Positions 1-64,000 of a stretch of DNA of 64,000 bases are shown in pieces. The translations under genes and the position numbers were made by a program. Below the pieces are notes generated by a model that did not search any database, was not told the origin of the DNA, and saw only the letters and a list, made by a program, of their open reading frames with translations. The DNA is from an uncultured Eubacteriaceae bacterium (lineage in GTDB: Bacteria > Bacillota > Clostridia > Eubacteriales > UBA1433). The stretch is taken from positions 138,398-202,397 of the forward strand of contig CAZHMK010000004.1 in the NCBI GenBank assembly GCA_964533615.1, given 5' to 3'. Positions within the stretch are counted from its first letter, which is position 1. Every line of letters starts with the position of its first letter.

Positions 1-261
1 CACGCTTACGCGTGCATCCGTATTGTTTTCTACAAAACGAATAACCTTTTCCGTGATGCTGTCTGCAAGCGCTGTATTTGCGGCAACACAGGCATATGTG
101 ATGATGGCCGTTTGAATTCTGTCCTGCTCGGCTGTTTCGGCAACAGAGATGTTAAACTTACTGCGTGTTTTTGCCAGAATGCTTTTTAACACCATGCGCT
201 TTTCCTTCAGACTTCTTGCATAGTTGATTTCGAGCTTTATCTCAACAATTCCGATAATCAT
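1..261 (-). CDS. DUF503 (YlxP-like) family protein, partial (C-terminus beyond window edge)
   Basis: Own translation from ATG at 261 (GGAGAA upstream): MIIGIVEIKLEINYARSLKEKRMVLKSILAKTRSKFNISVAETAEQDRIQTAIITYACVA... This resembles small DUF503 proteins. It is absent from the ORF track because the window edge truncates it. Confidence 0.55.
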   Translation of the reverse strand, partial: MIIGIVEIKLEINYARSLKEKRMVLKSILAKTRSKFNISVAETAEQDRIQTAIITYACVAANTALADSITEKVIRFVENNTDARVSV

Positions 262-291
262 ATACGCACTTTCTCCAACAATTTTTAAAAA

Positions 292-711
292 CTATAACTG
301 TATGCGGAAATTCTCTATCTTATTTTTTAACTCTTTTATTTTACCATCAATTTGCCCGATAATTTTTATAAATTCATCATCTTCTTTACCTGTTGGATCT
401 TTGAGCCCCCAGTCATCACGAAATTTACATGGAAGATACGGGCAATCGACATTACATCCCATCGTAATGACGATGTCGACGGGCGGAATATCACTGAGCA
501 GTTTGGAATACTGCGTCTTTTCCATGTCGATATGATAGTGTTCTTTCATGAGCCTCACCGCATCGGCATTGATGACAGGCTTGGTTTCGGTTCCTGCGGA
601 ATAACTTTCAAAAACACTGCCGGCATAATACTTTCCCAATGCCTCGGCAATCTGGGAGCGGCAGGAATTATGAACACATATGAAAGCAACTTTTGGTTTT
701 GTAATACCCAT
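292..711 (-). CDS. arsC: Arsenate reductase, LMW-phosphatase (thioredoxin-coupled) type
   Basis: 139 aa. N-terminal CX5R P-loop CVHNSCRS and downstream Cys pair (GCNVDCP) are typical of ArsC/LMW-PTP family. Last gene of the arsR-led operon. Confidence 0.85.
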   Translation of the reverse strand: MGITKPKVAFICVHNSCRSQIAEALGKYYAGSVFESYSAGTETKPVINADAVRLMKEHYHIDMEKTQYSKLLSDIPPVDIVITMGCNVDCPYLPCKFRDDWGLKDPTGKEDDEFIKIIGQIDGKIKELKNKIENFRIQL

Positions 712-771
712 TTTTATAAGTTTCCCCTTTTGCCTCAGGATATCTTTGTATATTTTTTCTTTTTGCCGATT

Positions 772-1278
772 TTATCCTTCATTAAAAAACAGTTCAAGAT
801 TTTTTGGCATTCTGTATTCTTTTTTTTCTTCCTGACATGATCGATCCGTAAAAATTTCATTAAGTATCTCGTCTATGATCATTGTTTTTGGAGGAGAGAC
901 ATACTCTTCTCCTTCATGCTCCCATACTCTGCAATCCACTCCTTCACCGCACAGTTGGCCACATTCTTCGCATGCGGATTCTTTTACTTCACAAGAAATG
1001 TCCCTGCCATTTATGCGTATGGTTGGAGAGCTAATTAATTCATATTTTCTTGCCAGCTCAATTGTATCAATATGAATTTTATTGACAATCATATCATAGC
1101 CGGCAGCTTTTATTACGCCGGATACATCCTTGACGGCTTCATCAAAGTTGCTTTCCGTTCCCTTGCATCGCTCGCATATACTTAAATCAAGATATAAAAA
1201 ATCTATAATGATTTTTTTCTTTTCATTATTTGACGCACAACGTTCATTCACACTGCCTCCGCACGCACACATACTCAT
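772..1278 (-). CDS. Cys-rich thioredoxin-fold protein (DUF2703-like), ars-operon associated
   Basis: 168 aa with several CxxC pairs (CERC, CEEC) and an N-terminal Cys cluster. Abuts the upstream gene with no gap (1278/1279). Family assignment is from memory of ars-linked DUF2703 proteins. Confidence 0.5.
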   Translation of the reverse strand: MSMCACGGSVNERCASNNEKKKIIIDFLYLDLSICERCKGTESNFDEAVKDVSGVIKAAGYDMIVNKIHIDTIELARKYELISSPTIRINGRDISCEVKESACEECGQLCGEGVDCRVWEHEGEEYVSPPKTMIIDEILNEIFTDRSCQEEKKEYRMPKNLELFFNEG

Positions 1279-1521
1279 TTATTTATTCTCCTTTTTGATC
1301 AGCTCTGCGATCTCTTTTGGCTTGAGCACTTTACCGTAAGAGGCCACCTTCTCATCTATCACGATTGCAGGTGTGGTCATGATGCCATACTGCATGATTT
1401 TATCAAAATCAGTTACTTTTTCAATTTGTATATCCATTCCGAGCGCGTCAAGCGCCGCTTTTGTATTTTTTTCTAAAGCGATACAGTTTTTACATCCTGA
1501 ACCTAAAATTTTAATTGTCAT
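1279..1521 (-). CDS. Small thioredoxin-family protein (redox-active disulfide protein 2-like)
   Basis: 80 aa. N-terminal ILGSGCKNC CxxC motif. Length and pattern are typical of the small thioredoxin-like proteins paired with UPF0718 permeases. Confidence 0.75.
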   Translation of the reverse strand: MTIKILGSGCKNCIALEKNTKAALDALGMDIQIEKVTDFDKIMQYGIMTTPAIVIDEKVASYGKVLKPKEIAELIKKENK

Positions 1522-1546
1522 TTTGTTTTCTCCTTTTTTATTTTAT

Positions 1547-2551
1547 TTACATTAACAGATATCCGAATGCATTAAATGCATAGCCGAAGATCAGGATCCC
1601 AATTGTTATAATGACGATGAAAATACCAAGTAGTTTTGCCCTTACCACCTTTTTAAGCATGATCATGGACGGAAGTGAAAGGGCAGTGACCGCCATCATG
1701 AATGAAAGGGCCGTGCCAAGACCCACTCCTTTTAGCACAAGAGCTTCAGCAATGGGCAGCGTGCCGAATATATCCGCATACATGGGCACACCTACAAAAG
1801 TGGCGATGATGACCGAGTACCATTTATCCTGCCCAAGTACGGCAGAGATGATGCTCTGCGGAATCCAGTTGTGAATGAGAGCGCCGATACCTACTCCGAT
1901 GAGAATATAAAGCCATACTTTTTTTATGATTTGCAGCACCTGATCTTTTGCATAGATCAGTCTGTCTTTTTTGCTCAATTCCTCCTGCTGCATCTCGAGT
2001 AATTTGTTGCTGAATACAAACGGCTCCACATATTTTTCCAATTTTGCTTTACCGATAACCGTTCCGCCGATAATCGCTAAAATAAGCCCAACAATAACAT
2101 AAGCAATGGCGATCTGCCAGTTAAAAATACTGGCGAGTAAAATCACGGATGCCAAATCTACCAGCGGTGAGGAAATCAAAAATGAAAAAGTGACCCCGAT
2201 CGGCAGCCCCGCATTTGTGAATCCTATAAAAAGAGGAATCGATGAACAGGAGCAAAACGGAGTTACGGTGCCAAGCAGCGCTCCTAAAATATTTGCCCAG
2301 AGACCTCCTACCCGACCAAGCATTTTCTTTGTGCGTTCAGGCGGAAAAAAGCTTTGTATATAAGATATGATAAATATCAGAAGACAAAGCAGTATAAAAA
2401 TTTTTATTACATCATAAATAAAAAAATGTACGCTGCCGCCAAGTCTTTCGCCGGTATCAAGGCTGAATACATTTTGCACCAGAGATTTCGTTAAGCTGCT
2501 CAGCCATTCCATTTTTAATAACTGATCGTTCAGCCACTCAAATACTGCCAT
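1547..2551 (-). CDS. UPF0718/ArsP-like permease
   Basis: 334 aa polytopic membrane protein. The TPFCSCSSIPLF motif is characteristic of this permease family. Sits directly downstream of arsR. Confidence 0.7.
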   Translation of the reverse strand: MAVFEWLNDQLLKMEWLSSLTKSLVQNVFSLDTGERLGGSVHFFIYDVIKIFILLCLLIFIISYIQSFFPPERTKKMLGRVGGLWANILGALLGTVTPFCSCSSIPLFIGFTNAGLPIGVTFSFLISSPLVDLASVILLASIFNWQIAIAYVIVGLILAIIGGTVIGKAKLEKYVEPFVFSNKLLEMQQEELSKKDRLIYAKDQVLQIIKKVWLYILIGVGIGALIHNWIPQSIISAVLGQDKWYSVIIATFVGVPMYADIFGTLPIAEALVLKGVGLGTALSFMMAVTALSLPSMIMLKKVVRAKLLGIFIVIITIGILIFGYAFNAFGYLLM

Positions 2552-2563
2552 ATTATATACCTC

Positions 2564-2878
2564 TTACTTCTTGAAGCAATCACAAGTAATATTTCCAACA
2601 GAACTATTTTCTAAACTCATTATCTCTATCCAATTTTTCAGATTTTCAAATGTTTTTTTATTCAACGAATACCGCATCCATGCACCGTCTCTTCTGCTAA
2701 GTACCAGTTTACTCTCACAGAGCAATCTCATATGATATGATAAAGTAGGCTGCGTAATTTGAAAATTCTGCAATATCTCACAGGCGCATCTCTCGCCATC
2801 CTGCAGCATTTCAATGATTTCAAGCCGTGTCTCGTCGGAAAGCGCTTTAAATAGTTGTGTAAATTCTTTTTTATTCAT
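2564..2878 (-). CDS. arsR: ArsR/SmtB family metalloregulatory repressor
   Basis: 104 aa. Winged HTH with an ERCACEI CxC metalloid site and the TLSYHMRLL recognition helix. Confidence 0.85.
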   Translation of the reverse strand: MNKKEFTQLFKALSDETRLEIIEMLQDGERCACEILQNFQITQPTLSYHMRLLCESKLVLSRRDGAWMRYSLNKKTFENLKNWIEIMSLENSSVGNITCDCFKK

Positions 2879-2901
2879 TGTATTGCTTCCTTTATATTGA
2901 T

Positions 2902-2959
2902 ATTTATCTATGATATAGAAATTTATCTATATGTTAGTATATACATCATATAGATAATT
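2902..2959 (-). promoter_or_regulatory. Putative ArsR operator region (reiterated 10-mer)
   Basis: ATTTATCTAT occurs at 2902-2911 and 2921-2930. A near-identical inverted copy (ATAGATAATT) is at 2950-2959, all in the 93-bp region upstream of arsR. Confidence 0.3.
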
Positions 2960-2971
2960 GTCAATATGATT

Positions 2972-4174
2972 TTAAGACTTTTTTGAAAAATAGAAAACAA
3001 TCATTAAAACAGCGGCTATTGCAGCCATTGCGGCGCCAAAGTAAAACGGCGCGCTGTTATTGATATGCTCATACAAAGCCCCTGCGATCAGGCTTGCAGG
3101 CAGCAAGGTGATGCCAATCAAACTATTATATATACCAAGCCCCGTGCCTCGTCTATTTTCATCAATAATATCCGATACAAGCGCTTTTTGAACACCGTCT
3201 GTTGCAGCGCTGTAGAGACCATAGGATGCAAAAAGCAAAACAATTGCCATCTGCGTGCTCGCGCGCCCGAATGCGAAATAGATGAGCGCATAGAGCATAT
3301 ATCCGAAAATAATCAGCTTTTCCCTGCCGATTTTATCCGATAAAATACCGGCAGGCACACAAAAAAGCACCGATACCAAATTAAATATCAAATACATGAT
3401 CGGAATGAAAGCATCATGGATTCCCACGTCGCTCGCCTTAAGAAGCAGCAGCGCATCTGTGGAATTACCCAAAGTAAAGATAAAAATGATGACGAGAAAA
3501 AAATAATATCTTTTAGAAAAATCATTTTTCGACAGCTTTTCTAAAAGCTTCATGTTTTCTTTCTTTGCCTCTTTTACAAAGAAAATTATACTTGCCAGTC
3601 CAAGCATTCCCGGCAACAGCGCAAATAAAAACACTTTTCTGTAATCCGCAGGAAAAACCACTAAAATCACAGTTGCCAACAGCGGCCCCACGATGGCTCC
3701 GCTGTTATCCATCATTTTATGAAAACCAAATCCTCTGCCTCTTTTGCTCTCTTCGCAAGATGCGGCAACGAGGCTGTCTCTGGGTGCGGCTCGAATACCT
3801 TTGCCGATTCTTTCCGTAAATCGAATCACAAGCACTTGCAATGGTGAATACACAAAAGCAAACAATGGTGACAGCAACGCCGTAAAAGCATAGCCTATAA
3901 TCATAAAAGGTTTGTTTTTGCCGATTTTATCTCCCCACCAACCGGAAAAGGCTTTTAAAAGCGAAGCCGTGCTTTCCGCAACGCCTTCAATTAACGAAAT
4001 TTCCGTCTTTGTCGCGCCCAGCGATATTAAAAAAAGCGGCATAATGGAATAAATCATTTTAGTTGTCGTATCCGTAAAAAAACTGGTGATACCGACGAAA
4101 AATATATTTCTTTCAATTCCTAAGATATGTTCTTTATTTTTTGTTTTTTTCATTATTTTATCCCTGCTTTTCAT
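2972..4174 (-). CDS. MFS transporter
   Basis: 400 aa, about 12 predicted TM helices, with an MFS-like loop motif (GWWGDKIGKNKP). The true start may be an internal Met (MKKTKNK). Confidence 0.75.
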   Translation of the reverse strand: MKSRDKIMKKTKNKEHILGIERNIFFVGITSFFTDTTTKMIYSIMPLFLISLGATKTEISLIEGVAESTASLLKAFSGWWGDKIGKNKPFMIIGYAFTALLSPLFAFVYSPLQVLVIRFTERIGKGIRAAPRDSLVAASCEESKRGRGFGFHKMMDNSGAIVGPLLATVILVVFPADYRKVFLFALLPGMLGLASIIFFVKEAKKENMKLLEKLSKNDFSKRYYFFLVIIFIFTLGNSTDALLLLKASDVGIHDAFIPIMYLIFNLVSVLFCVPAGILSDKIGREKLIIFGYMLYALIYFAFGRASTQMAIVLLFASYGLYSAATDGVQKALVSDIIDENRRGTGLGIYNSLIGITLLPASLIAGALYEHINNSAPFYFGAAMAAIAAVLMIVFYFSKKS

Positions 4175-4273
4175 TTCAACAAATCTATTATACTGCTAAA
4201 AAGAAAAAGCATATAAAAAAACTGCTGCTTTTTTTATTTTTTAAGCAACAGTTTATTTTTATTGCCGCAGCAT

Positions 4274-4741
4274 CTATTGTTTTTCAGCGGCATTCAACAT
4301 CTCGGATACGTTATCATTTTCCTGGTTAAAATCGCCTCTGATCATTTTTAATACCGTCTTTTCGTTATAAATTTCTTCACTTGTTCGAATGCCTATTTTC
4401 CGAATCAGCGGAACCGACGGGCACCAGCCCAGCAATGCATGGGAAAATAGAGAAAGACTTATCGCCGTTGTGAGCAACAGCCATCCTCTGTTGTGACGAA
4501 GTCCTAAAAATGTTGTGATCATGATCATCAGTGCCGCATCGGCTTCCAGCACCCGCTCCGTATCCCACTCAGCATTGATGTCATCTATTTTTTCACTGAT
4601 GACATCATCAATACTTCCCTTATATCTATCCAGACTCTGAAGTGTATGCTGCCTGATCTTATCGTTGATGTCAGGTTGTGTATTACATGCTACACGCTTA
4701 GCTGTCGGCGGAAGTAAATATTTTAAAAGAATCGTCCTCAA
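4274..4741 (-). CDS. DUF2892 (YgaP-like membrane domain) protein
   Basis: 155 aa. C-terminal hydrophobic hairpin with the LLGWCPSVPLIRKIG motif typical of DUF2892. The first codon is TTG and the start is uncertain. Confidence 0.5.
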   Translation of the reverse strand: MRTILLKYLLPPTAKRVACNTQPDINDKIRQHTLQSLDRYKGSIDDVISEKIDDINAEWDTERVLEADAALMIMITTFLGLRHNRGWLLLTTAISLSLFSHALLGWCPSVPLIRKIGIRTSEEIYNEKTVLKMIRGDFNQENDNVSEMLNAAEKQ

Positions 4742-4832
4742 CTCCTCTTGTATATATTTTTATTATTTTATCCAAAAGAGTTTGAGAAATACGTTTATGC
4801 AAATGAATGCTTATTAAAATCTCTGATTATTG

Positions 4833-5390
4833 CTATAGATCATTTCTTGTCGACAAATATATATTGATTTCTTCATCGCTGAGGGATGGATAATTTTCTT
4901 GAAGCCCTTTAAACAAAACATTTAAATATCTTTCACTTGCGTTATTTTTTTTAATGACGTTTCTGTTTGTGATTGTCATGACTGCAATACCATCAATAGA
5001 ATCCAGCTCATGTTTTTTGTTATACCAAGTTGAAGCAGGGCTTGGCTTCACACCGCCGTTTTCCTCTTCGAAAATATGATCAAACTGTTTTTTCGTTATC
5101 AAATACGCAACGCCATAGGCTTTTCCGTCATCCGTTGAAATATTCAAAAACGAAACGCCTTTGTTATCCCACGATTTAGATTTATTTGCATAATACATAT
5201 TATAAGGCAATTCATAATTCATCTTATCTATCGGAGGGGTCGTATCTTTACATTTTTTATGATTTCTTCCCTTATCATCAAATTTTCCGCCGTTAATATA
5301 GCACATAAACCTTTCATACAGCATATTAGATCCATAACTGACATACCAAACTAAATCTTTTTTCTCCATCATGCTCTCCTCATAATCCAT
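4833..5390 (-). CDS. Hypothetical protein, gamma-glutamylcyclotransferase/AIG2-like N-terminal motif
   Basis: 185 aa. The VWYVSYGSNM motif resembles the YGSN(L/M) start of GGCT-fold proteins. No further support. Confidence 0.4.
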   Translation of the reverse strand: MDYEESMMEKKDLVWYVSYGSNMLYERFMCYINGGKFDDKGRNHKKCKDTTPPIDKMNYELPYNMYYANKSKSWDNKGVSFLNISTDDGKAYGVAYLITKKQFDHIFEEENGGVKPSPASTWYNKKHELDSIDGIAVMTITNRNVIKKNNASERYLNVLFKGLQENYPSLSDEEINIYLSTRNDL

Positions 5391-5445
5391 TGTCTGCCTG
5401 CACGCTTTTTTTTAACCACATGCATTTTTTTATGTGTATTTACTT

Positions 5446-6066
5446 TTACTCACCAACCGTATCATACGGCCAGTCAATTATGCCGCCAAAATCATAGACA
5501 TTTGTATATCCCATGCTTATAAGCAGTTTTGCAGATGAAGCACTGCGGTTTCCGCTTCTGCAGTACACTAAAATAGTTGCATCTTGATTGGGCAGCATCT
5601 GCGCCGCTTTTTCTTCCAGCTCATAATCTAAAATTAAAAGCGCGTTTTCAATATGCTTTTCATTGTATTCTTCTTTTGTTCGTACGTCAAGGATGATGAC
5701 ATCCTGCGTATCCATAAGCTCTTTTGCTTTTTGCGGTGAAATTTTATTGTAATTGCTTTGACTCTCATCCTCTTTTAAGATAATTTTCACCGCGGTCACC
5801 TGTACAGGGTAGCTTTCTCTTATTTCAGGAAGTATTGTAATCTCTATTATCTGCCCTTCCATTGGCGTAAAATCCATTTTAATCTTTTCATCATAAAAAA
5901 CAACGGCTTTATCCGCACCGATATCTTCGTCTTGAGTGACTACCAGCAATCTATCATCTCCTACGCTGTCTATGGCAGCCGTAAATGTAATGTTTGCGCT
6001 GCCGCAAGATGCGAATGTCAGCATAAAAGCAATCATAATGATTAAGGTAGATATCCATTTTCTCAT
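5446..6066 (-). CDS. Lipoprotein with C-terminal rhodanese domain
   Basis: 206 aa. Signal peptide plus lipobox (LTFASCGS). C-terminal rhodanese active-site loop VYCRSGNRS. Confidence 0.75.
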   Translation of the reverse strand: MRKWISTLIIMIAFMLTFASCGSANITFTAAIDSVGDDRLLVVTQDEDIGADKAVVFYDEKIKMDFTPMEGQIIEITILPEIRESYPVQVTAVKIILKEDESQSNYNKISPQKAKELMDTQDVIILDVRTKEEYNEKHIENALLILDYELEEKAAQMLPNQDATILVYCRSGNRSASSAKLLISMGYTNVYDFGGIIDWPYDTVGE

Positions 6067-6242
6067 TATTGCACTCTCCTGTTTTTTTATTCTCTATATG
6101 TTTATATTATATATCAATTTATATATCGATCACTATGAAAGTATACAATATTCTGTTTTTTTATCGCATTTAAAAAAGCTGATATAATTATTGATTGACA
6201 AAATAAAAGCAGATGCATATAATGTAGAATTGAAAATCAAAT

Positions 6243-6343
6243 ATCGATTGGAGAGCTCGCGCAAGCGGGCTGAGAGTAAGCGTATCGCCGCTTTTATCCT
6301 GTTAACCTGATTTGGATAATGCCAACGTAGGAAAATAATCAAA
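6243..6343 (+). promoter_or_regulatory. TPP (THI-box) riboswitch aptamer
   Basis: Contains GGCTGAGAG and AACCTGATTTGGATAATGCCAACGTAGGAAA, close to the TPP riboswitch consensus CUGAGA...ACCUGAUCUGGAUAAUGCCAGCGUAGGGAA. Upstream of thiW. Confidence 0.85.
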
Positions 6344-6351
6344 GCATAGAA

Positions 6352-6387
6352 CACTTCGTAGGATATCCTGCGAAGTGATTTTTTTTA
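6352..6387 (+). terminator. Riboswitch expression-platform intrinsic terminator
   Basis: 11-bp stem CACTTCGTAGG/CCTGCGAAGTG with a 4-nt loop, followed by ATTTTTTTT. Lies immediately before the thiW RBS. Confidence 0.75.
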
Positions 6388-6404
6388 TCATAAGGAGAAT
6401 AATC

Positions 6405-6923
6405 ATGAAAAATCTGAGAACAAAAAAATTAGTTATGGTTGCCTTTTTATCTTCACTGAGCTATGTGCTGAGCACCTTTATTTTTATTCCGAACATGGCA
6501 CCTATGCAGCATTTTATCAATGTTGTCTCCGCAGTGCTGCTCGGGCCTAGCGGAGCGCTGGCATGCGCAACGCTGACGGGATGCATGCGTATGCTTTTCA
6601 ACGGCCGCCCCATCATCGCTGTTACGGGAGCCATTTTCGGCGCGCTGCTGGCGGGGCTTCTATACCGCAAATTTAAAAAACTTTACTGGGCAGTCATCGG
6701 CGAAGTGATCGGAACGGGCATCATCGGCGCTATGGTCTCCATTCCTTTTATGAAGCTGTTTTACGGGCTGCCTGCCGATACGTCACCGTTTTTCTACATA
6801 TCCTTTTTTACTCCCTCTTCCGCCGCGGGCGCGATCCTTGGTTTTCTGCTCCTCTCGGCGCTTAAAAAAACGAAGACGCTTGATAAATTAACTCTTCAAA
6901 GCGGCAGACAAAAAGAAAAATAA
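6405..6923 (+). CDS. thiW: ECF-transporter S component ThiW (thiazole precursor)
   Basis: The ATG at 6405 follows AAGGAGA. About 172 aa, 5-6 TM helices, Gly/Ala-rich helices typical of ThiW. Controlled by the TPP riboswitch. Confidence 0.75.
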   Translation: MKNLRTKKLVMVAFLSSLSYVLSTFIFIPNMAPMQHFINVVSAVLLGPSGALACATLTGCMRMLFNGRPIIAVTGAIFGALLAGLLYRKFKKLYWAVIGEVIGTGIIGAMVSIPFMKLFYGLPADTSPFFYISFFTPSSAAGAILGFLLLSALKKTKTLDKLTLQSGRQKEK

Positions 6924-7066
6924 TAACGCGTTGACAGAATAAGCCTTGGTTTTTTATCTCTTATCTTATACAATAAAAACCATCTTCACAGATTGGCATC
7001 TATTTTTGACGTGAATGCTCTTATGACATTTATACTAAAGTAATAAAATCCTAAGAGGTGTGTGGT

Positions 7067-7681
7067 ATGAATATAAATTACCAAAATAAGATGGAAGAAA
7101 TAATACAGCAGAATCTTCAAAGCAATAAAACGCCTACGCTTCTGCTGCACAGCTGCTGTGCCCCGTGCAGCAGCTCTGTGCTGGAACGCCTGTCGGATTA
7201 TTTTGATATCACGGTTTTTTATTATAACCCCAATATCGAGCCGGTTGAAGAGTATATCATAAGATTACGGGAACAAAAGCGTTTTCTCTCAATTTTCCCG
7301 ACCGCAAAGCCAGTTAAAATTATTGAAGGCCCCTATGAAGCAGAGGCTTATGAAGAAATCACCTATGGACACGAAGAAGATAGAGAAGGCGGAAAGCGCT
7401 GTTTCCTCTGCTATGAATTCAGACTGCGAAAAACGGCGGAGCTTGCAAAGTCGAGCGGCTTTGATTATTTTTCCACCACCTTATCGGTAAGCCCCCATAA
7501 AAACGCGCAGAAGCTCAACGAAATCGGCGAACGCCTTTCGGCCAAGTACGGCGTAGACTATCTGTATTCGGATTTTAAGAAAAAGGATGGTTACAAACGT
7601 TCTATCGAGCTTTCAGGTGAATACGGGCTCTATCGTCAGCATTATTGCGGCTGCCGCTATTCATTGTTAAATTTATTTTAA
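7067..7681 (+). CDS. queH: Epoxyqueuosine reductase QueH (DUF208)
   Basis: The LLLHSCCAPCSS motif and C-terminal HYCGC are typical of QueH. The ATG at 7067 is preferred over the GTG at 7058 (AAGAGG RBS). Confidence 0.85.
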   Translation: MNINYQNKMEEIIQQNLQSNKTPTLLLHSCCAPCSSSVLERLSDYFDITVFYYNPNIEPVEEYIIRLREQKRFLSIFPTAKPVKIIEGPYEAEAYEEITYGHEEDREGGKRCFLCYEFRLRKTAELAKSSGFDYFSTTLSVSPHKNAQKLNEIGERLSAKYGVDYLYSDFKKKDGYKRSIELSGEYGLYRQHYCGCRYSLLNLF

Positions 7682-7756
7682 GCTATATCAATAAAATGAA
7701 ATAAAAAATACAAATCATAAAATCAATCAAGCTACCCCTTGCAGAGGAGTCTTTGT

Positions 7757-8680
7757 ATGATAGAATTTTCGGTCGTTATCAACCAGGTTCTGATATTATT
7801 TTTTATGGCGCTTATAGGATTCATCGCAGGCAAAACAGGCGTTTTAAAGCAGGAACATAAACCCGTTCTTTCAAAAATGCTGATCAATATCACGCTGCCC
7901 TGCATGCTTGTTGATGCGATCATGTCAACGACCGACAGGCTCAGCTCAAAAGATGTGCTTATCACCCTTTCCGTCTCGCTTGTCACCTACATTGCGGGGT
8001 ATATCCTTGCGATGGCGATCCCGAAATTAATGAAAATAGATCAAGAGCAAAAAGGCGTCTACAGTTTCAGTATGCTTTACACAAATGTAGGGTTTTTAGG
8101 ATTTCCCATTCTTGCGATGATCCTCGGAAAATCCGCGGTCATTTATGCCATTATCTTCAACATCGTCTACTATGCCACCTTTTTCCCGCTCGGTATGTAT
8201 ATGCTGCGCGGCACAAGAACAAGGCCGACATTAAAAGAAATGTTTCCGCCTTTCACAATCGCTTTCATTATTGCGCTTGCATTCTATTTTTTGAAGATAA
8301 CACTTCCTTACCCTATTTTAAAAACGGTCTCTTTGGTAGGCGGCATGACGCTTCCGCTTTCTATGCTGTTTGTGGGGCTTTGTCTATGCGAGGTCGATTT
8401 TAAATCGATCCTCAAAAATAAAAACGTACTCTTTGTATCCTTATATAGAGTACTTCTTTTCCCCGCTGCCATGTATTTTGTACTGCGGCTCTTTACCGAT
8501 AACTTCATCTATATCGCACCCGGCGTGATCATGTTTGCCATGCCCGTTGCCGCGCTCCTTCCCGCTTTTGCCAAAGAGAGCGGCAAGGATGATAAGGAAG
8601 GTGCGGTCATTGTCACCATTTCCACGCTGTTTATGCTGTTCGGTTTGCCTGTTATCGGACTGCTGCTTGCAATGGGATAG
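7757..8680 (+). CDS. AEC (auxin efflux carrier) family transporter
   Basis: About 307 aa, about 10 TM helices, AEC-like N-terminus (VINQVLILFFMALIGFIAGK). The ATG at 7757 follows GAGGAG. Confidence 0.8.
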   Translation: MIEFSVVINQVLILFFMALIGFIAGKTGVLKQEHKPVLSKMLINITLPCMLVDAIMSTTDRLSSKDVLITLSVSLVTYIAGYILAMAIPKLMKIDQEQKGVYSFSMLYTNVGFLGFPILAMILGKSAVIYAIIFNIVYYATFFPLGMYMLRGTRTRPTLKEMFPPFTIAFIIALAFYFLKITLPYPILKTVSLVGGMTLPLSMLFVGLCLCEVDFKSILKNKNVLFVSLYRVLLFPAAMYFVLRLFTDNFIYIAPGVIMFAMPVAALLPAFAKESGKDDKEGAVIVTISTLFMLFGLPVIGLLLAMG

Positions 8681-9108
8681 AATACATTAATCAGATTTTC
8701 CAGTACCTTAAAACATAGCCAACTATATAACAGCAGTGATTAAGTGTTACATTAATCAGATTTTCCAGCACCTTAAAACTTTATAAACTCACATACATCG
8801 ATAATTGCAGTGTTACATTAATCAGATTTTCCAGCACCTTAAAACTAGTTTTATGACAGGTTTTACAGCAGAAGCGTGTTACATTAATCAGATTTTCCAG
8901 CACCTTAAAACTTCATAACCGTAGCACGGACAATTTTTGCAGTGTTACATTAATCAGATTTTCCAGCACCTTAAAACCTTCTATGTCGCTTTTTGATTCT
9001 CTCATTAGTGTTACATTAATCAGATTTTCCAGCACCTTAAAACTATTTTTCTTCAGCAATTCTTTTTTTAGAGTGTTACATTAATCAGATTTTCCAGCAC
9101 CTTAAAAC
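8679..9108 (-). CRISPR. CRISPR array, 7 repeats / 6 spacers (type II-A)
   Basis: Six identical 36-bp repeats (plus strand GTGTTACATTAATCAGATTTTCCAGCACCTTAAAAC) start at 8744, 8810, 8876, 8942, 9008 and 9073. A degenerate copy with 5 mismatches is at 8679-8714. Spacers are 29-30 bp. The transcribed-strand repeat is GTTTTAAGGTGCTGGAAAATCTGATTAATGTAACAC. The degenerate repeat is distal to the cas genes. Confidence 0.97.
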
Positions 9109-9116
9109 CTATAGCT

Positions 9117-9145
9117 ATTTTATCAACAATTTTTCAGTTGTTCAA
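9117..9145 (-). promoter_or_regulatory. Putative pre-crRNA promoter overlapping the csn2 3' end
   Basis: Minus strand reads TTGAAC-N17-TAAAAT with an extended -10 TG (TGATAAAAT). The -10 ends about 8 nt before the first repeat. The csn2 stop codon (9134-9136) lies inside the spacer. Confidence 0.45.
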
Positions 9146-10000
9146 GTAGTTACAGACGCTTTGTGTTAATAAGTCTTTATTTGCTAAATCACATAAAATG
9201 TATAATTCATCTTTTTGGCGCAGTAATGTATCTATTAATTTCCCATTCAGTATAATTGATAAGTTATTTAGAAAAACAGTATGAAGGCTTTGCGCTTCTT
9301 CCCGAGTTGTTATCCCCAATCGTTTTGAAATCAAACTTATAAGTTCATCAGTCATATAATTTACAATTTCTTTATCAATAATAAGTATGTTGCCTTGTTT
9401 CTCAATCGTAGATTTGCTTGAAAGGATCTCGCATATGATGCATTTTTCTTGTTTCTTTAATTCGTCTATAAGCATATCTGTGTCGATAAACTCATCAATT
9501 TCTTTTGAATAAAATATTATAAACTGCATTTCCTTCATTTTCTTAATAGCGTCAACGATAATATCTACAATTTTACCTATTTTTATTTTGTATGTAATTT
9601 GAGATTTTAATATTTTATCAATGTTGATTTCTGAATTGATGAATCCATAGTGATGAAAATATCTTTCATTCAACACATTTAATTTTTCACTGAGTAATAG
9701 TTCTAACGCATCTTTTTCATCCATTTCTTTTAGAACATATTTCACATATTCTTCAATTAATTTATTCCTTCCGTTTAAAAATTGCATTATATCCGATAGA
9801 TTTGTTAAAGTAATGAAACAAAAGTTTCTTACATTCAAATTATGATTATTTAATAAAACTTTAGATTCGTGTTCACTATACTGACTTGCATAATATAAAT
9901 TTTGCCATAGTTTGAAATAATTCGGCTTATTTAAAATTAAAAGTTTGTTGTAATTCGTGCATATCATTTCATTGCCTTTTATTGATAGAATATTAATCAA
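9134..10000 (-). CDS. csn2: Csn2-like protein (fourth gene of the type II-A adaptation module)
   Basis: 288 aa. Called by position: 4-bp ATGA overlap with cas2, directly followed by the array. Composition is similar to Csn2 (Ile/Leu/Lys-rich). Homology was not verified. Confidence 0.5.
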   Translation of the reverse strand: MINILSIKGNEMICTNYNKLLILNKPNYFKLWQNLYYASQYSEHESKVLLNNHNLNVRNFCFITLTNLSDIMQFLNGRNKLIEEYVKYVLKEMDEKDALELLLSEKLNVLNERYFHHYGFINSEINIDKILKSQITYKIKIGKIVDIIVDAIKKMKEMQFIIFYSKEIDEFIDTDMLIDELKKQEKCIICEILSSKSTIEKQGNILIIDKEIVNYMTDELISLISKRLGITTREEAQSLHTVFLNNLSIILNGKLIDTLLRQKDELYILCDLANKDLLTQSVCNYLNN

Positions 10001-10326
10001 AAAATCACCACGCTTTCTTTTGAAACTTTTTTCTCATGATTGTTTCTGCTACCTGACAAAAAAATCATATTTTCATATTGTTTTTCTGTGATTTTAATTA
10101 CTCGTATTTCACCCGAAGATGGCAAAACTTTTTTGAGCTTTGTTATAAAAGAATTATAGTTTACTTCTTTACCTAAAATTTTGGCATAAATAGAATATTG
10201 TATTCGATAGCAACCTAAAGTTAATAGATTTTTTCTGAATTTATTATATTCTTTCACATCAATATTTTCTGTCATTGGCAAGTCATACATTATTAAAATT
10301 CTCACTTTTTTATAATCACTATCCAT
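9997..10326 (-). CDS. cas2: CRISPR-associated endoribonuclease Cas2
   Basis: 109 aa. The N-terminal ILIMYDL beta-strand carries the conserved Asp. Abuts the cas1 stop. Confidence 0.85.
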   Translation of the reverse strand: MDSDYKKVRILIMYDLPMTENIDVKEYNKFRKNLLTLGCYRIQYSIYAKILGKEVNYNSFITKLKKVLPSSGEIRVIKITEKQYENMIFLSGSRNNHEKKVSKESVVIF

Positions 10327-11229
10327 TTAGTATTTTTCCAAAACAGGATAATAAAAATTACGCAGCTTGCCGCTTTCTATACAGGAAAGAACGTCATTGA
10401 CATATACGGCGACTGAATTCAAGATTGAAAATTGTTTACCGCAGATACTGATCTTGTTGTTTAATATGTCTATTAACTCTTTTTTTAATTCTTTATCTAT
10501 TCTGTAATTCTTTCTATCTTTTTTTGTGAGCAGAATATTATAAACGAAGTAATCCACAATGGGTCTGTATATCTCAATCAAATCATCACTTAAATTAAAA
10601 TAATTGTATTCACTTTTGTGATTCAATCCGAGCTGAGTGTTATACCCTCTGCCGATGATTTCTTTTGTTATCAACGTTCGCACAAGATGATAACTGAAAT
10701 TCAAGCATGCGTTGATGATATCTTCTTCAAAGCGCACAAAACTCTCTCCAAACATCTCTTTGAAATATATCCTCGCTATAGTTCCCTCCCTGTTTGTCTT
10801 GTCTCCCAATGTTATGGTAGAAAAAAGATTGATTATTATATCTAATTTATTTATCTTCTTTAATTTTGAAAGAGTATTGATTTGATTTAATATTTTATAT
10901 GATATTATTTTTGTCCAAACTTCTTCTTTAATTTTATCATCCCAGTTGATTTGATTGAGAAGTCTTTTTGAGCTTCTGACATTGTTTTGCAGAGGTTGCA
11001 TTTCTCCTACCGGAAGATGATTATCTCCCATAACAATTACGCATATGCCGGATTTTGCCAGTTCACTTAGCAATCTGCAGGTAATATTGCAAAACATATC
11101 TTCAATAACGATTATACCTATTTCTTCTAAACTAATGTGATATTTTTGCTCCTGATGAATGACTTGTACATGATTGATATTAAGACTTATTTTTTGTGCA
11201 TCTGTAATATAGATTATTCGCCAGCTCAT
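10327..11229 (-). CDS. cas1: CRISPR-associated endonuclease Cas1 (type II)
   Basis: About 300 aa. Motifs NACLNFSYHLV and GLNHKSEYNYFNLSDDLIEIYRPIVD (catalytic His/Asp region). The ATG at 11229 is preferred over the GTG at 11235. Confidence 0.9.
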   Translation of the reverse strand: MSWRIIYITDAQKISLNINHVQVIHQEQKYHISLEEIGIIVIEDMFCNITCRLLSELAKSGICVIVMGDNHLPVGEMQPLQNNVRSSKRLLNQINWDDKIKEEVWTKIISYKILNQINTLSKLKKINKLDIIINLFSTITLGDKTNREGTIARIYFKEMFGESFVRFEEDIINACLNFSYHLVRTLITKEIIGRGYNTQLGLNHKSEYNYFNLSDDLIEIYRPIVDYFVYNILLTKKDRKNYRIDKELKKELIDILNNKISICGKQFSILNSVAVYVNDVLSCIESGKLRNFYYPVLEKY

Positions 11230-11237
11230 TTTCACCG

Positions 11238-11326
11238 TTAAAAGGAAAGAAGCCCTTTCGGGCTTCTTTGGGTTCAGAATTCACGTACAATAATAAGGAA
11301 CTCTGAAAAATCTGATTAATGTAACG
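11238..11326 (-). ncRNA. tracrRNA: tracrRNA (predicted, about 89 nt)
   Basis: Minus strand: CGUUACAUUAAUCAGAUUUUUCAGAGUUCCUUAUUAUUGUACGUGAAUUCUGAACCCAAAGAAGCCCGAAAGGGCUUCUUUCCUUUUAA. The anti-repeat pairs with the crRNA repeat as 23 bp, an internal loop, then 5 bp. It ends in a 10-bp GAAA-tetraloop terminator plus a U tract. Confidence 0.8.
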
Positions 11327-11331
11327 TTTTT

Positions 11332-11360
11332 ATTGTATAAGTAAAAATTTTTCTTGTCAA
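11332..11360 (-). promoter_or_regulatory. tracrRNA promoter
   Basis: Minus strand reads TTGACA (11360-11355), a 17-nt spacer, then TACAAT (11337-11332). The -35 begins 2 nt after the cas9 stop codon. Confidence 0.6.
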
Positions 11361-11362
11361 GT

Positions 11363-14300
11363 TTATTTTGGTACATTTAGATTATACAGCCCTAAAATAT
11401 CCATATTAATTTTTTTTATTTCTATTGTCTTTTTTTGAGTAATGCTAATACAATTTTTAACTATAATTTTTGCATTATTTTTATGAAAATCACCTACAAA
11501 ACCCTCATGCACTGTGGCATCATTATTTACAAATCTGATATATTCATTATTGAATAAATCCATATAAAAATCCAATTCATTTCTATCAACACCAATAAAT
11601 TCATTATATAATGTTTTATAATACTTGCTGTCTTGGAGCACTTTCTTGGTTTTAAAGTCCACGCACACTTTATAAATGGGCATTATATATAATTTCCCTG
11701 TCTCTTTATGCTTAAATACTCTTGAGCAATATTGTTGAAGACTGTCATACATTAAAAAAGTATTTTCCTTTTTATTGATTGATTTCTTTTCAAGCAAAAA
11801 TGGTGTCGTTACTTTTTTTAAATATCTTAACTTTTTGACAATAGGGCTGCTTGTCTTGTCATCCCTCCTTATTCCGTGAATATTATAATTAAATACCTCT
11901 CCTTCCGCTACATTGTTTTCCAGACAGTATGCCACAAATGGATTTATACCGCCAGATGAATATTTTTCTAAGATATCATGCAACTTGTTATATAGATGCG
12001 GATCGTTTTTCTTGCATAAGAGTTCTTTGGTGTTATCATGAAACACTTTTTTTATATTATCTATTGTTTTTTTTATTTCATTATTATCCGCAGAATTATT
12101 TTCCGATGATGTGTTTACATAAATATTTGGAATTTCACTAATTTTATAATATTGATTGTCTTTTTTGTTTTTGATAACTTTTTGTACATTTGCATCATAC
12201 AACTTACCTTGCGGATTTTTTTTAACCTCCATAGAACATCTAGTATTTTCAAATGAAGCTTCTTTTAGCGAATCTCTGATTTTACTCGGCAGATTAAGCA
12301 TATCGAAAAGCTGATCCCTGTTTTCGCTTACTATATTACTCAGCCAGTATTTGTCGGGATTATTTTGTATTAATGCCATCAATCGGCCAATCGGAAGCAA
12401 GATTATGGAAGCAATAACCCCTGCATCAACGGCATGATGGAAGCCTTTATCCCTATCCTTTTCAACACCATTTCTATTTCTGATAATTGCGGTTAATTTA
12501 CCAGGTATTTTAATTATTTTTAAATCTAATTGTTCTTCATTGTTATTTTCATAAGCTTTTAAAAACAACTTTAATTGATTGGCTAATTCGTTTGTGGCAT
12601 AAGCTGTATCGTTTAGATTTCTGTTTTTAAATCTTTTTTCATATTTTATTAATTCACCGGTAAATAAGAGATAGCCTTTTTTAGCGTTGCTAATATTTTT
12701 ATTTGCTTTGATTCGTTTTTCAAATTCTTCGTATTGATTAATTGAAGTAAGGTAAGCAAGCGGTGTTCTCTGCCCTTTATTATGATTGCAATCATAGCAT
12801 GATATAGTTTTATTCGAAAATGAATCATCACCTGTGATGCTTTTTGGCAAGATATGCTCTATTTCACAATTGTTTAAACTAATGGGGGCATTGCAATATG
12901 CGCATTTAAAATCCATTTCTTTTAATAATAAATACTTATTGATATTGTTATCCGTACAATCATATCCTAAATCAACAAGTTTTTTTCTTGCTTCTTCTCT
13001 GGTTCTGAAATTTTCTAATGTCGCTTTTTCATATTCCTTTTTTTGGTCATTTGATAGTATGTTTGTAGTTGCTTCAATGCAAATATACGCGGGATAACCG
13101 TATTTTCTGAAAAGCTTATTGAGCACGGTTATTGCCTTGCGCAAAGATTTTTTTGTTTGAGGCGATGCTACTAAATCGTCAATAAAATTAGTGGATATAT
13201 ACTTTAATTCACCTGCTTCAATGTTCTGATTTATATAATGTTCAATTTTATATTGTTCTGTGTCAGCATTTATTTCATGCGGGTAAGTTCTTTCAATATA
13301 AGATGAATTTTTGTTATACTGTTTCATTAATGAAAGATATTTCTTTATTGCTTTCTCTGAAAAATTTTGATATTTATTTTCAATCTTTGATTTTATTTCT
13401 TTGGTTTTTAGAATATTTAATAATTCATAGCTTAAATGCGGAAGTTTGGTTTCAAGCATATCAAATCTTGTATTCTCATCAGGTGAAATATTAATAATCT
13501 CAATAGCTGTATTATATACATCAATATTTTCTGTTAATTCCTCGAATAACTGCTCATTATTTATAACTTTTTTTATGCTCCGGTATGTTTTAAAAGTTGA
13601 TATAGATTCAGACCCAACAGTTTTTTCACCAATGATTACATTTACTTTGAATTTTTTTCTTATCAGCGGTTTTATTTGTTTTACTGAGTTTAAAATCTCC
13701 TCTTTTAATTCTTCTATTGCAAAAGTTTTTAATTTATAGGTAGTGTTATCAATTTTTTCAAAATAACTTAGATTTTCATTGTTCATTTCATCAACAGAAA
13801 ATTTTAGGTTTGTTAAGTCATTATAAAAATTAAAGTATTCGGCATAAAAATTACTGCTGTTAACTTTCTTTTCTCCGATATAAATCTTACAGTTGCCTAC
13901 AAGATTTTCATATAAATATTTATTATAATTATTATCAAGTTCATACTTTTCAATATCTTCTTTTACTTTATATCTTCCATACTTTGTAAGTGCGTTTAAA
14001 CGCGGAGCACCTGGTCCTTCCCAAAATTGTCTTTTAGAATCTAATATTTGTATAACATCATTTAAAAAATTGTCAGTTAAAACTTGTGGATAATATCTTT
14101 TTTGATTTCCAAATAAAGTTTTCAATTCCTGTATATAGTCCTTATGCGTTATTGTGTATGCTGCTCCTCTATACTGACCATATGTATTCAGCAACTCCTT
14201 TTGTATTTCGCACGGCATATATCCTTTATCTCTTAGCTCTGTCACAAATTCATTTACTCTTTCCTCATCTCCAAAGGGTATATACCCTCTGTGACGCGCA

Positions 14301-14647
14301 AAATATATAATGATATTGATAATATCCTGCATCTCTAATTTTTCGCCACTTTTTATTGCTCGTATTCTCTTTTCCAATAACTTAGAATCAATTGTGTTTT
14401 CATAATAAATATTATTTGCTTGAAATAATTTATACAGCCTTTCAATGCGATGATTTTTTCTTTTTATCCGTCTTCTGATATTGCGGAAATTTCTTCTATC
14501 CACTGCCTTTTCTGCTTGAGAAAAAAAACTGACTCCGCGATCAATAACTTCTTTTTTCGCTAAATCAATTACGCTCCATCCAATATCTGCAACACCCAAA
14601 TCAATGCCAATGGATATATTTTCATTCTTATTTATTTTTTCTGCCAT
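11363..14647 (-). CDS. cas9: CRISPR-associated endonuclease Cas9, compact type II-A ortholog
   Basis: 1094 aa. RuvC-I IGIDLGVADIGWSV, Arg-rich bridge helix RRNFRNIRRRIKRKNHRIERL, RuvC-II YICIEATT, HNH EIEHILPKS...CNHNKGQRTP, RuvC-III GFHHAVDAGV. All catalytic residues are present. Confidence 0.95.
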   Translation of the reverse strand: MAEKINKNENISIGIDLGVADIGWSVIDLAKKEVIDRGVSFFSQAEKAVDRRNFRNIRRRIKRKNHRIERLYKLFQANNIYYENTIDSKLLEKRIRAIKSGEKLEMQDIINIIIYFARHRGYIPFGDEERVNEFVTELRDKGYMPCEIQKELLNTYGQYRGAAYTITHKDYIQELKTLFGNQKRYYPQVLTDNFLNDVIQILDSKRQFWEGPGAPRLNALTKYGRYKVKEDIEKYELDNNYNKYLYENLVGNCKIYIGEKKVNSSNFYAEYFNFYNDLTNLKFSVDEMNNENLSYFEKIDNTTYKLKTFAIEELKEEILNSVKQIKPLIRKKFKVNVIIGEKTVGSESISTFKTYRSIKKVINNEQLFEELTENIDVYNTAIEIINISPDENTRFDMLETKLPHLSYELLNILKTKEIKSKIENKYQNFSEKAIKKYLSLMKQYNKNSSYIERTYPHEINADTEQYKIEHYINQNIEAGELKYISTNFIDDLVASPQTKKSLRKAITVLNKLFRKYGYPAYICIEATTNILSNDQKKEYEKATLENFRTREEARKKLVDLGYDCTDNNINKYLLLKEMDFKCAYCNAPISLNNCEIEHILPKSITGDDSFSNKTISCYDCNHNKGQRTPLAYLTSINQYEEFEKRIKANKNISNAKKGYLLFTGELIKYEKRFKNRNLNDTAYATNELANQLKLFLKAYENNNEEQLDLKIIKIPGKLTAIIRNRNGVEKDRDKGFHHAVDAGVIASIILLPIGRLMALIQNNPDKYWLSNIVSENRDQLFDMLNLPSKIRDSLKEASFENTRCSMEVKKNPQGKLYDANVQKVIKNKKDNQYYKISEIPNIYVNTSSENNSADNNEIKKTIDNIKKVFHDNTKELLCKKNDPHLYNKLHDILEKYSSGGINPFVAYCLENNVAEGEVFNYNIHGIRRDDKTSSPIVKKLRYLKKVTTPFLLEKKSINKKENTFLMYDSLQQYCSRVFKHKETGKLYIMPIYKVCVDFKTKKVLQDSKYYKTLYNEFIGVDRNELDFYMDLFNNEYIRFVNNDATVHEGFVGDFHKNNAKIIVKNCISITQKKTIEIKKINMDILGLYNLNVPK

Positions 14648-14798
14648 GACAATACCCCTTAATTTTCTATATTATTTTTATACGATCATTTTAATAACAA
14701 TTATAAATACATCATATCACCAATTTAAACAATTACAATTATTTTTCTGCAATAATTCTTCTGTTTTGTCATATTTGGTACAAAAACGGTACACATAT

Positions 14799-14828
14799 AA
14801 AAAAAGAGCCCTTTCGGCTCTTTTTTTT
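14799..14828 (-). terminator. Intrinsic terminator after the Ldh2-family gene (bidirectional in form)
   Basis: AAAAAGAGCC-CTTTC-GGCTCTTTTTTTT hairpin flanked by A and T runs, 28 nt downstream of the 14856 stop. Confidence 0.7.
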
Positions 14829-14855
14829 ACCCTCTTACAATTACTCAAACTCTTT

Positions 14856-15962
14856 TCAGACTGTCTCGGTCTGCTCATAGAGCGCAAAGAAATCATCTAT
14901 TTTTGCGCCCTGCGGCAGCCTGTTGTATTTTATGGCAAGGTTCTTTAAATCATTCTGCACAACCATATCCACGGGCACGATGTTTTCCTCCATGCGCCTT
15001 ACCGTATAGTTGTACTCAATTTCTCCGGGAAGGAATATCTCTTCCACATCCGCTTTTTTCTTTGAACTTTTTATCTTCATATAATAGGCATCGACATCAT
15101 TTTGATACTCTTCAAACGGCCTGAATTTATTGATATCGATAGCGAGCATGAAATATCCCAGCCCTTTTCCGCTTCCGCCCGTTTCCCCGCCTGTCATTAA
15201 CGCCGATATCATCTCAATAGCCACGCTCATGCAGTATCCCTTTACGCCGCCAAGCGGAAGGAGTGTGCCTGTGAGGATTCCTTTTAACGGGTTTCTGTCT
15301 TTAAAACCATCAAAGGGGTCGGTCGTGTCGTTGCCGTTTTCATCTTGTATCCAGCCGACGGGGATTTTTTTGCCCGCACGTATTGCCATTTCGATCTTGC
15401 CTCCGGCTACGGTGCTGCATGCCATGTCATACATGATGGGCGGCGTTTTTTTGCCCGGCGGAAAAGCCCAGCTGTTAGGGCCGTTTCCGATCACAGCTTC
15501 AATGCCACCGGTAGGTGCCATGAGTTGTGTCGAACCTGACGCTGCATAACCGATTAATCCTTCATTTACAGCCATAAGCGAATAGTATCCCGCAATGCCA
15601 AAATGATTGCCGCCTTTTGCCGCGGCAAGGCCAATGCCTGTTTTCTTTGCCATTTCAACGGCTTTTTCCATCACCAGCGGAGCGACTGTGATGCCGCATC
15701 CATAATCACAGTCAAACGCCGCCGTACTCGCCGTCTCATTTGTGATACGCACATTTGGTTTTAGATTGATGAGCCCGTTTGTGATGTCTTTTTCGTACAT
15801 TGCCAGCCTCGGCAATCCATGAGAGGCCACACCCCGTATGTCGGATGCGATGAGCACATCCGCACCGCGTTTTGCCGCCGCCTCGTCCATGCCGAAAGAT
15901 TCAAGCGTATCTCGTGCGATCTTCTTTGCCGTATCGATACTTATAATTTTTTCTCTAGCCAA
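14856..15962 (-). CDS. Ldh2-family (malate/L-lactate/sulfolactate dehydrogenase type 2) oxidoreductase
   Basis: 368 aa. N-terminal ...ASDIRGVASHGLPRL... and overall pattern are typical of the Ldh_2 family. Confidence 0.8.
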   Translation of the reverse strand: MAREKIISIDTAKKIARDTLESFGMDEAAAKRGADVLIASDIRGVASHGLPRLAMYEKDITNGLINLKPNVRITNETASTAAFDCDYGCGITVAPLVMEKAVEMAKKTGIGLAAAKGGNHFGIAGYYSLMAVNEGLIGYAASGSTQLMAPTGGIEAVIGNGPNSWAFPPGKKTPPIMYDMACSTVAGGKIEMAIRAGKKIPVGWIQDENGNDTTDPFDGFKDRNPLKGILTGTLLPLGGVKGYCMSVAIEMISALMTGGETGGSGKGLGYFMLAIDINKFRPFEEYQNDVDAYYMKIKSSKKKADVEEIFLPGEIEYNYTVRRMEENIVPVDMVVQNDLKNLAIKYNRLPQGAKIDDFFALYEQTETV

Positions 15963-16035
15963 GTTTTATCTCCTCCTTTATTTGTTTTTAAGCGCTTTAA
16001 AAGGAGCATACTGCTCCTTTTAAATATACAAGTAA

Positions 16036-16248
16036 TTAAAGAGCTTCCAGTCGTTTTCTGAATTCTTCGACTGTGTCGTCATCGAGCATATCCTGCACAT
16101 ACGGAAGCGCATCCACAAATTTAAATGTTCTGCCCACTTCAAGCAGGGGGTGCTCCAAAACCTGCGGGCATACTTCTTCCAAAATCGCTCGTACTTCCGG
16201 AGTGTCCAGCATTTCGCCGACTGTTGTTTCGAATGAATACTTACTCAT
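16036..16248 (-). CDS. Small acidic hypothetical protein
   Basis: 70 aa. Strong RBS (AAGGAGGA 7 nt upstream). Embedded in the operon between the OFOR gamma subunit and the Ldh2 gene. No family recognised. Confidence 0.5.
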   Translation of the reverse strand: MSKYSFETTVGEMLDTPEVRAILEEVCPQVLEHPLLEVGRTFKFVDALPYVQDMLDDDTVEEFRKRLEAL

Positions 16249-16307
16249 ATTTATCCTCCTTACTATTTAAATAGTTCACCACTATTTAATTTCTTTAAAA
16301 ATATGTA

Positions 16308-16856
16308 TTATTTACTCACGGCTTTTCCGAGCTCGAGACCTTTTTCGAGCGCCGCTTTATTGATCCGCACAATCTCAGGTGATTTTTTGGCAAATTTCTT
16401 TTCTATGCTATGCAAAAACACACTTGGCTCCAATATATTCGTATAGCCTATCAACGTACCGATTAAGATGATGTTGGATATGCGTTTGTCTCCAAGCTCT
16501 ACGGCGATATCGTCCGCAGCAATGCTGATCGTTTTAATATCCGTGCGCTTTACCTCTGAGATTACACGTGAAGAATTGAGTATAAGAATACCCCCTTCTT
16601 CAAGTTCGCCGATAAATTTTTTATATGACTGCTCATTCATCGCAATAAAGATTTTACATTTTTTGGGCAGCGGAGAGATGATCTCTTCATCGCTTATGAT
16701 AACAGTGCATTTTGCGCTGCCTCCCCTTTGCTCAGGGCCGTATGTGGGCATAAATGAAGCATATTTGCCTCCTTCCGTTGCACTCTGCGCAAAAGTGATG
16801 CCTATGCTCATCACACCCTGACCGCCTGAACCTGCTATAATGAGTGTATATTTCAT
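16308..16856 (-). CDS. 2-oxoacid:ferredoxin oxidoreductase, gamma subunit
   Basis: 182 aa. N-terminal IAGSGGQGV motif. 4-bp overlap with the beta subunit. Confidence 0.85.
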   Translation of the reverse strand: MKYTLIIAGSGGQGVMSIGITFAQSATEGGKYASFMPTYGPEQRGGSAKCTVIISDEEIISPLPKKCKIFIAMNEQSYKKFIGELEEGGILILNSSRVISEVKRTDIKTISIAADDIAVELGDKRISNIILIGTLIGYTNILEPSVFLHSIEKKFAKKSPEIVRINKAALEKGLELGKAVSK

Positions 16857-17602
16857 GCCTTGCTCACCTCCACATCCTTAAAGACTTGTAACGGATAATA
16901 TGGAATCGTCATTTGTTCCATATGTTTAAGGCTTCCTATAGGGTTTAGTCCCCAGTTTGTGGGACAGTTGGTAAGCAGCTCCACAAAGGAAAAGCCTTTG
17001 CCTTCCATCTGACATAAAAATGCTTTTTTAATGCCCTGTTTTGCCTTTCTGATATTCTGCGGATTATTCAAAGCATATCTGGCAACAAACACGGGTGCCG
17101 TGAGCTCTTTTATGATCTCGCACATTTTAATGGGATAACCCGCTGTTTCCGGGTCTCTGCCTGTTTTGGATGTTGTTGTCTTTTGATTGACCAGTGTTGT
17201 GGGCGCCATCTGTCCGCCTGTCATGCCATATGTGGAATTATTGGCGAAAATGACCGTAAACTTTTCCCCTCTGTTTGCCGCAGACATGATCTCGGCAAGC
17301 CCTATGGCCGCAAGGTCCCCGTCTCCCTGATATGTAAAGACAAGACTGTCGGGCCTGCTTCGTTTGATTCCCGTTGCCACAGCAGGCGCTCTGCCGTGTG
17401 CCGCCCCAACCATATCTATTTTCCAATACAAAAGCCCCATTGAAGAACACCCTACGGGAAGCACCGTAATAACATTATTCTGCTGATTGAGCTCTTCGAT
17501 CACTTCCGCAATGATTTTTGTGGCTGTGGAATGCAAGCATCCGGGGCAGTATCCGCTTTGCATCGGAACAATACATGTTGGTCTTGAATATGTTTTTTCC
17601 AT
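16853..17602 (-). CDS. 2-oxoacid:ferredoxin oxidoreductase, beta (TPP-binding) subunit
   Basis: 249 aa. CPGC..H N-terminal motif and the GDGD TPP-binding motif (YQGDGDLAAIG). Confidence 0.9.
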   Translation of the reverse strand: MEKTYSRPTCIVPMQSGYCPGCLHSTATKIIAEVIEELNQQNNVITVLPVGCSSMGLLYWKIDMVGAAHGRAPAVATGIKRSRPDSLVFTYQGDGDLAAIGLAEIMSAANRGEKFTVIFANNSTYGMTGGQMAPTTLVNQKTTTSKTGRDPETAGYPIKMCEIIKELTAPVFVARYALNNPQNIRKAKQGIKKAFLCQMEGKGFSFVELLTNCPTNWGLNPIGSLKHMEQMTIPYYPLQVFKDVEVSKA

Positions 17603-18669
17603 TATGCATTCCCTCCTATTATTTTCTTGATCGCATCCAGCACGCCGTCATCATCGAGCAGGATCCCTCCCGAACGCCCATAGGTATATATCGGTGCGCG
17701 CCCCATGACTTCCAGAGCAATATCATCGTGCATTTGCGCCGGGATCGTCATTTCGATATCGATAACGGCTTTTACTTGATCGTAATTTAGTTTCTGCAAA
17801 CTCTGTTTCGGGAAGGGAAGCAATGTAACAGGGCGAATAAGCCCGATTTTACAGCCTTCGCTGCGCAACTGCATAATTGCCTGTTTTGCAACTCTTGCGG
17901 CGATGCCGTAAGCCACGACAACATATTCGGCATCATCGAGCATATATTTTTCCACTTTCACATCATTTGCTTCCCAGCTTTTAAACAGTTCCCTTCTTGC
18001 TTTGTTGTTGGCTTCAAGCCCTGCTTCGGGATAAATGGATGTGATCATGCGCGCGCCTCGTTTTTGACCGTTGTAGCCCACTTTCCAGCTTGCAGTGTTT
18101 TTATCGCTTATCTCCCTCATCGACGGCAGGTCTACCATTTCCATAATAGATCCCAGGCATCCGTCCATTAAAATGAGCACGGGGTTTCTGTCCCTCTCGG
18201 CGTATTCAAACGCTTCATAAGTGAGATTAACGGCTTCCTGAAGTGTGCTTGGGGCAAAGACCATTACCCGAAATCCTCCATGCCCGAGTGCTTTGGTGGC
18301 TTGAAGATAATCGGACTGCGCAGGCTGAATAGATCCAAGCCCGGGCCCGCCTCTGCTCACATTTACAATGAGCGCAGGCAGCTTTGCCCCCGATAAATAA
18401 GAAATGCCTTCCGTCTTCAGACTGATTCCCGGGCTTGATGAGGAGGTCATTGCCCGCACTCCGGTCGAAGCCGCTCCGTATACCATATTTACGGATGCGA
18501 CTTCACTTTCGCCCTGAATAAATGTTCCGCCGACCTGTGGAAGCCGAGAAGACATGTATTCGGGGATTTCATTTTGCGGCGTGATAGGATACCCCGCAAA
18601 AAACCTGCACCCTGCTAAAACTGCAGCTTCCGCAACTGCTTCACAGCCTTTCATAAATTGCTTAGCCAT
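17602..18669 (-). CDS. 2-oxoacid:ferredoxin oxidoreductase, alpha subunit
   Basis: 355 aa. N-terminal GCEAVAEAAVLAGCRFFAGYPITPQNEI is typical of the KOR/VOR/POR alpha subunit. Confidence 0.9.
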   Translation of the reverse strand: MAKQFMKGCEAVAEAAVLAGCRFFAGYPITPQNEIPEYMSSRLPQVGGTFIQGESEVASVNMVYGAASTGVRAMTSSSSPGISLKTEGISYLSGAKLPALIVNVSRGGPGLGSIQPAQSDYLQATKALGHGGFRVMVFAPSTLQEAVNLTYEAFEYAERDRNPVLILMDGCLGSIMEMVDLPSMREISDKNTASWKVGYNGQKRGARMITSIYPEAGLEANNKARRELFKSWEANDVKVEKYMLDDAEYVVVAYGIAARVAKQAIMQLRSEGCKIGLIRPVTLLPFPKQSLQKLNYDQVKAVIDIEMTIPAQMHDDIALEVMGRAPIYTYGRSGGILLDDDGVLDAIKKIIGGNA

Positions 18670-18883
18670 TTGCTTCCACCCCCTTATAGAGTTCTATTGC
18701 GCCTTCAGGGCACACGATCGCACAGCTTTGACAGCCGATGCATTTTTCCATTTCTTCTATATAAGGAAAGAAATGTCCTTTTTGGTTTCTTTCATTTCCC
18801 ATTTTCAATATATTTTTCGGGCAAAAATGAATGCAGTACCCGCATCCTTTACAGTATTTTGCCACTATATCCACTTTGTTCAC
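18662..18883 (-). CDS. 2-oxoacid:ferredoxin oxidoreductase, delta (2x[4Fe-4S] ferredoxin) subunit
   Basis: 73 aa. Two CxxCxxCxxxCP motifs (CKGCGYCIHFCP, CIGCQSCAIVCP). Confidence 0.85.
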   Translation of the reverse strand: MNKVDIVAKYCKGCGYCIHFCPKNILKMGNERNQKGHFFPYIEEMEKCIGCQSCAIVCPEGAIELYKGVEANG

Positions 18884-18900
18884 TCTAAGTCCTCCTTTTT

Positions 18901-19881
18901 TTATATGCTCTCTTTTGCAACGGCAAGCGGATAATATTGCTTGTCATAATTTGATTCTATGGTACGCACAAGCCTTGCAATGGTGGTATTCACCGGGGTA
19001 GGGATTTTAAGCTCTTTGCCCATGCGCTCGACTGCACCGTTTAAAAATTCAATTTCCGTCTTCTTTTTTGTCATCATCATATCCTGGGCCATCGACGGAT
19101 AATGATCTCCCGCCGACTGACGTGCTGCAGGAATTGTTTTTGTCATAAAGGTCGTGAAATCGAGTCCATCAATGCCTTTTGCTTTTGCCACTTCAAGCGC
19201 CTCTTTGACAAGATCGGTAACAAGCAGAGAAAAATTTACGTTCTTTGCCGCCTGCTGACCATTTAGTCTCACAAGCCCGCATGCCGCATTCACGACAATA
19301 TTGACCATGGCTTTGCTCCATACTTTTTCATCGATATTATCGACATACTTGGCCACGGCTCCTCCGGCCGTAAATGTTTGAGCCAGCAATTCACCGGCTT
19401 GTCTTTGTTCTTTTTCTTTGACAACACTGCCGATATAAATATTCACCTCGTCGAATAAATTCCCGTATACCTCTCCCGGCGCTTTGAGTATACTTGCCAT
19501 ATTGAGGCATCCGTAGAGGATTTTATCCTGCGAGACTTGCTTTGCTATGAGCTCCACATTGCCTATGCCGTTTTGGAATGTGCACACATACGTATTGCTG
19601 CCTATGATGCATTTTGCGCCTTCAAGCGCCACTTCGGTAAGCGTGCCTTTGACCATAATGATGACAATATCGTAAGGATCCAGTCCCTGCGCGCTGCAAG
19701 CCGTGTTCATTTTCACAACTTCCCTGCTCTTTGCACTGTTGAGAATAAGCCCGCTGCCGGCTATGTTGTCCATATGCGCCTTATACGGATCGATCAGTGT
19801 TACATCAGCTCCTCCTTTTTTCAGATATGCCCCGATCACACACCCCATTGCTCCCGCACCGACTACTGCGATTTTTTTCAT
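18901..19881 (-). CDS. Ketopantoate reductase (PanE/ApbA) family 2-oxoacid reductase
   Basis: 326 aa. N-terminal Rossmann motif KIAVVGAGAMGCVIGAYL. Length and pattern match the ApbA family. Confidence 0.8.
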   Translation of the reverse strand: MKKIAVVGAGAMGCVIGAYLKKGGADVTLIDPYKAHMDNIAGSGLILNSAKSREVVKMNTACSAQGLDPYDIVIIMVKGTLTEVALEGAKCIIGSNTYVCTFQNGIGNVELIAKQVSQDKILYGCLNMASILKAPGEVYGNLFDEVNIYIGSVVKEKEQRQAGELLAQTFTAGGAVAKYVDNIDEKVWSKAMVNIVVNAACGLVRLNGQQAAKNVNFSLLVTDLVKEALEVAKAKGIDGLDFTTFMTKTIPAARQSAGDHYPSMAQDMMMTKKKTEIEFLNGAVERMGKELKIPTPVNTTIARLVRTIESNYDKQYYPLAVAKESI

Positions 19882-19917
19882 ATGTATTCCTCCTATATAT
19901 TTATTAAACTTTTTTAT

Positions 19918-21222
19918 TTAAATAAGTCCTGCCTGCTTTGCCTCATAGCTCAGAGAGTCTCTGAAATCCGGATGCGCAATGGCGATCATTCTTTTAACGC
20001 GGTTTTCTATCGATTCATGTTTTAAATCCGCGATACCGTATTCCGTTACGATATACTGCACATCTGCGCGAGGCGTTGTCACAGCAGAGCCAAGCGGCAG
20101 AGCCAGTGAAATTTTTGAATGCATCTTGCCTTGCTTATCAACTCTGGTAGACGGCATCGCTATAAAAGACATCCCGCCTTTACTCGCCGCGGCTCCACGC
20201 ACGAAATCAAGTTGTCCACCTGTGCCGCTGTATTGACGAAGGCCTACAGACTCCGCACATACCTGCCCTGTAAGATCAATGGCAAGCGCACTGTTGATAG
20301 ATACAACCCGGTCGTTTTGCCCAATCACATACGGACTGTTAAGCCAGTCGAAAGGACGCGTTTCAACTAAATCATTGTTATTTAAAAAATCTGTCATTCT
20401 TTTGCTTCCAAGCGCAAACCCTATCAGGGAAATTTCTTTTGCGATATTTTTTTTGCTGTTATTCACCGCACCGCATTCAATTAAATCCACCATCGATTCC
20501 ACGAACATTTCACTGTGGATACCTAAATCCTTCTTGGTATTCAAAAATGAGCCCACAGCCGTACCGATACCCCCTATGCCCAGTTGTATACATGCGCCGT
20601 TTGGCACTTCCTCTGCAATGTACTCCGCTATTTTTGTATCAATTTCCGTTGGATTTGCAGCAGGCACTGTATATAATTCTTCCGTTAAATCCACTAAATA
20701 CGACACGTCATTCATATGTACCATTGTGTCAACGCCTTTTATATACGGCACATTTTCGTTCACTTGAATGATCACTTTTTGCGCATTATGTATGAGTTTC
20801 ACATCCAGCGGGCTCATTCCGAGGCTTATATACCCATCCTTATCGGGAGGCGTGCCTACCAGCATGACCACATTGGCCGGATGCGTTTGCACTCTGTCCT
20901 GGGTAGTGTTGCTGAGGTGGATCAGTTGCGCTTCTATGCCGGACCCTCTCTTTATAAATTCCCGCTCGATCGGGCCTAAAAACAAGCTGCGCACATCCAC
21001 TCTGCCTTTGCAATCCGGTAGAAATATACGCATCGCCCGCACGCCAAAGCCCATATCTATACGTACATTGCTCAGCTTCTCTTTCTCATCATAGAGACTA
21101 TCGAGTATAGAATATGGAATGCCTGTAACTAAGCTTGTGGCAATCACATCACCCGGATCTATCTTTTTCGCGGCTTCTTTTACTGTAATGATTTTATCTT
21201 TGTAACTCTCTTTCCACGACAT
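19918..21222 (-). CDS. Acetyl-CoA hydrolase/transferase family (4-hydroxybutyrate CoA-transferase-like)
   Basis: 434 aa. Family pattern includes the SGTGGQLDF and GSEMF-type segment (IHSEMFVES). Confidence 0.85.
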   Translation of the reverse strand: MSWKESYKDKIITVKEAAKKIDPGDVIATSLVTGIPYSILDSLYDEKEKLSNVRIDMGFGVRAMRIFLPDCKGRVDVRSLFLGPIEREFIKRGSGIEAQLIHLSNTTQDRVQTHPANVVMLVGTPPDKDGYISLGMSPLDVKLIHNAQKVIIQVNENVPYIKGVDTMVHMNDVSYLVDLTEELYTVPAANPTEIDTKIAEYIAEEVPNGACIQLGIGGIGTAVGSFLNTKKDLGIHSEMFVESMVDLIECGAVNNSKKNIAKEISLIGFALGSKRMTDFLNNNDLVETRPFDWLNSPYVIGQNDRVVSINSALAIDLTGQVCAESVGLRQYSGTGGQLDFVRGAAASKGGMSFIAMPSTRVDKQGKMHSKISLALPLGSAVTTPRADVQYIVTEYGIADLKHESIENRVKRMIAIAHPDFRDSLSYEAKQAGLI

Positions 21223-21394
21223 GCAAATTGTTCTCCTTTAATGACTTAATAATATGTAGACAAGTCCTGTTCTAATAAAATGTATTCGTCTGTAATCAAG
21301 ATTATAACCTCCCCCTTTTTATTGCTCCAAACTTTATCCTAAATACAAAATTTGCTTTTTTTTCATCTTTTCTAAAAGCCTACTTCTGCCTAAC

Positions 21395-21432
21395 TTGCAA
21401 AAAACGGACTTAAAAAAGTCCGTTTTTTGCAA
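21395..21432. repeat. Perfect 17-bp inverted repeat / bidirectional terminator-like hairpin
   Basis: TTGCAAAAAACGGACTT-AAAA-AAGTCCGTTTTTTGCAA. Located between two divergently oriented promoters. Confidence 0.6.
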
Positions 21433-21481
21433 ACATTTTCATTTAAAGATAATTTTTCATAATAAATACCGATAAAATATT

Positions 21482-21510
21482 TTGCCAAATATTTTATCCT
21501 ATGTTATATT
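21482..21510 (+). promoter_or_regulatory. Putative promoter of the GntR regulator gene
   Basis: TTGCCA-N17-TATATT with TG at -15/-14. Lies 23 nt upstream of the ATG at 21533. Confidence 0.45.
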
Positions 21511-21532
21511 ACATTTTAGGAGTGTGGATACC

Positions 21533-22228
21533 ATGAATCGTGAAAGTTTTATTGAATATCTTCGCAAAAACCCTTTTGAGCAGCTTAACAAGATCGTACA
21601 TAAAATGCTCGAAGACGAGATCATCTCTCTTGAAATCCTCCCGGGAACAAAATTAAACAGCGCTCAGATTGCCAAAGAATTAAAAATAAGCCGCACGCCC
21701 GTAAAAGAAGCCTTCCGTCTTTTAAAACAGGAAGGGCTGCTGCAAAACCGTGACGATAAAAGCGGCTACTACGTATTTTCTATGTCGAACACGGATATTG
21801 AAGATTTATTCTATGTCAGGCGTATTTTAGAGGGCAGTGCAACATATCTTTGCGCACAGCAAAACAGCCTGATCGATATCAAGTCTCTTAAAGAATATGC
21901 GACTAAATTTGAAAAATTATTTCATACTAAAAATTTTGATGAACTCGATGAGCTGGACGTACCCTTTCATAAAATGATCATACTTTCATCAAATAACAGA
22001 TTTTTGATTAAAATGTACGAAGACATTGAAAAAATCGTACGCTACCATTCTGCCAAGACAAGACTGTATTTGGATAAGGCCCCGCAAATAAAGTCTATAA
22101 CATCTATTGCATATCAGCATCTGGCAATCTGTAACGGTATAGAATCGGGCATCCCCGAAGTGGCGCAAAACGCTGCGATTTCTCATGTGGATTCCTGTAT
22201 TAATTTTGCAAGGCGCTACTATTATTAA
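21533..22228 (+). CDS. GntR family transcriptional regulator (FadR/FCD subfamily)
   Basis: About 231 aa. N-terminal wHTH (LPGTKLNSAQIAKELKISRTPVKEAFRLLKQEGLL) plus a helical C-terminal domain. Start moved to MNRESF (GGAG RBS). Confidence 0.85.
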   Translation: MNRESFIEYLRKNPFEQLNKIVHKMLEDEIISLEILPGTKLNSAQIAKELKISRTPVKEAFRLLKQEGLLQNRDDKSGYYVFSMSNTDIEDLFYVRRILEGSATYLCAQQNSLIDIKSLKEYATKFEKLFHTKNFDELDELDVPFHKMIILSSNNRFLIKMYEDIEKIVRYHSAKTRLYLDKAPQIKSITSIAYQHLAICNGIESGIPEVAQNAAISHVDSCINFARRYYY

Positions 22229-22326
22229 AATTTAAAAATAAAATTTTTTAATCCATTTAAATATACATTTTGTGATATAATTGTTCATATACTTTACTGC
22301 AGATTTTTTTTCGAGAGGCATCTAAA

Positions 22327-23334
22327 ATGAATACATTGCTGACATTACATAAAGAACACTCTTTTCCATCCTTTACACTTATTAAATCATTTTTTATAAA
22401 CAGCTTTGCTATCTTAAACAAACAAAAAAAAGAAACGTTTATTATCTTAGGAGTATTAACTTCGATTATTACGAGCCTAATTTTTATGATGCTGTTTTCA
22501 TGGTTTATTCCAACGATAAAATATTTACTTACATTACTGGGAACACAGCCTTTAGAAGATATTCCCAAATCATGGATGCTTTCAACATTATTATTTTGTA
22601 TACTCATTTACTGCATCATTTCATGTTTAATGGTGTTTATAAAAAATATTTTTGTTACATTATCTTTTAATTATTATAATGATCGTCATTTTTTATCATA
22701 TAATGAAATCATGCGTTTTTCTTTTAGGCGGCTTCCGAAAACATTGCTGGTCAACTTGAGCATATTTATTTTGCTTGCAATGTTTATTTTCCTTACATTC
22801 TACATTGCGTATCTGTCTGCTCAACCATATTTTTATTTTAAAGATATGTCGATCAAACTGCTTGGAGACAGTCTTTTAATCAGCCGTAAAAGTTTGATTA
22901 TTTTTTCCTCTGTCAGTATAATCGGGCTGCTGGTTACCATTGGTCTTGCCTCCTTCTTTCAGCTTGCGCAAATGCTGACTTTGTTATATGATATAAAAAT
23001 TGCAAAAGCACTTAAGTATTCATTTCTTTTAATAAAAAACAACTATAAAATAAATTTGTCTGTTTTCTTTTTCAGTAATTTAATAAGTATCGTATGTGTC
23101 ATCCTCGTTGTCTTTCTTTTAAGCATAAGTGTGATAGGTCTTGCTTTACTTGTTCCGATTTATTTACTGATTAAAATTATTCGCTACTTGTTTTCTTCTC
23201 AAGTTATGCTGTATCATTATACTAACTATATTAATACAAATGCATTTTCAGTTAATGCCGTTAATTTATACAAAATATTTTTCCATTTATTTGTCGATAC
23301 TAACACCAAAAACGCCGATTCATTAGCAGTATAG
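22327..23334 (+). CDS. Polytopic membrane protein, unknown function
   Basis: 335 aa, about 7 hydrophobic helices, GAGAGG RBS. No family recognised. Confidence 0.6.
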   Translation: MNTLLTLHKEHSFPSFTLIKSFFINSFAILNKQKKETFIILGVLTSIITSLIFMMLFSWFIPTIKYLLTLLGTQPLEDIPKSWMLSTLLFCILIYCIISCLMVFIKNIFVTLSFNYYNDRHFLSYNEIMRFSFRRLPKTLLVNLSIFILLAMFIFLTFYIAYLSAQPYFYFKDMSIKLLGDSLLISRKSLIIFSSVSIIGLLVTIGLASFFQLAQMLTLLYDIKIAKALKYSFLLIKNNYKINLSVFFFSNLISIVCVILVVFLLSISVIGLALLVPIYLLIKIIRYLFSSQVMLYHYTNYINTNAFSVNAVNLYKIFFHLFVDTNTKNADSLAV

Positions 23335-23369
23335 AGTATCTCTTTATGAAGATGGAAGAGGAGGATCCA

Positions 23370-23912
23370 ATGTCAAAAATACTTATTGTTGTTGATTATC
23401 AAAACGATTTTGTAACAGGCTCTATGGGATTTGTGGGCGCAAAGCAAATAGAAAATGCTATTTATGATAAAATTCAAATGTATTTAGAAAACAACTCTCA
23501 TATATTCTTTACCATGGATACGCATGATGACAGCTATAAAAACAGCCGGGAGGGCTCACTCTTCCCCGTACATTGTCGGTTAAATGAAGAAGGCTGGCAT
23601 TTATACGGCAAGGTAAGAGAATTTGAGACTTTAGAAAACAAGCATATTCATTTTATTAATAAGTCCACCTACGGCACTGCAATGCTGCCTGATTTTATTG
23701 AATCGGTGCAGGAAAAATCATCCATAGAAGAAATGGAACTGTGCGGGGTTGTGACCAATATATGCGTGATTGCCAACGCATTCATTCTGCAGTCACGTTT
23801 TTTTGACAGCTCCATTGCTGTAGACTCTCTGGCATGCGCCAGCTTTGATGAAGGCATGCACAAAAATGCTTTAGACGTTATGAGTTCAACAGGAATCAAG
23901 ATCTACGCATAA
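23370..23912 (+). CDS. Isochorismatase-family cysteine hydrolase (nicotinamidase-like)
   Basis: 180 aa from MSKILIVVDYQNDF. Catalytic Cys context GVVTNICV. Confidence 0.75.
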   Translation: MSKILIVVDYQNDFVTGSMGFVGAKQIENAIYDKIQMYLENNSHIFFTMDTHDDSYKNSREGSLFPVHCRLNEEGWHLYGKVREFETLENKHIHFINKSTYGTAMLPDFIESVQEKSSIEEMELCGVVTNICVIANAFILQSRFFDSSIAVDSLACASFDEGMHKNALDVMSSTGIKIYA

Positions 23913-23927
23913 TACGCAGGAGATAAG

Positions 23928-24182
23928 ATGGATTTTATTTATGAACCGGACCGCATTTATTTAGAAAATGAAGAAGGCAGACTGCTTGCCGAGATTGAAA
24001 TGAACCCCGTAGATGAAAATACTGTGAATATCTGCCGCACTTTTGTCCATGAGTCACTCCGGGGTCATGGCATGGCATCTAAGTTGACAGAAGCTGCCGT
24101 GAAATATCTAAAAAGTCAAAATAAAAATATCACCGCATCTTGTGCCTATGCTGAACAATGGCTCAAAAAGCATACTAAATAA
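23928..24182 (+). CDS. Small GNAT-like acetyltransferase-fold protein (YjdJ-like)
   Basis: 84 aa. HESLRGHGMASKL resembles the GNAT motif A of single-domain YjdJ-type proteins. Confidence 0.6.
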   Translation: MDFIYEPDRIYLENEEGRLLAEIEMNPVDENTVNICRTFVHESLRGHGMASKLTEAAVKYLKSQNKNITASCAYAEQWLKKHTK

Positions 24183-24206
24183 AAAGCCGCCGAACTGCGG
24201 CTTTTT
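24181..24206. terminator. Bidirectional intrinsic terminator
   Basis: AAAAAGCCGC-CGAACT-GCGGCTTTTT between convergent genes (GNAT-like gene and rsfS). Confidence 0.65.
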
Positions 24207-24215
24207 ATTTTTAAT

Positions 24216-24572
24216 TTAGTGTTCATCTCTGCTGGGCAAAAGTATAAATTTACCGTCAGCCCACAGCTTTTCAATATCGTAATAACTTCTCTCTTCTTTA
24301 TGAAAAACATGCACGACCACATCGCCGAAATCAAGCAGTATCCATCGGCTTTCTTTTTTGCCTTCAATGATGGGTATATCCATTCCGTTTTCTTTTGACT
24401 GTAAGTAAATATGCTCTGTTATAGCATCCAGCTGGCGTTCGTTTGAAGCGCTTAAAAACACAAATACATCTGTAATCGATGTCAGCGCCGTAACATCAAT
24501 AATATTGATATCTTCCGCGTTTTTTTCTTCAGCCCACTGAGCTATTAATTCAGCTTTTTTGATATAATCCAT
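24216..24572 (-). CDS. rsfS: Ribosome silencing factor RsfS
   Basis: 118 aa from MDYIKK (GAGGTG RBS). The motifs DVFVFLSASNERQ and WILLDFGDVVVHVFHKEERSYYDIEKLW are typical of RsfS/iojap. Confidence 0.85.
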   Translation of the reverse strand: MDYIKKAELIAQWAEEKNAEDINIIDVTALTSITDVFVFLSASNERQLDAITEHIYLQSKENGMDIPIIEGKKESRWILLDFGDVVVHVFHKEERSYYDIEKLWADGKFILLPSRDEH

Positions 24573-24832
24573 TTTACACCTCAAAAAATCAATTATGCTT
24601 CAATTTTATCAGTAGTATAATAATACAAGTTCTTTTGAACAAACACAATAGCTGTATGATTATTCCTTAAATTAATTTTATGATATTGAGCCATTTATCC
24701 TCTTATAATTTTTGACTTTATTTTATGTTGAACCGAAAATAATTATTTGTAATTTTAATTTTGTTCATATATAATATATTTTGAATACGTATAATCTTGT
24801 AATATTTTGCAGGAAAGGATCATTTTTAGTAT

Positions 24833-25384
24833 ATGGATAAAAAAAACAAAGTAAGCGTGAAAATATTAGGTTCCGAATATTCATTTTTAACAAGTACAAA
24901 TGATACCGTAAAAATCGAAGACACCGTTAATTATCTTGAATATATTTTAAATGATACTAAAAAGAAAAATCCTTATATCAGCAATTATGTAGCATTAATT
25001 CTGACATGTATGAATTTAAGTGAAGAAATTTTAGATACCCAGAAAGCTTTTTTGAATCTTCAGAAAAAACTTGCAAGCACACCTGCTTCCCCCCCGGCTA
25101 CATATCAGACCAAAAAAGAAGAAAAAGTCATCGATATCGAAAATATGAATCTGGTGAAAAATCAAAATGATATGAAAAAATTTGAGCAATATCAGGAAGA
25201 AGTCAAGCGCACAAGCGAAGAACTCAACCGTGCCAACGCAATCATAGCAGGCTATAAAACCCGGCTCACGGAAATACGAACCGAAAACGAAAAAATGAAA
25301 CATGAATATGAGTCAATGGAAGAGCGACTTCTCGAAAGCCAAATAGAACTTGTAAAACTAAGAAAAAGATTAATTCAGGAATAA
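24833..25384 (+). CDS. zapA: Cell division protein ZapA-like with C-terminal coiled coil
   Basis: 183 aa. N-terminal VSVKILGSEYSF is typical of ZapA. The C-terminus is heptad-rich. Confidence 0.65.
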   Translation: MDKKNKVSVKILGSEYSFLTSTNDTVKIEDTVNYLEYILNDTKKKNPYISNYVALILTCMNLSEEILDTQKAFLNLQKKLASTPASPPATYQTKKEEKVIDIENMNLVKNQNDMKKFEQYQEEVKRTSEELNRANAIIAGYKTRLTEIRTENEKMKHEYESMEERLLESQIELVKLRKRLIQE

Positions 25385-25397
25385 AAATATATTGCGA

Positions 25398-25427
25398 TAA
25401 AATCCAGCACAATGCTGGATTTTTTAT
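25398..25427 (+). terminator. Intrinsic terminator after zapA
   Basis: AAAATCCAGCA-CAA-TGCTGGATTTTTT. Confidence 0.65.
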
Positions 25428-25523
25428 GCTCGAATAAATTTAGCAAACTCCATAAATATCCCGCACACTTCAATTGCTGCCTCATATAATAACCATAGAA
25501 ATAAATAAAGGAGGATAAAGCAT

Positions 25524-26198
25524 TTGGATGAGAAAATTGAAGTAAACAATTGCTGTATGGAAGTTGATTGTTTAATTGTAAATAAAGTTTACGACGCATG
25601 TTCAAAGCGCGATTGTTTGGAGCGAGCATTATTTTGCGTAAACTTCCCAACAGGTACAGCCGATGATTATAAATTTTTACATGCCGAATTCGGCAAAGCA
25701 CAAGTAGAACATTGGGGAGATTATCCGTTTTTCCAAGAGATTAATGAAAATTATGCGTTGATGCGATTTGTCGCAGCAATTCCTGTTTATGTAGTTGTCA
25801 AAAGAAAATGTGACGGAGAAATTTTCAGACTTCCCGCCAAACTACTTGTAAACGGAACAATGCAATGCGATAACAAAATACGTTTCCCGGTAGAAGTTGT
25901 TGTCTACGCTCCGGCCGAATATTTAAGACAAGGTCGTTTTGAACCTTATGTAGAAAGCTTCGCGGAAGTGGGATATAGTAATCTCGTAGATAATAGAGAA
26001 GCAATACAACTCAGCATCGGTGTATTCTTAATTGTAAAAGTTGTCAGTGAAGTACAACTTAAAATTCCTACTTATGGTTTTTGTGATATTCCGCCTGAAT
26101 GTGATGAAATACCAAGTAATATCGAATTCTGCGATACATTCATGGATGAAAATGTTACTCCATTCCCGGAATTTTTCCCGCCTCAGCAAAGATGTTAG
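25524..26198 (+). CDS. Cys-rich hypothetical protein
   Basis: 224 aa. TTG start 8 nt after AAGGAGGA. 13 Cys, including NNCCMEVDC and a terminal Cys. No family recognised. Confidence 0.5.
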   Translation: MDEKIEVNNCCMEVDCLIVNKVYDACSKRDCLERALFCVNFPTGTADDYKFLHAEFGKAQVEHWGDYPFFQEINENYALMRFVAAIPVYVVVKRKCDGEIFRLPAKLLVNGTMQCDNKIRFPVEVVVYAPAEYLRQGRFEPYVESFAEVGYSNLVDNREAIQLSIGVFLIVKVVSEVQLKIPTYGFCDIPPECDEIPSNIEFCDTFMDENVTPFPEFFPPQQRC

Positions 26199-26211
26199 CA
26201 AATCGATTTAC

Positions 26212-26240
26212 AAAAAAAGACAGCTTGCTGTCTTTTTTAT
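26212..26240 (+). terminator. Intrinsic terminator
   Basis: AAAAAAAGACAG-CTTG-CTGTCTTTTTT downstream of the 26198 stop. Confidence 0.6.
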
Positions 26241-26305
26241 TTTCTTTTTTTTATAATTTGATTATAATATACTTTGAAGTAATTACCAAATATAGAGAGG
26301 TTCCT

Positions 26306-28132
26306 ATGATTAAAAGAAGTATTAAACCGATCTTATCGTTATTATTTATAACCACATTCTTACTTTTTAATATGACATTTATATCAGCGGAAGACGAACT
26401 ACTCACACAGGATAATGTGAAACTGACTCTAAGCACGGCGCAAGTTGTAAGCAGCGGCCAAGGTAAAACAATAGATGATATCTACACCGTAAGTGAGGAC
26501 AGTGTATTTACTCAGACATACAGCATTAAAAACTCCTCCGCATATACAGGTTCTATAGAAATAGCGATTTATGAAAGAATAACGACATCCAATGGAAGCA
26601 TTATAGAAGACAAAACATTAAACGCAACCGTTAATCAAAACTCGACAGCAAAAGTGACAGGCACATCTGTTACAATGAAGTCTACATATGGCAAATACAT
26701 CACGATTGCCTGCAAACTCATGTATAAGCTGGACAATGAATGGATTGAATATTCTTCATCAAGCAGTACGATAGAGCTTTATTCCCCGCAATTTACCGTA
26801 ACTTATACCACAGATGCAGATCCTGTCGGCATCAGCGATTTCCCTGTTTTTTTCGGTGGAAAAGTAATCTTATCTTCAGGCGTGAGAGCCAATGATATCA
26901 AAATTTATGATTCAGTCTATGGCTTGCTTGAAAAGATTGGCGATTTAAAAGAAGGTCAAAGCAAGCGCTTTCATAAAGATATCTCTGTTCCGGCAGGCTC
27001 CATCAACTCATATGTTATTTTAGAATATACGAACGCCATGACAGGCGAAAACGTGCGGTCAGAGCTCCCGACAGTCAAGGTTACAGGAAAAGTTATAGAT
27101 TCACCGATTGAGAGTAAACTGACTTTAGACATAACTCCTGCAAAAACGTATATCGAAACTGCAGAAAAAATGGACATCACTTTTGACTTTCAAAATAACA
27201 CAGACTATGAAGTCATCACAGCTTTTATATACCTGCTTGACGATCAAGGCAAAGCCTCAGAAGAGCCTATCATTGATATAGGTGCGGTTGAACCGGGTGC
27301 CGCAAACTCTTCTACGGAAAATATGACTATTGAGCCCGATGAGCAATATTCGTTCGCAATTTACGCCTATGTGGCTGACAGCAGCACCCCTTTTAAAGCA
27401 ACAACAGATCTAACGATCTCGTCTGTGCCTCCAAGTCTGGAGATACAGCGAAGCATCGATACAGATAAGCTACCCTTCTACACAGATACAACAATCTCAT
27501 ATTCCGCCAAGAACGTCAGTGGCTATGAACTAACAGACGTGGTAATAACAGACGGTATTTTGGGAGAAATCTATACTGCAGAAAGCATCGCTACAGGCGA
27601 AGAATTCACCTTTGCGGCAACCGGTAAATTTACAAATGATTTCATCAGTGCACCAAGCGCGAGCTTGACTATACAAGATGGGAAAAATACTGCAAATTCT
27701 TTCATATTATCAAAACAAATCTTTGAAATTGAACGAAAAAATGAACCAAGCGCCATGCTTTTAATCGAAAATATTGACTCTAAAGATAAAGAGAATGTCA
27801 GTTTTGATGTAATCCTGCTCAACGACGGAAATGCTAACTTAAGTAATATAGAAATCATCGATGCGAGAAACAGTGCTTTACTTGAAACACTTGATTCCCT
27901 TATCATCGGTGATAAACAAACAATACAATTATCTGATCAAAACTATGCAGACGATAAAAATATTACTTTAAAAGTGAAATGTACAACAGATGACGGAACA
28001 CAACTGGAATTTTCCTATGATCCTGTCAGCCTTTCGACCTTTCCGCTCACTGCCGTCATTATTATCGGCGCAGTGTTTATAGTTCTTGCAGTATGTATTA
28101 TAATAATAAAATCAAGACAAAAAAACAAATAA
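26306..28132 (+). CDS. Secreted, C-terminally membrane-anchored multi-domain surface protein
   Basis: About 608 aa from MIKRSIKP (AGAGAGG RBS). Signal peptide ending FISAEDE. About 5 beta-rich modules of roughly 100 aa resembling CARDB/DUF11-type repeats. C-terminal TM helix followed by KSRQKNK. Confidence 0.6.
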   Translation: MIKRSIKPILSLLFITTFLLFNMTFISAEDELLTQDNVKLTLSTAQVVSSGQGKTIDDIYTVSEDSVFTQTYSIKNSSAYTGSIEIAIYERITTSNGSIIEDKTLNATVNQNSTAKVTGTSVTMKSTYGKYITIACKLMYKLDNEWIEYSSSSSTIELYSPQFTVTYTTDADPVGISDFPVFFGGKVILSSGVRANDIKIYDSVYGLLEKIGDLKEGQSKRFHKDISVPAGSINSYVILEYTNAMTGENVRSELPTVKVTGKVIDSPIESKLTLDITPAKTYIETAEKMDITFDFQNNTDYEVITAFIYLLDDQGKASEEPIIDIGAVEPGAANSSTENMTIEPDEQYSFAIYAYVADSSTPFKATTDLTISSVPPSLEIQRSIDTDKLPFYTDTTISYSAKNVSGYELTDVVITDGILGEIYTAESIATGEEFTFAATGKFTNDFISAPSASLTIQDGKNTANSFILSKQIFEIERKNEPSAMLLIENIDSKDKENVSFDVILLNDGNANLSNIEIIDARNSALLETLDSLIIGDKQTIQLSDQNYADDKNITLKVKCTTDDGTQLEFSYDPVSLSTFPLTAVIIIGAVFIVLAVCIIIIKSRQKNK

Positions 28133-28162
28133 ATTAAAGACAATGAATTAGGAGAATGCTAC

Positions 28163-29605
28163 ATGGCAAAAGAGAAGCAACAGAATATCGAAGCAATCAC
28201 AAATATGGAAGAAGATTTCGCAAGATGGTATACAGATGTGATTATGAAAACAGAGCTTGCGGATTATTCTCCGGTCAAGGGATTTATGGTCATACGCCCG
28301 TATGGGTTTGCCATATGGGAAAATATCAAAAATGAATATGATAAATTATTCAAGCAGACAGGACATGAAAATATGTATTTCCCTCTTCTTATCCCTGAGA
28401 GCTTACTGAAAAAAGAAGCCGAACATGTTGAAGGCTTTGCTCCGGAAGTCGCCTGGGTCACCCATGGCGGCGGTTCGGAGCTTGCGGAAAAATTATGTAT
28501 ACGCCCCACTTCAGAGACTATTATATGCAGCATGTATTCAAAATGGCTGCAAACATGGAGACAGCTTCCCTTTTTATACAATCAGTGGTGCAGTGTTGTA
28601 CGATGGGAAAAAACAACAAGACCTTTTCTGCGCACTTCCGAATTTTTATGGCAGGAAGGACACACCTTGCACGAAAGCGAAGAAGAAGCACAAACCGAGA
28701 CAATGCAGATGCTGAATATCTACAAAAAAGTTGCTGAGGAATATATGGCAATTCCCATGGTTACAGGTCAGAAAAGTGAGAAAGAAAAATTTGCCGGTGC
28801 ACATGCAACATATACGATGGAAGCGCTCATGCATGACGGACAAGCTCTTCAATCCGGAACGAGCCATAATTTGGGTCAGCATTTTACAAAAGCGTTTGAT
28901 ATTATGTATACTGACCGAGAGGGTCAGCGCTCTTATCCTTATCACACCTCATGGGGTATTTCCACCAGATTGATCGGCGCTGTTATTATGGTTCACGGAG
29001 ACAACAGCGGGCTTAGGCTGCCACCCAAAATCGCTCCGGTGCAGATCATCATCGTTCCTATTGCTCAGCACAAGGAAGGCGTATTGGACAAAGCTTACGA
29101 ACTTAAAGAACGCTTAAAAGAATATAAAGTAAAAGTGGACGATTCCGAAAGCTATTCACCCGGATGGAAATTCAGTCAATGGGAAATGAAAGGCGTACCG
29201 CTTCGTATAGAAATAGGACCCAAAGATATTCAAAATAATCAGTGTGTTTTGGTGCGCCGAGATACGGGCGAGAAATTTAATGTTCGTTTAGATAATTTAA
29301 ATGCAGTAGCAAAACAAACCTTGGAAGATATCCAAAACAATATGTACCAACGCGCATTGAAAATGAGAGAACAAAAAACGAATACTGCGCAAAGTATCGA
29401 AGAAATGCAGATAAAGCTCAAGGAAAACCCCGGCTTTATTAAAGCAATGTGGTGCGGGGATCGAGAATGTGAAGATAAGATAAAGGAACTCACCGGTACC
29501 AGTATTCGCTGCATTCCTTTTGAACAGGAAGTCATAGACGACGGCAAATGTATATGCTGCGGCAAGCATTCTGATACCATGGTATATTTGGCGAGAGCCT
29601 ATTAA
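28163..29605 (+). CDS. proS: Proline--tRNA ligase (archaeal/eukaryote-like type)
   Basis: 480 aa. N-terminal [30 protein letters not shown], class II motifs, and a C-terminal Cys-rich Zn domain ending ARAY. Confidence 0.95.
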
Positions 29606-29606
29606 A

Positions 29607-29637
29607 TAAAAAAAGTGCAGCACCTGCACTTTTTTTA
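29607..29637. terminator. Bidirectional intrinsic terminator (proS / corA)
   Basis: AAAAAAAGTGCAG-CAC-CTGCACTTTTTTT between convergent genes. Confidence 0.7.
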
Positions 29638-29657
29638 TTTCTATTTATTATTTGTAT

Positions 29658-30590
29658 TCACATCATCTTTTTACGAATCATAACAAAAATACTTACGATA
29701 GCACAAACCAGCGCAATTGCAGCCACAATAATAAATCCATAAGCATTGTTCTTAAAAGGAACGGCTACATTCATCCCCCAAAGGCTTGCGATAAGTGTCG
29801 GGATCGCAATAATGATCGTAATAGAAGTGAGAAGCTTCATTACAATGTTTAAATTGTTTGAAATCACCGAAGCAAATGCATCCATTGTACCGCTTAGAAT
29901 ATCCCTGTAAATATTACACATTTCTATGGCTTGCTTATTTTCGATAATGACGTCTTCAAGTAAATCCAAATCATCCGGATATTTTTTGATGAATGACACT
30001 CTTAAAAGCTTTTCCATAACCACTTCATTTGATTTTAATGATGTTGCAAAATAAACCAAGCTTTTCTCAAGTTTAAGCATCTGAATCAACTCTTTATTTT
30101 TCATCGATTTGTGCAGCTCCTGCTCAACTTTTGTGCTCATTTTATCTATTTGTTTCAAATATGTTAGAAACAATGCGGCATTTCTGTATAATATCTGCAA
30201 AAACATTCTGTTTCTTTTTTTAGTTGAAAATTTTACCATTCTGAAATCATAAAAATATTTAAGCGTAGGAACGTCTTTTAAAGATATTGTAATAATATTA
30301 TTTTCCGTTAATGCAACACCCACCGGAATCGTGCTGTATACATATCCGTCCCCATCCGCTTCGACAATAGGCGTATCAAAAATAACCATTGTATGACCGT
30401 CTTCAATCTCAAGTCGCGCTCTTTCCTCTTCGTCCAGCGATGCCTTCAAAAAATCAATATCTATATTTAAAGACTCGCAGACATAGTCAATCTCCTCAGA
30501 AGTGGGACTGATTAAATGCACCCAACTATCGGGCAATATCGTATCATTTTTATGTAATTTTTCATTTTCGGTATAATAGATTGAAATCAT
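29658..30590 (-). CDS. corA: Magnesium/cobalt transporter CorA
   Basis: 310 aa. Two C-terminal TM helices with a GMN motif (LWGMNVAVP). Confidence 0.9.
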   Translation of the reverse strand: MISIYYTENEKLHKNDTILPDSWVHLISPTSEEIDYVCESLNIDIDFLKASLDEEERARLEIEDGHTMVIFDTPIVEADGDGYVYSTIPVGVALTENNIITISLKDVPTLKYFYDFRMVKFSTKKRNRMFLQILYRNAALFLTYLKQIDKMSTKVEQELHKSMKNKELIQMLKLEKSLVYFATSLKSNEVVMEKLLRVSFIKKYPDDLDLLEDVIIENKQAIEMCNIYRDILSGTMDAFASVISNNLNIVMKLLTSITIIIAIPTLIASLWGMNVAVPFKNNAYGFIIVAAIALVCAIVSIFVMIRKKMM

Positions 30591-30710
30591 TATTCTACCT
30601 CCCTATAGCTAAAGTGCTTATTTTATGTTTAAAATTGATAAGATATTTTAACATATATATTAGATTATATCAATCGGATTCATTTTATTACATGTTTTTC
30701 AAAATAACAA

Positions 30711-30739
30711 TTGACAAATTCAGTATAATTATTTAAAAT
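30711..30739 (+). promoter_or_regulatory. Putative promoter of the ylxM-ffh operon
   Basis: TTGACA-N17-TAAAAT, about 60 nt upstream of ylxM. Confidence 0.4.
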
Positions 30740-30800
30740 ATCCTAGGTGTAAAGTGATATTGCTTTACAAAGCAAATAAACTTTACAGTCATGGTGGATT

Positions 30801-31145
30801 ATGAAAGAATTCGTACGCATTTCAATGCTTCTCGATCATTACGGAATACTTTTGACCGATAAGCAGAATGAAATTTTAAAAATGTATTATGAAGAAGACT
30901 ATTCATTGGGAGAGATTGCTGAGCTTTATCAAATCTCAAGGCAAGCGGCACACGATGCCATAAAAAAAGGCGAAGCATTGCTTAGCAAATACGAAAACAC
31001 ACTTCATTTACTCCAAAAGCAATCTATGCGAGAGGGCTCAATCAATGAAATAAAAGATCTTGCGCAAACTCTTTCTGCCAATGGGCATGATAAAAACATA
31101 CTAAAGAAAATCGAAAACTTACTTGATATGATTATCAATGAATAA
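30801..31145 (+). CDS. ylxM: YlxM/UPF0122 putative DNA-binding protein (sigma-70 region 4-like)
   Basis: 114 aa. LLDHYGILLTDKQNEILKMYYEEDYSLGEIAE is typical of YlxM. Lies immediately upstream of ffh. Confidence 0.8.
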   Translation: MKEFVRISMLLDHYGILLTDKQNEILKMYYEEDYSLGEIAELYQISRQAAHDAIKKGEALLSKYENTLHLLQKQSMREGSINEIKDLAQTLSANGHDKNILKKIENLLDMIINE

Positions 31146-31159
31146 AGGAGGCGATGTTA

Positions 31160-32476
31160 ATGTTTGACAATTTGGGAAGCAAACTGCAAGACTCCCTCTC
31201 CAAACTAAAACGAAAAGGAAAACTTACAGAAGCAGATATTAAAACCGCCGGCAGAGAGATAAAGCTGGCTATGCTTGAAGCCGATGTCAACTATAAAGTA
31301 GTAAAAGAATTTACGGATAAAATATCTGCGCGGGCTTTAGGCGACGAAGTTATGAAAAGCCTCACTCCCTCCCAGCAATATATAAAAATTGTTCGGGATG
31401 AGATGATTGATATATTAAGCGGCCAAGACAGCAAGCTTAACTACAGCAGCCACGGTCTTACCGTCATTTTAATGGCAGGGATTCAGGGAAGCGGAAAAAC
31501 AACATCAGCAGCCAAGCTCGCAAGTCTCATTAGAAAACAAAATAAAAAAGTTATGCTGGCAGCCTGCGATACCTATCGTCCTGCCGCATTAAAACAACTG
31601 CAGACGCTCGGTGCTCAAATAGATATTCCCGTTTTTTATACGGACTCTAAACCTCAGGAAATTGCATCCAAAGCTTTAAAAGAAGCAAAAGCGCAATTTG
31701 CTGACGTTTTAATAATCGACACAGCCGGACGAATGAGCATTGACGAAGAAATGATGTCCGAAATATCTGACATCGCTAAAATTACAGACCCTATAGAAAT
31801 ATTATTATGTATAGATGCCATGACCGGCCAAGATGCCGTGAATACGGCAAAAGCATTTGATGAGGCACTGGATCTAACCGGTATTATTCTTACAAAACTT
31901 GACAGTGATACGAGAGGCGGCGCAGCTTTATCTGTTGCCCATACAACGCAAAAGCCCATCAAATTCTGCGGAGTGGGTGAAAAAATATCAGACTTGGAAA
32001 CATTTCATGCAGACAGGATCGTAGGCCGAATCCTTGGAATGGGCGATATTTTAGGATTTATTGAAAAAGCGGAAGTTGCTTATGATGCGCAAGCTGCGGA
32101 AGAACTCAGCCGTAAAATAGCAAAAAACGCATTCACATTGGAAGATTTTTTACAGCAGCTGCAGCAAATGCAGCAAATGGGCGGAATTGAAGAAATGCTT
32201 AAAATGATGCCGAATGCAAAACAATTCAAGGGATTAAAAATAGACGAAAAAGACCTGTTGCATCAAAAAGCCATCATTCAGTCGATGACAGTAAAAGAAA
32301 GACAAAATCCATCTGTCTTGAATGCTTCCAGAAGAAGAAGAATAGCTAATGGCAGTGGCACCAATGTCAGCGATGTAAACAAACTGATCAACGGATATGA
32401 ACAAAGCAAAAAATTAATGAAACAATTTTCAGGCAAATCAGGCAAAAGAGGAAAACCCAATTTTCCTTTTATGTAA
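31160..32476 (+). CDS. ffh: Signal recognition particle protein Ffh
   Basis: About 438 aa. GIQGSGKTT P-loop, DTAGR, TKLDSDTRGG, and a Met-rich M domain. The ATG at 31160 has better RBS spacing than the one at 31154. Confidence 0.95.
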   Translation: MFDNLGSKLQDSLSKLKRKGKLTEADIKTAGREIKLAMLEADVNYKVVKEFTDKISARALGDEVMKSLTPSQQYIKIVRDEMIDILSGQDSKLNYSSHGLTVILMAGIQGSGKTTSAAKLASLIRKQNKKVMLAACDTYRPAALKQLQTLGAQIDIPVFYTDSKPQEIASKALKEAKAQFADVLIIDTAGRMSIDEEMMSEISDIAKITDPIEILLCIDAMTGQDAVNTAKAFDEALDLTGIILTKLDSDTRGGAALSVAHTTQKPIKFCGVGEKISDLETFHADRIVGRILGMGDILGFIEKAEVAYDAQAAEELSRKIAKNAFTLEDFLQQLQQMQQMGGIEEMLKMMPNAKQFKGLKIDEKDLLHQKAIIQSMTVKERQNPSVLNASRRRRIANGSGTNVSDVNKLINGYEQSKKLMKQFSGKSGKRGKPNFPFM

Positions 32477-32517
32477 TATATTTCAGTACACTTATCTAAC
32501 TTAGAGGAGGTGAAAAA

Positions 32518-32760
32518 ATGGCAGTTAAAATCAGACTTAAAAGAATGGGCGCAAAGAAAAAACCATTTTACAGAATTGTTGTTGCGGACGCAAGGGCCCC
32601 GAGAGACGGCAGAAATATTGATGAAATCGGATATTATAAGCCTGTTGGAGAAAAAGATCTTGCAATTGATAAAGAAAAGGCCTTAAAATGGCTTGGTTGT
32701 GGCGCGCAGCCTACTGATACAGTAAAATCACTGTTAAAAAAAGAAGGCATTATCTCTTAA
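32518..32760 (+). CDS. rpsP: 30S ribosomal protein S16
   Basis: 80 aa. [32 protein letters not shown]. Confidence 0.95.
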
Positions 32761-32775
32761 GATAACGAGGTTATT

Positions 32776-33003
32776 ATGAAAGAAATAATACAAATAATAG
32801 CAAAGTCATTGGTGGACTACCCGGAACAAGTCGAAGTAACAGAGCGAAAAGAAGGAAACACCATCTTCCTTGAGCTACATGTTGCCGATACGGATATGGG
32901 TAAAGTTATAGGCAAACAAGGCAGAGTCGCACATGCTATGCGAACCGTGCTCAAAGCTGCAGCAGTCAAAGAAAATTGTCGGGTTGAATTAGCAATTATT
33001 TAA
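32776..33003 (+). CDS. KH-domain RNA-binding protein (YlqC-like)
   Basis: 75 aa. GKVIGKQGR GxxG loop. Conserved position between rpsP and rimM. Confidence 0.85.
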   Translation: MKEIIQIIAKSLVDYPEQVEVTERKEGNTIFLELHVADTDMGKVIGKQGRVAHAMRTVLKAAAVKENCRVELAII

Positions 33004-33005
33004 TA

Positions 33006-33521
33006 ATGAATACTACGATGCGAGACTATCTTAAAATAGGCAAAATTTCATCAGCTCACGGAATAAAAGGCACAGTTAAGATCATCCCGCTGACCGATGA
33101 TATCACAAGATTTTATAACCTAAAATATGTTTATTTATGTGACAATGCAGCGTCGCAAAAACTCGCGATCCAAAATGTTCAGCTGGGCAAAAACATTGTT
33201 TTTATGAAATTTAATGAAATCAATAGTCGCAGTGAAGCAGAATCTCTGAAAAATACGTTTCTTTATGTTGACAGAGTACACGCTGTACCGCTTGAGGATG
33301 ATGAATATTTTATCGAAGATTTAATCGGGCTGAGTGCATATGATTTAAATAATGTCAATCTTGGAGAAATAAGCGATATTATTCAAACAGGCGGCGTTGA
33401 CGTGATTGTGATTTCAGGCAAAAAAAAATATCTGATTCCTGCACTGAAAAAAAATGTATCTGTTTTTATCGATCAAGGTATGATAAAGGTTGATACATCG
33501 AGCGGAGTAGACTATGATTAA
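33006..33521 (+). CDS. rimM: 16S rRNA processing protein RimM
   Basis: 171 aa. IGKISSAHGIKGTVKI is the typical N-terminal motif. Confidence 0.9.
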   Translation: MNTTMRDYLKIGKISSAHGIKGTVKIIPLTDDITRFYNLKYVYLCDNAASQKLAIQNVQLGKNIVFMKFNEINSRSEAESLKNTFLYVDRVHAVPLEDDEYFIEDLIGLSAYDLNNVNLGEISDIIQTGGVDVIVISGKKKYLIPALKKNVSVFIDQGMIKVDTSSGVDYD

Positions 33522-34233
33522 ATTTACTTGTGTCGGATTATTTGAAGAAATGATTGAATCCTATAAAAATTACAGTATCATATCACGTGCTGTAAAAAAT
33601 TCATTGGCAGAAATAAATTTTATCAATATTCGCACTTACTCGCAGAATAAACATAAAAACACGGATGATTACCCTTATGGCGGCGGTGCAGGAATGGTGC
33701 TCACACCGCAACCTGTAGTTGATGCGGTAAACGATGCAAAAAAAGACAAGAATATACCGGTTATTTATTTCTCACCTATCGGCAAAACACTAAACAATGT
33801 AATTGCGAAAAACTACTCGTCTTATGATGAAATAATCCTGCTTTGCGGACATTACGAAGGCATCGATCAGAGAGCATTGGATATGGTTGTAGACGAATAT
33901 ATATCTGTGGGAGATTATATACTTACCGGAGGAGAAATCGCGGCAATTGTATTTATGGATAGTATTATGCGTTACTGTGATGGAGTATTGGGAAATACTA
34001 TAAGCAGCTATGACGAAAGCTTTGAGAACGGACTTTTAGAATACGCGCATTACACTCGCCCTGAAATTTTTGAAAATATTGCAGTCCCGAGTGTGCTGCT
34101 GAGCGGAAATCATACCAAAATAAAAGAATACCGACATCAAGATTCACTTCAAAGAACAAAAAAATACCGAAAAGATTTATATGATAACTATATAAGCCGA
34201 ACAGAAAATACACAAAAAATGAAAAAGAAATAA
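33514..34233 (+). CDS. trmD: tRNA (guanine37-N1)-methyltransferase TrmD
   Basis: 239 aa. [13 protein letters not shown] and [12 protein letters not shown] motifs. 8-bp overlap with rimM. Confidence 0.95.
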
Positions 34234-34250
34234 GAAAGGAGGTAGCAATT

Positions 34251-34613
34251 ATGGATCTCATAAAAGCTATTGAAAGTGATTATTTAAAAGATACCGTCTC
34301 TGATTTTCATATCGGTGACACTGTTAAAGTTCACGTTAAAGTTGTTGAAGGCAAAAGAGAAAGAATTCAGATATTTGAAGGCGCAGTAATAAAAAAACAA
34401 AACGGCGGTATTGGCGAAACATTTACGGTAAGAAAAATTTCTTACGGTGTGGGTGTTGAAAGAACTTTTCCTATTCACTCCCCAAGAATTGATAAGATAG
34501 AAGTAGTCAGACTAGGCAAAGTAAGACGTGCTAAACTATACTATTTAAGAGACAGAGTAGGTAAAGCAGCTAAAATAAAAGAAAAAAGAGTAGATAGAAA
34601 AGTGGTAAAATAA
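34251..34613 (+). CDS. rplS: 50S ribosomal protein L19
   Basis: 120 aa. [29 protein letters not shown]. Confidence 0.95.
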
Positions 34614-34640
34614 AATCAGCATTGCTGATTTTATTTTTTT
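34612..34640 (+). terminator. Intrinsic terminator after rplS
   Basis: AAAATCAGC-ATTG-CTGATTTTATTTTTTT. Confidence 0.7.
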
Positions 34641-34756
34641 CACTGCTTACTTTTATACATAATTATCCTTTTTTTTTTAGAGCAAAACATATATAATTAA
34701 AAACATATTACACTGTAATGAATTTTTGATCTGACTTTGAGAAAGGCTTAAATTTT

Positions 34757-35296
34757 ATGAAGCATAAAAGAAAAAAATCTGAATTGCAAGAATGGATCGA
34801 AGCCATTGTCATCACGTTGATTTTGGCTATTATACTCAGAAGTTTTGTTTTTGTCTTTGCCAGAGTCGAAGGGACGAGTATGCTTGATACCCTTCACGAA
34901 GGTGACAGACTCTTGGTAAGCAAAATCACATATCATTTCACAGAGCCCGAGTATGGCGATATTGTGATTATTGACGTATCGCAAAGTATTGATGACTATG
35001 TAAAACGTATCATCGGTAAAGCAGGTGATACCATAGAAATTAAAAACAATACGGTTTACCGAAACGGCACCGTAATTGATGAGCCCTATTTGATTCCGAG
35101 GCTCGCATATCCGGATTTTCATGCCGTTACCGTACCTGAGGATTGCTATTTCGTACTCGGAGATAACCGCCCGGTCAGCCAAGACAGCCGCTATGCATCT
35201 GTAGGATTTATTGCCGAAGACGATATAGACGGCAAGATAATATATAGAGTATGGCCGCTTGACAATTTCAATTCACCTTACAAAATTACGGAGTAA
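34757..35296 (+). CDS. lepB: Signal peptidase I
   Basis: 179 aa. Catalytic Ser box EGTSMLDTL, Lys box VKRIIG, and GDNRPVSQDSR. Confidence 0.9.
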   Translation: MKHKRKKSELQEWIEAIVITLILAIILRSFVFVFARVEGTSMLDTLHEGDRLLVSKITYHFTEPEYGDIVIIDVSQSIDDYVKRIIGKAGDTIEIKNNTVYRNGTVIDEPYLIPRLAYPDFHAVTVPEDCYFVLGDNRPVSQDSRYASVGFIAEDDIDGKIIYRVWPLDNFNSPYKITE

Positions 35297-35299
35297 ATT

Positions 35300-36142
35300 A
35301 TGCAAGTTCAATGGTTTCCCGGACACATGGCCAAGGCCATGCGTCTTGTAAAAGAACAACTCAAAAATGTTGATATCATTATCGAAGTATGCGATGCGCG
35401 AGCTCCCATATCCAGCAGAAACAATGAACTCACTGATATTTTAGGTAATAAAAAGCGAATTGTTGCCTATAATAAATCTTCTCTCGCAGATGAGACAATC
35501 TCAAAAAAATGGGAGAAATATTTAAAAAACAACGATGAACTCTTTGTGTTTACGGATGCGCTTAAACGTACGGGTATTAAAAATTTGTCCAATATTTTAA
35601 TCAATAAAGCGAGCTCTTCCATGCGCTATAACCGCGCTGTTCGAGCCATGGTCATCGGTCTTCCCAATGTTGGTAAATCTATGCTTATCAATAGTCTGAC
35701 TCTTTCTTCAAGCGCTAAGACTGGTAACCGCCCGGGCATTACACGAGGAAATCAATGGATACGACTCAATAACAGGCTTCATCTTTTAGATACCCCCGGC
35801 GTTTTGATGCCAAAAATAGAAAATGAAACGGATGCCTTTAATCTTGTTGCGATCGGTTGTGTCAAAGATATTATTTTTGATAAGTATATCGCCTGCAGAG
35901 AAATCCTTGACTTTATGAAAGAGCGGTACCCTTCTTTGATTAAGGCGCGTTACGCACTGGATGATCTTGACAGTCCAAGTGACGAAATCATCTCTGAGAT
36001 TGCTAAAAAAAGAGGTTTTTTTATCAAAGGCGGCGAGATTGATATCAATCGTTGCGCCGATACGATCTATGATGAATTCAAAAACGGTATTATAGGCCAA
36101 GTAAGCCTGCAATGCCCGGATGATAATAAAGTAACGGAATGA
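35300..36142 (+). CDS. rbgA: Ribosome biogenesis GTPase A (YlqF/RbgA)
   Basis: 280 aa. N-terminal QWFPGHMAKA. Circularly permuted GTPase motifs (NKSSL.., GLPNVGKS). Confidence 0.9.
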   Translation: MQVQWFPGHMAKAMRLVKEQLKNVDIIIEVCDARAPISSRNNELTDILGNKKRIVAYNKSSLADETISKKWEKYLKNNDELFVFTDALKRTGIKNLSNILINKASSSMRYNRAVRAMVIGLPNVGKSMLINSLTLSSSAKTGNRPGITRGNQWIRLNNRLHLLDTPGVLMPKIENETDAFNLVAIGCVKDIIFDKYIACREILDFMKERYPSLIKARYALDDLDSPSDEIISEIAKKRGFFIKGGEIDINRCADTIYDEFKNGIIGQVSLQCPDDNKVTE

Positions 36143-37278
36143 TAAAAATGATCAATTTTAAAGACTTTTCACTTCAAGAAATCAAAGATTATTTCAAAAC
36201 CATCGAAATCAGCGAATATAAAAATTATTACAACGATTTACTATCCGACAACCGAAAAAGTGTGCTTTTATTTGCAGATCATTTACAAAGACAAGAAAAT
36301 TTGTATAATAAAGAAATCCTGCGGACAGAGCATATGATTACTGCACAGAAATCATTATTTGACGATCGGGCCACTCTTATTGCCGGAATCGACGAGGTCG
36401 GCAGAGGGCCGCTGGCAGGCCCGGTCGTGGCATGCGCTGCAGTAATGAAAACAAACTCCCCTGTACTGTATCTAAACGACAGTAAGAAGCTGACTGCAAA
36501 GAGACGCGAAGAACTCTATCAACTCATTTATGACAACGCCGTATCCATAGGAATCGGCATTATCGATAATGCCAGAATTGATAAAATCAATATTTTAAAT
36601 GCAACAAAAGAGGCAATGATGCAAGCTGTAAAAAAATTAAGTATCACCCCCGATGCACTACTCATTGATGCGCTGTTGCTGCCCTGCCCCATCAAACAGG
36701 CGGGCCCAAGCAAAGCGGATGAAAATTATTACTCCGTCGCAGCGGCAAGCATCATTGCAAAAGTAACCAGAGATCATATGATGAAACAATATGCCCTTAA
36801 ATATCCCATGTATGAATTTGATGCAAACAAAGGATACGGCACATCTTCACATATCGCGGCGATCCACAAATACGGCCCATGCACTATTCACCGACAAAGC
36901 TTTATCAAAAAAATATTTACCGTAAATGATAAAAAAGCAATTGGCAACTCTGGCGAAGTGCTGGCCTGTGAATACATACTCAACAAAGGGTATTGTATTT
37001 TAGAAAAAAATTACAGAAGTCCGTACGGCGAGATTGACGTTATCTATAAAGATCATGAATATTTGGTATTCTGCGAAGTTAAAACGAGAAAGAATACCGA
37101 TTACGGCACTGGCTCCATGGCTGTGAGCTATTCTAAAATCAGCAAAATCACACAAACTGCGTTGTGTTATATCACACAGAACGACATTCAAGATACAGAT
37201 ATACGTTTTGATATTATCGAAATTTATGAAAATAATAAAATAGTTCATATTGACAATGCATTTACAGCCATGGCATAA
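36139..37278 (+). CDS. rnhB: Ribonuclease HII fused to a YraN/UPF0102 endonuclease-like domain
   Basis: 379 aa single ORF. RNase HII motifs GIDEVGRGPLAGPVV, DSKKLT and SIIAKV. C-terminal about 115 aa GEVLACEYILNKGYCILEKNYRSPYGEIDVIY..VFCEVKTR...RFDIIEI matches the YraN pattern. Confidence 0.85.
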   Translation: MIKMINFKDFSLQEIKDYFKTIEISEYKNYYNDLLSDNRKSVLLFADHLQRQENLYNKEILRTEHMITAQKSLFDDRATLIAGIDEVGRGPLAGPVVACAAVMKTNSPVLYLNDSKKLTAKRREELYQLIYDNAVSIGIGIIDNARIDKINILNATKEAMMQAVKKLSITPDALLIDALLLPCPIKQAGPSKADENYYSVAAASIIAKVTRDHMMKQYALKYPMYEFDANKGYGTSSHIAAIHKYGPCTIHRQSFIKKIFTVNDKKAIGNSGEVLACEYILNKGYCILEKNYRSPYGEIDVIYKDHEYLVFCEVKTRKNTDYGTGSMAVSYSKISKITQTALCYITQNDIQDTDIRFDIIEIYENNKIVHIDNAFTAMA

Positions 37279-37299
37279 AGCTTTTTTCGGGGTATTCAT

Positions 37300-38886
37300 T
37301 TATGCATTGGGATATTGTAATAAATCTCTGCATAAATACCCGATTCCCGCCGATGCCAACAGATTCCAAAGAAACGAAATCAAAAATACAAATGATACCG
37401 TTGATGCCACGGATAACAAATGGCTCAGTAAAATACCTATAACGATTCCGGGCAATCCCAATATAATTAATATAATAAAATACAATGTGATCATAATAAC
37501 TTTGCTCATAGAGCCTTTGAGCACCTTTTCCACTAAAATATTCCCGGCTAAAAACAAAATCCCAAACCCTATCCGTGCAAAAATATATAAAATTATCTCA
37601 CCTGCAGATGCCTTGTATAACAGCCCTATAATAAGAAAAGTAATTGTGGATTCAATAGACATTTTTAAAATGCTTTCCATAAAAACGGCAAGCAATTTTA
37701 AAGCCGGTTTCACAGGAATCAAGTACGCATAATGCATAGTAAGCTCTTTGATGCCTCTGCTAAGTGCAGTAGAAAAAATCATCATATAGACCGAAAAAGC
37801 AAATACCGCTACGATACCTATTTTTTTCATAGCTAAAGCAAAAATCAAGGTTATAAAAAAATAAATCAAAAAGTTTTTATCTACCAATAAAATACGCGAA
37901 CGCTTATTTTCCAACAGTTGCTTATAAAAAAACACGCTTGCTCCGCTTCCTTTATTGATCCCCGTTTTTTCTAATCTGATTTTTTGAGGAACGGCCTCCG
38001 CAACTTTGCCCATCTTTGCATTGCTTTGTGCAGTATGCCTGATTTCAGTGGCCAGCAGCACTTCTTCATAAAAATCGGGATGCAATTTAAAAAATATCCA
38101 GACAGCCATCAGCAAATAAATAATCACTGGAATTAAGGAAAAAATAAACATTACTTTATTTTCGATAATCCATGAGGCCGTGAGCACCTGTAGCCATCCC
38201 GCTATCGGTATTAAGCTTATAATCGGAGCACTGGAAGAGAGCACAAATGCTTCAAGCATGCTTTTGCCCATCAAAATTTTAACGATTGCCGGCAAAATAA
38301 TAATGATACCAATCAATAGACAAAAAGCATATAAAATATATTTAACCAGCTTTTGTTTTTCGGGATCGTGGCTTGAAAAAGAATAGATCACCATCGCTGT
38401 GACATTGGACGCAAAAATTGAAAGCGAATAACACAACAGAATAATCAATAAATCTGCAAAAGAAATACCATATAAATTATGAAGCCATGAATATTGGAAC
38501 AATATAAAAAATCCCACAAACAACGATGCTCCCATTTGCTTTATGAGTCCGTATAATAAAATAAGCTTTGAATTAATGGGACTTAAAAATAAAATATTCA
38601 CATCCGATAAAGTATAAAAAGTCGCCCCCGAATGCAATCCCTGCACACTTCCCGCTATAAAAGCAAATAAATAGAGTGCCAAAAGAATCGAGTATAATTC
38701 ACTTATATCTCTGGCTGCACCGTTGCCTCCTTTCGCAGAAAAAAATGATACTATAATTAAGGCAATAAATAAAACCAGCACTATTAGTTTTGGAATATTT
38801 TTCTTATAGCCTTTAAAATGATTCTTTAATTTTATCAAAAATAAATACCACAAAGCATTCATTTTCATATACCTTTTATAATACAA
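37300..38886 (-). CDS. Polytopic membrane protein, putative ABC exporter permease partner
   Basis: 528 aa, about 12-14 TM segments, directly downstream of an ABC ATPase. The start may be an internal Met (MKMNALW). Confidence 0.55.
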   Translation of the reverse strand: MYYKRYMKMNALWYLFLIKLKNHFKGYKKNIPKLIVLVLFIALIIVSFFSAKGGNGAARDISELYSILLALYLFAFIAGSVQGLHSGATFYTLSDVNILFLSPINSKLILLYGLIKQMGASLFVGFFILFQYSWLHNLYGISFADLLIILLCYSLSIFASNVTAMVIYSFSSHDPEKQKLVKYILYAFCLLIGIIIILPAIVKILMGKSMLEAFVLSSSAPIISLIPIAGWLQVLTASWIIENKVMFIFSLIPVIIYLLMAVWIFFKLHPDFYEEVLLATEIRHTAQSNAKMGKVAEAVPQKIRLEKTGINKGSGASVFFYKQLLENKRSRILLVDKNFLIYFFITLIFALAMKKIGIVAVFAFSVYMMIFSTALSRGIKELTMHYAYLIPVKPALKLLAVFMESILKMSIESTITFLIIGLLYKASAGEIILYIFARIGFGILFLAGNILVEKVLKGSMSKVIMITLYFIILIILGLPGIVIGILLSHLLSVASTVSFVFLISFLWNLLASAGIGYLCRDLLQYPNA

Positions 38887-38914
38887 AGAACTGTACAGTG
38901 ATTTATATTATACC

Positions 38915-39682
38915 TTACTCTTCATTTGTTGTATCTCGCTGCATATCTATATCTCTTTGCGGGAAAGTAGCCTCCAGTAAAGTTTTACTGTTTTCAGTGA
39001 TGTTAAAAAACAATTCTTCAAGCGATTGCGTATCTTTGGATTTGTTCTTTTTTTCTTTTGAAGCGGCTATTTTACCGTCCATCATAATATAGGCCTTATC
39101 CCATAAATCTTTTATACTGTCGAGCATATGTGTACTGATCAGAATGGATGCTCCTGCTTTTTTTAATATTATAAATATATTTTTAAGTTCTTTTATTGCA
39201 TGTGGATCCAACCCGATCATAGGCTCATCAAAAACAATCACTTTTGGTTTTGGTAAAAGCGCACAGATAATACTTAACTTTTGCTGCATGCCTTTTGAAA
39301 GCTCTCGTCCCAGTTTATCTCTTTTATCAGCAAGCTCAAAACACTCAAGAAGCTGTGAAGCATATTCTTCATAGCCGCTTAAATGATATGCTCTTGCGAT
39401 AAATTCAATATGCTCTCCTACTGTCAGCAAATCATAAACAGCTGGGATTTCAGGAACATATCCGAACACTTCTTTCGCTTCGATGGATTTATTTTCAAAT
39501 CCGCATATTTCAATCTTACCGTCAAACCGCAAAAGACCTGCAATACATTTTATCAGTGTTGTCTTGCCCGCCCCGTTCGGACCGATTAAAATAGTGATTT
39601 GGCCAGCTTCTACTGTTAAGCTAACCCCATCATTTGCTACAAATTTTCCGTACCTTTTTGTAACATTATATACCGTAAGCAT
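38915..39682 (-). CDS. ABC transporter ATP-binding protein
   Basis: Walker A GPNGAGKTT, signature LSKGMQQK, Walker B VIVFDEP. ATG at 39682 after GGAGG. Confidence 0.9.
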   Translation of the reverse strand: MLTVYNVTKRYGKFVANDGVSLTVEAGQITILIGPNGAGKTTLIKCIAGLLRFDGKIEICGFENKSIEAKEVFGYVPEIPAVYDLLTVGEHIEFIARAYHLSGYEEYASQLLECFELADKRDKLGRELSKGMQQKLSIICALLPKPKVIVFDEPMIGLDPHAIKELKNIFIILKKAGASILISTHMLDSIKDLWDKAYIMMDGKIAASKEKKNKSKDTQSLEELFFNITENSKTLLEATFPQRDIDMQRDTTNEE

Positions 39683-39818
39683 GAATGCCTCCAAAATAAT
39701 TATGCCTTATTATATCATATAATTAAATTAGTTTGCACGGCCAGAAAGTAAAAATTGCCTATATGATAATAAGAAATAATGCTATAATGATTATAAACGT
39801 AAAAATATGAGGTTAAAA

Positions 39819-40349
39819 ATGAAAAAAACATTTACAATCATATTGCTTATTCTATTTTTTTTCACTTTTACATCATGCAGCCAAGCAAAAGATTTAACCG
39901 AATATGGTCTCCAACTGCAAGATGATACATTTTATTACACATATTCCATGGAAGGCGGTTATGCTCTCTATGTTCACAACGACAGAACCGTTGAATTAAA
40001 TGATGCCGAGATGACCACATTTCTGCAATATTTTGAAGAATTGGAAGATATACAACCCTTTACCTATCCATATCTGGTTATCATTTATTTTAGTAATACC
40101 GAGCTCAATGTCTCGGCATTTCTGCCCGAACAAAAAACATATCTGTGCTATTATTACAGTAACGAAGACAGTATCGAAATAGAATTTGCATATTCCTATA
40201 AAAAAGACAAACTTCTTGGTTATAAAATACTTTCTGATAATAAAAATATAGACGCTGATTTGATATTAGAAAATGCAAGAAATTATTATGAAGCTGATAT
40301 ACAAGGTTTCGAAAGCACATATGGTGTTGATATTGAAGATTGGTTTTAA
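39819..40349 (+). CDS. Lipoprotein, unknown function
   Basis: Signal peptide plus lipobox (FTFTSCSQ). About 176 aa from MKKTF. Confidence 0.6.
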   Translation: MKKTFTIILLILFFFTFTSCSQAKDLTEYGLQLQDDTFYYTYSMEGGYALYVHNDRTVELNDAEMTTFLQYFEELEDIQPFTYPYLVIIYFSNTELNVSAFLPEQKTYLCYYYSNEDSIEIEFAYSYKKDKLLGYKILSDNKNIDADLILENARNYYEADIQGFESTYGVDIEDWF

Positions 40350-40420
40350 TTGATCTGAAAAACGATTGTTAAAATAAATAAAAATAATATTAACTAAATA
40401 ATATATTTGGAGGTAGATCA

Positions 40421-41440
40421 ATGACTTATGCAGAAATTTTAGAAAATGCGCGTAAACATATGAATGGAAACTGTAAGGTATGCAAGGTGTGTAACGGCGA
40501 AGCTTGCAGAGGCATTATCCCGGGCCCGGGCGGAAAAGCTTCCGGAGACGGATTTGTCAGAGCTTTTAAGAAATTACAGCAAGTCAAGGTACACATGGAT
40601 ACAATCTATGAAGGCGGCCCTATTGATACTTCTTGCTCTTTTTTCGGAAAGACATTTGCTTTTCCTTTTTTCGCTGCGCCAATCATGGGCACATTCTTTC
40701 AATATGGTGAAAAATATAATACTCATGAGTATAATCGAGCAGTAATAAACGGATGCAAAGATGCAGGCACCCTCGCTTTCACTTTCTTTGATCCTAATGA
40801 TGATAAAACGCTCGATGAGATCATCAATGCCGATTGCTGGGGTATTCCCACTGTAAAACCATGGCCGGTAGAAGTCATGCTGCGTCAATTTAAAGAAGCC
40901 GAAGAAAAAGGCCTTTTCGCCGTATGCACGGATGTTGACGGCGCGGGACTCTCACTCGTGCAAGGCATGAACAACCCGGTTGGCCCAAAATCGGTAAAAG
41001 AACTTACTTATCTTATTTCCAATGTAAAAATACCGGTGCTCATCAAAGGCATCATGACAGTTGCAGGCGCTCAAAAAGCCGTAGATGCAGGTGCATACGG
41101 TATTGTTATATCTACACATGGAGGCCGTGTGCAAGACCAAACACCAGCTCCGATTGAAATGCTGCAGGATATTGCAAATGCTGTTAAAGGAAAAATAAAA
41201 ATATTTATTGATGGCTCCATTCGAAGCGGCATTGATGTATATAAGTGTATCGCTCTGGGCGCTGATGCTGTGTTGATCGGAAGACCATATGTCACCACAG
41301 TTTATGGTGCTGACAGAGAAGGCGCTGAATTTTATACTAAAATGCTTGGCACTCAATTAAGAGAAACCATGATGATGACAGGCGCAAAAAATATCGGAGA
41401 AATTACAAAAGATAAAGTTTTTATTGATAAATTATTTTAA
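40421..41440 (+). CDS. FMN-dependent alpha-hydroxy-acid oxidizing enzyme family (TIM barrel) with N-terminal Cys cluster
   Basis: 339 aa. C-terminal pattern STHGGR...DGSIRSG.D..K..ALGAD.V.IGRP is typical of the FMN-dependent dehydrogenase family. N-terminal CKVCKVCNGEAC. Confidence 0.65.
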   Translation: MTYAEILENARKHMNGNCKVCKVCNGEACRGIIPGPGGKASGDGFVRAFKKLQQVKVHMDTIYEGGPIDTSCSFFGKTFAFPFFAAPIMGTFFQYGEKYNTHEYNRAVINGCKDAGTLAFTFFDPNDDKTLDEIINADCWGIPTVKPWPVEVMLRQFKEAEEKGLFAVCTDVDGAGLSLVQGMNNPVGPKSVKELTYLISNVKIPVLIKGIMTVAGAQKAVDAGAYGIVISTHGGRVQDQTPAPIEMLQDIANAVKGKIKIFIDGSIRSGIDVYKCIALGADAVLIGRPYVTTVYGADREGAEFYTKMLGTQLRETMMMTGAKNIGEITKDKVFIDKLF

Positions 41441-41452
41441 TATAACAAAAAC

Positions 41453-41487
41453 AAAGCAAGTTGTCTCTGAAGATACAACTTGCTTTT
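41453..41487. terminator. Bidirectional intrinsic terminator
   Basis: AAAGCAAGTTGT-(10 nt)-ACAACTTGCTTTT between convergent genes. Confidence 0.65.
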
Positions 41488-41499
41488 ATACGTTTTTAA

Positions 41500-42369
41500 T
41501 TATGGATTATTTCTATACTGTAAATACCCGATAAACTGTTTTAAGGCAAGCGAAGCCGTTCTAGAATCTTTTATGACAAAGCCTATTTTGCGATATGCGG
41601 CAACTTCCAATTCTTTCTTAATAATATTATACGGAACACGTTTTAAGATCAATTCAGGCAAAATGCTGATTCCAATTCCCTGCTCAACCATTGACATGAT
41701 TGTGTAGTCGTCCCATGTGCTAAGATGTATATTAGGCGCGAGATGATGTTTTTCAAAGATTTTGGTTATCTCTGATTCCGCATTCTTTTCCAAAAGTATA
41801 AACACCTCTCTGTTTAAAGCATCGATCGGAAAAGTCTCACACTCTGCCAAAGGATGGTTTTGAGGTAAAATAACCATTAATTTATCTTGACCTAAAAAGA
41901 TGCTTTCAAGTCCGACCTTTGTAGGCAGTCTTAAAAATCCGCAGTCAACACGGCCTTCTATAACCCAATTTTCTATTTCATTATATTCTCCAATAAGCAA
42001 TTCAAAGTCTACCTTTGGATAATCTCTTTGAAAAATCTTAATAATGGTCGGAAGCCAATGCGTAGCTACACTCGAAAAGGCTCCTATTCGAATCAGTCCT
42101 GATCCTAATCCATTCAGCTCCTCTACTTGTATATGCAGCCTTTCATCTGCGTCACAGATTTCTTTTGCAAAAGATAATACCTTAAATCCATCAGCAGTAA
42201 TTCTAACTCCTAAACGGCTACGTTCAAATAAAACGATACCCCATTGACTTTCAAGATCGCTGAGCATATGACTCACTGCTGATTGTGTACATCCAAGATC
42301 CTTTGCTGCTTTTGTAAGACTTTTATATTCCGCTGTTTTTATAAAAGCTTTATATTTTTGAATACTCAT
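41500..42369 (-). CDS. LysR family transcriptional regulator
   Basis: About 289 aa from MSIQKYKAFIKTAEYKSLTKAAKDLGCTQSAVSHMLSDLE (LysR HTH) plus a substrate-binding domain. Confidence 0.85.
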   Translation of the reverse strand: MSIQKYKAFIKTAEYKSLTKAAKDLGCTQSAVSHMLSDLESQWGIVLFERSRLGVRITADGFKVLSFAKEICDADERLHIQVEELNGLGSGLIRIGAFSSVATHWLPTIIKIFQRDYPKVDFELLIGEYNEIENWVIEGRVDCGFLRLPTKVGLESIFLGQDKLMVILPQNHPLAECETFPIDALNREVFILLEKNAESEITKIFEKHHLAPNIHLSTWDDYTIMSMVEQGIGISILPELILKRVPYNIIKKELEVAAYRKIGFVIKDSRTASLALKQFIGYLQYRNNP

Positions 42370-42496
42370 TTTTTTACTATCATGAAAAATATTTATTTTT
42401 ATTTTTATTTGCATTAATATTTTTCATATTCATTTTATGATAAATTCTTTAGTAAATCAATATATTTATCAAGATAATTTCTATTTAGCCGATAAC

Positions 42497-42529
42497 AAAA
42501 GGGATAGTAAAAATTTCTTTACCATCCCT
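42497..42529 (-). terminator. Probable intrinsic terminator after ilvE
   Basis: GGGATAGTAAA/TTTACCATCCC stem with 1 mismatch. On the minus strand it is followed by UUUUGUU. Confidence 0.5.
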
Positions 42530-42575
42530 ATAAATTATACTATTATGATTCCCAAGATTAACCGAATTGTAAACT

Positions 42576-43643
42576 TTATTCTATTACTTTAATCCAGCCT
42601 CTTGTATCTTCCTTTTTACCATATTGCAGGTTTGTGATTTCATCATATAGCTTCTGTGAAATTTCACCGATAACTTGATTGTTTATAACAACTTCTTTGT
42701 CTTTCCATTTCAACAATCCTACAGGAGAAATAACCGCTGCCGTACCCGTTGCAAATGCTTCGCTCACTTTTCCTTCTTCAGCAGCCTTAAATATTTCATC
42801 TACTGTGATATCTCTCTCTTCTACCGGAATCCCCCACTCTTTGGCCAGTTGGATGACGGTAGATCTTGTAATCCCTGGAAGGATCGTCCCTCTCGTTAGA
42901 GGCGGCGTTATAATTTTACCGTCTATGACAAACATAATATTGCTTGTTCCAACTTCTTCGATATATTTACCTTCTTTAGCATCCAGCCAGCATATTTGTG
43001 AAAATCCCTTTTGAATCACTTCTTCGCCCGGCTTTAGTGTTCCTGCATAGTTCGCTCCGGCTTTATAATGCCCAATGCCGCCTTGTGCAGCACGTATGTA
43101 TTTATCTTCAATATATATTTTTGTAGGTTTCATTCCCTCAGGATAATAGGCCCCTACAGGAGAAAGAATTATAAAATATAGATATTTGTCGGAACGTTTT
43201 ACGCCGAGATGTGTTCCGGTCGCAATACAGAATGGTCGGATATAAAGCGCCATTCCATCTTTTGGCGGAATCCAATCTTTATCTATTTTAATAAGCTCTT
43301 CGATTGCATTCAGCATTTCATCCACATCAAAAGTCGGCATTGCCAAACGATCATGCGTGCTGTTCATACGTTCCATATTTTTTTCGGGTCTGAATAATCT
43401 TATTTTTCCGTCAGCTCCGTAAAAAGCTTTCATGCCTTCAAAGCTTTCCTGCGCATAATGAAAAACCAAAGCGGCGGGATCAATTAAAAATTGTGCATAT
43501 TCTTCGATTCTTGCATTATGCCAGCCAATTTTATCGTCATATTCAACGATAAACATATTGTCTGAATAATAATTACAAAATCCGCATTCATCCCACGACG
43601 GTTTTTCTTTTTTTGTTTTTGATTGGTTAAATTTGATGTTCAT
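42576..43643 (-). CDS. ilvE: Branched-chain amino acid aminotransferase
   Basis: About 355 aa from MNIKFNQSK (GGAAGGG RBS). Class IV aminotransferase pattern (FEGMKAFYG.DGKIRLFRP, GGIGHYKAGANYA). Confidence 0.9.
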   Translation of the reverse strand: MNIKFNQSKTKKEKPSWDECGFCNYYSDNMFIVEYDDKIGWHNARIEEYAQFLIDPAALVFHYAQESFEGMKAFYGADGKIRLFRPEKNMERMNSTHDRLAMPTFDVDEMLNAIEELIKIDKDWIPPKDGMALYIRPFCIATGTHLGVKRSDKYLYFIILSPVGAYYPEGMKPTKIYIEDKYIRAAQGGIGHYKAGANYAGTLKPGEEVIQKGFSQICWLDAKEGKYIEEVGTSNIMFVIDGKIITPPLTRGTILPGITRSTVIQLAKEWGIPVEERDITVDEIFKAAEEGKVSEAFATGTAAVISPVGLLKWKDKEVVINNQVIGEISQKLYDEITNLQYGKKEDTRGWIKVIE

Positions 43644-43682
43644 AATAGTTTTCCCTTCCAGTTTATAGATAATTTTCCTCGT

Positions 43683-43710
43683 ATTATAACATAGAATAAA
43701 AAATATGCAA
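43683..43710 (-). promoter_or_regulatory. Putative ilvE promoter
   Basis: Minus strand TTGCAT-N16-TATAAT with an extended -10 TG. Confidence 0.45.
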
Positions 43711-43762
43711 GTAAAATTTTTAAATATTCTGATTTTTTTCATTATTTTAGTATATTCAAATA

Positions 43763-43797
43763 AAAACTGTATGTGCAAGTATAACACATACAGTTTT
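43763..43797 (-). terminator. Intrinsic terminator after glnA
   Basis: AAAACTGTATGTG-(9 nt)-CACATACAGTTTT, a 13-bp stem, about 60 nt after the glnA stop. Confidence 0.65.
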
Positions 43798-43858
43798 AGA
43801 GAATTAATATATAAATAATATACTATTTATCTATATGATTAGTGATATTAAATTTATA

Positions 43859-45193
43859 TTATATTGTATTCAAATAAGTATCCAATTCCCATTGGCTAAC
43901 GCGCATTCTGTAGCTGTCCCATTCTGTTTTCTTTGCTTCAACATATTTTTCTGATGCATGCTCGCCTAAAATTCCCATTAGGAATTCACTGTTTTCAAGT
44001 TCGGCTACCGCTTCTATTAAAGTAGCCGGCAAGCTCTTAATGCCTTTTGCTTCTCTTTCTTCCGGGCTCATGTGATATAAGTTAGAAGATTCAGCTTCAG
44101 GTGCTGTCATTTTTTGCTTAATACCTTCAAGGCCAGCTGCAAGATTTACTGCAAGTGACAAATACGGATTCGCTGACGGGTCAGGATTTCTAAGTTCTAC
44201 GCGTGTGCTTGCTCCTCTTTTTGCCGGAATACGGATCAACGGGCTTCTGTTTTTCGGAGACCAAGCTAAGTATACCGGTGCTTCGTATCCTGCAACAAGA
44301 CGTTTATAAGAGTTTACTGTCGGATTTGTAATAGCTGCCATAGGTCTTGCAAAGCTTAATAATCCGGCAATATATTGATATGTTTCTTCGCTCAATTGAT
44401 TTTTGCCGTTTGGATCATAGAAAGCATTTTTACCGTTTTTGAAAAGCGATTGATTGGTATGCATACCTGAGCCATTAATTCCAAAGATTGGTTTTGGCAT
44501 GAATGTAGCATGTAGTCCATGTCTTTGCGCGATGACTTTTACAACCATTTTAAAGGTCATAATATTATCTGCTGCTGTAAGCGCATCCGCATATTTAAAG
44601 TCAATTTCATGCTGACCGATTGCTACTTCATGATGGGAAGCTTCAATTTCGAATCCCATTTTTTGAAGCGTCAGTACCATGTCTCTTCTTGCTGCTTCAC
44701 CTAAGTCAACAGGTGCAAGTGAAAAATACCCGGCTTCATCATTTGTTTTTAAAGTTGCTTTGCCGTCATTATCTAAATGGAACAAAAAGAATTCACATTC
44801 CGGTCCCACATACATTTCGTATCCCAAATCTTTGGCTTCTTGTATTGTTTTCTTTAAAATGTATCTCGGGCATCCTTCGAAAGGTTCTCCGTCAGGAGTG
44901 TATACGTCACATATCAATCTTGCTTCCTGACCAATTTGAGGTTTCCATGGGTAGACTTCAAAAGTAGCAATGTCAGGTCTTAAATACATATCACTTTCTT
45001 CAATTCTTACAAATCCGTCAATAGAAGAACCGTCAAACATAATTTCATTATCTAATGCTTTTTCCAATTGCGAGCGTGTAATTGACATATTTTTTAAAGT
45101 TCCGGTTAAATCCGTGAATTGTAAGTGTATGAACTCGACACCGAGCTCATCGGCTTTTCTTAGTACATCTTCTTTTGTACAAACATCTTTCAT
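43859..45193 (-). CDS. glnA: Glutamine synthetase, type I
   Basis: 444 aa. [18 protein letters not shown] and [10 protein letters not shown] motifs. Confidence 0.95.
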
Positions 45194-45314
45194 ATTAATC
45201 CTCCTAAAAAATTAAAAAACGCCAACTAAATAAGAATACATTTGCTTCTGTATCATTCGTTGACGCCGTTGTCAAATTATATTTTTTATAAAATAACATC
45301 ATTACAGCAAAATG

Positions 45315-45959
45315 TCAAGTATTTTTATTATTTTCCGATAATAAATATGTGAGCACATAAAAGCTTTCATTAATTGCTACATTTTCGATAACAATATCGC
45401 TATCTAGTTCTAAATCAGCAGTAGAAAAATTCCAGATAGCCTTTATATTATTTTTTATAATTTCTTGTGCGACTTCAAGCCCTGCCGTTTTAGGGACCGC
45501 TAAAATCGCAATATCAATTGCATTTTCTTTTGTAAAATTTTCTAATTCATTCATATGGTATATGGGAATATCTTTTACGAGCAAACCAACCTTGCCCTCA
45601 TCACTGTCAAACATTGCACATACTTTCGCATTGCCATCCAGGCTAAAGATATAATTAGTTATCGCTCTGCCCAAATTGCCGGCTCCAATAATAATACAAT
45701 TGGATGGAGTATTGATGGATAAAATATCTTCAATTACAGTAATCAAATCTTCTACATTATATCCATATCCTTGCTGTCCAAACCCACCAAAATAATTTAA
45801 ATCTTGTCTGATCTGAGATGCCGTGAGACCCATTCTGGCAGATAAATCTTTTGATGATATTTTATAAATACCTTCTTCCAGCAATTCTTTTAAATACCTG
45901 TGGTATCTAGGTAACCTTCTTACTACCGGCATAGGTGCATTTTTAGATAATGTCTGCAT
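45315..45959 (-). CDS. rex: Redox-sensing transcriptional repressor Rex
   Basis: About 214 aa from MQTLSKNAPMPVVRRLPRYHRYL. Rossmann motif IIIGAGNLGRA. The ORF-track N-terminal extension was trimmed (GGAGGAGAG RBS). Confidence 0.9.
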   Translation of the reverse strand: MQTLSKNAPMPVVRRLPRYHRYLKELLEEGIYKISSKDLSARMGLTASQIRQDLNYFGGFGQQGYGYNVEDLITVIEDILSINTPSNCIIIGAGNLGRAITNYIFSLDGNAKVCAMFDSDEGKVGLLVKDIPIYHMNELENFTKENAIDIAILAVPKTAGLEVAQEIIKNNIKAIWNFSTADLELDSDIVIENVAINESFYVLTYLLSENNKNT

Positions 45960-46161
45960 ACTCTCCTCCAGTTTTATTTTATGATTTAGAATTATCTTTC
46001 TTGTTTTCCATTGATATTTGTTCCGCCAGCCGTTATAATTAAAAATTAATTCTTCATACCAGCTCTTGAAGTTTAAATTACTTTGTTTTATATTTAACAA
46101 TATTATTATACCATAAATTAGTCAGTTGTAAACAAGAATATACTATAAATAAGGAGAATGT

Positions 46162-48039
46162 ATGCTACTTACCGTAAGCAACATCAGTAAATCATTCGGT
46201 TCTACTGCCATACTTAATCATATTTCATTTTCATTAAACAAATCTGAAAAAATAGGTATCGTAGGCAAAAACGGCGCAGGTAAAACAACTCTCTTAAATT
46301 TAATATCAGGTAATCTGTCTCCGGAAAGCGGCTTTATAAATAAATCTCCCAATATAAAAATGGGGCAGTTAACACAAATGCCTTCTCTTGATTTATCCCT
46401 GAACGCTTATGATAATCTTTTATCCGAGTTTAAAGACCTGCTTTTTTTAGAAAATGCAATGGCTGATATCCAAAATAAATTATCTGATACACGCAGCAAA
46501 GATGATACTGATAAATTATTGGATAAATATGCTCTACTGTTTGAAACATATGAAAAAAACGGCGGATATTCTTACCCTTCTTTCATCAAAGGCGCTTTAA
46601 ACGGCTTTGGTTTTAATGACGAAGAGCTATCTCGGCCCACAGGCACTTTCAGCGGCGGGCAGCAAAATAAAATAGCTTTTATAAAACTCCTTTTGCAAAA
46701 ACCGGATATTCTTCTGCTTGATGAACCGACCAATTATTTTGATATCGCTACAATATCCTGGCTTGAGAGTTATTTGAAAGATTACCCGGGAACCATTATC
46801 ATCATCTCACACGATCGATATTTTCTGGATGCATTGGTAGATAAGATATTTGAAATCGAAAATACAAAATTGATCATATACAATGGAAATTACACCAATT
46901 ATACAAGACTTAAAGCAAAAAAAAATGAAGAAGATTACACGAAATATATACAGCAGAAAAAAGAAATCGCCAGACAAGAACAAATCATTGCACAATTTCG
47001 CAGATATAATAGAGAAAAAAGCATAAAGCAGGCAGAAAGCAGACAAAAGGCTCTTGATAAATTATCTCGCATCCAAAAACCTGTCACACACGATGCAGCT
47101 ATGAATTTATCGTTTAAGTGCAATGCTCCTTCAGGCAAAACTGTCTTAGAAATACAAAATTTATCGAAATCTTATGATTCAAAAACCATTATCAATGATT
47201 TTTCATATACAGTTTATAAAAATCAAAAGATCGGAATATTCGGCTCCAACGGCATCGGTAAATCAACCTTATTGAGAATTATCGCAGGAATAGATACAGA
47301 GTACCGCGGGGAATTAAATTATGGTCATAATGTGAGTATCGCTTATTTTGAACAGCAATTTCATTTTGAATACCCTACTGTTTTGGAAGAAATATTGTAT
47401 TTAGAGAACCAAAGCCTATCCATAGAGCAAGCCAGAAATTATCTGGCTCTGTTTCTGTTTTTCGCCGAAGATATATACAAAGAAATATCTGTTCTATCGG
47501 GCGGTGAAAAAAGCAGATTAAATTTACTTAAAACGATGCTCAAAGGCGCCAATCTTTTGCTTTTGGATGAAGCGACCAATCATTTGGATATTTATTCCGC
47601 AGAAGCTCTTGAAAATGCGCTGAAGCAATATGACGGCACCCTTATATTCGTATCGCATGATCGATATTTTTTAAACAACATATGTGATCATTTACTGGTA
47701 TTTGAAGATGACGCTATAAACTATTACGACGGTAATTATGACTATTATCTCAACCGTAAAGCCAACACGGAGACTGAAATTCAGATAAAAGAAAACAAAC
47801 AAAAAAATAAGCGATCTGAACGTAATAATTCTGCAAAAAAAATATTCAAACGTATAGATGAACTTGAAAAATTAATAAGCGACCTTGAAAGCACAATCAA
47901 TGAGACCGAAAATTTAATGTGCAAAAATGATTTTTATAAACTGGAAAATAATATCGAGATTACAAAGCAATATGAAAAAGATAAAGATTTACTAAATAAA
48001 TATGAAAACGAATGGCTTGAATTAAATGAAAAAATGTAA
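46162..48039 (+). CDS. ABC-F family ATPase (two ABC domains, no TMD, C-terminal coiled coil)
   Basis: 625 aa. Walker A twice (GKNGAGKTT, GSNGIGKST) and signatures FSGGQQNK/LSGGEKSR, joined by a charged linker. Confidence 0.9.
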   Translation: MLLTVSNISKSFGSTAILNHISFSLNKSEKIGIVGKNGAGKTTLLNLISGNLSPESGFINKSPNIKMGQLTQMPSLDLSLNAYDNLLSEFKDLLFLENAMADIQNKLSDTRSKDDTDKLLDKYALLFETYEKNGGYSYPSFIKGALNGFGFNDEELSRPTGTFSGGQQNKIAFIKLLLQKPDILLLDEPTNYFDIATISWLESYLKDYPGTIIIISHDRYFLDALVDKIFEIENTKLIIYNGNYTNYTRLKAKKNEEDYTKYIQQKKEIARQEQIIAQFRRYNREKSIKQAESRQKALDKLSRIQKPVTHDAAMNLSFKCNAPSGKTVLEIQNLSKSYDSKTIINDFSYTVYKNQKIGIFGSNGIGKSTLLRIIAGIDTEYRGELNYGHNVSIAYFEQQFHFEYPTVLEEILYLENQSLSIEQARNYLALFLFFAEDIYKEISVLSGGEKSRLNLLKTMLKGANLLLLDEATNHLDIYSAEALENALKQYDGTLIFVSHDRYFLNNICDHLLVFEDDAINYYDGNYDYYLNRKANTETEIQIKENKQKNKRSERNNSAKKIFKRIDELEKLISDLESTINETENLMCKNDFYKLENNIEITKQYEKDKDLLNKYENEWLELNEKM

Positions 48040-48072
48040 CATCAAGCCTAGTATCGCTTACTTAATCAGAGT

Positions 48073-48894
48073 TTATTCGTCAATAACTATAAAATGATGC
48101 TTGATTGTCTGTTTTTCTATAGGAGGTAATTTTGTATAATCTCCATAGACACGTCTTAAAAGATAATCATATTGTCTGGGAGCGGGAAACATATGCCCTT
48201 CAAACTCCACTTCAACAGGCTGCCCGTATACTTCATTGGGCACTGTTTGATTAAACATATTATGATAACTTGCCAGAGTAACTGTGTATTGATTATTTTT
48301 TCTGTCATTATATAGCTTAAAATTTTTATCCAGCAGCTTGTGTATTGTATTGATTGAAAGAAACTTTGATGACGCAGTAACTAATTTCCTCTTCACATTG
48401 TTTGGTTTGCGAAGAACCAATTTATAAGTAAGCATTGCTCTTAAAAAATTTATTTTCATCCCCTGCCATAATTGTCCAAGACTTTTTTGTTTTGGAACGG
48501 ATTCCATTGGGAAAATATCAATATAAGGCCCATTATTTTGTGTTAAATGCGCTATGTGTTTTTGTTTAAATTTTTGTTTACCAAGCAATCTTACTTTAAT
48601 AAACGGCGACCAATAACTATATACTGTACTGGGATGCTGTATTTCATAGTTCAGTCCCATTTCTTCCGGTGCAATTTTTAAAAATTTTTCATATTCATCC
48701 CGCTTCATTAAAATATCCAAATCATCGTCCCAAGGAATAAATCCTTTATGCCTAATTGCACCGAGCAGAGAACCTTCTCCGAGATAATAAGTAATGCCAT
48801 GTTTTTTACATATTTTATCTACCTGCAATAAGATATCTAATTCTATAGCCTGCAGCTCTCTTATTTGTTCTATAGTCAATTTTGAATTCTCCAA
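48073..48894 (-). CDS. licD: LicD-family phospho(no)-alcohol transferase
   Basis: 273 aa. YYLGEGSLLGAIRHKGFIPWDDDLDILM is the LicD signature. Confidence 0.8.
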   Translation of the reverse strand: MENSKLTIEQIRELQAIELDILLQVDKICKKHGITYYLGEGSLLGAIRHKGFIPWDDDLDILMKRDEYEKFLKIAPEEMGLNYEIQHPSTVYSYWSPFIKVRLLGKQKFKQKHIAHLTQNNGPYIDIFPMESVPKQKSLGQLWQGMKINFLRAMLTYKLVLRKPNNVKRKLVTASSKFLSINTIHKLLDKNFKLYNDRKNNQYTVTLASYHNMFNQTVPNEVYGQPVEVEFEGHMFPAPRQYDYLLRRVYGDYTKLPPIEKQTIKHHFIVIDE

Positions 48895-49072
48895 TTATAA
48901 TGATGATACTTAAAATCATTCATATAATATATTTGTTCTATTATTATAGACGCATAAATTTGTTTTATGTTCTATTGTATTATTCTCTAACGTATATTAT
49001 TTGACATATGCTAAATATATCATTTCTATTATACAAAAACAAAGCCGATTACACAACTTATAAATTTCTTAA

Positions 49073-50953
49073 TTATTTACCTGATAATTTTGTTATATAA
49101 ATAAAACTATGCCTTGATTTTCTCTTTTCAAGAGGTGGAAATGTTAAGTAATCACCGTAAATAATGCCCAAAACCAAATCATATTCCTGCGGCACAGGCA
49201 ACATCAATCCTTCAAAAGATATATATTGTGCCTTGCTAAATGCCTGAGCGGGAAAAGTTTGTTTTTTTAGTTGATAAGAGCTGCAGTAATTTGCTACATA
49301 ATCACAGCCAGATTTATCATTATAATATGTTGAAAGCGCTTCTATTTTTTTATGCAAAACTTCATAAGAACAAAAATAAGATTTTATTTTTGTAAAGAAT
49401 TTTTCTTTGGTCACTTTCATAGGATAACCTGTTTTAAAAAGAAGCATATCTCTGTATTTTCTTATTTTTTTTCTTCTTCTATTCTGCTCTTCTCCATATT
49501 CAACAGCTTTATCCAAAGGAAAAATATCAATATATACTCCATTGTATTCTTTTAAAGAAAAACTCTCATTATTAATAAAACCGGTATTTTCCAGTATGAC
49601 TATTTTTGAAAACGGCAAATGATATTCTTTGATTGTATGTCGATTGCATAATTTGCACCCATTGATTATTTGAGTATTAAACAACTTGATAAATTTATTA
49701 TAATCATCTCTTGGCATAATAATATCGACATCATCATCCCATGGTATAAACCCGTTATGACGGATCGCACCCAACAGCGTCCCTTCCGCTAAATAATAAG
49801 TAATATTGTTTTCTATGCAAAAAGCATCCACGATTTTTAGAATCTCCAATTCAATTAATTGCAATTTTTTAAATTGTTCAGGTGAAAAGTTTGCTTTGAT
49901 GAGCTTCTTTTTTTTACGCCAGAAAATCTTCATCAGCGCTCGGCGAAAACACATAGGTATAATAAAATACATTTTGAGTTTTGTCTTGTGCATTTTTGCT
50001 TTCGTAAACTTTTTTTGCGTTCTTTTTTTTATTAAATTTTTATATGAATATTGATAATATCTATTTTTTCTCCAATTAGGAAAATGATTGTCTAAATACT
50101 CATATGCACTATCAAAAAACTGATTCTGAAATTTTCTGTCAGTCGAATTTTTAAGTGTATTAATTCTTGCAAATATATGCATTCTGCATATATTTTCTAA
50201 AACTTCATAAGCGACGTCAAAAACTCCTTTTGATTTATAAAAATCAATTATGCTGTCACATGATTTAAAGATATCAAAAAGTCCCATATTCATGCTGTTC
50301 GTAATAGAATCTGTTCTGTCTGTTCTATAATTGCATAAAGCTTTATCTACCAGCTCAATTTTATTGGCCATTAAAAGTATATTATAGACAATAGCCGAAT
50401 CTTCAAAAACTTGTCCAACGGGAAAATATAAGTCATTATCAATAAATAATTTCCTTCTATACAGTTTATTAAATGCATAAGATTTGCACGCAAATAACAC
50501 TTCTGGATTTTCCTCAACGCTGCCGCCGAAGGCTCTTAAATAATGCAGAGGCATGATCTTTGTTTTATCTTCTTTGAGCTGATTAATGTAACAAACAACA
50601 ACATCGCAGTCTTGATCCACTGCTTTTGAATACATTTCTTCCAGCATATTTGTTTCAACATAATCATCAGAATCAACAAAGCCTATATATTCTCCTTGCG
50701 CCCTTTTTATCCCATAATTACGCGCATCACTGAGCCCACCGTTTTCTTTAGTATACGATTTTATTTTATTGGGATATTTTCGCATATATTCGTCAATAAT
50801 TAATTGCGAATTATCTGGAGAGCCGTCATTAATGACAAGTATTTCAATGTCCTTAAGGCTTTGATGAACTAAGCTGTCTAAGCACTGAGGTAAATATTTT
50901 TCCACATTATAAACTGGTACGACAACAGATACTTTTATATTATTTTTTTTCAT
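49073..50953 (-). CDS. Family-2 glycosyltransferase fused to a LicD domain
   Basis: 626 aa. N-terminal GT2 (VSVVVPVYNVEKYLPQCLDSL, DSDD). C-terminal LicD (YYLAEGTLLGAIRHNGFIPWDDDVDIIM). A basic/hydrophobic linker joins the two. Confidence 0.8.
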   Translation of the reverse strand: MKKNNIKVSVVVPVYNVEKYLPQCLDSLVHQSLKDIEILVINDGSPDNSQLIIDEYMRKYPNKIKSYTKENGGLSDARNYGIKRAQGEYIGFVDSDDYVETNMLEEMYSKAVDQDCDVVVCYINQLKEDKTKIMPLHYLRAFGGSVEENPEVLFACKSYAFNKLYRRKLFIDNDLYFPVGQVFEDSAIVYNILLMANKIELVDKALCNYRTDRTDSITNSMNMGLFDIFKSCDSIIDFYKSKGVFDVAYEVLENICRMHIFARINTLKNSTDRKFQNQFFDSAYEYLDNHFPNWRKNRYYQYSYKNLIKKRTQKKFTKAKMHKTKLKMYFIIPMCFRRALMKIFWRKKKKLIKANFSPEQFKKLQLIELEILKIVDAFCIENNITYYLAEGTLLGAIRHNGFIPWDDDVDIIMPRDDYNKFIKLFNTQIINGCKLCNRHTIKEYHLPFSKIVILENTGFINNESFSLKEYNGVYIDIFPLDKAVEYGEEQNRRRKKIRKYRDMLLFKTGYPMKVTKEKFFTKIKSYFCSYEVLHKKIEALSTYYNDKSGCDYVANYCSSYQLKKQTFPAQAFSKAQYISFEGLMLPVPQEYDLVLGIIYGDYLTFPPLEKRKSRHSFIYITKLSGK

Positions 50954-50963
50954 ATATTTCCCT

Positions 50964-51818
50964 TTACTTATCAGTTAAGTCTTGTTTTATTGAAAAATGG
51001 TGTTTCATTATTCTTTCTGACTCATCAGGTAACAACATATACTCTCCGTAAATAGCCGTAAGCAAACATTCCGTTTTGGCAGGTATTGGAAATTCACATC
51101 CTTCAAAAACATGCATTCTGCCTTTATCATAAACAGATTTATGCACTGTCTGATTAGCAGGCGGATAATAGCTTCCATAGCTTACCATATATTCATTATT
51201 TTTTTTATGATTATATTTTGTCATAATTTTTTTTATTTTTTTATGTATAAATTTAACAGTTATTATTTTACTGAATAAAAATAATGCAATATTAAATTTA
51301 TTTTTAAAATTCATAGAATATCGTGTTTTAAAAAACAATGTTCTACGTAACGCTTTTATTTTATATCCCTGCCACAGTTGTATGAAACTGCTTCGTTTAG
51401 GAACATAATCCAATGGGAAAATGTCTATGTAAGGACCGTAATATCTAGATAATTTTTTTACTTTAGACTGCTCATATCTAGTTTGCCGTGTTAATTTTAC
51501 TTTTGCACCGATTACCCAATAGTTTGGATTTGTTTCCATGCAGTCCAAAAAATACCCTTTAGGAAGCAATATTGGAGCCAGACTTATAAATTCCTCATAA
51601 TCATCTCTCGGCATCAAAATATCGACATCATCATCCCATGGTATAAAACCGTCATGTCGAATCGCTCCAAGTAAAGTTCCTTCTCCCAAATAATAATTGA
51701 TATTGTTTTGTTTACAAAATTCATCAACCACAAGCAAAATCTCTAATCCATATGCCTGCAGTTCTTCGATTTGATCATATGTATTATCTTGTTTATATAC
51801 TGCTTCCATTTCTCTCAC
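50964..51818 (-). CDS. licD: LicD-family phospho(no)-alcohol transferase
   Basis: 284 aa. YYLGEGTLLGAIRHDGFIPWDDDVDILM. Confidence 0.8.
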   Translation of the reverse strand: MREMEAVYKQDNTYDQIEELQAYGLEILLVVDEFCKQNNINYYLGEGTLLGAIRHDGFIPWDDDVDILMPRDDYEEFISLAPILLPKGYFLDCMETNPNYWVIGAKVKLTRQTRYEQSKVKKLSRYYGPYIDIFPLDYVPKRSSFIQLWQGYKIKALRRTLFFKTRYSMNFKNKFNIALFLFSKIITVKFIHKKIKKIMTKYNHKKNNEYMVSYGSYYPPANQTVHKSVYDKGRMHVFEGCEFPIPAKTECLLTAIYGEYMLLPDESERIMKHHFSIKQDLTDK

Positions 51819-51820
51819 TT

Positions 51821-53653
51821 CTAATCAGCCAAAATATGTTTGTAAATATCTTCAATAATATTTTTATCAAGCATAACAGGATTATTTTTTAACCTTACAG
51901 GATTAACAGAATTCACTAACTCTATTAATTCGTCTTTATTTTTTAATTTGGGACTTGGCAAATTTAATTTTTTGTATAATTGTATGAATTTACCGATACA
52001 TTCATTTGAATTCATTGCATAAAACATATCATTCAGCTCTGCAAATATATTTTTTAAATAATCTCTGCCTCTTTTATCTGTACATTTATCCAAATTACGG
52101 ACCATATACATCCATATATGTGGCAAACTTAAGCTCACTGCATGTCCATGGGAGATATTGTACAGTGAAGAGAGCTTATAACTCATTGCGTGAGCTGCCG
52201 TGGTCTGTGCAATATTGATTGCTTTTCCGCTTAAAAACGAAGCTCTTTGCATATTTTTTAATGCATCTAAATCATTTAGAAGTGCTTTATCAATATTTTT
52301 GAGTATAAACTGTATACTTTCTTTTGAATACTGCCTGCTTATTTTAGTTGAATTTACCGACCAAAAAGCTTCAATCGCCTGGCAAAGTGCGTCCAGCATT
52401 GTTGATTTTTTCTGATAATCCGGCAATTTGGTAAGCAGCCTCGGATCTAAAATAACATATTCTGGAATAATGCTGTCATGGCTGATAGATTGTTTTTCGC
52501 CTTCATAATACAAAACAGAAAATCTTGTGCATTCACTGCCTGTCCCGGCTGTTGTGGGCACCGCTAAATGCTTTATCGGACAAAATTTATATGCTTGTTT
52601 TAAATAATTTCGGCTGTTGTCAAGACATGAAAATAATTTGATATTTTTGGCCGTATCAATAGCGCTCCCTCCTCCAATTGACACAATAAAATCACACTGA
52701 TTTTTATTGAATAATTCAACCCCTTTCGCAACATCCTCATAAACCGGATTAGAAGAAAAATCACTAAAACGAATGATTTCTACTTTCAGTGAAGCAATAT
52801 AATCTTTTAAATACTGTTTATCATAACTTCTTCCGCAGACAAGCATTATTTTTCTTGCATTATTTTCTCTTAAAATAGTTTCTATTTGTAAATAATCGTC
52901 TTCTCCCTCAAATATCATCTGTGCATCGAAATCATATTGCCTGATTTCTTCACTGACTCGTTTTAAATCTTGCGGCGTGTCAATTTCATCTATATAATAA
53001 TTTTCATAATCAAATGCTTCGATATTTAAAGAAGGCAAAATTTCGTTCAATGCATTTTCAGCATAAACTTGATTCATTCCGCTCGCTATAAACCCACTAA
53101 TTCGACCGAGCCATTTTATGATATATTCTTTGCTTAATTTATAAAAAGGCTGAAATGCATAGCAATCTGCATCAAAGATTTCTATACCTATTTTTTGAAT
53201 TTTGTTATCTTTAAGCTTTGCTTTAAAATCTTTTTGAGGCAAAACTTTCTCTTTATTGACCGCCGCTATATTCTCTCTGCTGTCTTTAAGCATATCCTCG
53301 ACTAATTTCTTGGTAAAAACCAAGTCCCCATGCATGAGCAATATATCATCATTTAAATACTGTTCCGTTAAATACATTGAATATATATAATTGGTTTTAT
53401 CATAAAACGGATTATGTATAAAGGTAAAAGATACTTGGTTATCTCTGTTCATTTGATTCGCCGCGGCTTCAATCTTTTCTCGATACGGGCCTGTTGTAAT
53501 AACAAATTCCTTAATGCCGCATTCCATCAAAATACGAAGCTGTCTTAAAAAAACAGCTTCTCCGTTTGATAATTGCACCATTGCCTTATGATTATTTTTT
53601 GTTAGCTCACCCATTCTTTTCCCTATTCCGGAATTCAATATAACAGCTTTCAT
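51821..53653 (-). CDS. Nucleotidyltransferase (LicC/MobA-like) fused to an iron-containing alcohol dehydrogenase (candidate phosphonoacetaldehyde reductase)
   Basis: 610 aa. N-terminal KAVILNSGIGKRMG NTP-transferase loop. C-terminal Fe-ADH motif GGGSAIDTAKNIK with His-rich metal-site region. 2-nt gap from ppd. Confidence 0.75.
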   Translation of the reverse strand: MKAVILNSGIGKRMGELTKNNHKAMVQLSNGEAVFLRQLRILMECGIKEFVITTGPYREKIEAAANQMNRDNQVSFTFIHNPFYDKTNYIYSMYLTEQYLNDDILLMHGDLVFTKKLVEDMLKDSRENIAAVNKEKVLPQKDFKAKLKDNKIQKIGIEIFDADCYAFQPFYKLSKEYIIKWLGRISGFIASGMNQVYAENALNEILPSLNIEAFDYENYYIDEIDTPQDLKRVSEEIRQYDFDAQMIFEGEDDYLQIETILRENNARKIMLVCGRSYDKQYLKDYIASLKVEIIRFSDFSSNPVYEDVAKGVELFNKNQCDFIVSIGGGSAIDTAKNIKLFSCLDNSRNYLKQAYKFCPIKHLAVPTTAGTGSECTRFSVLYYEGEKQSISHDSIIPEYVILDPRLLTKLPDYQKKSTMLDALCQAIEAFWSVNSTKISRQYSKESIQFILKNIDKALLNDLDALKNMQRASFLSGKAINIAQTTAAHAMSYKLSSLYNISHGHAVSLSLPHIWMYMVRNLDKCTDKRGRDYLKNIFAELNDMFYAMNSNECIGKFIQLYKKLNLPSPKLKNKDELIELVNSVNPVRLKNNPVMLDKNIIEDIYKHILAD

Positions 53654-53655
53654 TT

Positions 53656-54765
53656 TTATTTACTTAGTTTCTCCATCATAGCAATTTTATTTTCTTGAGG
53701 TGTTGTCGTCGGGCGACCTAAATCACTTCTTGAACCTTGCTTGGTATAAATAATCAATGCGCTTTTCTGCTTTGTTTTAAGCATCCTCATCGCATCTTTT
53801 ATTTCATCTTTTTCAGTCGCTTTATAAACATTTGTAAACCCAAACCCTTTTAATATGGTTTGTATATCTATGTCAAAAGCTACTGTCGGTTGCCCTCCTA
53901 CGGATTCATGTGCTCCATTGTTGATTAATATATATTTGAAATTATTTTGTGCATTTTGTGCTATGACACCAAATCCGCCGGCATGCATTAGAAATGACCC
54001 ATCTCCGTCAATGCAGTAAATATTTTTATCTGTGCCAAGAGTCATACCAAAAGCAATAGATGCTGTATGCCCCATGGATCCGACAGTCAAAAAATCATTC
54101 GCGTGCCCCTGCCCACCAGCTTCCCTTAATTCAAATATTTCTCTGGATGTTTTTCCTGTTGTCGACACAATAAACTCCTCGTCATCAAGCATTTTTAAAA
54201 TAATCTTTAATGCTTCTTCTCGTGTCAGAGTATATCGGCTTATTTTTTTTGATACCTTATAATCTGAAAATAATCCTTTGCGCACAATAAGCGCTATCGG
54301 CTTATTATATTTTTTCATATATTCATAGCAATAATCTATTTGATTTTTATAATTATCCTCTAAAATAATGTATTCAATGCCCATTGTATCTAATAAAGAA
54401 AGGGTCACTTTACCTTGCTTTTTATGCTGCGGTTCATCTTTTATGCCGGGTTCTCCTCTCCATCCGATAAGCAGAAGCATCGGAATTTTATAAACATCTT
54501 CATCAGCAAGCGAAAGCAGTGGGTTTACAGTGTTTCCCTGCCCTGAATTTTGCATATAAACAACACCGTATTTACCTGTTGCGATATGATATCCGCATGC
54601 CATGGCCACGGCATTTCCCTCGTTTGCTGTAATAATATTCTTTTTAGTACAACAATTTTCTTTTATGCATGCACAAATATTTTTAAGAAGAGAGTCGGGC
54701 ACTCCCATATACATATCCAATTGCTTGGTTTGCAAGTAATCATAAAATCCTTTTGTTTCAATCAT
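53656..54765 (-). CDS. ppd: Phosphonopyruvate decarboxylase (TPP-dependent)
   Basis: About 369 aa from MIETKGF (GGAGG RBS inside the pepM 3' end). MGVPDSLLK N-terminal motif and GDGS TPP motif (CIDGDGSFLMH). Confidence 0.85.
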   Translation of the reverse strand: MIETKGFYDYLQTKQLDMYMGVPDSLLKNICACIKENCCTKKNIITANEGNAVAMACGYHIATGKYGVVYMQNSGQGNTVNPLLSLADEDVYKIPMLLLIGWRGEPGIKDEPQHKKQGKVTLSLLDTMGIEYIILEDNYKNQIDYCYEYMKKYNKPIALIVRKGLFSDYKVSKKISRYTLTREEALKIILKMLDDEEFIVSTTGKTSREIFELREAGGQGHANDFLTVGSMGHTASIAFGMTLGTDKNIYCIDGDGSFLMHAGGFGVIAQNAQNNFKYILINNGAHESVGGQPTVAFDIDIQTILKGFGFTNVYKATEKDEIKDAMRMLKTKQKSALIIYTKQGSRSDLGRPTTTPQENKIAMMEKLSK

Positions 54766-54767
54766 TC

Positions 54768-56081
54768 TTATTTGCCTCCGGGAATCAATGTCAATATTTC
54801 GTTTATAGGCATACACAGTTCGTCTACCTCTTTACTTCGTCCGCATTGCAAAATCATTTTTGCTGTTTTTTCCATCGCCGGATACGCACTTCGAAGCAGA
54901 TGGTTGGCATGAATGATAATATTGGCTCCGGCTGCGTGTAATGCTTCCTCTGTGATGTAATTATATGATGTAGGAATGACAATAATAGGTATATCTGTTG
55001 AATATTCCCTGAATTTTGCTAAAAATTCCATGACTTCTTTTCCATCTTTTTCTTTACTGTGAATCGTAATGCCGTCAGCACCTGCTTCTATATATATCTT
55101 TGCTCTTGATAATGCTTCGTCAACACCGTAACCCGCAATCAAGCTTTCTATTCTTGCAAATATCATAAAGTCTCTGGTAACCTGTGCTTGCTTGCCTGCC
55201 AATATTTTTTTTGCGAATAAATGCGGGTCATCCATTGTCTGCTCAACATCGGTACCAAAAAGCGAATTTTTTTTCAATCCTGTTTTGTCTTCGATAATTA
55301 TTGCGGAAACACCGAGTCGTTCAAGGGTTTTTACATTGTATACAAAATGTTCGATCTTCCCTCCCGTATCTCCGTCAAGAATGATTGGCTTTGTGGTCAC
55401 TTCCATTATTTCATTGATTGTGTTGATCCTGCTTGTTAAGTCTACCAGCTCAATATCTGGTTTCCCCTTAAAAGTAGAGTCGCACAGGCTACTGATCCAC
55501 ATGGCGTCAAATTCTTTCATTGTTGCTGTTACAGGATTTTCAACTCTGAGATTTTCTACAATAAGCCCTGTCAAGCCATTAGATGCTTCCATTACAGTAA
55601 TATAAGGCTTTAACGACAGTAAACGTTTAAGTTTTGCGCGTCGATTATCGGGCGTGTTATTTAAAAGCCGGAATTGTTGTTCTAAATCTGTAGCAGAAAT
55701 TCCTTTTGTATAGGGCACTTCGATTAATTTACCGTTCCACTGTGAAAGAATAGCGATCACATTTTCCCTGACAAGCGATTGAATGCCTTTTTTCCAGTCA
55801 TCTCCATGCAAAACGAAGTCAGGTTTAAATTTTAATAAATTTTCTGTATAATCCAGACTTGTTTGCGGAACTACCTGAGAAACATTCTTTATATTTTTAA
55901 ATATTTTTTCTCTTGCCTCGTAATCTAACAGAGGAAGCCTTTTATATGCTGCTATCGCTTCATCTGTCATTAATCCGATAATTATTTCTCCGTATTTTGA
56001 TCCTTCTTCAATTACATTTATATGTCCGCTATGAATGATATCAGCGGACACGGCTATATATACTTTTTTCTTATCTTGCAT
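54768..56081 (-). CDS. pepM: Cytidylyltransferase (TagD-like) fused to phosphoenolpyruvate mutase
   Basis: 437 aa. N-terminal SADIIHSGH...HGDDW (HxGH cytidylyltransferase fold). C-terminal PepM domain with the diagnostic EDK-X5-NS motif (EDKTGLKKNS). Confidence 0.9.
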   Translation of the reverse strand: MQDKKKVYIAVSADIIHSGHINVIEEGSKYGEIIIGLMTDEAIAAYKRLPLLDYEAREKIFKNIKNVSQVVPQTSLDYTENLLKFKPDFVLHGDDWKKGIQSLVRENVIAILSQWNGKLIEVPYTKGISATDLEQQFRLLNNTPDNRRAKLKRLLSLKPYITVMEASNGLTGLIVENLRVENPVTATMKEFDAMWISSLCDSTFKGKPDIELVDLTSRINTINEIMEVTTKPIILDGDTGGKIEHFVYNVKTLERLGVSAIIIEDKTGLKKNSLFGTDVEQTMDDPHLFAKKILAGKQAQVTRDFMIFARIESLIAGYGVDEALSRAKIYIEAGADGITIHSKEKDGKEVMEFLAKFREYSTDIPIIVIPTSYNYITEEALHAAGANIIIHANHLLRSAYPAMEKTAKMILQCGRSKEVDELCMPINEILTLIPGGK

Positions 56082-56163
56082 ATTTTTTTCTCCTTAGAAA
56101 AATGCAACTTCTCCTAATTATATCATAGTTTTTCTTATCACAACAATAATTTGATTTTACAAT

Positions 56164-56191
56164 ATTATAATACTTGCTTAACATTTGTCAA
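56164..56191 (-). promoter_or_regulatory. Putative promoter of the phosphonate operon
   Basis: Minus strand TTGACA-N16-TATAAT, about 75 nt upstream of the pepM ATG and just downstream of the LCP-gene terminator. Confidence 0.5.
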
Positions 56192-56220
56192 TTTATCTTT
56201 ATCGTAAAAAATTTACAATA

Positions 56221-56246
56221 AAAATCAGCCTAAATAGGCTGATTTT
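56221..56246 (-). terminator. Intrinsic terminator after the LCP gene
   Basis: AAAATCAGCC-TAAATA-GGCTGATTTT, 6 nt after the 56252 stop. U tract on the minus strand. Confidence 0.65.
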
Positions 56247-56251
56247 ACTAC

Positions 56252-57676
56252 TTAGGGTGTAGTTGATGTGTCATCCTCCTCTGGTGTATCATCTGAAGGA
56301 GTATCATCTGCAGGGGTATCATCTGCGGGGGTATCGTCACTTGTAGAAGTATCATCCGTCGAAGTATCATCTTCAATGATAATATCTTCTTCATCAGTTG
56401 TATCTTCTGTATCATTATTCGTTGTAGTTCTTCTATTATCTATTCTCAGCTCTTCTTGCGTCCACTGAGATGCAGAAATACCAAAAACATCTTTAATCAA
56501 AGAAACTCTTTTAGACTGATTGATAATCCACATAGAAATACCATCTCTTGATCCATAAAAACCCGGAAATGTGTGTGTGTTTATATTATCAACATCCAAG
56601 TCTTTTACATTGGCGGCTAAAGATACCACTTGCTCAAAAGTAAAGTTCGTATAAATATCCTCTTTCAAAGACTGATAAATTGTAGGAATCGACATTAATT
56701 TATTAGATTCTTTGAATTGTTCAAACAACGCTTTCAATAATTTTTGCTGCATGGCAACTCTTTCTATATCACTGCCTGCATTTTTTCTGTCTCTTGCTAG
56801 GAAAAGAAAATTTTTGCCATTCAGAACTTGATTGCCTTTTTCTAATTTTAGTTTACCGTCTTTATACAGATTATATGGAATATCAAATTCAACCCCGCCC
56901 ATGCTGTTGACAACATCAACTACGGTATCCATATCAACACCCACATAAAAATCGATGGGCACCCCGCCAAGCAAAGCGCTGACTGTTTGCTCAAGACACT
57001 CTAATCCATTTTCAAAATCAGTGTCTTTATCACCATAAATGGCTCCATAATACATACATGCATTTATTTTGGTCCTCCCTCTGTTCCCATAGAGAGGCAC
57101 ATAAGTATCCCTGGGAATAGAAATTAAATCAACTTCTTCCGTTTCCAAATTGATACTTGCCAAAACAATCGTATCCGGCCTGTAAATACTTCCATATTTC
57201 CCGCTTTCTTCTCTGCCTTCACTTCTGTCAATACCAAAAATCAATATATTAATTGTGTTGCCGTCAAAATTCTCGGCTACATTTAATCCCTTATATACAT
57301 TGACTTTATTTAAAAATTTATCTTTCTCTCTTACCAATGAATTCGAGCCACTGTTTGCAAGCTTATTGACATACCCGAAGCCTACCACGCCTGCAATGCC
57401 CAGCAATACGATAATAGATATAAGCACCTTGAACCATCTTCTTTGAATGATGCTTTTTTTCTTATACGTATCAAATTCATCATCTGATACTTCATATTCA
57501 ACTTCCGGCATTTCCTCCACAGGTCGTATGTCCGATTGATTGTTTTTCTCCTCACTGTCAGAAATATCAGCTTGCACGTTCATTAATTGAGCATCGTCAT
57601 CACTGATCGATTGGTCATTTTCATTATTTATATCATCATTTTCATTTTCGTAATTTTTGTTATTATCGCTATCCAT
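56252..57676 (-). CDS. LytR-CpsA-Psr (LCP) family glycopolymer ligase with acidic N- and C-terminal tails
   Basis: 474 aa. Single TM helix (WFKVLISIIVLLGIAGVVGF), then the LCP core (INILIFGIDRSEGRE...DTIVLASIN...ISIPRDTYV). Confidence 0.85.
   Translation of the reverse strand: MDSDNNKNYENENDDINNENDQSISDDDAQLMNVQADISDSEEKNNQSDIRPVEEMPEVEYEVSDDEFDTYKKKSIIQRRWFKVLISIIVLLGIAGVVGFGYVNKLANSGSNSLVREKDKFLNKVNVYKGLNVAENFDGNTINILIFGIDRSEGREESGKYGSIYRPDTIVLASINLETEEVDLISIPRDTYVPLYGNRGRTKINACMYYGAIYGDKDTDFENGLECLEQTVSALLGGVPIDFYVGVDMDTVVDVVNSMGGVEFDIPYNLYKDGKLKLEKGNQVLNGKNFLFLARDRKNAGSDIERVAMQQKLLKALFEQFKESNKLMSIPTIYQSLKEDIYTNFTFEQVVSLAANVKDLDVDNINTHTFPGFYGSRDGISMWIINQSKRVSLIKDVFGISASQWTQEELRIDNRRTTTNNDTEDTTDEEDIIIEDDTSTDDTSTSDDTPADDTPADDTPSDDTPEEDDTSTTP
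56283..56342 (-). repeat. 15-bp tandem repeat x4 inside the LCP gene 3' end
   Basis: GG(T/A/G)GTATC(A/G)TC(T/A)... units at 56283, 56298, 56313 and 56328. They encode DDTP(A/S/E) pentapeptide repeats. Confidence 0.7.
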
Positions 57677-57743
57677 ACAATACTCTTCCTAATAAAATCA
57701 TTCAAATATTATAACATAAATTAATATGATTAAAATATAAATT

Positions 57744-60002
57744 TTATTTTTTGTCATTATAGTAATTAATAAGCCCTCCGGCAAGCAAGATTTCTCTTTC
57801 AGAGTCGGTTAATTCCCCTAATTTTAAATTAAGTTTACTTATATTTCCCCCGGCAATAGAATAAGACTCTACTTGATTTTTTTTATTTTTAAGTGCCGTT
57901 TTGATTTTTGGTATAAAAATCCATTCCCCAGTTTGAAATTCGTGGTTTCCCTCATAGATAAACGGCATCATTCCCCAATTGATCAAATTGGATCGATATC
58001 TCTTTGTAGCATATGCACCGGCGATATTAGCCCCTGCGCCAAGTACCCTTTGGCATGATGCAGCTTGTTCTCTTGCTGAGCCGTCTCCTGGTCTTACAGC
58101 AAAAATTGCACTTGAGATCTGGACATTTTTTATATCATTCATATCATAATCAAGCTCTTTTTTTACTATTTCGGCTAAATCTTTTATTTCTTCATCAATC
58201 GTGCCGTTTTGTCTCATTTCTTCAATATTTCTTACATCTTTTGCATTTTGTACATACTTACTGTCTTTACGTGAAAGTGTAAACTCCGCTAATCTCAACG
58301 GATTAGAACGATAAGAAGACGTCTCTCCCGATGGGATCAATTCATCTGTCGTTGTAACGGGATCCATGATTACGGAAACCACTTTTATAAGCACGTCTTC
58401 AGCCAGTCTTGGAAGAGGCGGCCATGGCGTAATATTGGGTCCAAAAACCAATTCTTCATCTTTATGTGATTTACGCCACCCGTTGTAGACCCTGTTTTTA
58501 TAGATTGTATCATTGTATTTATATTCTAATTGACTATACGTAATATCTGTTTCATCTGCCCCGGTCAGTATTCCTTTGTTAGCGGCTGTTGCAGCAATAC
58601 TTCTTGCATCCATCAACGCAACTGATGCGATTTGTCCGTCTGCAGGCTTGCTTCCTTCTCTATTCGGGAAATTTCTTGTTGTATGTCTTATGGATATCCC
58701 TTGATTATTAGGCACATCTCCTGCGCCAAAACACGGTCCGCAAAAAGCACTTCTAATAGTTGCTCCCGTAAGCATAAGCTTATTGATAACGCCTTTTTGC
58801 GTTAAATCATACATAATGGGCTGGCTAGATGGGTAGACACTTAAAGAAAACGCATCGCTTCCAATATATTTCTCATTTAGTATATCTGCCGCCGCAACAA
58901 TATTTTCAAACATACCTCCGGCACATCCTGCAATGACTGCCTGAGAGCACGCAAAGCCTTTTGACGTTATTTTATCTCGAAGTAAGAAATCAATGTCTCC
59001 TCCAAGCTGATGCCTTCCTTCTTTTTCTATAATATTTAAAATATCTTCCGCATTTTCTTTAAATTCCTGAATGCTATATACGTTTGAAGGATGAAAGGGC
59101 AGTGCTATATTGGGCTTGATCTTGGATAAATCAACGATAAGACAGTTATCATAATAAGCAACATCTTTAGGCTGCAACTGCCTATAATCGCCTTGTCTGT
59201 TATGAACTGAAAGATACTGTTTTACCTTCTCATCCGTTTTCCAAACAGAGCTCAGACACGTTGTTTCAGTGGTCATCACATCTATGCCCATACGATATTC
59301 CACGCTGAGCGCATCTACTCCATCTCCAACAAATTCCATAATTTTGTTTTTGACAAATCCATTTGCAAAAGTTGCTTTAATGATTTCTAATGCAACATCT
59401 TGCGGGCCTACTCCATAAGAAGGCCTGCCTGTCAGATATACACAAACAACCTGCGGGTAATTTATATCATATGTTTTTTTCAAGAGTTGCTTGACCAGTT
59501 CAGGTCCGCCTTCGCCTATGGCAATCGTACCCAATGCTCCATATCTCGTGTGACTGTCTGAACCCAGTATCATCTTGCCGCCGCCCGCAAATACTTCTCT
59601 CATATATTGATGAATAACTGCCAGATGCGGCGGCACAAAAATACCACCATATTTTTTCGCGGCACTCAGGCCAAAAATATGGTCGTCTTCATTGATGGTG
59701 CCTCCAACTGCGCATAAGCTATTATGACAGTTGGTAAGCACATACGGCAATTCAAATTCTCTCATACCGCTGGCTCTGGCTGTTTGAATAATCCCCACAT
59801 ATGTGATATCGTGGGATGCCAGTGCATCAAAAGAGATACGCAGTTTTTGCATATTATTATTTTGGTTGTGAGATTTTAATATATTATAGGTGATTGTATT
59901 TTCTTTTGCAGTTTGTAAGTTATACTTTTTTGTATGTGATTGGCTTTCTGAAATGACTTGATCATGATCCAAAAAAACGCCTTGGCTGTATAGCTTAATC
60001 AT
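57744..60002 (-). CDS. Aconitase-family hydratase (aconitate hydratase-like)
   Basis: 752 aa. Fe-S ligand regions GSDSHT and CGPCFG, plus the RNFPNREG motif. Substrate specificity (aconitate vs homologs) is not resolvable here. Confidence 0.8.
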   Translation of the reverse strand: MIKLYSQGVFLDHDQVISESQSHTKKYNLQTAKENTITYNILKSHNQNNNMQKLRISFDALASHDITYVGIIQTARASGMREFELPYVLTNCHNSLCAVGGTINEDDHIFGLSAAKKYGGIFVPPHLAVIHQYMREVFAGGGKMILGSDSHTRYGALGTIAIGEGGPELVKQLLKKTYDINYPQVVCVYLTGRPSYGVGPQDVALEIIKATFANGFVKNKIMEFVGDGVDALSVEYRMGIDVMTTETTCLSSVWKTDEKVKQYLSVHNRQGDYRQLQPKDVAYYDNCLIVDLSKIKPNIALPFHPSNVYSIQEFKENAEDILNIIEKEGRHQLGGDIDFLLRDKITSKGFACSQAVIAGCAGGMFENIVAAADILNEKYIGSDAFSLSVYPSSQPIMYDLTQKGVINKLMLTGATIRSAFCGPCFGAGDVPNNQGISIRHTTRNFPNREGSKPADGQIASVALMDARSIAATAANKGILTGADETDITYSQLEYKYNDTIYKNRVYNGWRKSHKDEELVFGPNITPWPPLPRLAEDVLIKVVSVIMDPVTTTDELIPSGETSSYRSNPLRLAEFTLSRKDSKYVQNAKDVRNIEEMRQNGTIDEEIKDLAEIVKKELDYDMNDIKNVQISSAIFAVRPGDGSAREQAASCQRVLGAGANIAGAYATKRYRSNLINWGMMPFIYEGNHEFQTGEWIFIPKIKTALKNKKNQVESYSIAGGNISKLNLKLGELTDSEREILLAGGLINYYNDKK

Positions 60003-60177
60003 AGATACTCCTTTATGCAGACAAAATATATAGCAATATTATCACAAAATGCTGAAATTGAAAAGTATCTCTTAAAATGTATATAAGATGCGAGCAAATA
60101 TCTTTACATTTTCATTTATAAAAACTATAATAAAAACAGCCACCACTCCAGAGTTTTTATTTGAAAGGATTTACACA

Positions 60178-60987
60178 ATGTTCAAAAAAAGAAGTGATGG
60201 TAAATATATTACTTTGCCTGATCCGTTTTTCCGCGTTATCCCTCATATAATGCCTACCAGAACGGAATCTCAGGTTTTATATCAACATGAATTTGATGCA
60301 TATCCTTTGACGGAATATATAAGAGAAAAACGTCAGAGAGAGCATGTAGACATATCTTTTTTATCATTGTTTATTGCATGTTATGTGCATACGATTCACG
60401 AAAATCCTCAGTTAAACCGTTTTATTGTAAACAGACGAATTTATATGAGAGATGACATTAGTATTGCATTTACTATTAAAAAGCGGCTGGATCTTCACAG
60501 CGATGAATCGACTATAAAAATTAGTTTTAGTGGAAATGAAAATATCTATGACATACAAAAAATCGTGCAGGAAGAAGTCAGTAAAGCTACAAAAAATAAC
60601 AATGATAACCAATCGGAAGCATTGGCAAATTTTTTTAATAAATTACCGAATTTTCTTATTCGAATGGGTGTCGGCTTTTGTAGATTCGCAGATAATCACA
60701 ACTTTCTTCCAAAAAGCATCATAAATGCCAGCCCATTTCATGTAAGTATGTATATCACCTATTTAAAATCAATAAAACTTGATCGCGTGTATCACCATTT
60801 ATATAATTTTGGCACATGCAGTCTTTTCGCAGGGATTGGCAAAACAACGCAAAGATCATCCGAAGGTGCCAAAACAATATCGATCGGATACACGATTGAT
60901 GAGCGAATATGTGACGGGTATACAATGTCCAGGGCATTCAAAACAATCGAGAAACTATTGAAAAATCCAAAACTTTTAGACTCTTAA
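60178..60987 (+). CDS. CAT/E2-like acyltransferase catalytic-domain protein
   Basis: About 269 aa from MFKKRSDG (GAAAGGA RBS). DERICDG resembles the DHRxxDG active-site motif of 2-oxoacid dehydrogenase E2/CAT-fold acyltransferases. Confidence 0.55.
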   Translation: MFKKRSDGKYITLPDPFFRVIPHIMPTRTESQVLYQHEFDAYPLTEYIREKRQREHVDISFLSLFIACYVHTIHENPQLNRFIVNRRIYMRDDISIAFTIKKRLDLHSDESTIKISFSGNENIYDIQKIVQEEVSKATKNNNDNQSEALANFFNKLPNFLIRMGVGFCRFADNHNFLPKSIINASPFHVSMYITYLKSIKLDRVYHHLYNFGTCSLFAGIGKTTQRSSEGAKTISIGYTIDERICDGYTMSRAFKTIEKLLKNPKLLDS

Positions 60988-61008
60988 AAATAGATTTAGC
61001 AATGCAAT

Positions 61009-61043
61009 AAAAATAAGCGGCATTATGATGCCGCTTATTTTTT
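61009..61043. terminator. Bidirectional intrinsic terminator
   Basis: AAAATAAGCGGCAT-TATG-ATGCCGCTTATTTT between convergent genes. Confidence 0.7.
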
Positions 61044-61048
61044 AACTT

Positions 61049-62185
61049 CTAATAAATCATCCAAGGCATAGGATCTACCGCAGAGCCGTTGACTCGCACT
61101 TCAAAATGAAGATGCGGCCCCGTCGATACACCGGTTGTTCCCACATAAGCAATGATTTCACCCGCAGCAACAACATCCCCCTTGCTTACTTTCAAGGAAC
61201 TGCAATGTCCAAATAGCATCGTCACCCCTTCACCCATATCAACAATTACGGTATATCCGTATCCGCCGTAGTAACGGGCTAAAATAACAACGCCGCTGCC
61301 GGGAGAAATAATCTTTGATCTATTGGCCGCTCCGATATCCACCCCTGAATGAAATTTTCTGTATCCATATACCGGGTGGATTCTATAGCCAAACGAGCTT
61401 GTAATCTTTTTATATCCGGGTGTCGGCCACAAATAATGCCCTTTTTCGTTGCCGTAATCCACATCTTTGCCAACCGATTCCTCGATAATCAGCTTTTGAA
61501 CAGCTTTTGCATCGGCTTGCTGCTGATCGAGCACCGCCTCAAGAGAATCCTTATTGTTGTACATTTCATCCATCAGCTTCTGCTTTTCTTCTCTGATGCT
61601 CACCTGCGTATCGTATGTATTTTGAATCTGGCCCTTATAGTCTTCAAGTGCCTGTTTATCTTCTTCTATTTTTTGTTTTTTGGCCGCTATTTCGTTTTCA
61701 ATCCTAAGCAGCTCATCGAAGGTGTTTTTATCAAAATTTGTGAGTGCTTGAATAGCATCGATTCTGCTGATTAGATCTGAAATACTTTCGGCGGAAAAAA
61801 GAATCTGCACATAGTCCACACTGCCGTACATGTACATGGTCTTAATTCTTTCATCAGCTACTTTTTTATGCTCAATCCGCTCATTTTCAGCAGCTTCCAG
61901 TTCTTTTTTTGTTTTTGCCAAATTATCTTCCGTCACTTTTATTTCGCCGTTAATACGGCTAATTTCATTTTCTAATTCATCAATTGTTTTATCAAGCTTA
62001 TTTGTCTGATCAACAAGCGCATTGATATTATCTTTGAGTCCATCGATATCATCTTGCGTGAGCGAGATTTCTTCATTGATTCTTTTCAGCTTTTCTTGAT
62101 TGGTCTCTGCCTTTACATGAGCTGAAGACGAAAATACCATAACCAAAATAATAAAAATATAGAGGATTTTTGATTTTGTTTTCAT
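61049..62185 (-). CDS. M23 (LytM) peptidase with N-terminal coiled coil (EnvC-like FtsEX partner)
   Basis: 378 aa. Signal peptide, about 230 aa of heptad-rich coiled coil, and a C-terminal M23 domain with intact HxxxD (HSGVD) and HxH (HLH) metal ligands. Confidence 0.85.
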   Translation of the reverse strand: MKTKSKILYIFIILVMVFSSSAHVKAETNQEKLKRINEEISLTQDDIDGLKDNINALVDQTNKLDKTIDELENEISRINGEIKVTEDNLAKTKKELEAAENERIEHKKVADERIKTMYMYGSVDYVQILFSAESISDLISRIDAIQALTNFDKNTFDELLRIENEIAAKKQKIEEDKQALEDYKGQIQNTYDTQVSIREEKQKLMDEMYNNKDSLEAVLDQQQADAKAVQKLIIEESVGKDVDYGNEKGHYLWPTPGYKKITSSFGYRIHPVYGYRKFHSGVDIGAANRSKIISPGSGVVILARYYGGYGYTVIVDMGEGVTMLFGHCSSLKVSKGDVVAAGEIIAYVGTTGVSTGPHLHFEVRVNGSAVDPMPWMIY

Positions 62186-62194
62186 TACACTTTA

Positions 62195-63097
62195 TTACCC
62201 CGCTGTTCGTAAAAATTTACTTACAGAGATCAGGCTTCCTGCCGCTCCTATAATAAAACCATAAAGGATAAAATAAATGGCAATTTGATAGATAACCGTA
62301 TTGAAAGGTGCCAGTGAAGCGCTGAGCGGTAACACCGAACTAAACTGCATCATTCCTATAACGAGAGTATATCCTCCTCGAAGCAAAAGCACGGCGGCAA
62401 TTGCTCCTATGAGTCCTAAAACACTGCCTTCGATAATAAAAGGCATTTTAATAAATGTGCTGCTTGCTCCCACGTATTTCATAATTTCTACATCATTGCG
62501 TCTTGCATAGATTGTTAATTTAATTGTGTTATATATCGTAAATAAACTAACTATGCTCAATATCAGCACCACGATCAGGCTGATCATATTAATTAATTTA
62601 TTAAATTTCAGTAACACCGAAACATATTCTTTTCCATAAACGACATCAGTTACCCCATCGTATTCCATAATAATGTTATATACGTCGTCCAAATAGGCGG
62701 CATCGTCCACTTTTAATACAAATGATCGAGGAAGCGGATTACCGCTCTCAGCGTATCCTTTTAATAATTCTTCCTCGTTTCCGCTGAACCACGATGCAAA
62801 TTCTTCCAACGCTTCTTCTTTTGATATGTATGCGATTTGCGTTATATGCTCATTATCTTGTATATAATCATGGATTTCGCTGACGCGCTGTTCGGCTATG
62901 TCATCGCTTAAATAGACTTTCATCTCCAGGTTGCTTTCCACTTCGCTTGCAATATAAGAAACATTGATAGCGATCACCAGGACAATCCCCATGATAATGA
63001 GTGCAGCGACAACAGAAGCAATAGAGGCCGTACTCATGAGCATATTGCGTTTTATATTATAATAAGCATCCCGAAAGAAATTAAAAAACATTCTCAA
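62195..63097 (-). CDS. ftsX: Cell division permease-like protein FtsX
   Basis: 300 aa. One TM helix, a large extracellular loop, then 3 TM helices. 4-bp overlap with ftsE. Confidence 0.9.
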   Translation of the reverse strand: MRMFFNFFRDAYYNIKRNMLMSTASIASVVAALIIMGIVLVIAINVSYIASEVESNLEMKVYLSDDIAEQRVSEIHDYIQDNEHITQIAYISKEEALEEFASWFSGNEEELLKGYAESGNPLPRSFVLKVDDAAYLDDVYNIIMEYDGVTDVVYGKEYVSVLLKFNKLINMISLIVVLILSIVSLFTIYNTIKLTIYARRNDVEIMKYVGASSTFIKMPFIIEGSVLGLIGAIAAVLLLRGGYTLVIGMMQFSSVLPLSASLAPFNTVIYQIAIYFILYGFIIGAAGSLISVSKFLRTAG

Positions 63098-63774
63098 TAG
63101 AAATACCCTCCTTGTCTATCTCCTTTTAATATCCCGTTTTCCAGTATAATCACTCGTTTATTAAAAAGATCCACGACTTGTTTGTCATGTGTGGCCATCA
63201 CAATAGTTGTCCCCAGCGTATTAATGTTTTCAAGTAATTTCATGATTCCAAAAGATGTTCTCGGGTCTAAATTGCCTGTCGGCTCATCACAGATCAATAT
63301 TTCCGGCCCGTTAATGATCGCACGGGCAATCGCCACTCGCTGTCGCTCACCACCAGACATTGTAATAGGATATCTGGCAGCCATACCGCTAAGCCCTACG
63401 ATTTCTAAGACATGGCTCACCCTTTTTCTGATTGTTTTAGCATCTCTTTTCAATACTTCCATAGCAAATGCAACATTTTCATAAACGGTTTTGCCTTCCA
63501 AAAGTTTAAAATCCTGAAAAACAACACCCATTCTTCTTCGCAGATGCTGTATATCGCCACGCTTTAATCTGCTTGCATCTACATCGTTTAAAAATACTGT
63601 TCCGCCTGACGGGTCTATATCTTTTAAAATAAGTTTTAAAAAAGTACTTTTGCCTGCTCCGCTCGCTCCAACCAAAAACACAAATTCGCTCGTTTGAATA
63701 TGTATATTGATATCTTTTAGAGCATAGTTCTCATTTTCTTCATAAACCTTTGATACATTGTCAAATCTAATCAT
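63094..63774 (-). CDS. ftsE: Cell division ATP-binding protein FtsE
   Basis: MIRFDNVSKVY, Walker A GASGAGKST, signature MSGGERQR, Walker B ILICDEPTGNLD. The ATG at 63774 is preferred over the GTG at 63783. Confidence 0.95.
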   Translation of the reverse strand: MIRFDNVSKVYEENENYALKDINIHIQTSEFVFLVGASGAGKSTFLKLILKDIDPSGGTVFLNDVDASRLKRGDIQHLRRRMGVVFQDFKLLEGKTVYENVAFAMEVLKRDAKTIRKRVSHVLEIVGLSGMAARYPITMSGGERQRVAIARAIINGPEILICDEPTGNLDPRTSFGIMKLLENINTLGTTIVMATHDKQVVDLFNKRVIILENGILKGDRQGGYFY

Positions 63775-63807
63775 TCTATTCACCGATTTTTTATAAAAAT
63801 TGTAGGT

Positions 63808-64000
63808 TTATTGTTTTAATGTATTTAATAAATCCATTGTTGTCTTATCGATTTCGCCTGTCTGTTCCAGTTGATTATCTTTTTGAAATTCAATAATAGC
63901 CAGACGCGTTTTTTCACCAAAATCCCCATCGGCTGCTCCGGTTAAATAATCATTATCAATTAAAATCTGCTGCAGCTCTTTAATGACACTGCCCTTTTTC
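63808..64000 (-). CDS. C-terminal peptidoglycan-binding (PG_binding_1-like) domain of a protein starting beyond the window
   Basis: Own translation: ...KGSVIKELQQILIDNDYLTGAADGDFGEKTRLAIIEFQKDNQLEQTGEIDKTTMDLLNTLKQ*. This is the G.V..LQ..L......DG.FG..T..A...FQ pattern. Confidence 0.6.
   Translation of the reverse strand, partial: KKGSVIKELQQILIDNDYLTGAADGDFGEKTRLAIIEFQKDNQLEQTGEIDKTTMDLLNTLKQ

Follow-up and report, generated by a model that had tools for sequence, protein, structure and literature searches.

The minus strand of a 64,000-nt window, the whole stretch of DNA that we analyzed, carries between positions 8679 and 14647 what is very probably an intact type II-A CRISPR-Cas9 adaptive immunity locus, set as a low-GC island in the chromosome of a Firmicute-like anaerobe. 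A sequence-only reading had described a complete and intact type II-A system on one strand, and this description holds: cas9, a tracrRNA gene, cas1, cas2, a fourth gene encoding a 288-aa protein, and a CRISPR array follow one another in that order. The features are the following.

14700..14729, minus strand: candidate cas9 promoter, TTTAAA-18-TATAAT, matching the consensus at 10 of 12 positions; putative function
11363..14647, minus strand: cas9, intact ORF of 1094 aa
11332..11360, minus strand: tracrRNA promoter, TTGACA-17-TACAAT, matching the consensus at 11 of 12 positions
11241..11326, minus strand: predicted tracrRNA, ~86 nt, with approximate ends
10327..11235, minus strand: cas1, 302 aa from a GTG start
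9997..10326, minus strand: cas2, 109 aa
9134..10000, minus strand: predicted divergent csn2, 288 aa, TTG start
9109..9145, minus strand: leader with candidate pre-crRNA promoter, match of 9/12 plus TG
8679..9108, minus strand: CRISPR array, six identical repeats and a degenerate terminal repeat

Membership in type II follows the usual marks of the type, namely a Cas9 effector with a split RuvC and an inserted HNH, a tracrRNA anti-repeat, and Cas1-Cas2 with an adjacent array. For the subtype, csn2 lies downstream of cas2, and no cas4 was found in the operon in either the ORF list or the public gene calls. Type II-A is the right subtype because remote homology and a predicted fold support the fourth gene as a Csn2. 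The ORFs for cas9, cas1, cas2, and the fourth gene are all full length, and the gene order cas9-tracr-cas1-cas2-csn2-array is kept in ~28 related loci from Clostridia, Bacilli, and Tenericutes MAGs. With a GC content of 26-30% against 40-48% in the flanking chromosome, the island carrying the CRISPR locus was probably acquired horizontally. The earlier description of an A+T-rich genome is thus correct for the locus and incorrect for the chromosome around it. The window as a whole contains no rRNA or tRNA genes. At the distal end of the array, a convergent Mem_trans gene (7739-8680) shares 2 nt of its stop codon with the terminal repeat.

Upstream of cas9, an Ldh_2-family gene ends in a terminator made of a hairpin and a T-run (14783-14828), and the candidate cas9 promoter is positioned downstream of it. 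A consensus terminator scan returned zero sites at the locus; the same scan also missed this obvious terminator, and folding was used for terminators instead. No evident promoter of their own was found for cas1-cas2-csn2, and expression of these genes would therefore need read-through of the tracrRNA terminator.

The score of the 1094-aa Cas9 against the equivalog model TIGR01865 (E 6.5e-120, 402 bits, cut-off 100), like those of Cas1 and Cas2 against their models, far exceeds the curated cut-off, and Pfam recognizes HNH_4, WED, and RuvC_III domains. All catalytic residues are present: D16 in RuvC-I, E525 in RuvC-II, H598 and N621 in HNH, and H737, H738, and D741 in RuvC-III. These positions are invariant in 18 of 18 aligned clade members and align with the catalytic motifs of SaCas9, so that both alignments bear out the full-length Cas9 with all RuvC/HNH motifs that had been proposed. 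The 18-sequence alignment also contains four clade-invariant cysteines in the HNH domain (C582, C585, C617, and C620). In the PDB, the top solved relatives are SaCas9 and St1Cas9 (E ~1e-54 to 1e-48), and the type II-C Cas9s (Nme, Geo) score below these two type II-A proteins. The clade takes in Mycoplasmatales, Tenericutes, and Anaeroplasma MAGs, with the subclade of the window coming from Clostridia-labelled MAGs; its Cas9 is 33-38% identical to the Cas9s of Tenericutes-labelled loci. The claim that cas1 and cas2 accompany cas9 was confirmed, and both are of the type II kind: in model searches, Cas1 matched TIGR03639, the type II Cas1 model (E 5.6e-83, 278 bits), and PADLOC Cas1_II (E 1.2e-91), and Cas2 matched TIGR01573 (E 1.5e-22, 79.7 bits) and PADLOC Cas2_II (E 9e-34). 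Public gene callers begin cas1 at an ATG two codons downstream, which gives a protein of 300 aa.

The gap between cas9 and cas1 holds an anti-repeat (11326-11293), ~6 nt upstream of which lies the best sigma-70-like promoter match in 8400-15200. The predicted duplex of repeat and anti-repeat (-37.3 kcal/mol) comprises an upper stem of 23 bp, a bulge, and a lower stem of 5 bp, and the predicted RNA has a minimum free energy of -27.8 kcal/mol (z = -6.6 relative to shuffles). It would end at the hairpin AAGAAGCCC-GAAA-GGGCTTCTT (11269-11246), which is followed by TCCTTTT. In ~20 related loci an anti-repeat likewise sits in the cas9-cas1 gap and pairs with its own, differing repeat, so the anti-repeat co-varies with the repeat; the terminator stem shows compensatory changes across seven aligned loci. 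Judged from these sequence comparisons, the predicted tracrRNA is real, and the duplex, the promoter match, and the hairpin with its T-run all agree with the earlier proposal of a tracrRNA with its own promoter and terminator. No tracrRNA family of Rfam matched in the region, where the one hit below threshold was to an unrelated sRNA and resembled a terminator. Three type II-A subclusters are documented to carry their tracrRNA in the cas9-cas1 gap (PMC3737331).

The array consists of six exact copies of the 36-nt repeat GTTTTAAGGTGCTGGAAAATCTGATTAATGTAACAC (9108-8744), which separate six spacers of 29-30 nt, and a seventh, terminal repeat (8714-8679) that is degenerate at five positions. Repeat copies are not expected by chance (0 in 100 shuffles), and the array stands as it was first read. 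The polarity is as expected, with perfect repeats, a degenerate distal copy, and the leader adjoining csn2. Within this leader, the candidate pre-crRNA promoter comprises a -35 element TTGAAC (9145-9140) and an extended -10 element TGaTAAAAT (9125-9117), and the first repeat directly follows the motif CTATAG (9114-9109). A leader end of the form yTATAG|GTTT with TGnTAtAAT upstream is kept in ~20 related loci. Described leader-anchoring groups of type II-A are ATTTGAG, CTRCGAG, and CG (PMC5382924), and by analogy with ATTTGAG and CTRCGAG the (y)TATAG end may be a leader-anchoring sequence as well. Spacer searches, which had been suggested as a way to the PAM, gave no protospacer for any of the six: not in IMG/VR with all six spacers as exact patterns and two 22-nt PAM-proximal seeds, not among GenBank phages or PLSDB plasmids in a blastn search with the spacers concatenated, not in JGI metagenome contigs with the repeat and one seed, and not as self-targets within the window at up to six mismatches. 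Therefore, no PAM was derived.

The fourth gene required the most indirect evidence. Its TTG start and the stop codon of cas2 overlap (TTGA), which points to translational coupling to cas2. The 288-aa protein had been called csn2-like, a label that direct model searches fail to support: at E <= 1 it has no hit among the Pfam, NCBIfam, and PADLOC Csn2 models, a phmmer search of PDB sequences returns no match, and its closest relatives likewise hit no curated Csn2 model. Relatives are scarce altogether, with only three among 1.84 billion representative proteins, and when 5.8 billion proteins were searched by word index, only the protein itself came back or, with the family alignment, only two proteins. 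Synteny and remote homology are where the label survives. Directly after cas2, ~28 related loci carry a gene for 270-321 aa, and these genes form one BLAST-linked family; from 29 family members the PADLOC Csn2 models gained seven matches (best E 1.2e-6). We built profiles of the family (A2), of the window subclade (A4), and of the remaining members of the syntenic family (A5). The subclade profile A4 finds no match in the PDB, but hhalign ties it to A5 at 98.7% (E 3.6e-16, 259 columns), and the sole PDB hit of A5 is the Csn2 protein Stu0660 (3zth, E 4.4e-5). The A2 profile reaches the same structure at E 0.008. Aligned by hhalign to the single Stu0660 sequence, A2 scores only 39%, so the link needed query-side profiles and a predicted fold. 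An AF2 model of the 288-aa protein, built from a 10-sequence alignment, is of moderate quality (pLDDT 63.6, pTM 0.56). All 19 Foldseek hits of this model in the PDB with E <= 1e-3 are Csn2 chains (3zth, 6qxf, 3s5u, 3v7f, 3qhq, 3toc, 9hp8, and 9vj8), followed by ABC-type ATPases. The best of them is again 3zth (E 9.9e-8, TM 0.43), and the moderate model thereby matches the Csn2 fold of a degenerate P-loop-like head and a helical leg. Together, synteny, the profile chain, and the predicted fold indicate that the protein is a distant member of the Csn2 family, of the long type represented by Stu0660, homologous through profiles to a solved Csn2 and matched directly by no curated model.

Three known systems or groups of loci are closest to this one. 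SaCas9 of Staphylococcus aureus (1053 aa; PDB 5axw/5czz/8zcy) belongs to the same size class; SaCas9-family chains align collinearly with residues 9-1086 of our Cas9, nearly its full length, and the order of RuvC, bridge helix, REC, HNH, WED, and PI is identical. The scaffold of the SaCas9 sgRNA is similar too, in that both combine a long upper and a short lower stem with a bulge. In contrast, SaCas9 lacks the four invariant HNH cysteines, its locus has unrelated repeat and tracrRNA sequences, and identity between the two proteins is 27% over 985 columns. St1Cas9 of the Streptococcus thermophilus CRISPR1 locus (1121 aa, PDB 6rj9/6m0v) is likewise compact and matches at E ~1e-48. This St1 locus is one of three type II-A subclusters with the tracrRNA between cas9 and cas1. 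It shares the operon order cas9-cas1-cas2-csn2-array, and its long Csn2, Stu0660, is the best match of our fourth gene in both sequence and structure, although Stu0660 has 350 aa against 288 aa and the likeness emerges only from family profiles or the predicted fold. The (y)TATAG leader end of the window also falls outside the described groups (PMC5382924). Mycoplasma and Staphylococcus type II-A loci have fourth genes "without obvious similarity to Csn2" (Chylinski et al. 2013, PMC3737331). By that description, they resemble our locus in having a fourth gene that escapes ordinary Csn2 detection, whereas the subclade of the window comes from Clostridia-labelled MAGs.

The same failures of direct detection could be read to mean that the locus is type II-C-like, a cas9-cas1-cas2 operon beside an unrelated accessory gene whose product is not Csn2. 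An automated typer equipped with the curated models would indeed miss csn2, the subclade's own profile finds nothing in the PDB, and neither the protein nor its closest relatives match a Csn2 model. This reading is nevertheless very unlikely given the strong tie of the subclade to the remaining syntenic family, the selective hits of that family to Stu0660 and the PADLOC Csn2 models, and a predicted fold that retrieves only Csn2 structures at E <= 1e-3. Gene position, coupling to cas2, and the affinity of Cas9 to SaCas9 and St1Cas9 all fit type II-A. Also very unlikely is that the Cas9 is an ortholog already characterized and offers nothing new for genome editing. An identical protein is present in NCBI, JGI, ENA, and Logan assemblies, where the only name it bears is Csn1, and our comparison takes in a part of the published Cas9 screens, including part of the supplement of the Gasiunas 2020 catalogue. 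Against it stand the distance to the best solved relative, SaCas9, and the closest non-identical public proteins, which are ~51% identical and unnamed. The portion of the Gasiunas supplement text that was covered contains neither of the clade motifs FWEGPG and LNDTAYAT, and neither the repeat nor the N-terminal peptide of the Cas9 has a match in the published papers searched. The suggestions that this Cas9 is new relative to characterized ones and that its repeat is unfamiliar among their orthologs therefore stand within the literature compared.

A third alternative concerns activity rather than identity: the system may be a recent acquisition that is silent or a fossil, intact in appearance yet no longer acquiring spacers or interfering. 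Only six spacers are present, and three independent public samples from different sources (L001-L003) carry the very same array. Being short and the same in all three, it gives no sign of recent spacer turnover. The missing protospacers and a strongly deviant GC content, which suggests a system foreign to its host, point in the same direction. However, the four full-length ORFs, the conserved catalytic residues, the six perfectly identical repeats, and an intact promoter, anti-repeat, and terminator speak for a working system, and for gut anaerobes, which are poorly sampled, protospacer matches are commonly missing. We consider silence unlikely. The intact type II-A locus remains our preferred reading. 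Beyond it, we tentatively entertain a broader proposal, as a possibility that we would not bet on, that the locus represents a distinct, unmodelled type II-A sub-lineage of gut Clostridia, Bacilli, and Tenericutes MAGs, with a Cas9 that is active with the predicted ~86-nt guide and has a PAM unlike those of SaCas9 and St1Cas9. Its marks may be a Csn2 of 270-320 aa that HMM libraries mostly miss, the (y)TATAG leader anchor, and a compact Cas9 with a four-cysteine HNH.

How an intact type II-A locus of this kind would function, from expression through RNase III processing and cleavage to adaptation, we infer from the established type II-A pathway. The array would be transcribed from the promoter in its very short leader, and the tracrRNA from a separate promoter in the cas9-cas1 gap. 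The anti-repeat would then pair with each repeat, and the duplex would be processed by host RNase III together with Cas9. Loaded with crRNA:tracrRNA, Cas9 would cut PAM-flanked DNA through its HNH and RuvC sites. In adaptation, Cas1-Cas2, the divergent long-type Csn2, and Cas9 as PAM reader would insert spacers at the leader-proximal repeat, with the conserved (y)TATAG leader end probably directing the insertion.

The locus is an ordinary new example of a well-known type of system and leaves the understanding of the type II mechanism unchanged. What it adds is one more AAV-sized Cas9 far from every characterized ortholog compared, with a crRNA:tracrRNA scaffold defined clearly enough that a PAM screen could begin straight from the coordinates given here. 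If the sub-lineage proposal is true, this Cas9 would usefully extend the set of AAV-sized editors. The TATAG motif kept at the leader end would give type II-A a fourth leader-anchor variant beside the three known. For the Csn2 family, the analysis indicates that a whole type II-A clade carries a Csn2 missed entirely by Pfam and NCBIfam and mostly by PADLOC. In automated typing, such loci would probably come out as II-C or with a hypothetical fourth gene, and the alignments A2, A4, and A5 could serve as seeds for a model of a new Csn2 subfamily.

Judged from its sequence, the locus is a type II-A CRISPR-Cas9 system, complete and intact, whose compact Cas9 lies far from every characterized ortholog. 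The finding is real, and the sequence-only reading that proposed it was essentially right: all of the elements it named were found on the minus strand, with the csn2-like gene resolving into a divergent Csn2. The features of the locus and its edge are as follows.

14783-14828, minus strand: terminator after the Ldh_2 gene, a GC-rich hairpin and T-run
11363-14647, minus strand: cas9 ORF, 1094 aa, upstream of the array
11360-11332, minus strand: candidate tracrRNA promoter TTGACA-17-TACAAT, 11/12, the region's best promoter match
11326-11293, minus strand: tracrRNA anti-repeat, pairing with the repeat
11246-11269, minus strand: tracrRNA terminator hairpin AAGAAGCCC-GAAA-GGGCTTCTT, then TCCTTTT, 3' of the anti-repeat
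10327-11235, minus strand: cas1 ORF, 302 aa (TIGR03639)
9997-10326, minus strand: cas2 ORF, 109 aa (TIGR01573)
9134-10000, minus strand: csn2-like fourth ORF, 288 aa, upstream of the array
9125-9117, minus strand: leader extended -10, TGaTAAAAT, from a promoter scan
9108-8744, minus strand: 36-nt CRISPR repeat, GTTTTAAGGTGCTGGAAAATCTGATTAATGTAACAC, six exact copies
8714-8679, minus strand: degenerate terminal repeat (seventh copy), five substitutions

Six exact repeat copies were observed with none expected (100 dinucleotide-preserving shuffles), and their starts are spaced 65-66 nt apart, leaving six spacers of 29-30 nt. The seventh copy is altered at position 11 and at the last four positions, so the proposed array of six identical repeats and a degenerate terminal one holds; it is the same in all three independent samples compared. 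The cas9, cas1, and cas2 calls stand on family models. TIGR01865, the equivalog model for Cas9, aligns with the 1094-aa protein along the whole length (E 6.5e-120; score 402 bits, cut-off 100 bits), the 302-aa protein scores as a type II Cas1 (TIGR03639, E 5.6e-83), and the 109-aa protein is Cas2 by its match to TIGR01573; Pfam and PADLOC are consistent with all three assignments. Across 18 aligned members of the clade of related Cas9 proteins, there is no variation at D16, E525, H598, N621, H737/H738, or D741 or in the arginine-rich bridge helix, and in BLASTP the catalytic residues align to the SaCas9 motifs GLDIG, IIIELARE, EVDHIIP, N-x-KKGN, and HHAEDA. Because of this invariance and alignment, the RuvC/HNH motifs are read as intact, with no inactivating lesion in the protein.

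Uncharacterized Cas9 orthologs are numerous. Among solved structures, this Cas9 comes closest to SaCas9-family chains and to St1Cas9 (E 7e-54 to 1e-48), with SaCas9 itself only 27% identical over 985 columns. An identical Cas9 is already public: a 5.8-billion-protein collection has it from NCBI, JGI, ENA, and Logan assemblies, where 23 contigs (the longest 747 kb) carry it and a single source labels it "Csn1". The proteins that rank next are unnamed and share just ~51% identity with it. Clade-specific Cas9 motifs were absent from the portion of the supplement text of the Gasiunas 2020 Cas9 catalogue that was searched, and neither the 36-nt repeat nor the Cas9 N-terminus had a match in the literature searched. 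As far as can be checked, this Cas9 is therefore sequenced yet uncharacterized.

A separate feature of its HNH domain is a CxxC...CxxC arrangement of cysteines (C582, C585, C617, and C620) that is invariant in 18 of 18 aligned clade members, whereas SaCas9 lacks all four at the aligned positions. Zinc-binding HNH domains are common among stand-alone HNH nucleases, and the four cysteines suggest that this HNH may likewise bind zinc.

The tracrRNA, proposed to have its own promoter and terminator, is borne out in the 127-nt gap between cas9 and cas1. The anti-repeat there forms a -37.3 kcal/mol duplex with the repeat (23-bp upper stem, internal bulge, and 5-bp lower stem), the promoter match stands 5' of it, and the 86-nt tracrRNA folds at -27.8 kcal/mol (z = -6.6). 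In ~20 related loci, whose repeats differ, an anti-repeat in the same gap fits the repeat of its own locus (-30 to -47 kcal/mol). When seven of these are aligned, a CAG...TATTAT core proves to be conserved, and the terminator stem carries compensatory changes. This placement between cas9 and cas1 is documented in three type II-A subclusters (PMC3737331). A consensus terminator scan reported no sites, passing over two clear GC-rich hairpins with T-runs at 11246-11269 and 14783-14828; since the latter is an obvious terminator, the negative scan was discounted. A sub-threshold Rfam match at 14783-14828 to an unrelated sRNA family reflects terminator resemblance only.

The fourth gene was the sole uncertain part of the original claim. 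Its 288-aa product matched nothing in Pfam, NCBIfam, or PADLOC, each of which includes Csn2 models, nor any PDB sequence, several Csn2 structures among them, and when 1.84 billion representative proteins were scanned in full with HMMER, only three relatives turned up, at 26-27% identity. Synteny settled its identity. A Cas9-alignment scan of 185,579 species-representative genomes gave 45 loci, nearly all from gut MAGs labeled Clostridia, Bacilli, Tenericutes, or Mycoplasmatales, and those with enough sequence have cas2, then a 270-321-aa gene, then the array. BLAST links the encoded proteins, the 288-aa one among them, into a single family. Alignments of the window subclade (n = 9) and of the remaining members (n = 20) match each other (hhalign 98.7%, E 3.6e-16, 259 columns), and the latter has one PDB match only, nearly full length, to Stu0660 (3zth, E 4.4e-5), the long Csn2 of S. 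thermophilus; the combined profile matches 3zth at E 0.008. PADLOC Csn2 models gave seven matches from the 29 family members (best E 1.2e-6), none of them in the window's own subclade. An AlphaFold2 model of moderate quality (pLDDT 63.6, pTM 0.56) was compared with the PDB by Foldseek, and 19 of 19 matches at E <= 1e-3 are Csn2 chains, with 3zth best (E 9.9e-8) and ABC-type ATPases ranking after them. From the synteny, profile, and fold matches, we conclude that the fourth gene is a very divergent long-type Csn2 and assign the locus to type II-A. The phenomenon is already known, since Chylinski et al. (2013, PMC3737331) noted Mycoplasma and Staphylococcus type II-A loci whose fourth gene has "no obvious similarity" to Csn2; this particular family is without a model in current libraries. 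Public copies of the locus conflict in their calls for this gene (L001:12861-13514, 217 aa, in one JGI record versus L002/L003:12648-13514, 288 aa), and the longer, TTG-initiated form is favored by an N-terminus that aligns with homologues, near-invariant N18 included.

From the csn2 stop codon it is just 25 nt to the first repeat. TTGAAC lies 17 nt upstream of the extended -10, and the leader ends in CTATAG. Across ~20 clade loci (L005-L045), the leader end (T/C)TATAG|GTTT is near-constant, with an extended -10, TGnTAtAAT, 8-10 nt upstream. The described type II-A leader-end groups are instead ATTTGAG, CTRCGAG, and CG (PMC5382924), and the outlying loci L031 and L050 retain T/ATTTGAG. Being conserved in the clade yet unlike the described groups, TATAG has the appearance of a leader-anchoring sequence variant specific to this clade.

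GC content is 26-30% across the locus (8679-14850), against 40-48% in its flanks, and the genes around it are ordinary chromosomal ones. To one side lie an Ldh_2-family dehydrogenase, a cluster for pyruvate:ferredoxin oxidoreductase, and a GntR regulator; to the other, a Mem_trans permease, QueH, and ThiW. The degenerate terminal repeat and the convergent permease gene (7739-8680) overlap by 2 nt, at the gene's stop codon. The locus has the look of a foreign island fitted tightly between its neighbors, and horizontal acquisition is the best reading. Elsewhere in the window, a TPP riboswitch (RF00059, 6239-6350, plus strand, 60.3 bits, over the gathering score) lies directly 5' of a ThiW/ECF-type thiamine-precursor transporter ORF (6375-6923). 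Three LicD-family genes cluster at 48073-53653 (minus strand, ~30% GC), one fused to a family-2 glycosyltransferase, along with a nucleotidyltransferase/Fe-ADH fusion; together these probably form a variable island for decorating the cell wall, of the phosphocholine or teichoic-acid type. For two sizeable plus-strand ORFs, 22327-23334 (335 aa) and 26192-28132 (646 aa), Pfam gives nothing at E <= 1e-5.

The six spacers matched nothing in the window itself, in IMG/VR contigs (exact patterns for all six, plus two 22-nt seeds), or in GenBank phages and PLSDB plasmids, and JGI metagenome contigs queried with the repeat and one 22-nt seed gave no spacer match. Two related arrays are large, with at least 67 repeats in a Mycoplasmatales MAG (L017:12476-16928) and at least 57 in a Bacilli MAG (L033:11364-15212). 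Systems of this clade therefore accumulate spacers in nature, and those of the two arrays offer material from which PAMs of the clade might be derived. Of modest further interest are the Csn2 subfamily missed by current models, the leader end TATAG, and the HNH with its four cysteines.

Follow-up and report, generated by a model that had tools for sequence, protein, structure and literature searches.

A probable tracrRNA gene between cas9 and cas1 in a compact type II CRISPR-Cas9 locus of an uncultured Firmicute lineage

The minus strand of the analyzed DNA, a window of 64 kb, carries a type II CRISPR-Cas locus in which cas9 is followed by a candidate tracrRNA gene, cas1, cas2, a fourth gene, and the CRISPR array (Table 1). 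The cas9 product contains the Pfam domains HNH, RuvC_III, and WED, and its nearest solved relatives are compact Cas9 proteins, among them PDB entries 5axw and 6rj9 (E-values of about 1e-54 to 1e-48), which we take to be SaCas9 and St1Cas9, respectively. An identical copy of this Cas9 is found in public assemblies, and the next relatives in the databases searched are about 51% identical. The cas1 start codon at 11229 is the one used in public gene calls. Upstream of cas9, the terminator of an Ldh_2 gene and promoter-like sites mark the cas genes as a separate transcription unit. The array lies downstream of the cas operon in the same orientation, and its 36-nt repeat, which reads GTTTTAAGGTGCTGGAAAATCTGATTAATGTAACAC on the cas strand, begins with GTTTTA; the degenerate distal repeat and the promoter-like site ahead of repeat 1 both favor this orientation.

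Table 1 Features of the CRISPR-Cas locus and of the predicted tracrRNA gene, in the direction of cas transcription (positions in the window).
Feature	Positions	Strand	Details
Ldh_2 terminator and cas9 promoter-like sites	14700..14828	-	terminator of the upstream Ldh_2 gene 14783-14828; promoter-like sites 14738-14700; sequence scans
cas9	11363..14647	-	1094 aa; stop TAA at 11365-11363; TIGR01865 E 6.5e-120
Putative tracrRNA promoter	11332..11360	-	TTGACA 11360-11355, 17-nt spacer, TACAAT 11337-11332
Predicted primary tracrRNA	11240..11325	-	about 86 nt; start placed 7 nt past the -10 hexamer; end at the U tract
Anti-repeat (upper-stem strand)	11303..11325	-	GTTACATTAATCAGATTTTTCAG; pairs with repeat nt 12-34
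Bulge strand	11299..11302	-	AGUU; faces crRNA repeat U10 G11
Lower-stem strand	11294..11298	-	CCUUA; 5 bp with repeat UAAGG (nt 5-9)
Possible alternative hairpin	11273..11307	-	11 bp, UUCAGAGUUCC / GUGAAUUCUGAA; MFE of the free tracrRNA
Linker, nexus-equivalent region	11270..11293	-	UUAUUGUACGUGAAUUCUGAACCC; aligns with the relatives' conserved UUAUAAC, mini-stem, and GNAACC
Terminator	11240..11269	-	10-bp hairpin with GAAA loop (11269-11246), then CCUUUU (11245-11240)
cas1	10327..11229	-	300 aa; TIGR03639 (type II Cas1) E 5.6e-83; ATG at 11229
cas2	9997..10326	-	TIGR01573 E 1.5e-22
Fourth gene (positional csn2)	9134..10000	-	288 aa
Array leader and promoter-like site	9109..9145	-	leader 25 nt; TTGAAC-N17-TAAAAT with TG; consensus match only
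CRISPR array	8679..9108	-	7 repeats of 36 nt, 6 spacers; distal repeat degenerate

The original prediction had named the fourth gene csn2. None of the Csn2 models in Pfam, NCBIfam, and PADLOC matched its product or up to 13 homologs from related loci, a phmmer search of the window protein against the PDB was negative, and a large homolog search returned only the protein itself. Syntenic homologs that are 15-26% identical to the window protein are present in the relatives, and the profile of 14 syntenic homologs had as its top PDB match 3ZTH (Stu0660), a weak match with E = 0.015 in which a KKG(S/T)L..Y motif is shared. Stu0660 is the long form of Csn2 from an S. thermophilus locus. The AF2 single-sequence model of the fourth gene product was unusable (pLDDT 41). 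The csn2 assignment is plausible but unproven: the weak profile match speaks for it, whereas no Csn2 model recognizes the protein. The II-A label that we use for the locus derives from synteny and from the repeat type.

The promoter scan returned the site listed in Table 1 as the top-scoring promoter-like site within 8.4-15.4 kb, with 11 of 12 consensus positions, and we infer from this sequence match that it functions as a promoter. It is followed by an anti-repeat that is the reverse complement of repeat nucleotides 12-34 save for one T in place of C, and this anti-repeat is the sole non-array match in the 64 kb at no more than 3 mismatches (expected number 0, from 100 shuffles). RNAduplex, applied to the repeat and the tracrRNA (-37.3 kcal/mol), and RNAfold, applied to a chimera in which the two are joined by GAAA (MFE of -52 kcal/mol, z = -9.1), both returned the upper stem, AGUU bulge, and lower stem exactly as proposed. 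The terminator hairpin, AAAGAAGCCC-GAAA-GGGCTTCTTT, has a folding energy of -15.5 kcal/mol, and 10 nt separate the end of its tail (11240) from the cas1 ATG (11229). The original prediction, which described a promoter starting 2 nt past the cas9 stop codon, a 23-bp anti-repeat pairing with one G:U, an AGUU loop, a CCUUA strand, and a terminator about 10 nt before cas1, was thus confirmed base for base.

Two kinds of generic search missed these elements. A terminator scan called 0 sites, leaving the tracrRNA terminator uncalled because A:U pairs counted in the stem leave 4 U among the next 8 bases; the tail reads CCUUUU, i.e. 4 U in 8, or an interrupted UUUCCUUUU if the A:U pairs open, compared with 5-7 U in 8 in the relatives. 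Rfam searches gave no tracrRNA model between 8000 and 16000 at E of at most 1, where the sole match was weak and terminator-like, and no tracrRNA family over the entire window at the gathering score; that match and a TPP riboswitch were the only ones obtained. As tracrRNAs are without sequence conservation (Chylinski et al. 2013, PMC3737331), this result does not exclude the region from the class.

In order to compare the region with its counterparts, we scanned representative genomes and retrieved 35 loci, all from metagenome-assembled genomes annotated as Clostridia, Bacilli, Mollicutes, and similar. The order cas9, short gap, cas1, cas2, fourth gene, and array is common to the related loci. 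Of the related loci, 25 can be read across the cas9 3' junction, and 24 of these hold within the cas9-cas1 gap a promoter, an anti-repeat to the locus's own repeat, a lower-stem strand, and a terminator, and in 24 of 25 the promoter upstream of the anti-repeat matches at least 10 of 12 consensus positions. Downstream of the anti-repeat, the relatives carry a tracr-side bulge of 2-4 nt, a lower-stem strand of 5 nt, and a UUAUAAC-like motif, past which a short variable segment ending in GNAACC leads to a hairpin and a U run. In most relatives the -35 element, TTGAC(A/T), lies within the last cas9 codons and TATAAT lies past the stop codon; the window differs in that its entire promoter lies past the cas9 stop and the predicted transcript starts at the anti-repeat, with no leader. 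By eye, the relatives have a 5' leader, not shared by the window, that could base-pair with the anti-repeat's 5' half.

The repeats are known for 17 of the loci, and for these we aligned chimeras composed of repeat, GAAA, and tracrRNA. RNAalifold predicted 38 pairs in the alignment, 29 of which show compensatory double changes, a value reached by 0 of 500 shuffles. An explicit count found 95.5% of cells paired, versus 79% after column shuffling and 41-50% when the partners were slid, and the covariation score was 0.472 versus 0.184 (again 0 of 500 shuffles). In helix 2, formed by the anti-repeat, pairing reaches 96.4% and 21 of 26 pairs show compensatory changes; in the lower stem it reaches 100% across the 17 loci, the 3 variable pairs all being compensatory (UAAGG:CCUUA, UAGGA:UCCUA, UAAAG:CUUUA, UAGAG:CUCUA, and UAAGA:UCUUA), and the homologous terminator hairpin covaries at 7 of 8 pairs. 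Given these elements and the way they are conserved and covary among the related loci, by far the best explanation is the one originally claimed, a tracrRNA transcribed independently from the cas strand, and we judge with a probability of about 0.9 that 11240-11360 holds the tracrRNA gene of a St1/Sa-like type II CRISPR-Cas9 locus.

Two other explanations of the region can be weighed against the same observations. In the first, there is no independent gene: the anti-repeat is a decayed inverted copy of the repeat, the hairpin is the cas9 terminator, and tracr-like RNA arises only from the cas9 3' UTR. Long read-through tracr forms are known in other systems, and degenerate repeats are the presumed origin of tracrRNAs (Chylinski et al. 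2013, PMC3737331), both of which would fit. A decayed copy is nevertheless highly improbable, given that the promoter position is conserved in 24 of 25 loci, that the anti-repeat covaries with each locus's own repeat, lower stem included, and that the 64 kb offer no other anti-repeat for this Cas9. In the second, the functional RNA comes from the plus strand, with the array transcribed against the direction of the cas genes, an arrangement known from Neisseria or Campylobacter. The direction of arrays is indeed not always predictable (Chylinski et al. 2013, PMC3737331), but no plus-strand promoter is aimed into the region, the hairpin is followed on the plus strand by UUUGGGUUC with no U tract, the plus-strand fold is the weaker one (z = -3.2 versus -6.0), it is on the cas strand that promoter and terminator are conserved, and the degenerate repeat lies distal to the fourth gene. 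We consider a plus-strand RNA extremely improbable.

Separately, a repeat-like stretch in the cas9 3' end (TTTTAGGGCTG...AAATGTACC) was considered as the source of a natural single guide and rejected, as its alignment score of 21 is only about 2.3 sd over the window background; its likeness to the repeat is explained by conserved (I/V)LG codons.

Guide RNAs are commonly described by a scheme of lower stem, bulge, upper stem, nexus, and 3' hairpins, which has been applied to type II-A and Mollicutes tracrRNAs (PMC6882279). The predicted RNA agrees with this scheme in its upper stem, tracr-heavy bulge, lower stem, and terminator hairpin, all present and covarying, and departs from it in having a weak nexus and one 3' hairpin only. 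In the relatives, a covarying mini-stem of 3 bp (C-N-N ... N-N-G; 82.8% paired versus 59%, score 0.321 versus 0.112, 0 of 500 shuffles) plays the part of the nexus, whereas the alignment leaves about 2 bp possible in the window. The full guide architecture attributed to this RNA is to be qualified in this respect.

The minimum free energy structure of the free tracrRNA contains an alternative hairpin (Table 1) that buries the anti-repeat's 3' end together with the bulge and some of the lower-stem strand, and that excludes the pairing of bulge and lower stem with the crRNA. It might be a functional switch that keeps the bulge and lower-stem strand hidden until crRNA and/or Cas9 binds, with the 5' part of the anti-repeat as the sole toehold. 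An analogous hairpin lies within the MFE fold of nearly all 25 orthologs, in three different registers, the centroid structure of the repeat-tracr chimera keeps the hairpin, and the z-scores of its core are nearly all negative (-3.2 in the window, median of -1.8 in the orthologs), all of which would favor a switch. Against it, the covariation of the hairpin barely exceeds controls (78.5% versus 74.9% paired, 2 pairs double-changed), the two structures that compete with it, the nexus mini-stem and the crRNA lower stem, covary better, the z-scores are modest and come from related sequences, and a likeness between the nexus region and the repeat may be all that gives rise to the hairpin. RNAalifold on tracr-only sequences gave only the terminator, and the hairpin was rejected as a conserved structure. 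We regard it as a fold that the free RNA may adopt, its significance being uncertain, and a switch function as unlikely. A comparable self-pairing is found in tracr-L, a 5'-extended form of the tracr gene upstream of cas9 that serves as a natural single guide in S. pyogenes-type II-A systems and contains the lower-stem segment GUUUUA as well as 11 nt that target the cas9 promoter (Workman et al., bioRxiv 10.1101/2020.05.21.102756). In both RNAs a tracr segment is predicted or known to pair with the anti-repeat region of the same molecule, and a regulatory flavor is common to both; unlike tracr-L, the predicted transcript has no 5' extension, pairs with itself through a segment 3' of the anti-repeat, and carries no evident targeting segment.

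The distance from the end of the terminator stem to the cas1 start is 5-33 nt in all 25 loci, leaving no space for a promoter between the two, so that all cas1 transcription must cross the terminator; in the window, the nearest promoter-like matches downstream of it overlap the cas1 start or sit inside it. To this extent the proposal that the terminator gates cas1, cas2, and the fourth gene holds. The further step, that these genes are down-tuned relative to cas9, is not implied, on three grounds. The tracrRNA promoter, which looks stronger than that of cas9 (11/12 versus 10/12 with an 18-nt spacer), feeds the same read-through. The terminator in the window looks leaky, its U tract being the weakest-looking of the set. 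In one relative (L009), finally, the tracr gene lies immediately upstream of cas9 and the cas9-cas1 gap of 9 nt is without a hairpin, indicating that the hairpin belongs to the tracr gene and not to cas1.

The terminator could still be a selected attenuator that sets the ratio of cas9 to cas1-cas2-fourth gene transcripts, beyond forming the 3' end of the tracrRNA itself. The spacing that leaves no separate cas1 promoter and the position of the nearest downstream promoter-like matches would agree with such a role, and a weak U tract would permit leak-through. As the hairpin travels with the tracr gene rather than with cas1, and as the flux added by the tracrRNA promoter could bring net cas1 expression above or below that of cas9, we hold a selected attenuator to be possible but doubtful. 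A literature search found nothing on a terminator effect on cas1 being co-opted. A more elaborate version, in which the adaptation genes have no promoter of their own and depend entirely on transcription that reads through from the tracrRNA, whose 3' end would be a tunable attenuator with a termination efficiency altered by Cas9 binding of the nascent hairpin or by whether the RNA pairs with crRNA or folds into the alternative hairpin, appears to us decidedly unlikely; if true, it would couple the dose of cas1, cas2, and the fourth gene to the guide-RNA and Cas9 status of the cell.

With an independent tracrRNA gene on the cas strand as the preferred reading, the locus would operate as follows. 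The near-consensus sigma-70 promoter would start transcription at about G11325, directly at the anti-repeat, and the resulting RNA of ~86 nt would pair with each pre-crRNA repeat through 23 bp (nt 12-34), AGUU opposite UG, and 5 bp of CCUUA:UAAGG. By analogy with characterized type II systems, Cas9 would bind this duplex and RNase III would cut it, giving mature dual guides. The 3' hairpin and U tract would terminate the tracrRNA and probably also provide a 3' hairpin for Cas9 to bind, and transcripts of cas1, cas2, and the fourth gene would arise only by read-through from the tracrRNA and/or cas9 promoter. We infer the transcription and processing of the tracrRNA, its binding by Cas9, and the efficiency of the terminator. 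No protospacer match was found among INPHARED phages (entire array) or in IMG/VR (spacers 3 and 4), and the array is identical in three assemblies, with no spacer turnover between them; the locus thus gives no sign of recent activity. A literature search for the repeat and anti-repeat strings retrieved no paper.

A tracrRNA between cas9 and cas1 is found in the S. thermophilus CRISPR1/St1Cas9 system. This position is one of four typical ones, occurring in three type II-A subclusters (Chylinski et al. 2013, PMC3737331). The predicted RNA resembles the II-A tracrRNAs encoded there in its position, its location on the cas strand, its own promoter, its anti-repeat at the beginning, its Rho-independent terminator, and its length within 75-100 nt (PMC3737331), each of these being a prediction for the window. 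With St1/Sa-type systems the locus shares a Cas9 of the compact class, and the profile of its fourth gene points weakly to Stu0660. Unlike the known II-A tracrRNAs, its sequence is unrelated, with no Rfam match, its promoter starts past the cas9 stop and its transcript is without a 5' leader, and its Cas9 is at most about 51% identical to the next database relatives. Its lower stem is also only 5 bp long and followed by UUAUUGUAC, in contrast to the fully paired lower stem of the GUUUUUGUA type seen in published sgRNAs.

In summary, the locus is a further example of an already described tracrRNA arrangement and will not surprise a specialist, and the current understanding of type II systems is unchanged by these results. 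They annotate the probable guide-RNA partner of an uncharacterized 1094-aa Cas9 from an uncultured gut-type Firmicute lineage, and the sequence provides a testable sgRNA scaffold, N20 + GUUUUAAGGUGCUGGAAAAUC + GAAA + GAUUUUUCAGAGUUCCUUAUUAUUGUACGUGAAUUCUGAACCCAAAGAAGCCCGAAAGGGCUUCUUUCCUUUU. Comparison of the 25 loci delimits the modules conserved in this tracrRNA family, in which the placement of a terminator before cas1 is mildly interesting and raises the question of whether expression of the adaptation genes may be set by terminator read-through.

In the related locus L009, from a Mycoplasmatales MAG whose Cas9 is 35% identical, the tracrRNA gene lies directly upstream of cas9, and the cas9-cas1 spacing is only 9 nt and lacks a hairpin. 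L009 serves as a natural control: where the tracrRNA gene has moved, so has the hairpin. A second relative, L002, has had its adaptation module deleted: only the first ~26 nt of cas1 are left, the array begins 250 nt past cas9, and cas9, the tracrRNA and a 4-repeat array are retained.

Features in the window and in related loci (window coordinates unless a locus is named)
Feature	Position	Strand	Remarks
TPP riboswitch (RF00059)	6239-6350	+	60.3 bits; upstream of ORF 6375-6923
CRISPR array	8679-9108		six spacers
Array leader and promoter-like site	9109-9145	-	consensus match
gene4	9134-10000	-	fourth cas-operon ORF
cas9 3' end, (I/V)LG motif	11380-11410	-	NTTTTAGGN
Intrinsic terminator of the upstream Ldh_2 gene	14783-14828	-	GAGCCGAAAGGGCUC + U7
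Glycosyltransferase-like ORF	49073-50953	-	626 aa
15-nt repeat copy	50579-50593	+	CTGATTAATGTAACA
5' tracr leader site	20-30 nt past cas9 stop		L005, L007, L012, L013, L024 and others
tracrRNA gene, L009	6851-6950	+	
cas9-cas1 spacing, L009	10240-10250		
cas1 remnant region, L002	10103-10355		

The array leader of the window is only 25 nt long. Ahead of the array lies a promoter-like site, TTGAAC-N17-TAAAAT, that has an extended TG; its -35 element falls within the end of gene4, and the predicted pre-crRNA start would lie 2-3 nt upstream of the first repeat. This placement mirrors that of the tracrRNA promoter, which hugs the end of cas9. The gene that contains the -35 element occupies the csn2 position; no Csn2 model matched it, a word-seeded database search found no homologue, and a long Csn2, Stu0660, was hinted at by profile search only. 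With 15-26% identity to its syntenic homologues, gene4 is very fast-evolving.

All six spacers are the same in the window and in L036 and L037, which come from two assemblies of different projects (JGI 3300037528 and ENA ERZ27252280). Searches of INPHARED, and of IMG/VR for two of the spacers, gave no protospacers. Given the identical spacers across assemblies and the lack of protospacer matches, there is no sign of recent acquisition.

An exact copy of repeat nt 21-35 also occurs inside the glycosyltransferase-like gene. Because the copy is on the plus strand, the sense strand of this gene's mRNA bears an anti-repeat-like 15-mer, of which 14 nt are the same as the tracrRNA 5' end. The copy did not occur in any of 100 shuffles; it could be due to chance, or the host transcript could be able to pair with pre-crRNA repeats. 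At the cas9 3' end, the codons for the (I/V)LG motif that is conserved at the Cas9 C-terminus resemble the 5' part of the repeat, GTTTTAGG, both in the window and in related loci; the overall similarity of this segment to the repeat is ~2.3 sd and not significant. Elsewhere, the terminator of the upstream Ldh_2 gene shares a GAAA tetraloop with the tracrRNA terminator and accounts for a weak Rfam 'Bp1_162' match.

In several relatives the tracrRNA has a 5' leader, up to ~20 nt long, which is missing in the window. By eye, this leader could base-pair with the anti-repeat over its 5' half, as in L007, where GAAAUUGAAA and UUUCAAUUUC would form 10 bp. If the 3' alternative hairpin of the free tracrRNA also forms, the two pairings could leave most of the anti-repeat self-paired in the free RNA.

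Follow-up and report, generated by a model that had tools for sequence, protein, structure and literature searches.

Which phosphonate would be made by the PEP mutase operon of this uncultured Eubacteriaceae bacterium, and on what would it be installed? We addressed this question in the window, i.e., the whole stretch of 64,000 nt analysed, and in related loci from other genomes. The NTase-ADH fusion encoded by the operon occurs in 378 species genomes, and neighbourhood counts were taken from 80 fetched loci. The operon is probably a self-contained module that would make 2-hydroxyethylphosphonate (HEP) and install it on envelope glycoconjugates. Its features, from upstream to downstream, are:

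56252..57676, minus strand: LCP (LytR-CpsA-Psr) glycopolymer ligase gene (PF03816, 113.8 bits; TIGR00350, 97.8 bits)
56216..56245, minus strand: intrinsic-terminator-like hairpin and T-run after the LCP gene (AAATCAGCC-TATTTA-GGCTGATTT, then TTTATT)
56164..56191, minus strand: sigma-70-type promoter P1, TTGACA-N16-TATAAT
56117..56125, minus strand: possible second promoter element, an extended -10 (TGATATAAT) in a near-invariant leader, read from the sequence
54768..56081, minus strand: Fom1-like bifunctional cytidylyltransferase (CyTase, aa 1-140; PF01467, CTP_transf_like) and PEP mutase (PepM, aa 150-437; PF13714)
53656..54765, minus strand: phosphonopyruvate decarboxylase (Ppd), 369 aa (TPP_enzyme_N and TPP_enzyme_C; TIGR03297)
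51821..53653, minus strand: LicC/PntC-like NTase (aa 1-240; PF12804) and PhpC-like Fe-ADH (aa 246-607; PF00465 and PF25137)
50964..51818, minus strand: LicD1, predicted core phosphonyl (HEP) transferase (PF04991, 158.7 bits; PWDDDVD motif)
49073..50953, minus strand: GT2 glycosyltransferase (aa 1-300; PF00535) and LicD2 (aa about 370-626; PF04991)
48073..48894, minus strand: LicD3, third LicD paralogue (PF04991, 158.4 bits)

Operon layout and transcription signals

The six packed, co-directional genes described in the initial annotation were found on the minus strand between 48073 and 56081 by an ORF check and domain search, and each carried the domains assigned to it. The first five genes lie 2-10 nt apart. 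The gap before the sixth, LicD3, is AT-rich and 178 nt long, and a scan of it detected no terminator. With the listed GTG start (54816), Ppd would overlap pepM; gene calls made independently take the ATG that yields the 369-aa protein. LicD3 may start at a TTG at 48879, which lies behind a GGAG and corresponds to an alternative gene call of 268 aa.

The consensus promoter claimed for the operon proved to be perfect, matching at 12 of 12 positions. Exact TTGACA-N16-TATAAT is present in two copies in the window versus 0.15 expected by chance; the second copy directly precedes a TPP riboswitch. The -35 hexamer of P1 is kept in the sister genome L005, where the -10 hexamer reads TAAAAT. From about 56160 to the ATG, the leader shares almost 100% identity with L005, and the extended -10 within it is a possible second promoter element. 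Leader structure was not significant (z -0.52), and an Rfam search of the leader returned no match.

The LCP gene does lie immediately upstream, as had been noted. The hairpin and T-run between it and the promoter make it a separate transcription unit. This hairpin is kept in L005; it was read by eye and was not listed by the automatic terminator scan, probably because of its AT-rich stem. LCP adjoins the core in only 3 of the 80 related loci, which together with its separate transcription makes the adjacency weak evidence for wall anchoring. LCP is only a possible functional partner of the operon.

Predicted formation and activation of HEP

In the proposed pathway, the PEP mutase domain would convert PEP to phosphonopyruvate, and Ppd would convert this to phosphonoacetaldehyde, pulling the unfavourable mutase equilibrium forward. 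The Fe-ADH domain, of the PhpC type, would then yield HEP, which the fused NTase would join with CTP to form CMP-HEP; the Fom1-like CyTase on PepM would by homology be capable of the same reaction. LicD1, with LicD2 and LicD3 as accessories, would transfer hydroxyethylphosphonyl from CMP-HEP to sugar hydroxyls with release of CMP, and the GT2 domain on LicD2 would add a sugar at or beside the LicD2 acceptor site. At the cytoplasmic face, this group would be placed on glycolipids or on the lipid-linked precursors of a teichoic acid or wall polysaccharide. The polymer itself would be encoded outside the operon, and the window contains no polymer-assembly or export genes. Every catalytic step, CMP as the nucleotide and the acceptor are predictions from sequence.

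The fusion of a cytidylyltransferase to PepM was present as first described, with the EDKTGLKKNS motif and 380.8 bits against TIGR02320 (cutoff 319.55) in the curated family search; Ppd scored 440.8 bits against TIGR03297 (cutoff 312.5). Since both exceed curated equivalog cutoffs, they were counted for the HEP reading. The N-terminal CyTase domain matched that of Fom1 (5x3d) with an E-value of 2.2e-47 and, by our own count over 130 aligned residues, about 55% identity. The Fom1 domain makes CMP-HEP, according to the part of PMC6697681 that cites Cho 2017. The two cytidylyltransferases of the operon look redundant, an observation that speaks against the HEP model.

The NTase-ADH fusion is predicted to be a phosphonoacetaldehyde reductase and HEP cytidylyltransferase. 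Its NTase half, also assigned NTP_transf_3, matched LicC (1jyk, E 7e-10) and PntC (6pd1, E 1.6e-6) and retains the GxGxR signature; an invariant His occupies the position that in PntC is held by Glu104, the residue touching the amine of 2-aminoethylphosphonate (AEP). The ADH half retains the GGGS NAD motif and the metal ligands D421/Q425/H488/H502, an Asp-Gln-His-His set as in sulfoacetaldehyde reductase. Its T484 and Y492 are invariant and match the PhpC signature, their equivalents contacting HEP in the PhpC model. The score against the phosphonate-linked TIGR03405 was 141 bits (cutoff 423.7) and generic Fe-ADH models scored at least as well, so the substrate assignment of the ADH leans on context and a few residues.

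That context recurred across genomes. NTase-ADH adjoins Ppd in 79 and PepM in 75 of the 80 loci, the exceptions being mostly short or truncated contigs, and this association is far above chance. The analysis directly establishes the families, the motifs and the gene order, and the association across genomes.

Predicted LicD transfer, acceptors and other possible products

The DxD motif is retained in all three LicDs, each of which has a 1:1 orthologue in a sister species (L005; identity 82-85% for the GT2-LicD2 protein and 92% for LicD3). LicD3 shares 41-46% identity with the LicD domains of LicD1 and LicD2, and FKRP (6kaj, E 1.6e-3) was the sole solved structure that sequence searching detected for the LicDs. 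Among the 80 related loci, LicD was found in only about 35-37, with 0-1 copies in most loci and three in only four, and GT2-LicD fusions were found in nine. Triple fusions of NTase, ADH and LicD, dominant in Propionibacteriales, were found in 14 of the 80; the LicD domain matches LicD1 best in 61 of 62 such fusions. This joining of a LicD1-like domain to NTase-ADH in many lineages points to a single pathway in which HEP is formed, activated with CMP and transferred by LicD. The core of the initial annotation, in which PepM and Ppd lead to phosphonoacetaldehyde and nucleotidyl activation to LicD transfer onto the envelope, fits the family scores, the gene association and the triple fusions. Its wording of a known route went too far: LicD transfer of a CMP-phosphonate is only proposed in the literature, and for AEP just the cytidylyltransferase step has been demonstrated.

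The core is flanked in relatives by TagGH-like ABC exporters, Wzx-type flippases and glycosyltransferases. The acceptor is rather unlikely to be a membrane glycolipid or lipoteichoic-acid anchor instead of a peptidoglycan-linked polymer. Such an acceptor is suggested by the sole NCBIfam match of all three LicDs, Mf1, a LicD-family diacylglycerol cholinephosphotransferase of Mycoplasma glycolipids, but the scores (74-86 bits) are far under the cutoff of 225. The separate transcription of LCP and its rarity beside the core also favour a lipid acceptor, as do related Lachnospiraceae loci where the same core module feeds a CDP-alcohol phosphatidyltransferase and the output is of the lipid type. 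LicD-type and lipid-type outputs, however, were mutually exclusive across loci, and loci of the LicD type often include glycosyltransferases as well as TagGH-like ABC exporters (12 loci).

HEP has a free hydroxyl, as phosphocholine does not, and could be a backbone unit, glycosylated there by GT2 or re-phosphonylated by LicD to give a teichoic-acid-like chain with C-P linkages. We consider this distinctly unlikely. The fusion of GT2 to LicD and the three diverged LicDs, each kept across species, argue for it, and so do FKTN and FKRP, LicD-family enzymes that add two ribitol phosphates in series, one on top of the other. HEP is also reportedly esterified to hexose and to glycerol, which was counted on the same side. 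Against a backbone role stand the low LicD numbers in related loci and an operon without a TagF-like polymerase, exporter or priming transferase; three acceptor positions on an existing glycan would fit the data equally well.

As for the head group, decoration with AEP or another aminophosphonate, the transaminase being encoded elsewhere and the Fe-ADH having a side or salvage role, is very unlikely. In PMC8942020, 56% of ppm neighbourhoods have AEP as their predicted product; characterised PntCs prefer AEP, and our view was limited to 64 kb of the genome. However, the operon contains no aminotransferase, and none of class V was found among the window ORFs scanned. The Fe-ADH is fused to the NTase in 80 of 80 loci, at the position of the transaminase in AEP-type clusters, and the amine-contacting Glu104 is replaced by His. 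Because the cluster has no gene for an AEP transaminase and couples its NTase to a PhpC-like reductase, the predicted phosphonate is HEP, which sharpens the initial annotation, where the phosphonate was unspecified and AEP and phosphocholine were cited.

That the operon makes a soluble fosfomycin-like natural product is extremely improbable: its first protein shares the complete domain layout of Fom1 and has a CyTase domain closely related to the one there, and its Fe-ADH would represent the FomC/PhpC step, but it lacks a Fom3-type B12 radical SAM methyltransferase, an epoxidase, a FomD-like hydrolase and resistance or export genes, and LicD and GT2 transferases are half of it.

Comparison with known systems

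In the pneumococcal and Haemophilus Lic pathway, LicC is the cytidylyltransferase and LicD1 and LicD2 are phosphocholine transferases, several LicD paralogues serving different positions. The HEP pathway predicted here would share with it CTP activation by a LicC-fold NTase followed by LicD-family transfer to sugars, there of teichoic acid or LPS. Choline is imported and phosphorylated by LicA in that pathway, whereas the C-P head group would be made de novo here, where no LicA or LicB is present, and a CDP-alcohol donor would be replaced by a CMP-phosphonate. The eukaryotic ribitol-phosphate transferases FKTN and FKRP share the LicD fold and DxD motif; they are very distant and use a CDP-ribitol donor and another acceptor.

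Streptomyces Fom1 has the identical CyTase-PepM architecture, and FomC/PhpC is the phosphonoacetaldehyde reductase of the Streptomyces fosfomycin and phosphinothricin pathways. Their chemistry, from PEP through phosphonopyruvate, phosphonoacetaldehyde and HEP to CMP-HEP, is that predicted here. The operon differs in having no tailoring enzymes Fom3, Fom4 and FomD and in the extra NTase domain on its ADH; CMP-HEP is transient in the fosfomycin pathway, whereas here it would be the LicD donor. In product class, the prediction resembles the HEP phosphonoglycans that Stackebrandtia nassauensis and Glycomyces sp. produce (Yu et al. 2014, via PMC8942020 and PMC13576164), which are actinomycete exopolysaccharides and the only bacterial glycans whose decoration with HEP has been verified chemically.

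The architecture parallels that of Treponema denticola Tde1415, a PntC-AEP transaminase fusion biochemically verified for AEP (Rice et al. 2019, PMC6697681). Like the Pnt clusters of oral anaerobes, the operon has a Ppm-Ppd core with one NTase fused to ppm, nearby LicD-like transferases and a cell-surface glycan as predicted destination; as in Tde1415, another NTase, which is LicC-like, is joined to an enzyme that would act on phosphonoacetaldehyde. The partner in Tde1415 is a class V aminotransferase, whereas here it is an Fe-ADH, which leads to the prediction of HEP and CMP-HEP instead of AEP and CMP-AEP, and the NTase domain is only distant kin of Tde-PntC. The fusions called non-textbook in the initial annotation are real but less unusual than supposed: PF01467-Ppm fusions account for 23.6% of Ppm enzymes, ppm-fused cytidylyltransferases have already been inventoried, and clusters combining a ppm-fused NTase, a second PntC and LicD-like genes have been published (PMC6697681). 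By its predicted gene functions, the operon is a variant of this previously described pathway type in a gut-type Gram-positive anaerobe.

Layout and transcription of the operon

The six co-directional genes of the initial annotation were all located on the minus strand, and domain scans agreed with the domains assigned to them. The operon and its surroundings comprise the following features.

56252-57676, minus strand: LytR-CpsA-Psr (LCP) ligase gene, upstream of the operon
56191-56164: consensus promoter, TTGACA-N16-TATAAT
54768-56081, minus strand: PepM-fused cytidylyltransferase, CyTase-PepM (CTP_transf_like + PEP_mutase; domain scan, TIGR02320, EDKTGLKKNS)
start 54765 (ATG), 369 aa, minus strand: Ppd (TIGR03297)
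51821-53653, minus strand: nucleotidyltransferase-Fe-ADH fusion, NTase-ADH (NTP_transf_3 + Fe-ADH; domain scan)
50964-51818, minus strand: LicD (LicD1; domain scan)
49073-50953, minus strand: GT2-LicD (LicD2; domain scan)
48073-48894, minus strand: LicD (LicD3; domain scan)

The true start of Ppd is almost certainly the ATG at 54765 rather than an overlapping GTG, and independent gene calls agree. Genes one to five are separated by 2-10 nt. Gene six follows at a distance of 178 nt, and no terminator was detected in this AT-rich gap. GC content in the LicD part of the operon (48000-52000) was the lowest locally, at 0.30 versus 0.33-0.40 in flanking genes; low GC is often seen in surface-polysaccharide genes or acquired DNA. 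Housekeeping genes flank the operon, with aconitase and FtsEX-PcsB at one end and ABC-F, Rex and glutamine synthetase at the other. Neither rRNA nor tRNA genes were found within the 64-kb window.

The consensus promoter proposed in the initial annotation was recovered. The 64 kb hold two perfect TTGACA/TATAAT patterns where 0.15 would be expected, the second (TTGACA-N17-TATAAT, 6195-6223) lying directly 5' of a TPP riboswitch (RF00059, 6239-6350, 60.3 bits). The closest reference genome, an uncultured Eubacteriaceae MAG (L005; 78% identity on the NTase-ADH protein), has the whole seven-gene layout and the housekeeping flanks in common with the window, as well as the terminator of the LCP gene, the -35 hexamer of the operon and a near-invariant 85-nt leader. 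This leader (window 56082-56160, minus strand; L005 7490-7572) is ~100% identical across the two species, with the region just 5' of the promoter visibly less conserved, and it contains a second, extended -10-like element, TGATATAAT, at 56117-56125. A riboswitch or structured leader, suggested by the near-invariant 5' UTR, was rejected based on a fold z-score of -0.52 and the lack of an Rfam match.

The LCP gene had been reported immediately upstream of the operon. Its adjacency holds both here and in L005, and it may be a functional partner of the operon in wall anchoring. A hairpin and T-run follow the gene ahead of the operon promoter, which makes it a separate transcription unit and argues against a shared transcript. 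Nor is it a conserved partner, as it is adjacent in only three of 80 related loci. Unusually for an LCP ligase, the encoded protein is extended by an acidic N-terminal region and, at its C-terminus, by a long, acidic, low-complexity tail rich in Thr, Asp and Pro (…DDTSTDDTSTSDDTPADDTPADDTPSDDTPEEDDTSTTP).

Elsewhere, the window carries a compact type II CRISPR-Cas locus (8671-14647, minus strand), as well as a 379-aa ORF (36139-37278) that unites RNase HII (PF01351) and a UPF0102/YraN-like domain (PF02021), usually encoded by separate, adjacent genes. The CRISPR-Cas locus consists of the following elements.

11363-14647, minus strand: Cas9, 1094 aa, in a low-GC stretch (10-14 kb at 0.28-0.29)
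10327-11235, minus strand: Cas1
9997-10326: 109-aa ORF, probably Cas2 by its position and size
9134-10000, minus strand: 288-aa ORF with no Pfam match
8671-9110: CRISPR array, seven repeats at 65-66 nt spacing, repeat core roughly GTGTTACATTAATCAGATTTTCCAGCACCTTAAAAC

Predicted route to activated hydroxyethylphosphonate

The PepM domain carries the EDKxxxxxNS motif as EDKTGLKKNS and scored 380.8 bits on the TIGR02320 equivalog model (cutoff 319.55), while falling far below the cutoffs of the sister families phosphonopyruvate hydrolase and methylisocitrate lyase. It would convert PEP to phosphonopyruvate. Ppd possesses the N- and C-terminal domains of a TPP enzyme, a GDG...NN TPP motif and a TIGR03297 score of 440.8 bits versus a cutoff of 312.5; it scored below the cutoffs of sulfopyruvate decarboxylase models. 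Its predicted reaction is that of phosphonopyruvate to phosphonoacetaldehyde.

The next step, from phosphonoacetaldehyde to 2-hydroxyethylphosphonate (HEP), is assigned tentatively to the Fe-ADH domain (PF00465, 131 bits), a group III alcohol dehydrogenase that retains the GGGS NAD motif. As metal ligands it has D421/Q425/H488/H502, and the residues four positions before and after H488, T484 and Y492, are invariant across the family. [quoted passage not shown] The domain therefore has the PhpC pattern of Asp, His or Gln, His and His ligands with a Tyr four residues after the third. As the same-position Tyr is also present in the generic Fe-ADH TM0920, and hence weakly discriminating, this signature is consistent with PhpC, though not exclusive to it. 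The score on the phosphonate-linked Fe-ADH model TIGR03405 was 141 bits, below the cutoff of 423.7 and similar to those on generic Fe-ADH models. PhpC enzymes are highly divergent, down to 26.8% identity (PMC13576164). Inactivation by the His-to-Gln change at the second ligand was dismissed: the nearest relative of known structure, 6jko (entered as a methanol dehydrogenase), has the same Gln, and an Asp-Gln-His-His ligand set has been reported for a Zn-dependent sulfoacetaldehyde reductase (PMC13576164).

Gene context provided further evidence. Biosynthetic PhpC enzymes are defined by the context of pepM and ppd (PMC8942020, PMC13576164), and this ADH is encoded with both. Among 80 loci encoding NTase-ADH, Ppd was a neighbour in 79 and PepM in 75, the misses being mostly on short or truncated contigs; this adjacency makes the Fe-ADH a dedicated component of a Ppm-Ppd pathway. 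No class V aminotransferase (AEPT/PhnW) was found in the operon or in the window ORFs scanned, where the lone aminotransferase is of class IV and lies 4 kb off, beyond three unrelated genes. The operon also lacks the HEP-modifying enzymes MpnS, HEPD and Fom3. For these reasons, the predicted end product of the pathway is HEP and not 2-aminoethylphosphonate (AEP). The fusions are also less exceptional than the earlier description suggests, since PF01467-Ppm fusions are already on record and make up 23.6% of Ppm enzymes (PMC6697681).

Activation of HEP to CMP-HEP is predicted for the fused NTase domain. This domain (PF12804, 39.6 bits, cutoff 27) has an invariant GxGxR signature (G9, G11, R13), and its structure matches were LicC (1jyk, E 7e-10) and PntC (6pd1, E 1.6e-6), indicating a LicC/PntC fold. 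In the PntC of Tde1415 (Tde-PntC), Glu104 and Glu196 contact the AEP amine (PMC6697681). A His (His108), invariant in 26/26 family members, stands opposite Glu104, so the AEP-specific pocket is absent as judged at this position, Glu196 having proved impossible to align. Based on this substitution, we consider the domain not an AEP-type PntC but PntC-like, with another predicted head group.

The CyTase domain N-terminal to PepM (PF01467, 46.5 bits, cutoff 21) matched the Fom1 CyTase structure 5x3d at E 2.2e-47 over 130 residues with ~55% identity, and the first operon protein has the full domain architecture of Fom1, the bifunctional fosfomycin enzyme. According to a statement in Rice et al. 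2019 (PMC6697681), citing Cho et al. 2017, the Fom1 CyTase domain makes CMP-HEP. By homology to Fom1, the CyTase here would catalyse the same reaction as the fused NTase. It was missing from 13 loci with a stand-alone PepM, one truncated upstream and 12 of a lipid type, and as these lipid-type loci manage with NTase-ADH alone, activation does not depend on the PepM-fused CyTase. The same cytidylyltransferase duplication occurs in three AEP clusters, where it was left unexplained (Rice et al., PMC6697681). For the route as a whole, the enzyme activities, the use of CTP and the choice of acceptor are all inferred.

LicD transferases and the wider NTase-ADH family

The three LicD proteins scored 158.7, 160.5 and 158.4 bits on PF04991 (gathering cutoff 22.6), and PWDDD(V/L)D, which includes the DxD metal motif, is invariant across them. 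LicD2 and LicD3 are paralogues (41-46% identity), each with a 1:1 orthologue in L005 at 80-92% identity. The LicD1 gene directly follows that of NTase-ADH. In 14 of the 80 loci, and in nearly all Propionibacteriales homologues, NTase-ADH and LicD form a single protein of ~905 aa, and the best match of the LicD domain of such fusion proteins was the LicD1 of the window in 61/62 cases, pointing to LicD1 as the core transferase. Of all the evidence, these Rosetta-stone fusions argue most strongly that HEP formation, activation and LicD transfer follow directly on one another. From them, a CMP-phosphonate donor and a glycan acceptor are predicted: LicD1-3 would move the hydroxyethylphosphonyl group onto sugar hydroxyls, with the GT2 fused to LicD2 supplying or extending the acceptor sugar.

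NTase-Fe-ADH-LicD polypeptides of ~875-1005 aa (P0275-P0328, P0005, P0027, P0036, P0076, P0079, P0090, P0098 and P0108; example loci L075, L065 and L082) predominate in Propionibacteriales (Tessaracoccus, Arachnia, Propionicimonas) and are present in Clostridia as well. A further two relatives were longer, at 1228 and 1381 aa (P0155, P0209).

NTase-ADH fusions form a family that is both large and coherent. The best 120 database matches were all full-length fusions at 48-78% identity, and searching exhaustively with just the NTase domain yielded 183 cluster representatives at E <= 1e-30. By pattern scan with tblastn confirmation, the fusion was detected in 378 species-representative genomes. 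Carriers include Oscillospiraceae, Acutalibacteraceae, Christensenellaceae, Lachnospiraceae, Erysipelotrichaceae, Propionibacteriales and Eggerthellaceae, as well as a handful of bins labelled as Bacteroidota; among cultured carriers are Yeguia hominis NSJ-40, Anaerosporobacter mobilis DSM 15930, Butyrivibrio sp. LB2008 and Tessaracoccus caeni. What was observed directly is membership of the families, intact motifs, the structure of the operon and the association across genomes.

Downstream genes divided the 80 loci into LicD (35), lipid-type (12) and neither (33, including some short contigs). Eighteen loci, including 12 of the LicD type, have TagGH-like ABC exporter genes beside the module, which fits glycopolymer targets. 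Some of the loci in the "neither" class adjoin Wzx-type flippases, GT4/GT8 glycosyltransferases or a YidC-TagF-like fusion. The latter, a 742-aa protein in L041 (5348-7576; also in L017, L020 and L061), joins a YidC/Oxa1-like membrane insertase domain (PF02096) to a TagF-like CDP-glycerol glycerophosphotransferase domain (PF04464) and adjoins the Ppd/PepM core in loci without LicD, where it may instead transfer the activated phosphonate. Several recurrent ORF clusters of the related loci (c4, c14, c70 and c74) look, by composition, like shadow ORFs of high-GC genomes and were left aside.

The lipid-type loci combine a CDP-alcohol phosphatidyltransferase, a B12 radical SAM protein, an acyltransferase and an AMP-ligase, a set never found with LicD or PepM-fused CyTase among the 80 loci. 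Examples are L052 (2979-11806), L067 (2969-11785) and L068 (3008-11788), with further cases in L050, L054, L070-L072, L077, L078, L080 and L084; hosts are of Lachnospiraceae type (Butyrivibrio, Anaerosporobacter mobilis, Faecalimonas). The PepM-Ppd-NTase/ADH core is preceded there by a conserved gene set (acyltransferase, AMP-ligase, B12-binding radical SAM, CDP-alcohol phosphatidyltransferase and a 216-aa protein). These genes have the look of a phosphonolipid pathway, with methylation of CMP-HEP suggested by the Fom3-like radical SAM.

A further reading takes HEP as a bifunctional block whose free hydroxyl would let GT2 and the LicDs extend the chain. GT2-LicD and the other LicDs would alternate sugar and hydroxyethylphosphonyl units, or add HEP to HEP, to build a teichoic-acid-like envelope polymer with C-P bonds in its backbone linkages, the two cytidylyltransferases feeding separate transferases. 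We regard this as improbable. If true, a new class of Gram-positive wall polymer, with linkages resistant to phosphatase and phosphodiesterase, would be widespread among anaerobes of the gut and rumen. Polymer genes were not found in the 64-kb window.

Implications and comparison with known systems

The system is real and widespread, its function is predicted, and it combines recognised parts by a recognised logic. Clostridia, Bacilli and Actinomycetota are all represented among the 378 species-level genomes that carry the core module. If HEP decoration is confirmed, HEP-decorated envelopes would be common in gut, rumen and environmental anaerobes and would provide a biological source for the environmental HEP presupposed by recently described HEP-catabolic pathways (PMC13576164). 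They would present a hydrolysis-resistant anionic epitope, with a bearing on phage receptors, immune recognition and phosphorus cycling. The operon would also be the first system for probing LicD-type CMP-phosphonate transfer, so far a proposed step; for its biochemistry, the triple fusions of NTase, ADH and LicD offer convenient targets in the form of single proteins.

Of all ppm neighbourhoods, 8.5% contain PhpC and are thereby of the HEP type, and isolated products are known for only two of these, one being the Stackebrandtia HEP-glycan (PMC8942020). A homology search with an actinobacterial family member matched Propionibacteriales, Cryobacterium and Clostridia and returned no homologue from Stackebrandtia or Glycomyces; a link of the family to these verified HEP-glycan producers was thus not established by that search. 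Our literature search, of incomplete coverage, returned no description or characterisation of the NTase-ADH fusion, the LicD triple fusions or HEP decoration in Clostridia.

Among characterised systems, the Pnt pathway of oral anaerobes comes closest. There, Tde1415 is a PntC fused to an AEP transaminase, encoded beside a Ppm-NTase fusion, Ppd and LicD-like genes (PMC6697681). The operon in the window follows the same design with a reductase in the transaminase's place, and the His found in place of the amine-contacting Glu is consistent with this swap.

Follow-up and report, generated by a model that had tools for sequence, protein, structure and literature searches.

A nucleotidyltransferase-alcohol dehydrogenase fusion that probably directs hydroxyethylphosphonate, instead of AEP, to the cell wall of a sludge bacterium

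The cell wall of the uncultured sludge bacterium studied here, represented by a MAG, probably bears 2-hydroxyethylphosphonate (HEP), and not the usual AEP. This prediction stems from a gene encoding a two-domain protein, in which a LicC/PntC-like nucleotidyltransferase (NT) is joined to a group-III iron-containing alcohol dehydrogenase (Fe-ADH, or ADH), and we consider it likely that the protein belongs to a phosphonyl-tailoring pathway for cell-surface phosphonates, one that leads through HEP and not through AEP. In the proposed route, the PEP mutase Ppm would convert PEP to phosphonopyruvate, and the decarboxylase Ppd would turn the latter into phosphonoacetaldehyde (PnAA), which the C-terminal ADH domain would reduce to HEP using a Zn/Fe site and NAD(P)H. 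The N-terminal domain would then combine HEP with CTP, the presumed nucleotide, to give CMP-HEP and pyrophosphate. Three LicD-family transferases, one of them fused to a GT2 glycosyltransferase, would move the hydroxyethylphosphonyl group from CMP-HEP to the sugars of a wall glycopolymer, the presumed acceptor, and an adjacent LCP enzyme would anchor the decorated glycopolymer to peptidoglycan. The HEP branch is favored by the absence of an AEP transaminase (AEPT), an ADH clade that is linked to Ppm and Ppd, natural gene fusions, active-site residues of the PhpC type, and a Glu-to-His switch in the NT domain; on these same grounds, the choice of HEP over AEP made in a preliminary description of the locus has gained support.

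The fusion gene and its operon

The fusion gene occupies positions 51821-53653 of the window (the whole 64,000-nucleotide stretch of DNA that was analysed) on the minus strand, as do all of the features in this section, and it is intact, with an ATG start and a product of 610 aa. Residues 1-242 (52928..53653) constitute the NT domain, a LicC/MobA-like NTP-transferase with the motif KAVILNSGIGKRMG at residues 2-15, and residues 1-133 match NTP_transf_3 (PF12804; E 7.7e-10) and NTP_transferase (E 2.2e-8) in Pfam. Residues 243-610 (51821..52927) make up the group-III Fe-ADH domain, a probable phosphonoacetaldehyde reductase, with the motif GGGSAIDTAKNIK at residues 327-339 and Pfam matches to Fe-ADH (PF00465; residues 246-404, E 3.7e-38) and ADH_Fe_C (PF25137; residues 417-607, E 6.2e-26). 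The intact reading frame, motifs, and Pfam domains confirm the two-part architecture given in the preliminary description, which had also correctly placed the gene directly after ppd: only 2 bp separate the two, and the Ppd product exceeds the TIGR03297 cut-off. The sequencing runs listed as containing this DNA are all sludge metagenomes, with no RNA data set among them. An identical protein is encoded by 24 sludge-metagenome contigs, and the best 120 database matches are all full-length and 48-78% identical, with both domains annotated in all but two of them. The fusion is therefore not a product of chance or of assembly.

The gene order is Fom1-like CyTase-Ppm, Ppd, NT-ADH, LicD, GT2-LicD, and LicD, with successive gaps of 2, 2, 2, and 10 bp between the first five genes. 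The Ppm protein has the Fom1-type architecture, in that a Fom1-like cytidylyltransferase (CyTase, or CyT) domain (CTP_transf_like, PF01467; 55647..56081), with HSGH (HxGH) at residue 17, precedes the PEP mutase domain (54768..55646; TIGR02320, 380.8 bits versus a cut-off of 319.55), with EDKTGLKKNS (EDKxxxxxNS) at residue 264. Ppd, the phosphonopyruvate decarboxylase (53656..54765), measures 369 aa from the gene-caller ATG and scores 440.8 bits with TIGR03297, relative to a cut-off of 312.5; its longest reading frame begins at a GTG at 54816. The first LicD-family gene (50964..51818; PF04991, E 3.2e-46) starts 2 bp downstream of the fusion gene, and is followed by the joined GT2 glycosyltransferase and second LicD (49073..50953; PF00535, E 6.9e-37; PF04991, E 8.7e-47) and, beyond a 178-bp gap, by the third LicD (48073..48894; PF04991, E 3.8e-46). 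The genome has no LicD domain other than these three, the GT2-fused one included.

Just upstream of the operon is a gene for an LCP (LytR-CpsA-Psr) glycopolymer-to-peptidoglycan ligase (56252..57676; PF03816, E 1.1e-32; TIGR00350 above cut-off), a neighbor that suggests a wall-anchored glycopolymer as the acceptor. The LCP gene is separated from the operon by 170 bp, within which there is a promoter-like site (56164..56191), found by consensus scan only, in which TTGACA, a 16-nt spacer, and TATAAT match at 12 of 12 positions. Neither a choline kinase nor a choline transporter is present here, and there is no phosphonatase, so that the context is not a catabolic one.

In fosfomycin synthesis, the substrate of the Fom3 methyltransferase is cytidylylated HEP. 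More generally, HEP is a branch point in the fosfomycin, phosphinothricin, dehydrophos, and methylphosphonate pathways (PMC8942020, PMC13576164), and it could be a mere intermediate in the present pathway as well, with enzymes from outside the operon generating a further modified head group such as methyl-, hydroxymethyl-, or hydroxypropyl-phosphonate, or HEP esterified at its hydroxyl. We regard this as very unlikely. The NT-ADH gene leads straight into the three LicD genes, with no oxygenase, radical-SAM, or methyltransferase gene between them or anywhere from the promoter-like site to a convergent ABC-F gene, and the conserved module of related loci consists only of NT, CyT, Ppm, Ppd, and ADH, often with LicD.

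The search for a transaminase and the alcohol dehydrogenase domain

A Ppm-Ppd-AEPT pathway would include a class-V AEP transaminase (PhnW/AepZ). The operon has no aminotransferase, and the 100%-complete genome yields no PhnW/AEPT: the best scores for TIGR03301 and TIGR02326 are 38.9 and 33.3 bits, versus cut-offs of 360.8 and 400.8, respectively. In a tblastn search whose query was a genuine AEPT, taken from a cluster of the AEPT type (threshold E <= 1e-8), there was no match in the window or in 79 of 80 related loci, and the lone hit was a 25%-identical class-V aminotransferase in a locus (L034) with a stand-alone NT and without an ADH. Across the 80, no locus combined the ADH and AEPT types. 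The earlier observation that the cluster lacks an AEP transaminase thus holds for the operon, and the genome-wide PhnW scores lie far under their cut-offs.

AEP could still be the head group if some unrecognised aminotransferase made it, with the ADH then representing a side activity or detoxifying the reactive aldehyde; the genome does contain generic class-V relatives, and a class-IV aminotransferase is encoded about 8 kb away (42576-43787). This class-IV enzyme was rejected as a hidden AEPT on account of its different fold type and glnA neighborhood. With both PhnW models reaching less than one ninth of their cut-offs genome-wide, ADH-type and AEPT-type loci excluding one another, and the NT domain lacking the amine-binding Glu described below, we judge an AEP head group to be highly improbable.

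What the ADH domain does instead is suggested, in part, by the company it keeps. IQ-TREE places it in a 39-row clade (UFboot 100, SH-aLRT 99). For 31 of these rows the locus also contains Ppm/Ppd, which is true of none of the 26 rows of a generic Fe-ADH clade. Five of the eight members without Ppm/Ppd in the fetched locus were rechecked, and three of them have Ppm elsewhere in the genome, the other two being MAGs in which no Ppm was seen. The domain forms a lineage apart from the two stand-ins, TIGR03405-positive L082 (521 bits) and Ppm-adjacent L067, that were used in the tree in place of the characterized Streptomyces enzymes PhpC, FomC, and DhpG. Likewise, it scores 141.2 bits with TIGR03405 (Phn_Fe-ADH/PsrA equivalog), the only phosphonate Fe-ADH model, relative to a cut-off of 423.7. 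The domain is thus outside of the TIGR03405 equivalog, yet it is predicted to be PhpC-like in its action.

Like biosynthetic enzymes of the PhpC type, the ADH is encoded in a ppm/ppd neighborhood, directly downstream of Ppm and Ppd, and several members of its clade are physically joined to pathway partners. Natural fusions tie the ADH to Ppd on one side (L031) and to LicD on the other (L011 and L015), with NT-ADH-LicD triple fusions in L009, P0005, P0027, P0036, and others, and a CyT-ADH fusion in L039. A further clade member, L040, is joined to a TagF-like domain.

The residues of the active site have also been retained. The ADH half of the fusion possesses both Fe-ADH domains, N- and C-terminal, as well as a GGGS dinucleotide-binding motif at residues 327-330, and its best single-sequence PDB match is 6jko/6jkp (E 2.4e-37). 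Its metal ligands are D421/Q425/H488/H502. The PhpC metal site is Asp191/His195/His260/His274 in Paraburkholderia fungorum numbering, whereas that of TauF, a Zn enzyme, is Asp192/Gln196/His261/His275 (PMC13576164); P. fungorum position 195 corresponds to Gln425 in the fusion, and members of the ADH clade carry Q or H there. Lys157, Thr256, Tyr264, and Arg349 of PhpC are predicted to bind HEP on the basis of an AlphaFold3 model, not a crystal complex, and Tyr264 is strictly conserved in PhpC but replaced by Phe in sulfoacetaldehyde reductases (PMC13576164). In the fusion, K387, D421, T484, H488, Y492, H502, and R587 align with K160, D194, T259, H263, Y267, H277, and R353 of L082, positions that are at a constant offset of +3/+4 from PhpC Lys157, Asp191, Thr256, His260, Tyr264, His274, and Arg349. 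The four predicted HEP binders (K387, T484, Y492, and R587) are kept in nearly all clade members, with T484 and R587 conserved in 36-37 of 37 clade rows, whereas, in generic Fe-ADHs of the same alignment, these positions mostly hold His or Leu/Val and lack the Arg.

The preliminary description had offered, as an alternative, that the ADH is a polyol-phosphate dehydrogenase of the glycerol-1-phosphate type, and that a CDP-alditol is thereby made for the same polymer; this would put the domain with G1PDH, AraM, or GldA, and the polymer would be teichoic-acid-like. CDP-alditols can be used by LicD-family enzymes, including fukutin/FKRP and some teichoic acid enzymes, and both the TagF-like domain of L040 and a weak match to Fe-ADH_2 (PF13685, 40 bits) would fit such a role. 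The family models nevertheless speak against this assignment: NF002022 (G1PDH) gives 29.3 bits versus 413 and NF006941 (glycerol dehydrogenase) 52.7 versus 336, while the classical Fe-ADH model, PF00465, reaches 131 bits relative to the 40 of PF13685. The clade is also bound to Ppm/Ppd by its neighborhoods and the Ppd-ADH fusion, and its pocket residues match those of PhpC; a polyol-phosphate dehydrogenase is, in our estimation, barely credible, and this part of the description finds no support.

The nucleotidyltransferase domain and a second cytidylyltransferase

The NT domain contains the motifs G9-x-G11-K-R13, H108-G-D110, K141-D-F-K144, E199, and E223-x-D225. When its family profile was compared with the PDB, LicC (1jyk) was the best match (E 2e-20), and Tde1415 (6pd1) was matched over residues 2-236 (E 7e-15). 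G9, G11, R13, D110, E223, and D225 are invariant in the NT family. E223 and D225 correspond to E216 and D218 of LicC, and D110 corresponds to D106 of Tde1415, in keeping with a LicC-like fold in which the N-terminal G-x-G-x-R nucleotide loop and the acidic Mg ligands are intact. As in PntC systems, the domain is encoded near ppm, two genes downstream, and an NT is present in 27 of 30 Ppm-bearing related loci.

In the PntC domain of Tde1415, Glu104 touches the amine of AEP (PMC6697681). This residue aligns with His108 of the fusion and Glu196 is retained as E199, such that only one of the two AEP-specific head-group contacts is present. Each of 28 NTs that stand alone or have an ADH context carries this His, and Glu is kept in four of the four NTs that adjoin an AEPT, a comparison in which the AEP side comprises only those four sequences plus Tde1415. 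As a pocket variant, the change from Glu104 to His108 is consistent with a hydroxyl head group. It had also seemed that AEPT-type clusters lack a LicC-like NT, with tblastn of the window NT finding none in three of four; this was rejected when an HMM built from NT alignment A2 found one beside each AEPT in the four such clusters examined.

The operon's other cytidylyltransferase complicates the assignment. The CyTase domain at the N-terminus of Ppm matches the Fom1 CyTase (5x3d) with an E value of 7.6e-49 and 168.5 bits, and the two are ~55% identical, as counted by eye on the alignment. According to work cited in PMC6697681 (Cho 2017), the Fom1 domain converts HEP and CTP to CMP-HEP. Similarity to Fom1 is greater for ADH-context CyTase domains (168.5 and 135.9 bits) than for an AEPT-context one (94.6 bits). 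Judging by this resemblance, the Ppm-borne CyTase probably also acts on HEP and may be the maker of CMP-HEP instead of, or besides, the fused NT, which might accordingly be redundant or have a different substrate.

It is conceivable, then, that HEP is made but that the Ppm CyTase supplies CMP-HEP to the LicD enzymes while the fused NT does something else, as the closeness to Fom1 of the ADH-context CyTases compared, that of the window included, would allow. The NT may, for example, activate a second head group, take an imported phosph(on)ate or a different nucleotide as its substrate, or play a scaffolding or regulatory part. Of the 30 Ppm-bearing ADH-type loci, 25 have both an NT and a CyT, and the two are likewise seen together in AEPT-type loci, which speaks against simple redundancy. 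NT homologues that stand alone are accompanied by an MFS transporter, implying that the subfamily can use an imported substrate. We think this division of labor unlikely, though deserving of serious consideration. Six of the seven stand-alone NT + MFS loci have no CyT match at E <= 1e-8, meaning that an NT can be the sole activator, and the NT-ADH-LicD triple fusions set the NT between HEP formation and transfer. The Glu-to-His change tracks ADH context, suggesting that the NT reads the difference between HEP and AEP, and, in T. denticola, the PF12804 domain on a PnAA-converting enzyme activates the final phosphonate (PMC6697681). The proposal in the preliminary description that the fused NT makes an NMP-HEP donor therefore remains plausible, but the NT need not be the exclusive source, given a Ppm CyTase ~55% identical to that of Fom1.

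A more elaborate reading would give both enzymes a place, and we offer it as speculation that is rather improbable in its entirety. In this scheme, the ADH-linked LicC-like domains would be a distinct, HEP-specific branch of PntC, recognizable by His108 and K-D-F-K where other members would have the amine/cation-binding Glu and D-D-W, and the NT and the Fom1-like HEP cytidylyltransferase beside it would have two non-redundant jobs. Unlike AEP or choline, HEP retains a free hydroxyl. The LicD enzymes might thus put HEP on sugars and then extend HEP on HEP, forming short phosphonate-ester chains that would amount to a teichoic-acid-like "phosphono" polymer, and the NT + MFS modules of Ppm-less Oscillospiraceae could salvage HEP released by producers.

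Known relatives, distribution, and significance

To our knowledge, work on cell-surface phosphonates has dealt almost exclusively with AEP conjugates, and Tde1415 of Treponema denticola, a PntC joined to an AEP transaminase, is the one characterized activating fusion. That protein makes CMP-AEP (PDB 6pd1/6pd2; Rice et al. 2019, PMC6697681). Like the fusion described here, it joins a LicC-like PF12804 cytidylyltransferase, at the N-terminus, to an enzyme that converts PnAA to the final phosphonate, and it is encoded near Ppd, wall-glycan genes, and a Ppm with its own fused nucleotidyltransferase domain. Its C-terminal domain, however, is a class-V aminotransferase (for AEP) rather than an Fe-ADH (for HEP), its Glu104 takes the place of His108, and sequence similarity between the NT domains is low. 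From its sequence, NT-ADH would be the widespread HEP counterpart of this PntC-AEPT fusion.

Other systems resemble individual steps. The phosphonoacetaldehyde reductases PhpC, FomC, DhpG, and AglG (EC 1.1.1.309), along with the degradative PhpC of P. fungorum (PMC13576164), share PF00465, the predicted HEP binders, and the metal ligands with the ADH domain, but they are stand-alone proteins of ~350-390 aa, whereas the window ADH is fused to a nucleotidyltransferase, falls under the TIGR03405 cut-off, belongs to a separate clade, and has Gln for the first metal-binding His. The sulfoacetaldehyde reductase TauF of Bifidobacterium kashiwanohense (6jko/6jkp) shares the Asp/Gln/His/His metal site and acts on the sulfonate isostere of PnAA; it differs in having Phe at the Y492 position and in belonging to taurine metabolism, without Ppm/Ppd. 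Fom1 of Streptomyces wedmorensis (5x3d) has the CyTase-Ppm two-domain layout, and its product, CMP-HEP, is the donor proposed here, although it belongs to an antibiotic pathway, in which CMP-HEP undergoes methylation and subsequent hydrolysis and is not, as presumably here, used by LicD transferases. LicC of Streptococcus pneumoniae (CTP:phosphocholine cytidylyltransferase; 1jyk/1jyl) likewise performs cytidylyl activation ahead of LicD transfer to a wall glycopolymer, but it has N-E-W-F in place of K-D-F-K, and a phosphonate substrate is expected for the fusion. Finally, HEP-bearing phosphonoglycans or exopolysaccharide of Stackebrandtia nassauensis and Glycomyces, according to reports cited in PMC8942020, provide a precedent for HEP as a glycan-bound head group with a cluster of the Ppm-Ppd-PhpC type, albeit in Actinomycetes; the PhpC type accounts for 8.5% of ppm neighborhoods (PMC8942020).

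Should the HEP assignment be correct, the walls of many anaerobes would display a neutral, hydroxyl-bearing, phosphatase-resistant head group, with consequences for surface charge, for recognition by phages and the immune system, and for the amount of HEP in the environment. Dedicated catabolic routes for HEP have been described only recently (PMC13576164). The Glu/His switch would also provide a simple sequence marker for AEP versus HEP specificity among PntC enzymes, and the question of why these clusters hold two unrelated cytidylyltransferases would become a sharper one.

No paper describing the NT-ADH fusion was found in the literature, and database annotation of its relatives reads only "iron-containing alcohol dehydrogenase." The module, fused or rearranged, is present in Clostridia, Bacilli, Bacteroidota, and Actinomycetota; one cultured carrier, Yeguia hominis NSJ-40 (L007), has an orthologue in an operon of identical layout. 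The same domains are encoded, as separate or differently fused genes, by archaea living in gut, rumen, and sludge. Three archaeal loci (L050, L052, and L055) that had been taken for reversed-order ADH-NT fusions in fact have adjacent or overlapping, separate genes.

The fusion gene and its operon

The gene at 51821-53653 (minus strand) is an intact ORF of 610 aa that joins an NTP-transferase to an iron-type alcohol dehydrogenase, as the preliminary description had read it, and the motifs quoted there lie at residues 2-15 and 327-339. Specifically, a MobA/LicC-like NTP-transferase domain (NT) is recognized at residues 1-133 (Pfam: PF12804, E 7.7e-10; PF00483, E 2.2e-8), and a complete group-III iron-type alcohol dehydrogenase (ADH) occupies residues 246-607 (PF00465, E 3.7e-38; PF25137, E 6.2e-26). 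The fusion is the third gene of a compact minus-strand operon, following a CTP_transf_like-PEP mutase (Ppm) fusion (TIGR02320, 380.8 bits, above cut-off; EDKTGLKKNS motif) and a phosphonopyruvate decarboxylase (Ppd; TIGR03297, 440.8 bits, above cut-off). A LicD gene and a GT2-LicD gene come directly after it on the same strand, and a third LicD follows a 178-bp gap; the first four intergenic gaps measure 2, 2, 2, and 10 bp. An LCP ligase gene lies directly upstream of the operon, and the gap between it and the Ppm gene holds a promoter-like site on the minus strand that matches the consensus at 12 of 12 positions (TTGACA-16-TATAAT; 56191-56164), which suggests that the operon is transcribed separately from the LCP gene.

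This arrangement follows the same logic as the phosphonyl-tailoring pathway described by Rice et al. (PMC6697681): Ppm, Ppd, conversion of phosphonoacetaldehyde (PnAA), activation by cytidylylation, and transfer by LicD. The genome encodes no LicD domains beyond the three in this operon, and since it has no choline kinase, these LicDs are left without an evident source of CDP-choline.

The lack of a 2-aminoethylphosphonate (AEP) transaminase (PhnW/AEPT), first remarked for the cluster, extends to the whole 2.35-Mb, 100% complete genome, where two curated models gave best scores of 38.9 and 33.3 bits against cut-offs of 360.8 and 400.8. Likewise, a genuine AEPT, taken from an AEPT-CyT-Ppm-Ppd cluster belonging to the same class (CyT being a Fom1-like cytidylyltransferase domain), was searched against the window, where it had no match, and against 80 related loci, fetched after a scan in which each prokaryotic species was represented by one genome. 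Only one of these 80 loci gave a match at E <= 1e-8, namely a class-V aminotransferase, 25% identical, at a locus (L034) with a stand-alone NT and no ADH. The only aminotransferase near the operon, a 403-aa class-IV enzyme about 8 kb away (42576-43787, minus strand), was considered as a cryptic PnAA aminotransferase and set aside, being of a different fold type and adjoining glnA. A phosphonatase was also looked for and none was present, which places the ADH outside a catabolic route for 2-hydroxyethylphosphonate (HEP). In another organism, a Lachnospiraceae MAG (G005), AEPT-type and ADH-type Ppm clusters occur together (L086, L088, and L046) with an NT-ADH pair away from any Ppm, and a single organism may thus make both AEP and HEP decorations.

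The dehydrogenase domain

No curated NCBIfam model was reached by the ADH domain (ErcA, lactaldehyde reductase, and the phosphonate-specific TIGR03405 all gave approximately 141-150 bits, far below their cut-offs), so context and phylogeny were used to establish its identity. The alternative of a polyol-phosphate dehydrogenase, also put forward in the preliminary description, fails, with scores of 29 bits against a cut-off of 413 for the glycerol-1-phosphate dehydrogenase (G1PDH) model and 53 against 336 for glycerol dehydrogenase. In tblastn searches of the fetched loci with the window's proteins, ADH relatives of at least approximately 37% identity almost always adjoin CyT-Ppm and Ppd. An IQ-TREE phylogeny of 74 ADH domains places the window's domain in a clade of 39 rows (UFboot 100, SH-aLRT 99), 31 of which have Ppm/Ppd in the same locus, versus none of 26 in the generic Fe-ADH clade; three of five rechecked exceptions have a Ppm elsewhere in the genome.

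Natural fusions within the clade link the ADH to the PnAA-forming enzyme and also to the transferases acting on the activated product. These include Ppd-ADH (L031:827-3037), ADH-LicD (L011:9953-11947 and L015:9992-11911), NT-ADH-LicD (L009 and several database proteins of 875-1005 aa), and CyT-ADH (L039:9635-11218). At L040:5099-7564, an ADH of the same clade occurs with TagF-like (Glyphos_transf) and MptE-like domains, and at L029:10001-11110 an NT-CyT form exists without Ppm.

HEP binding in PhpC has been predicted to involve Lys157, Thr256, Tyr264, and Arg349, with Asp191, His195, His260, and His274 as metal ligands; Tyr264 is strictly conserved in PhpC, and is Phe in sulfoacetaldehyde reductases (2026 HEP dehydrogenase study, PMC13576164). 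As a stand-in for PhpC, we aligned L082, a protein scoring 521 bits on TIGR03405, whose numbering runs at a constant offset of +3 from the published one (+4 at the C-terminus). Window residues K387, D421, Q425, T484, H488, Y492, H502, and R587 correspond to L082 K160, D194, H198, T259, H263, Y267, H277, and R353, respectively. Together with W431 and N590, they are conserved throughout the Ppm-linked clade, whereas most generic Fe-ADHs carry His and Leu/Val there and lack the Arg. The nearest solved structure (6jko/6jkp, E 2.4e-37) is the sulfoacetaldehyde reductase of Bifidobacterium kashiwanohense (PMC13576164), whose substrate is the sulfonate isostere of PnAA and which has the same Asp/Gln/His/His metal site. 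Because of this likeness, the shared pocket residues, and the context and phylogeny, we infer that the ADH would work like a PhpC-type PnAA reductase, though it lies outside the TIGR03405 equivalog.

A further clade of Oscillospiraceae Fe-ADHs without Ppm (L053, L057, L058, L060, and L063, near position 10001) shares the Trp/Thr/Tyr-or-Phe signature but carries Leu at the Arg587 position; its members may be TauF-like sulfoacetaldehyde reductases.

Two candidate cytidylyltransferases

The best solved relatives found with a profile of 28 NT domains are LicC (1jyk, E 2e-20) and, from the PntC-AEPT fusion Tde1415 of Treponema denticola, the PntC domain (6pd1, E 7e-15). The nucleotide loop (G9, G11, R13) and acidic metal ligands (D110, E223, D225) are invariant. 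The crystal structure of this PntC shows Glu104 and Glu196 in contact with the amine of AEP (PMC6697681); the latter aligns with window E199, while the former is replaced by His108, which is invariant in 28 of 28 NT sequences. Four AEPT-type clusters from the same class each have a LicC-like NT adjacent to AEPT, missed by tblastn and found by HMM, and in this small sample all four NTs carry Glu (E-G/A-D) at the position in question. They also differ in having NNISS (three of four) versus TNYIYS, and D-D-W or D-E-C versus K-D-F-K, in the ADH-linked NTs. This pattern, small as the sample is, is as expected of an NT pocket reshaped to take a neutral hydroxyl in place of a cationic amine, and it supports the earlier idea that the fused NT activates HEP.

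Donor synthesis may not fall to the NT alone, as a second cytidylyltransferase is present on Ppm. This N-terminal HxGH domain (CyT) matches the structure of the Fom1 CyTase (5x3d, E 7.6e-49; approximately 55% identity, counted by eye from the printed alignment), whose formation of CMP-HEP from HEP and CTP has been demonstrated (cited in PMC6697681). Of 30 ADH-type loci that bear a Ppm, 25 contain both NT and CyT. The main layouts are two, [CyT-Ppm][Ppd][NT-ADH], the one seen in the window, and [NT-CyT-Ppm][ADH][Ppd], and the two domains also coexist in AEPT-type clusters. CyT is more Fom1-like in ADH-type clusters (168.5 and 135.9 bits) than in one AEPT-type cluster (94.6 bits). Each of these two unrelated cytidylyltransferases thus has biochemical precedent on the final phosphonate, and each varies with pathway type. 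There is a strong likelihood that CyT would act on HEP, and a reasonable one that NT would as well, the two roles being compatible.

Seven NT genes that stand alone, with 52-56% identity to the NT domain of the window, each adjoin one conserved MFS transporter (L030:10001-12045; L032:8686-10784; L034:10001-12053; L035; L036; L037:8651-10744; L054), and the two that were aligned (L034 and L037) share its His108/K-D-F-K signature. Six of the seven loci gave no CyT match, which shows that an NT of this subfamily can act as the only activating enzyme, and no PEP mutase was found in any of five genomes checked (MAGs of unestablished completeness). The pair looks like a salvage module with which these Oscillospiraceae/Acutalibacteraceae MAGs would take up a ready-made phosph(on)ate, perhaps HEP or a compound like it from outside the cell, and cytidylylate it. 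Beside the L034 pair (L034:12101-16264) lie a CTP_transf_like-GFO/IDH/MocA oxidoreductase fusion, the class-V aminotransferase, and a pair of LicD genes; no Ppm is present. Such a set could make up a route to a CDP-activated amino-alcohol head group.

Head group, distribution, and surroundings

The absence of AEPT, the Ppm/Ppd-linked ADH clade, its natural fusions, the PhpC-type residues, and the Glu/His switch support HEP rather than AEP as the probable head group, as originally proposed, with every catalytic role predicted from sequence. PhpC-type HEP neighborhoods make up 8.5% of ppm neighborhoods (PMC8942020), and the same source mentions a HEP-bearing exopolysaccharide from Stackebrandtia. 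A literature search found no published description of the NT-ADH fusion, and databases name these proteins only "iron-containing alcohol dehydrogenase". The fusion thus appears to be new, as the HEP counterpart of Tde1415, as does the context-linked Glu/His switch.

Among relatives, the fusion is patchily distributed: a search found it in one of five congeneric genomes and in none of 35 further relatives. The G+C content of the stretch around it is lowered (30-34%), and both features fit a mobile surface-decoration island. The same protein is found on 24 contigs from sludge metagenomes. In the species-representative set, Clostridia, Bacilli, Erysipelotrichaceae, Bacteroidota, and Actinomycetota carry the module, as do several archaeal lineages, in which the domains are separate or differently fused. 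The lowest-G+C stretch of the window (28-29%) holds a type II CRISPR-Cas locus (10327-14647, minus strand) encoding Cas9 (11363-14647; 1094 aa, HNH and WED domains) and Cas1 (10327-11235). Finally, other small nucleotidyltransferase genes of the genome cluster on contig 2 (146350-199357), encoding PF12804 proteins of 236, 395, and 457 aa and a TagD-like PF01467 protein of 141 aa (167473-167835); they may form a teichoic-acid or CDP-alcohol locus of their own, one that could supply the acceptor polymer.
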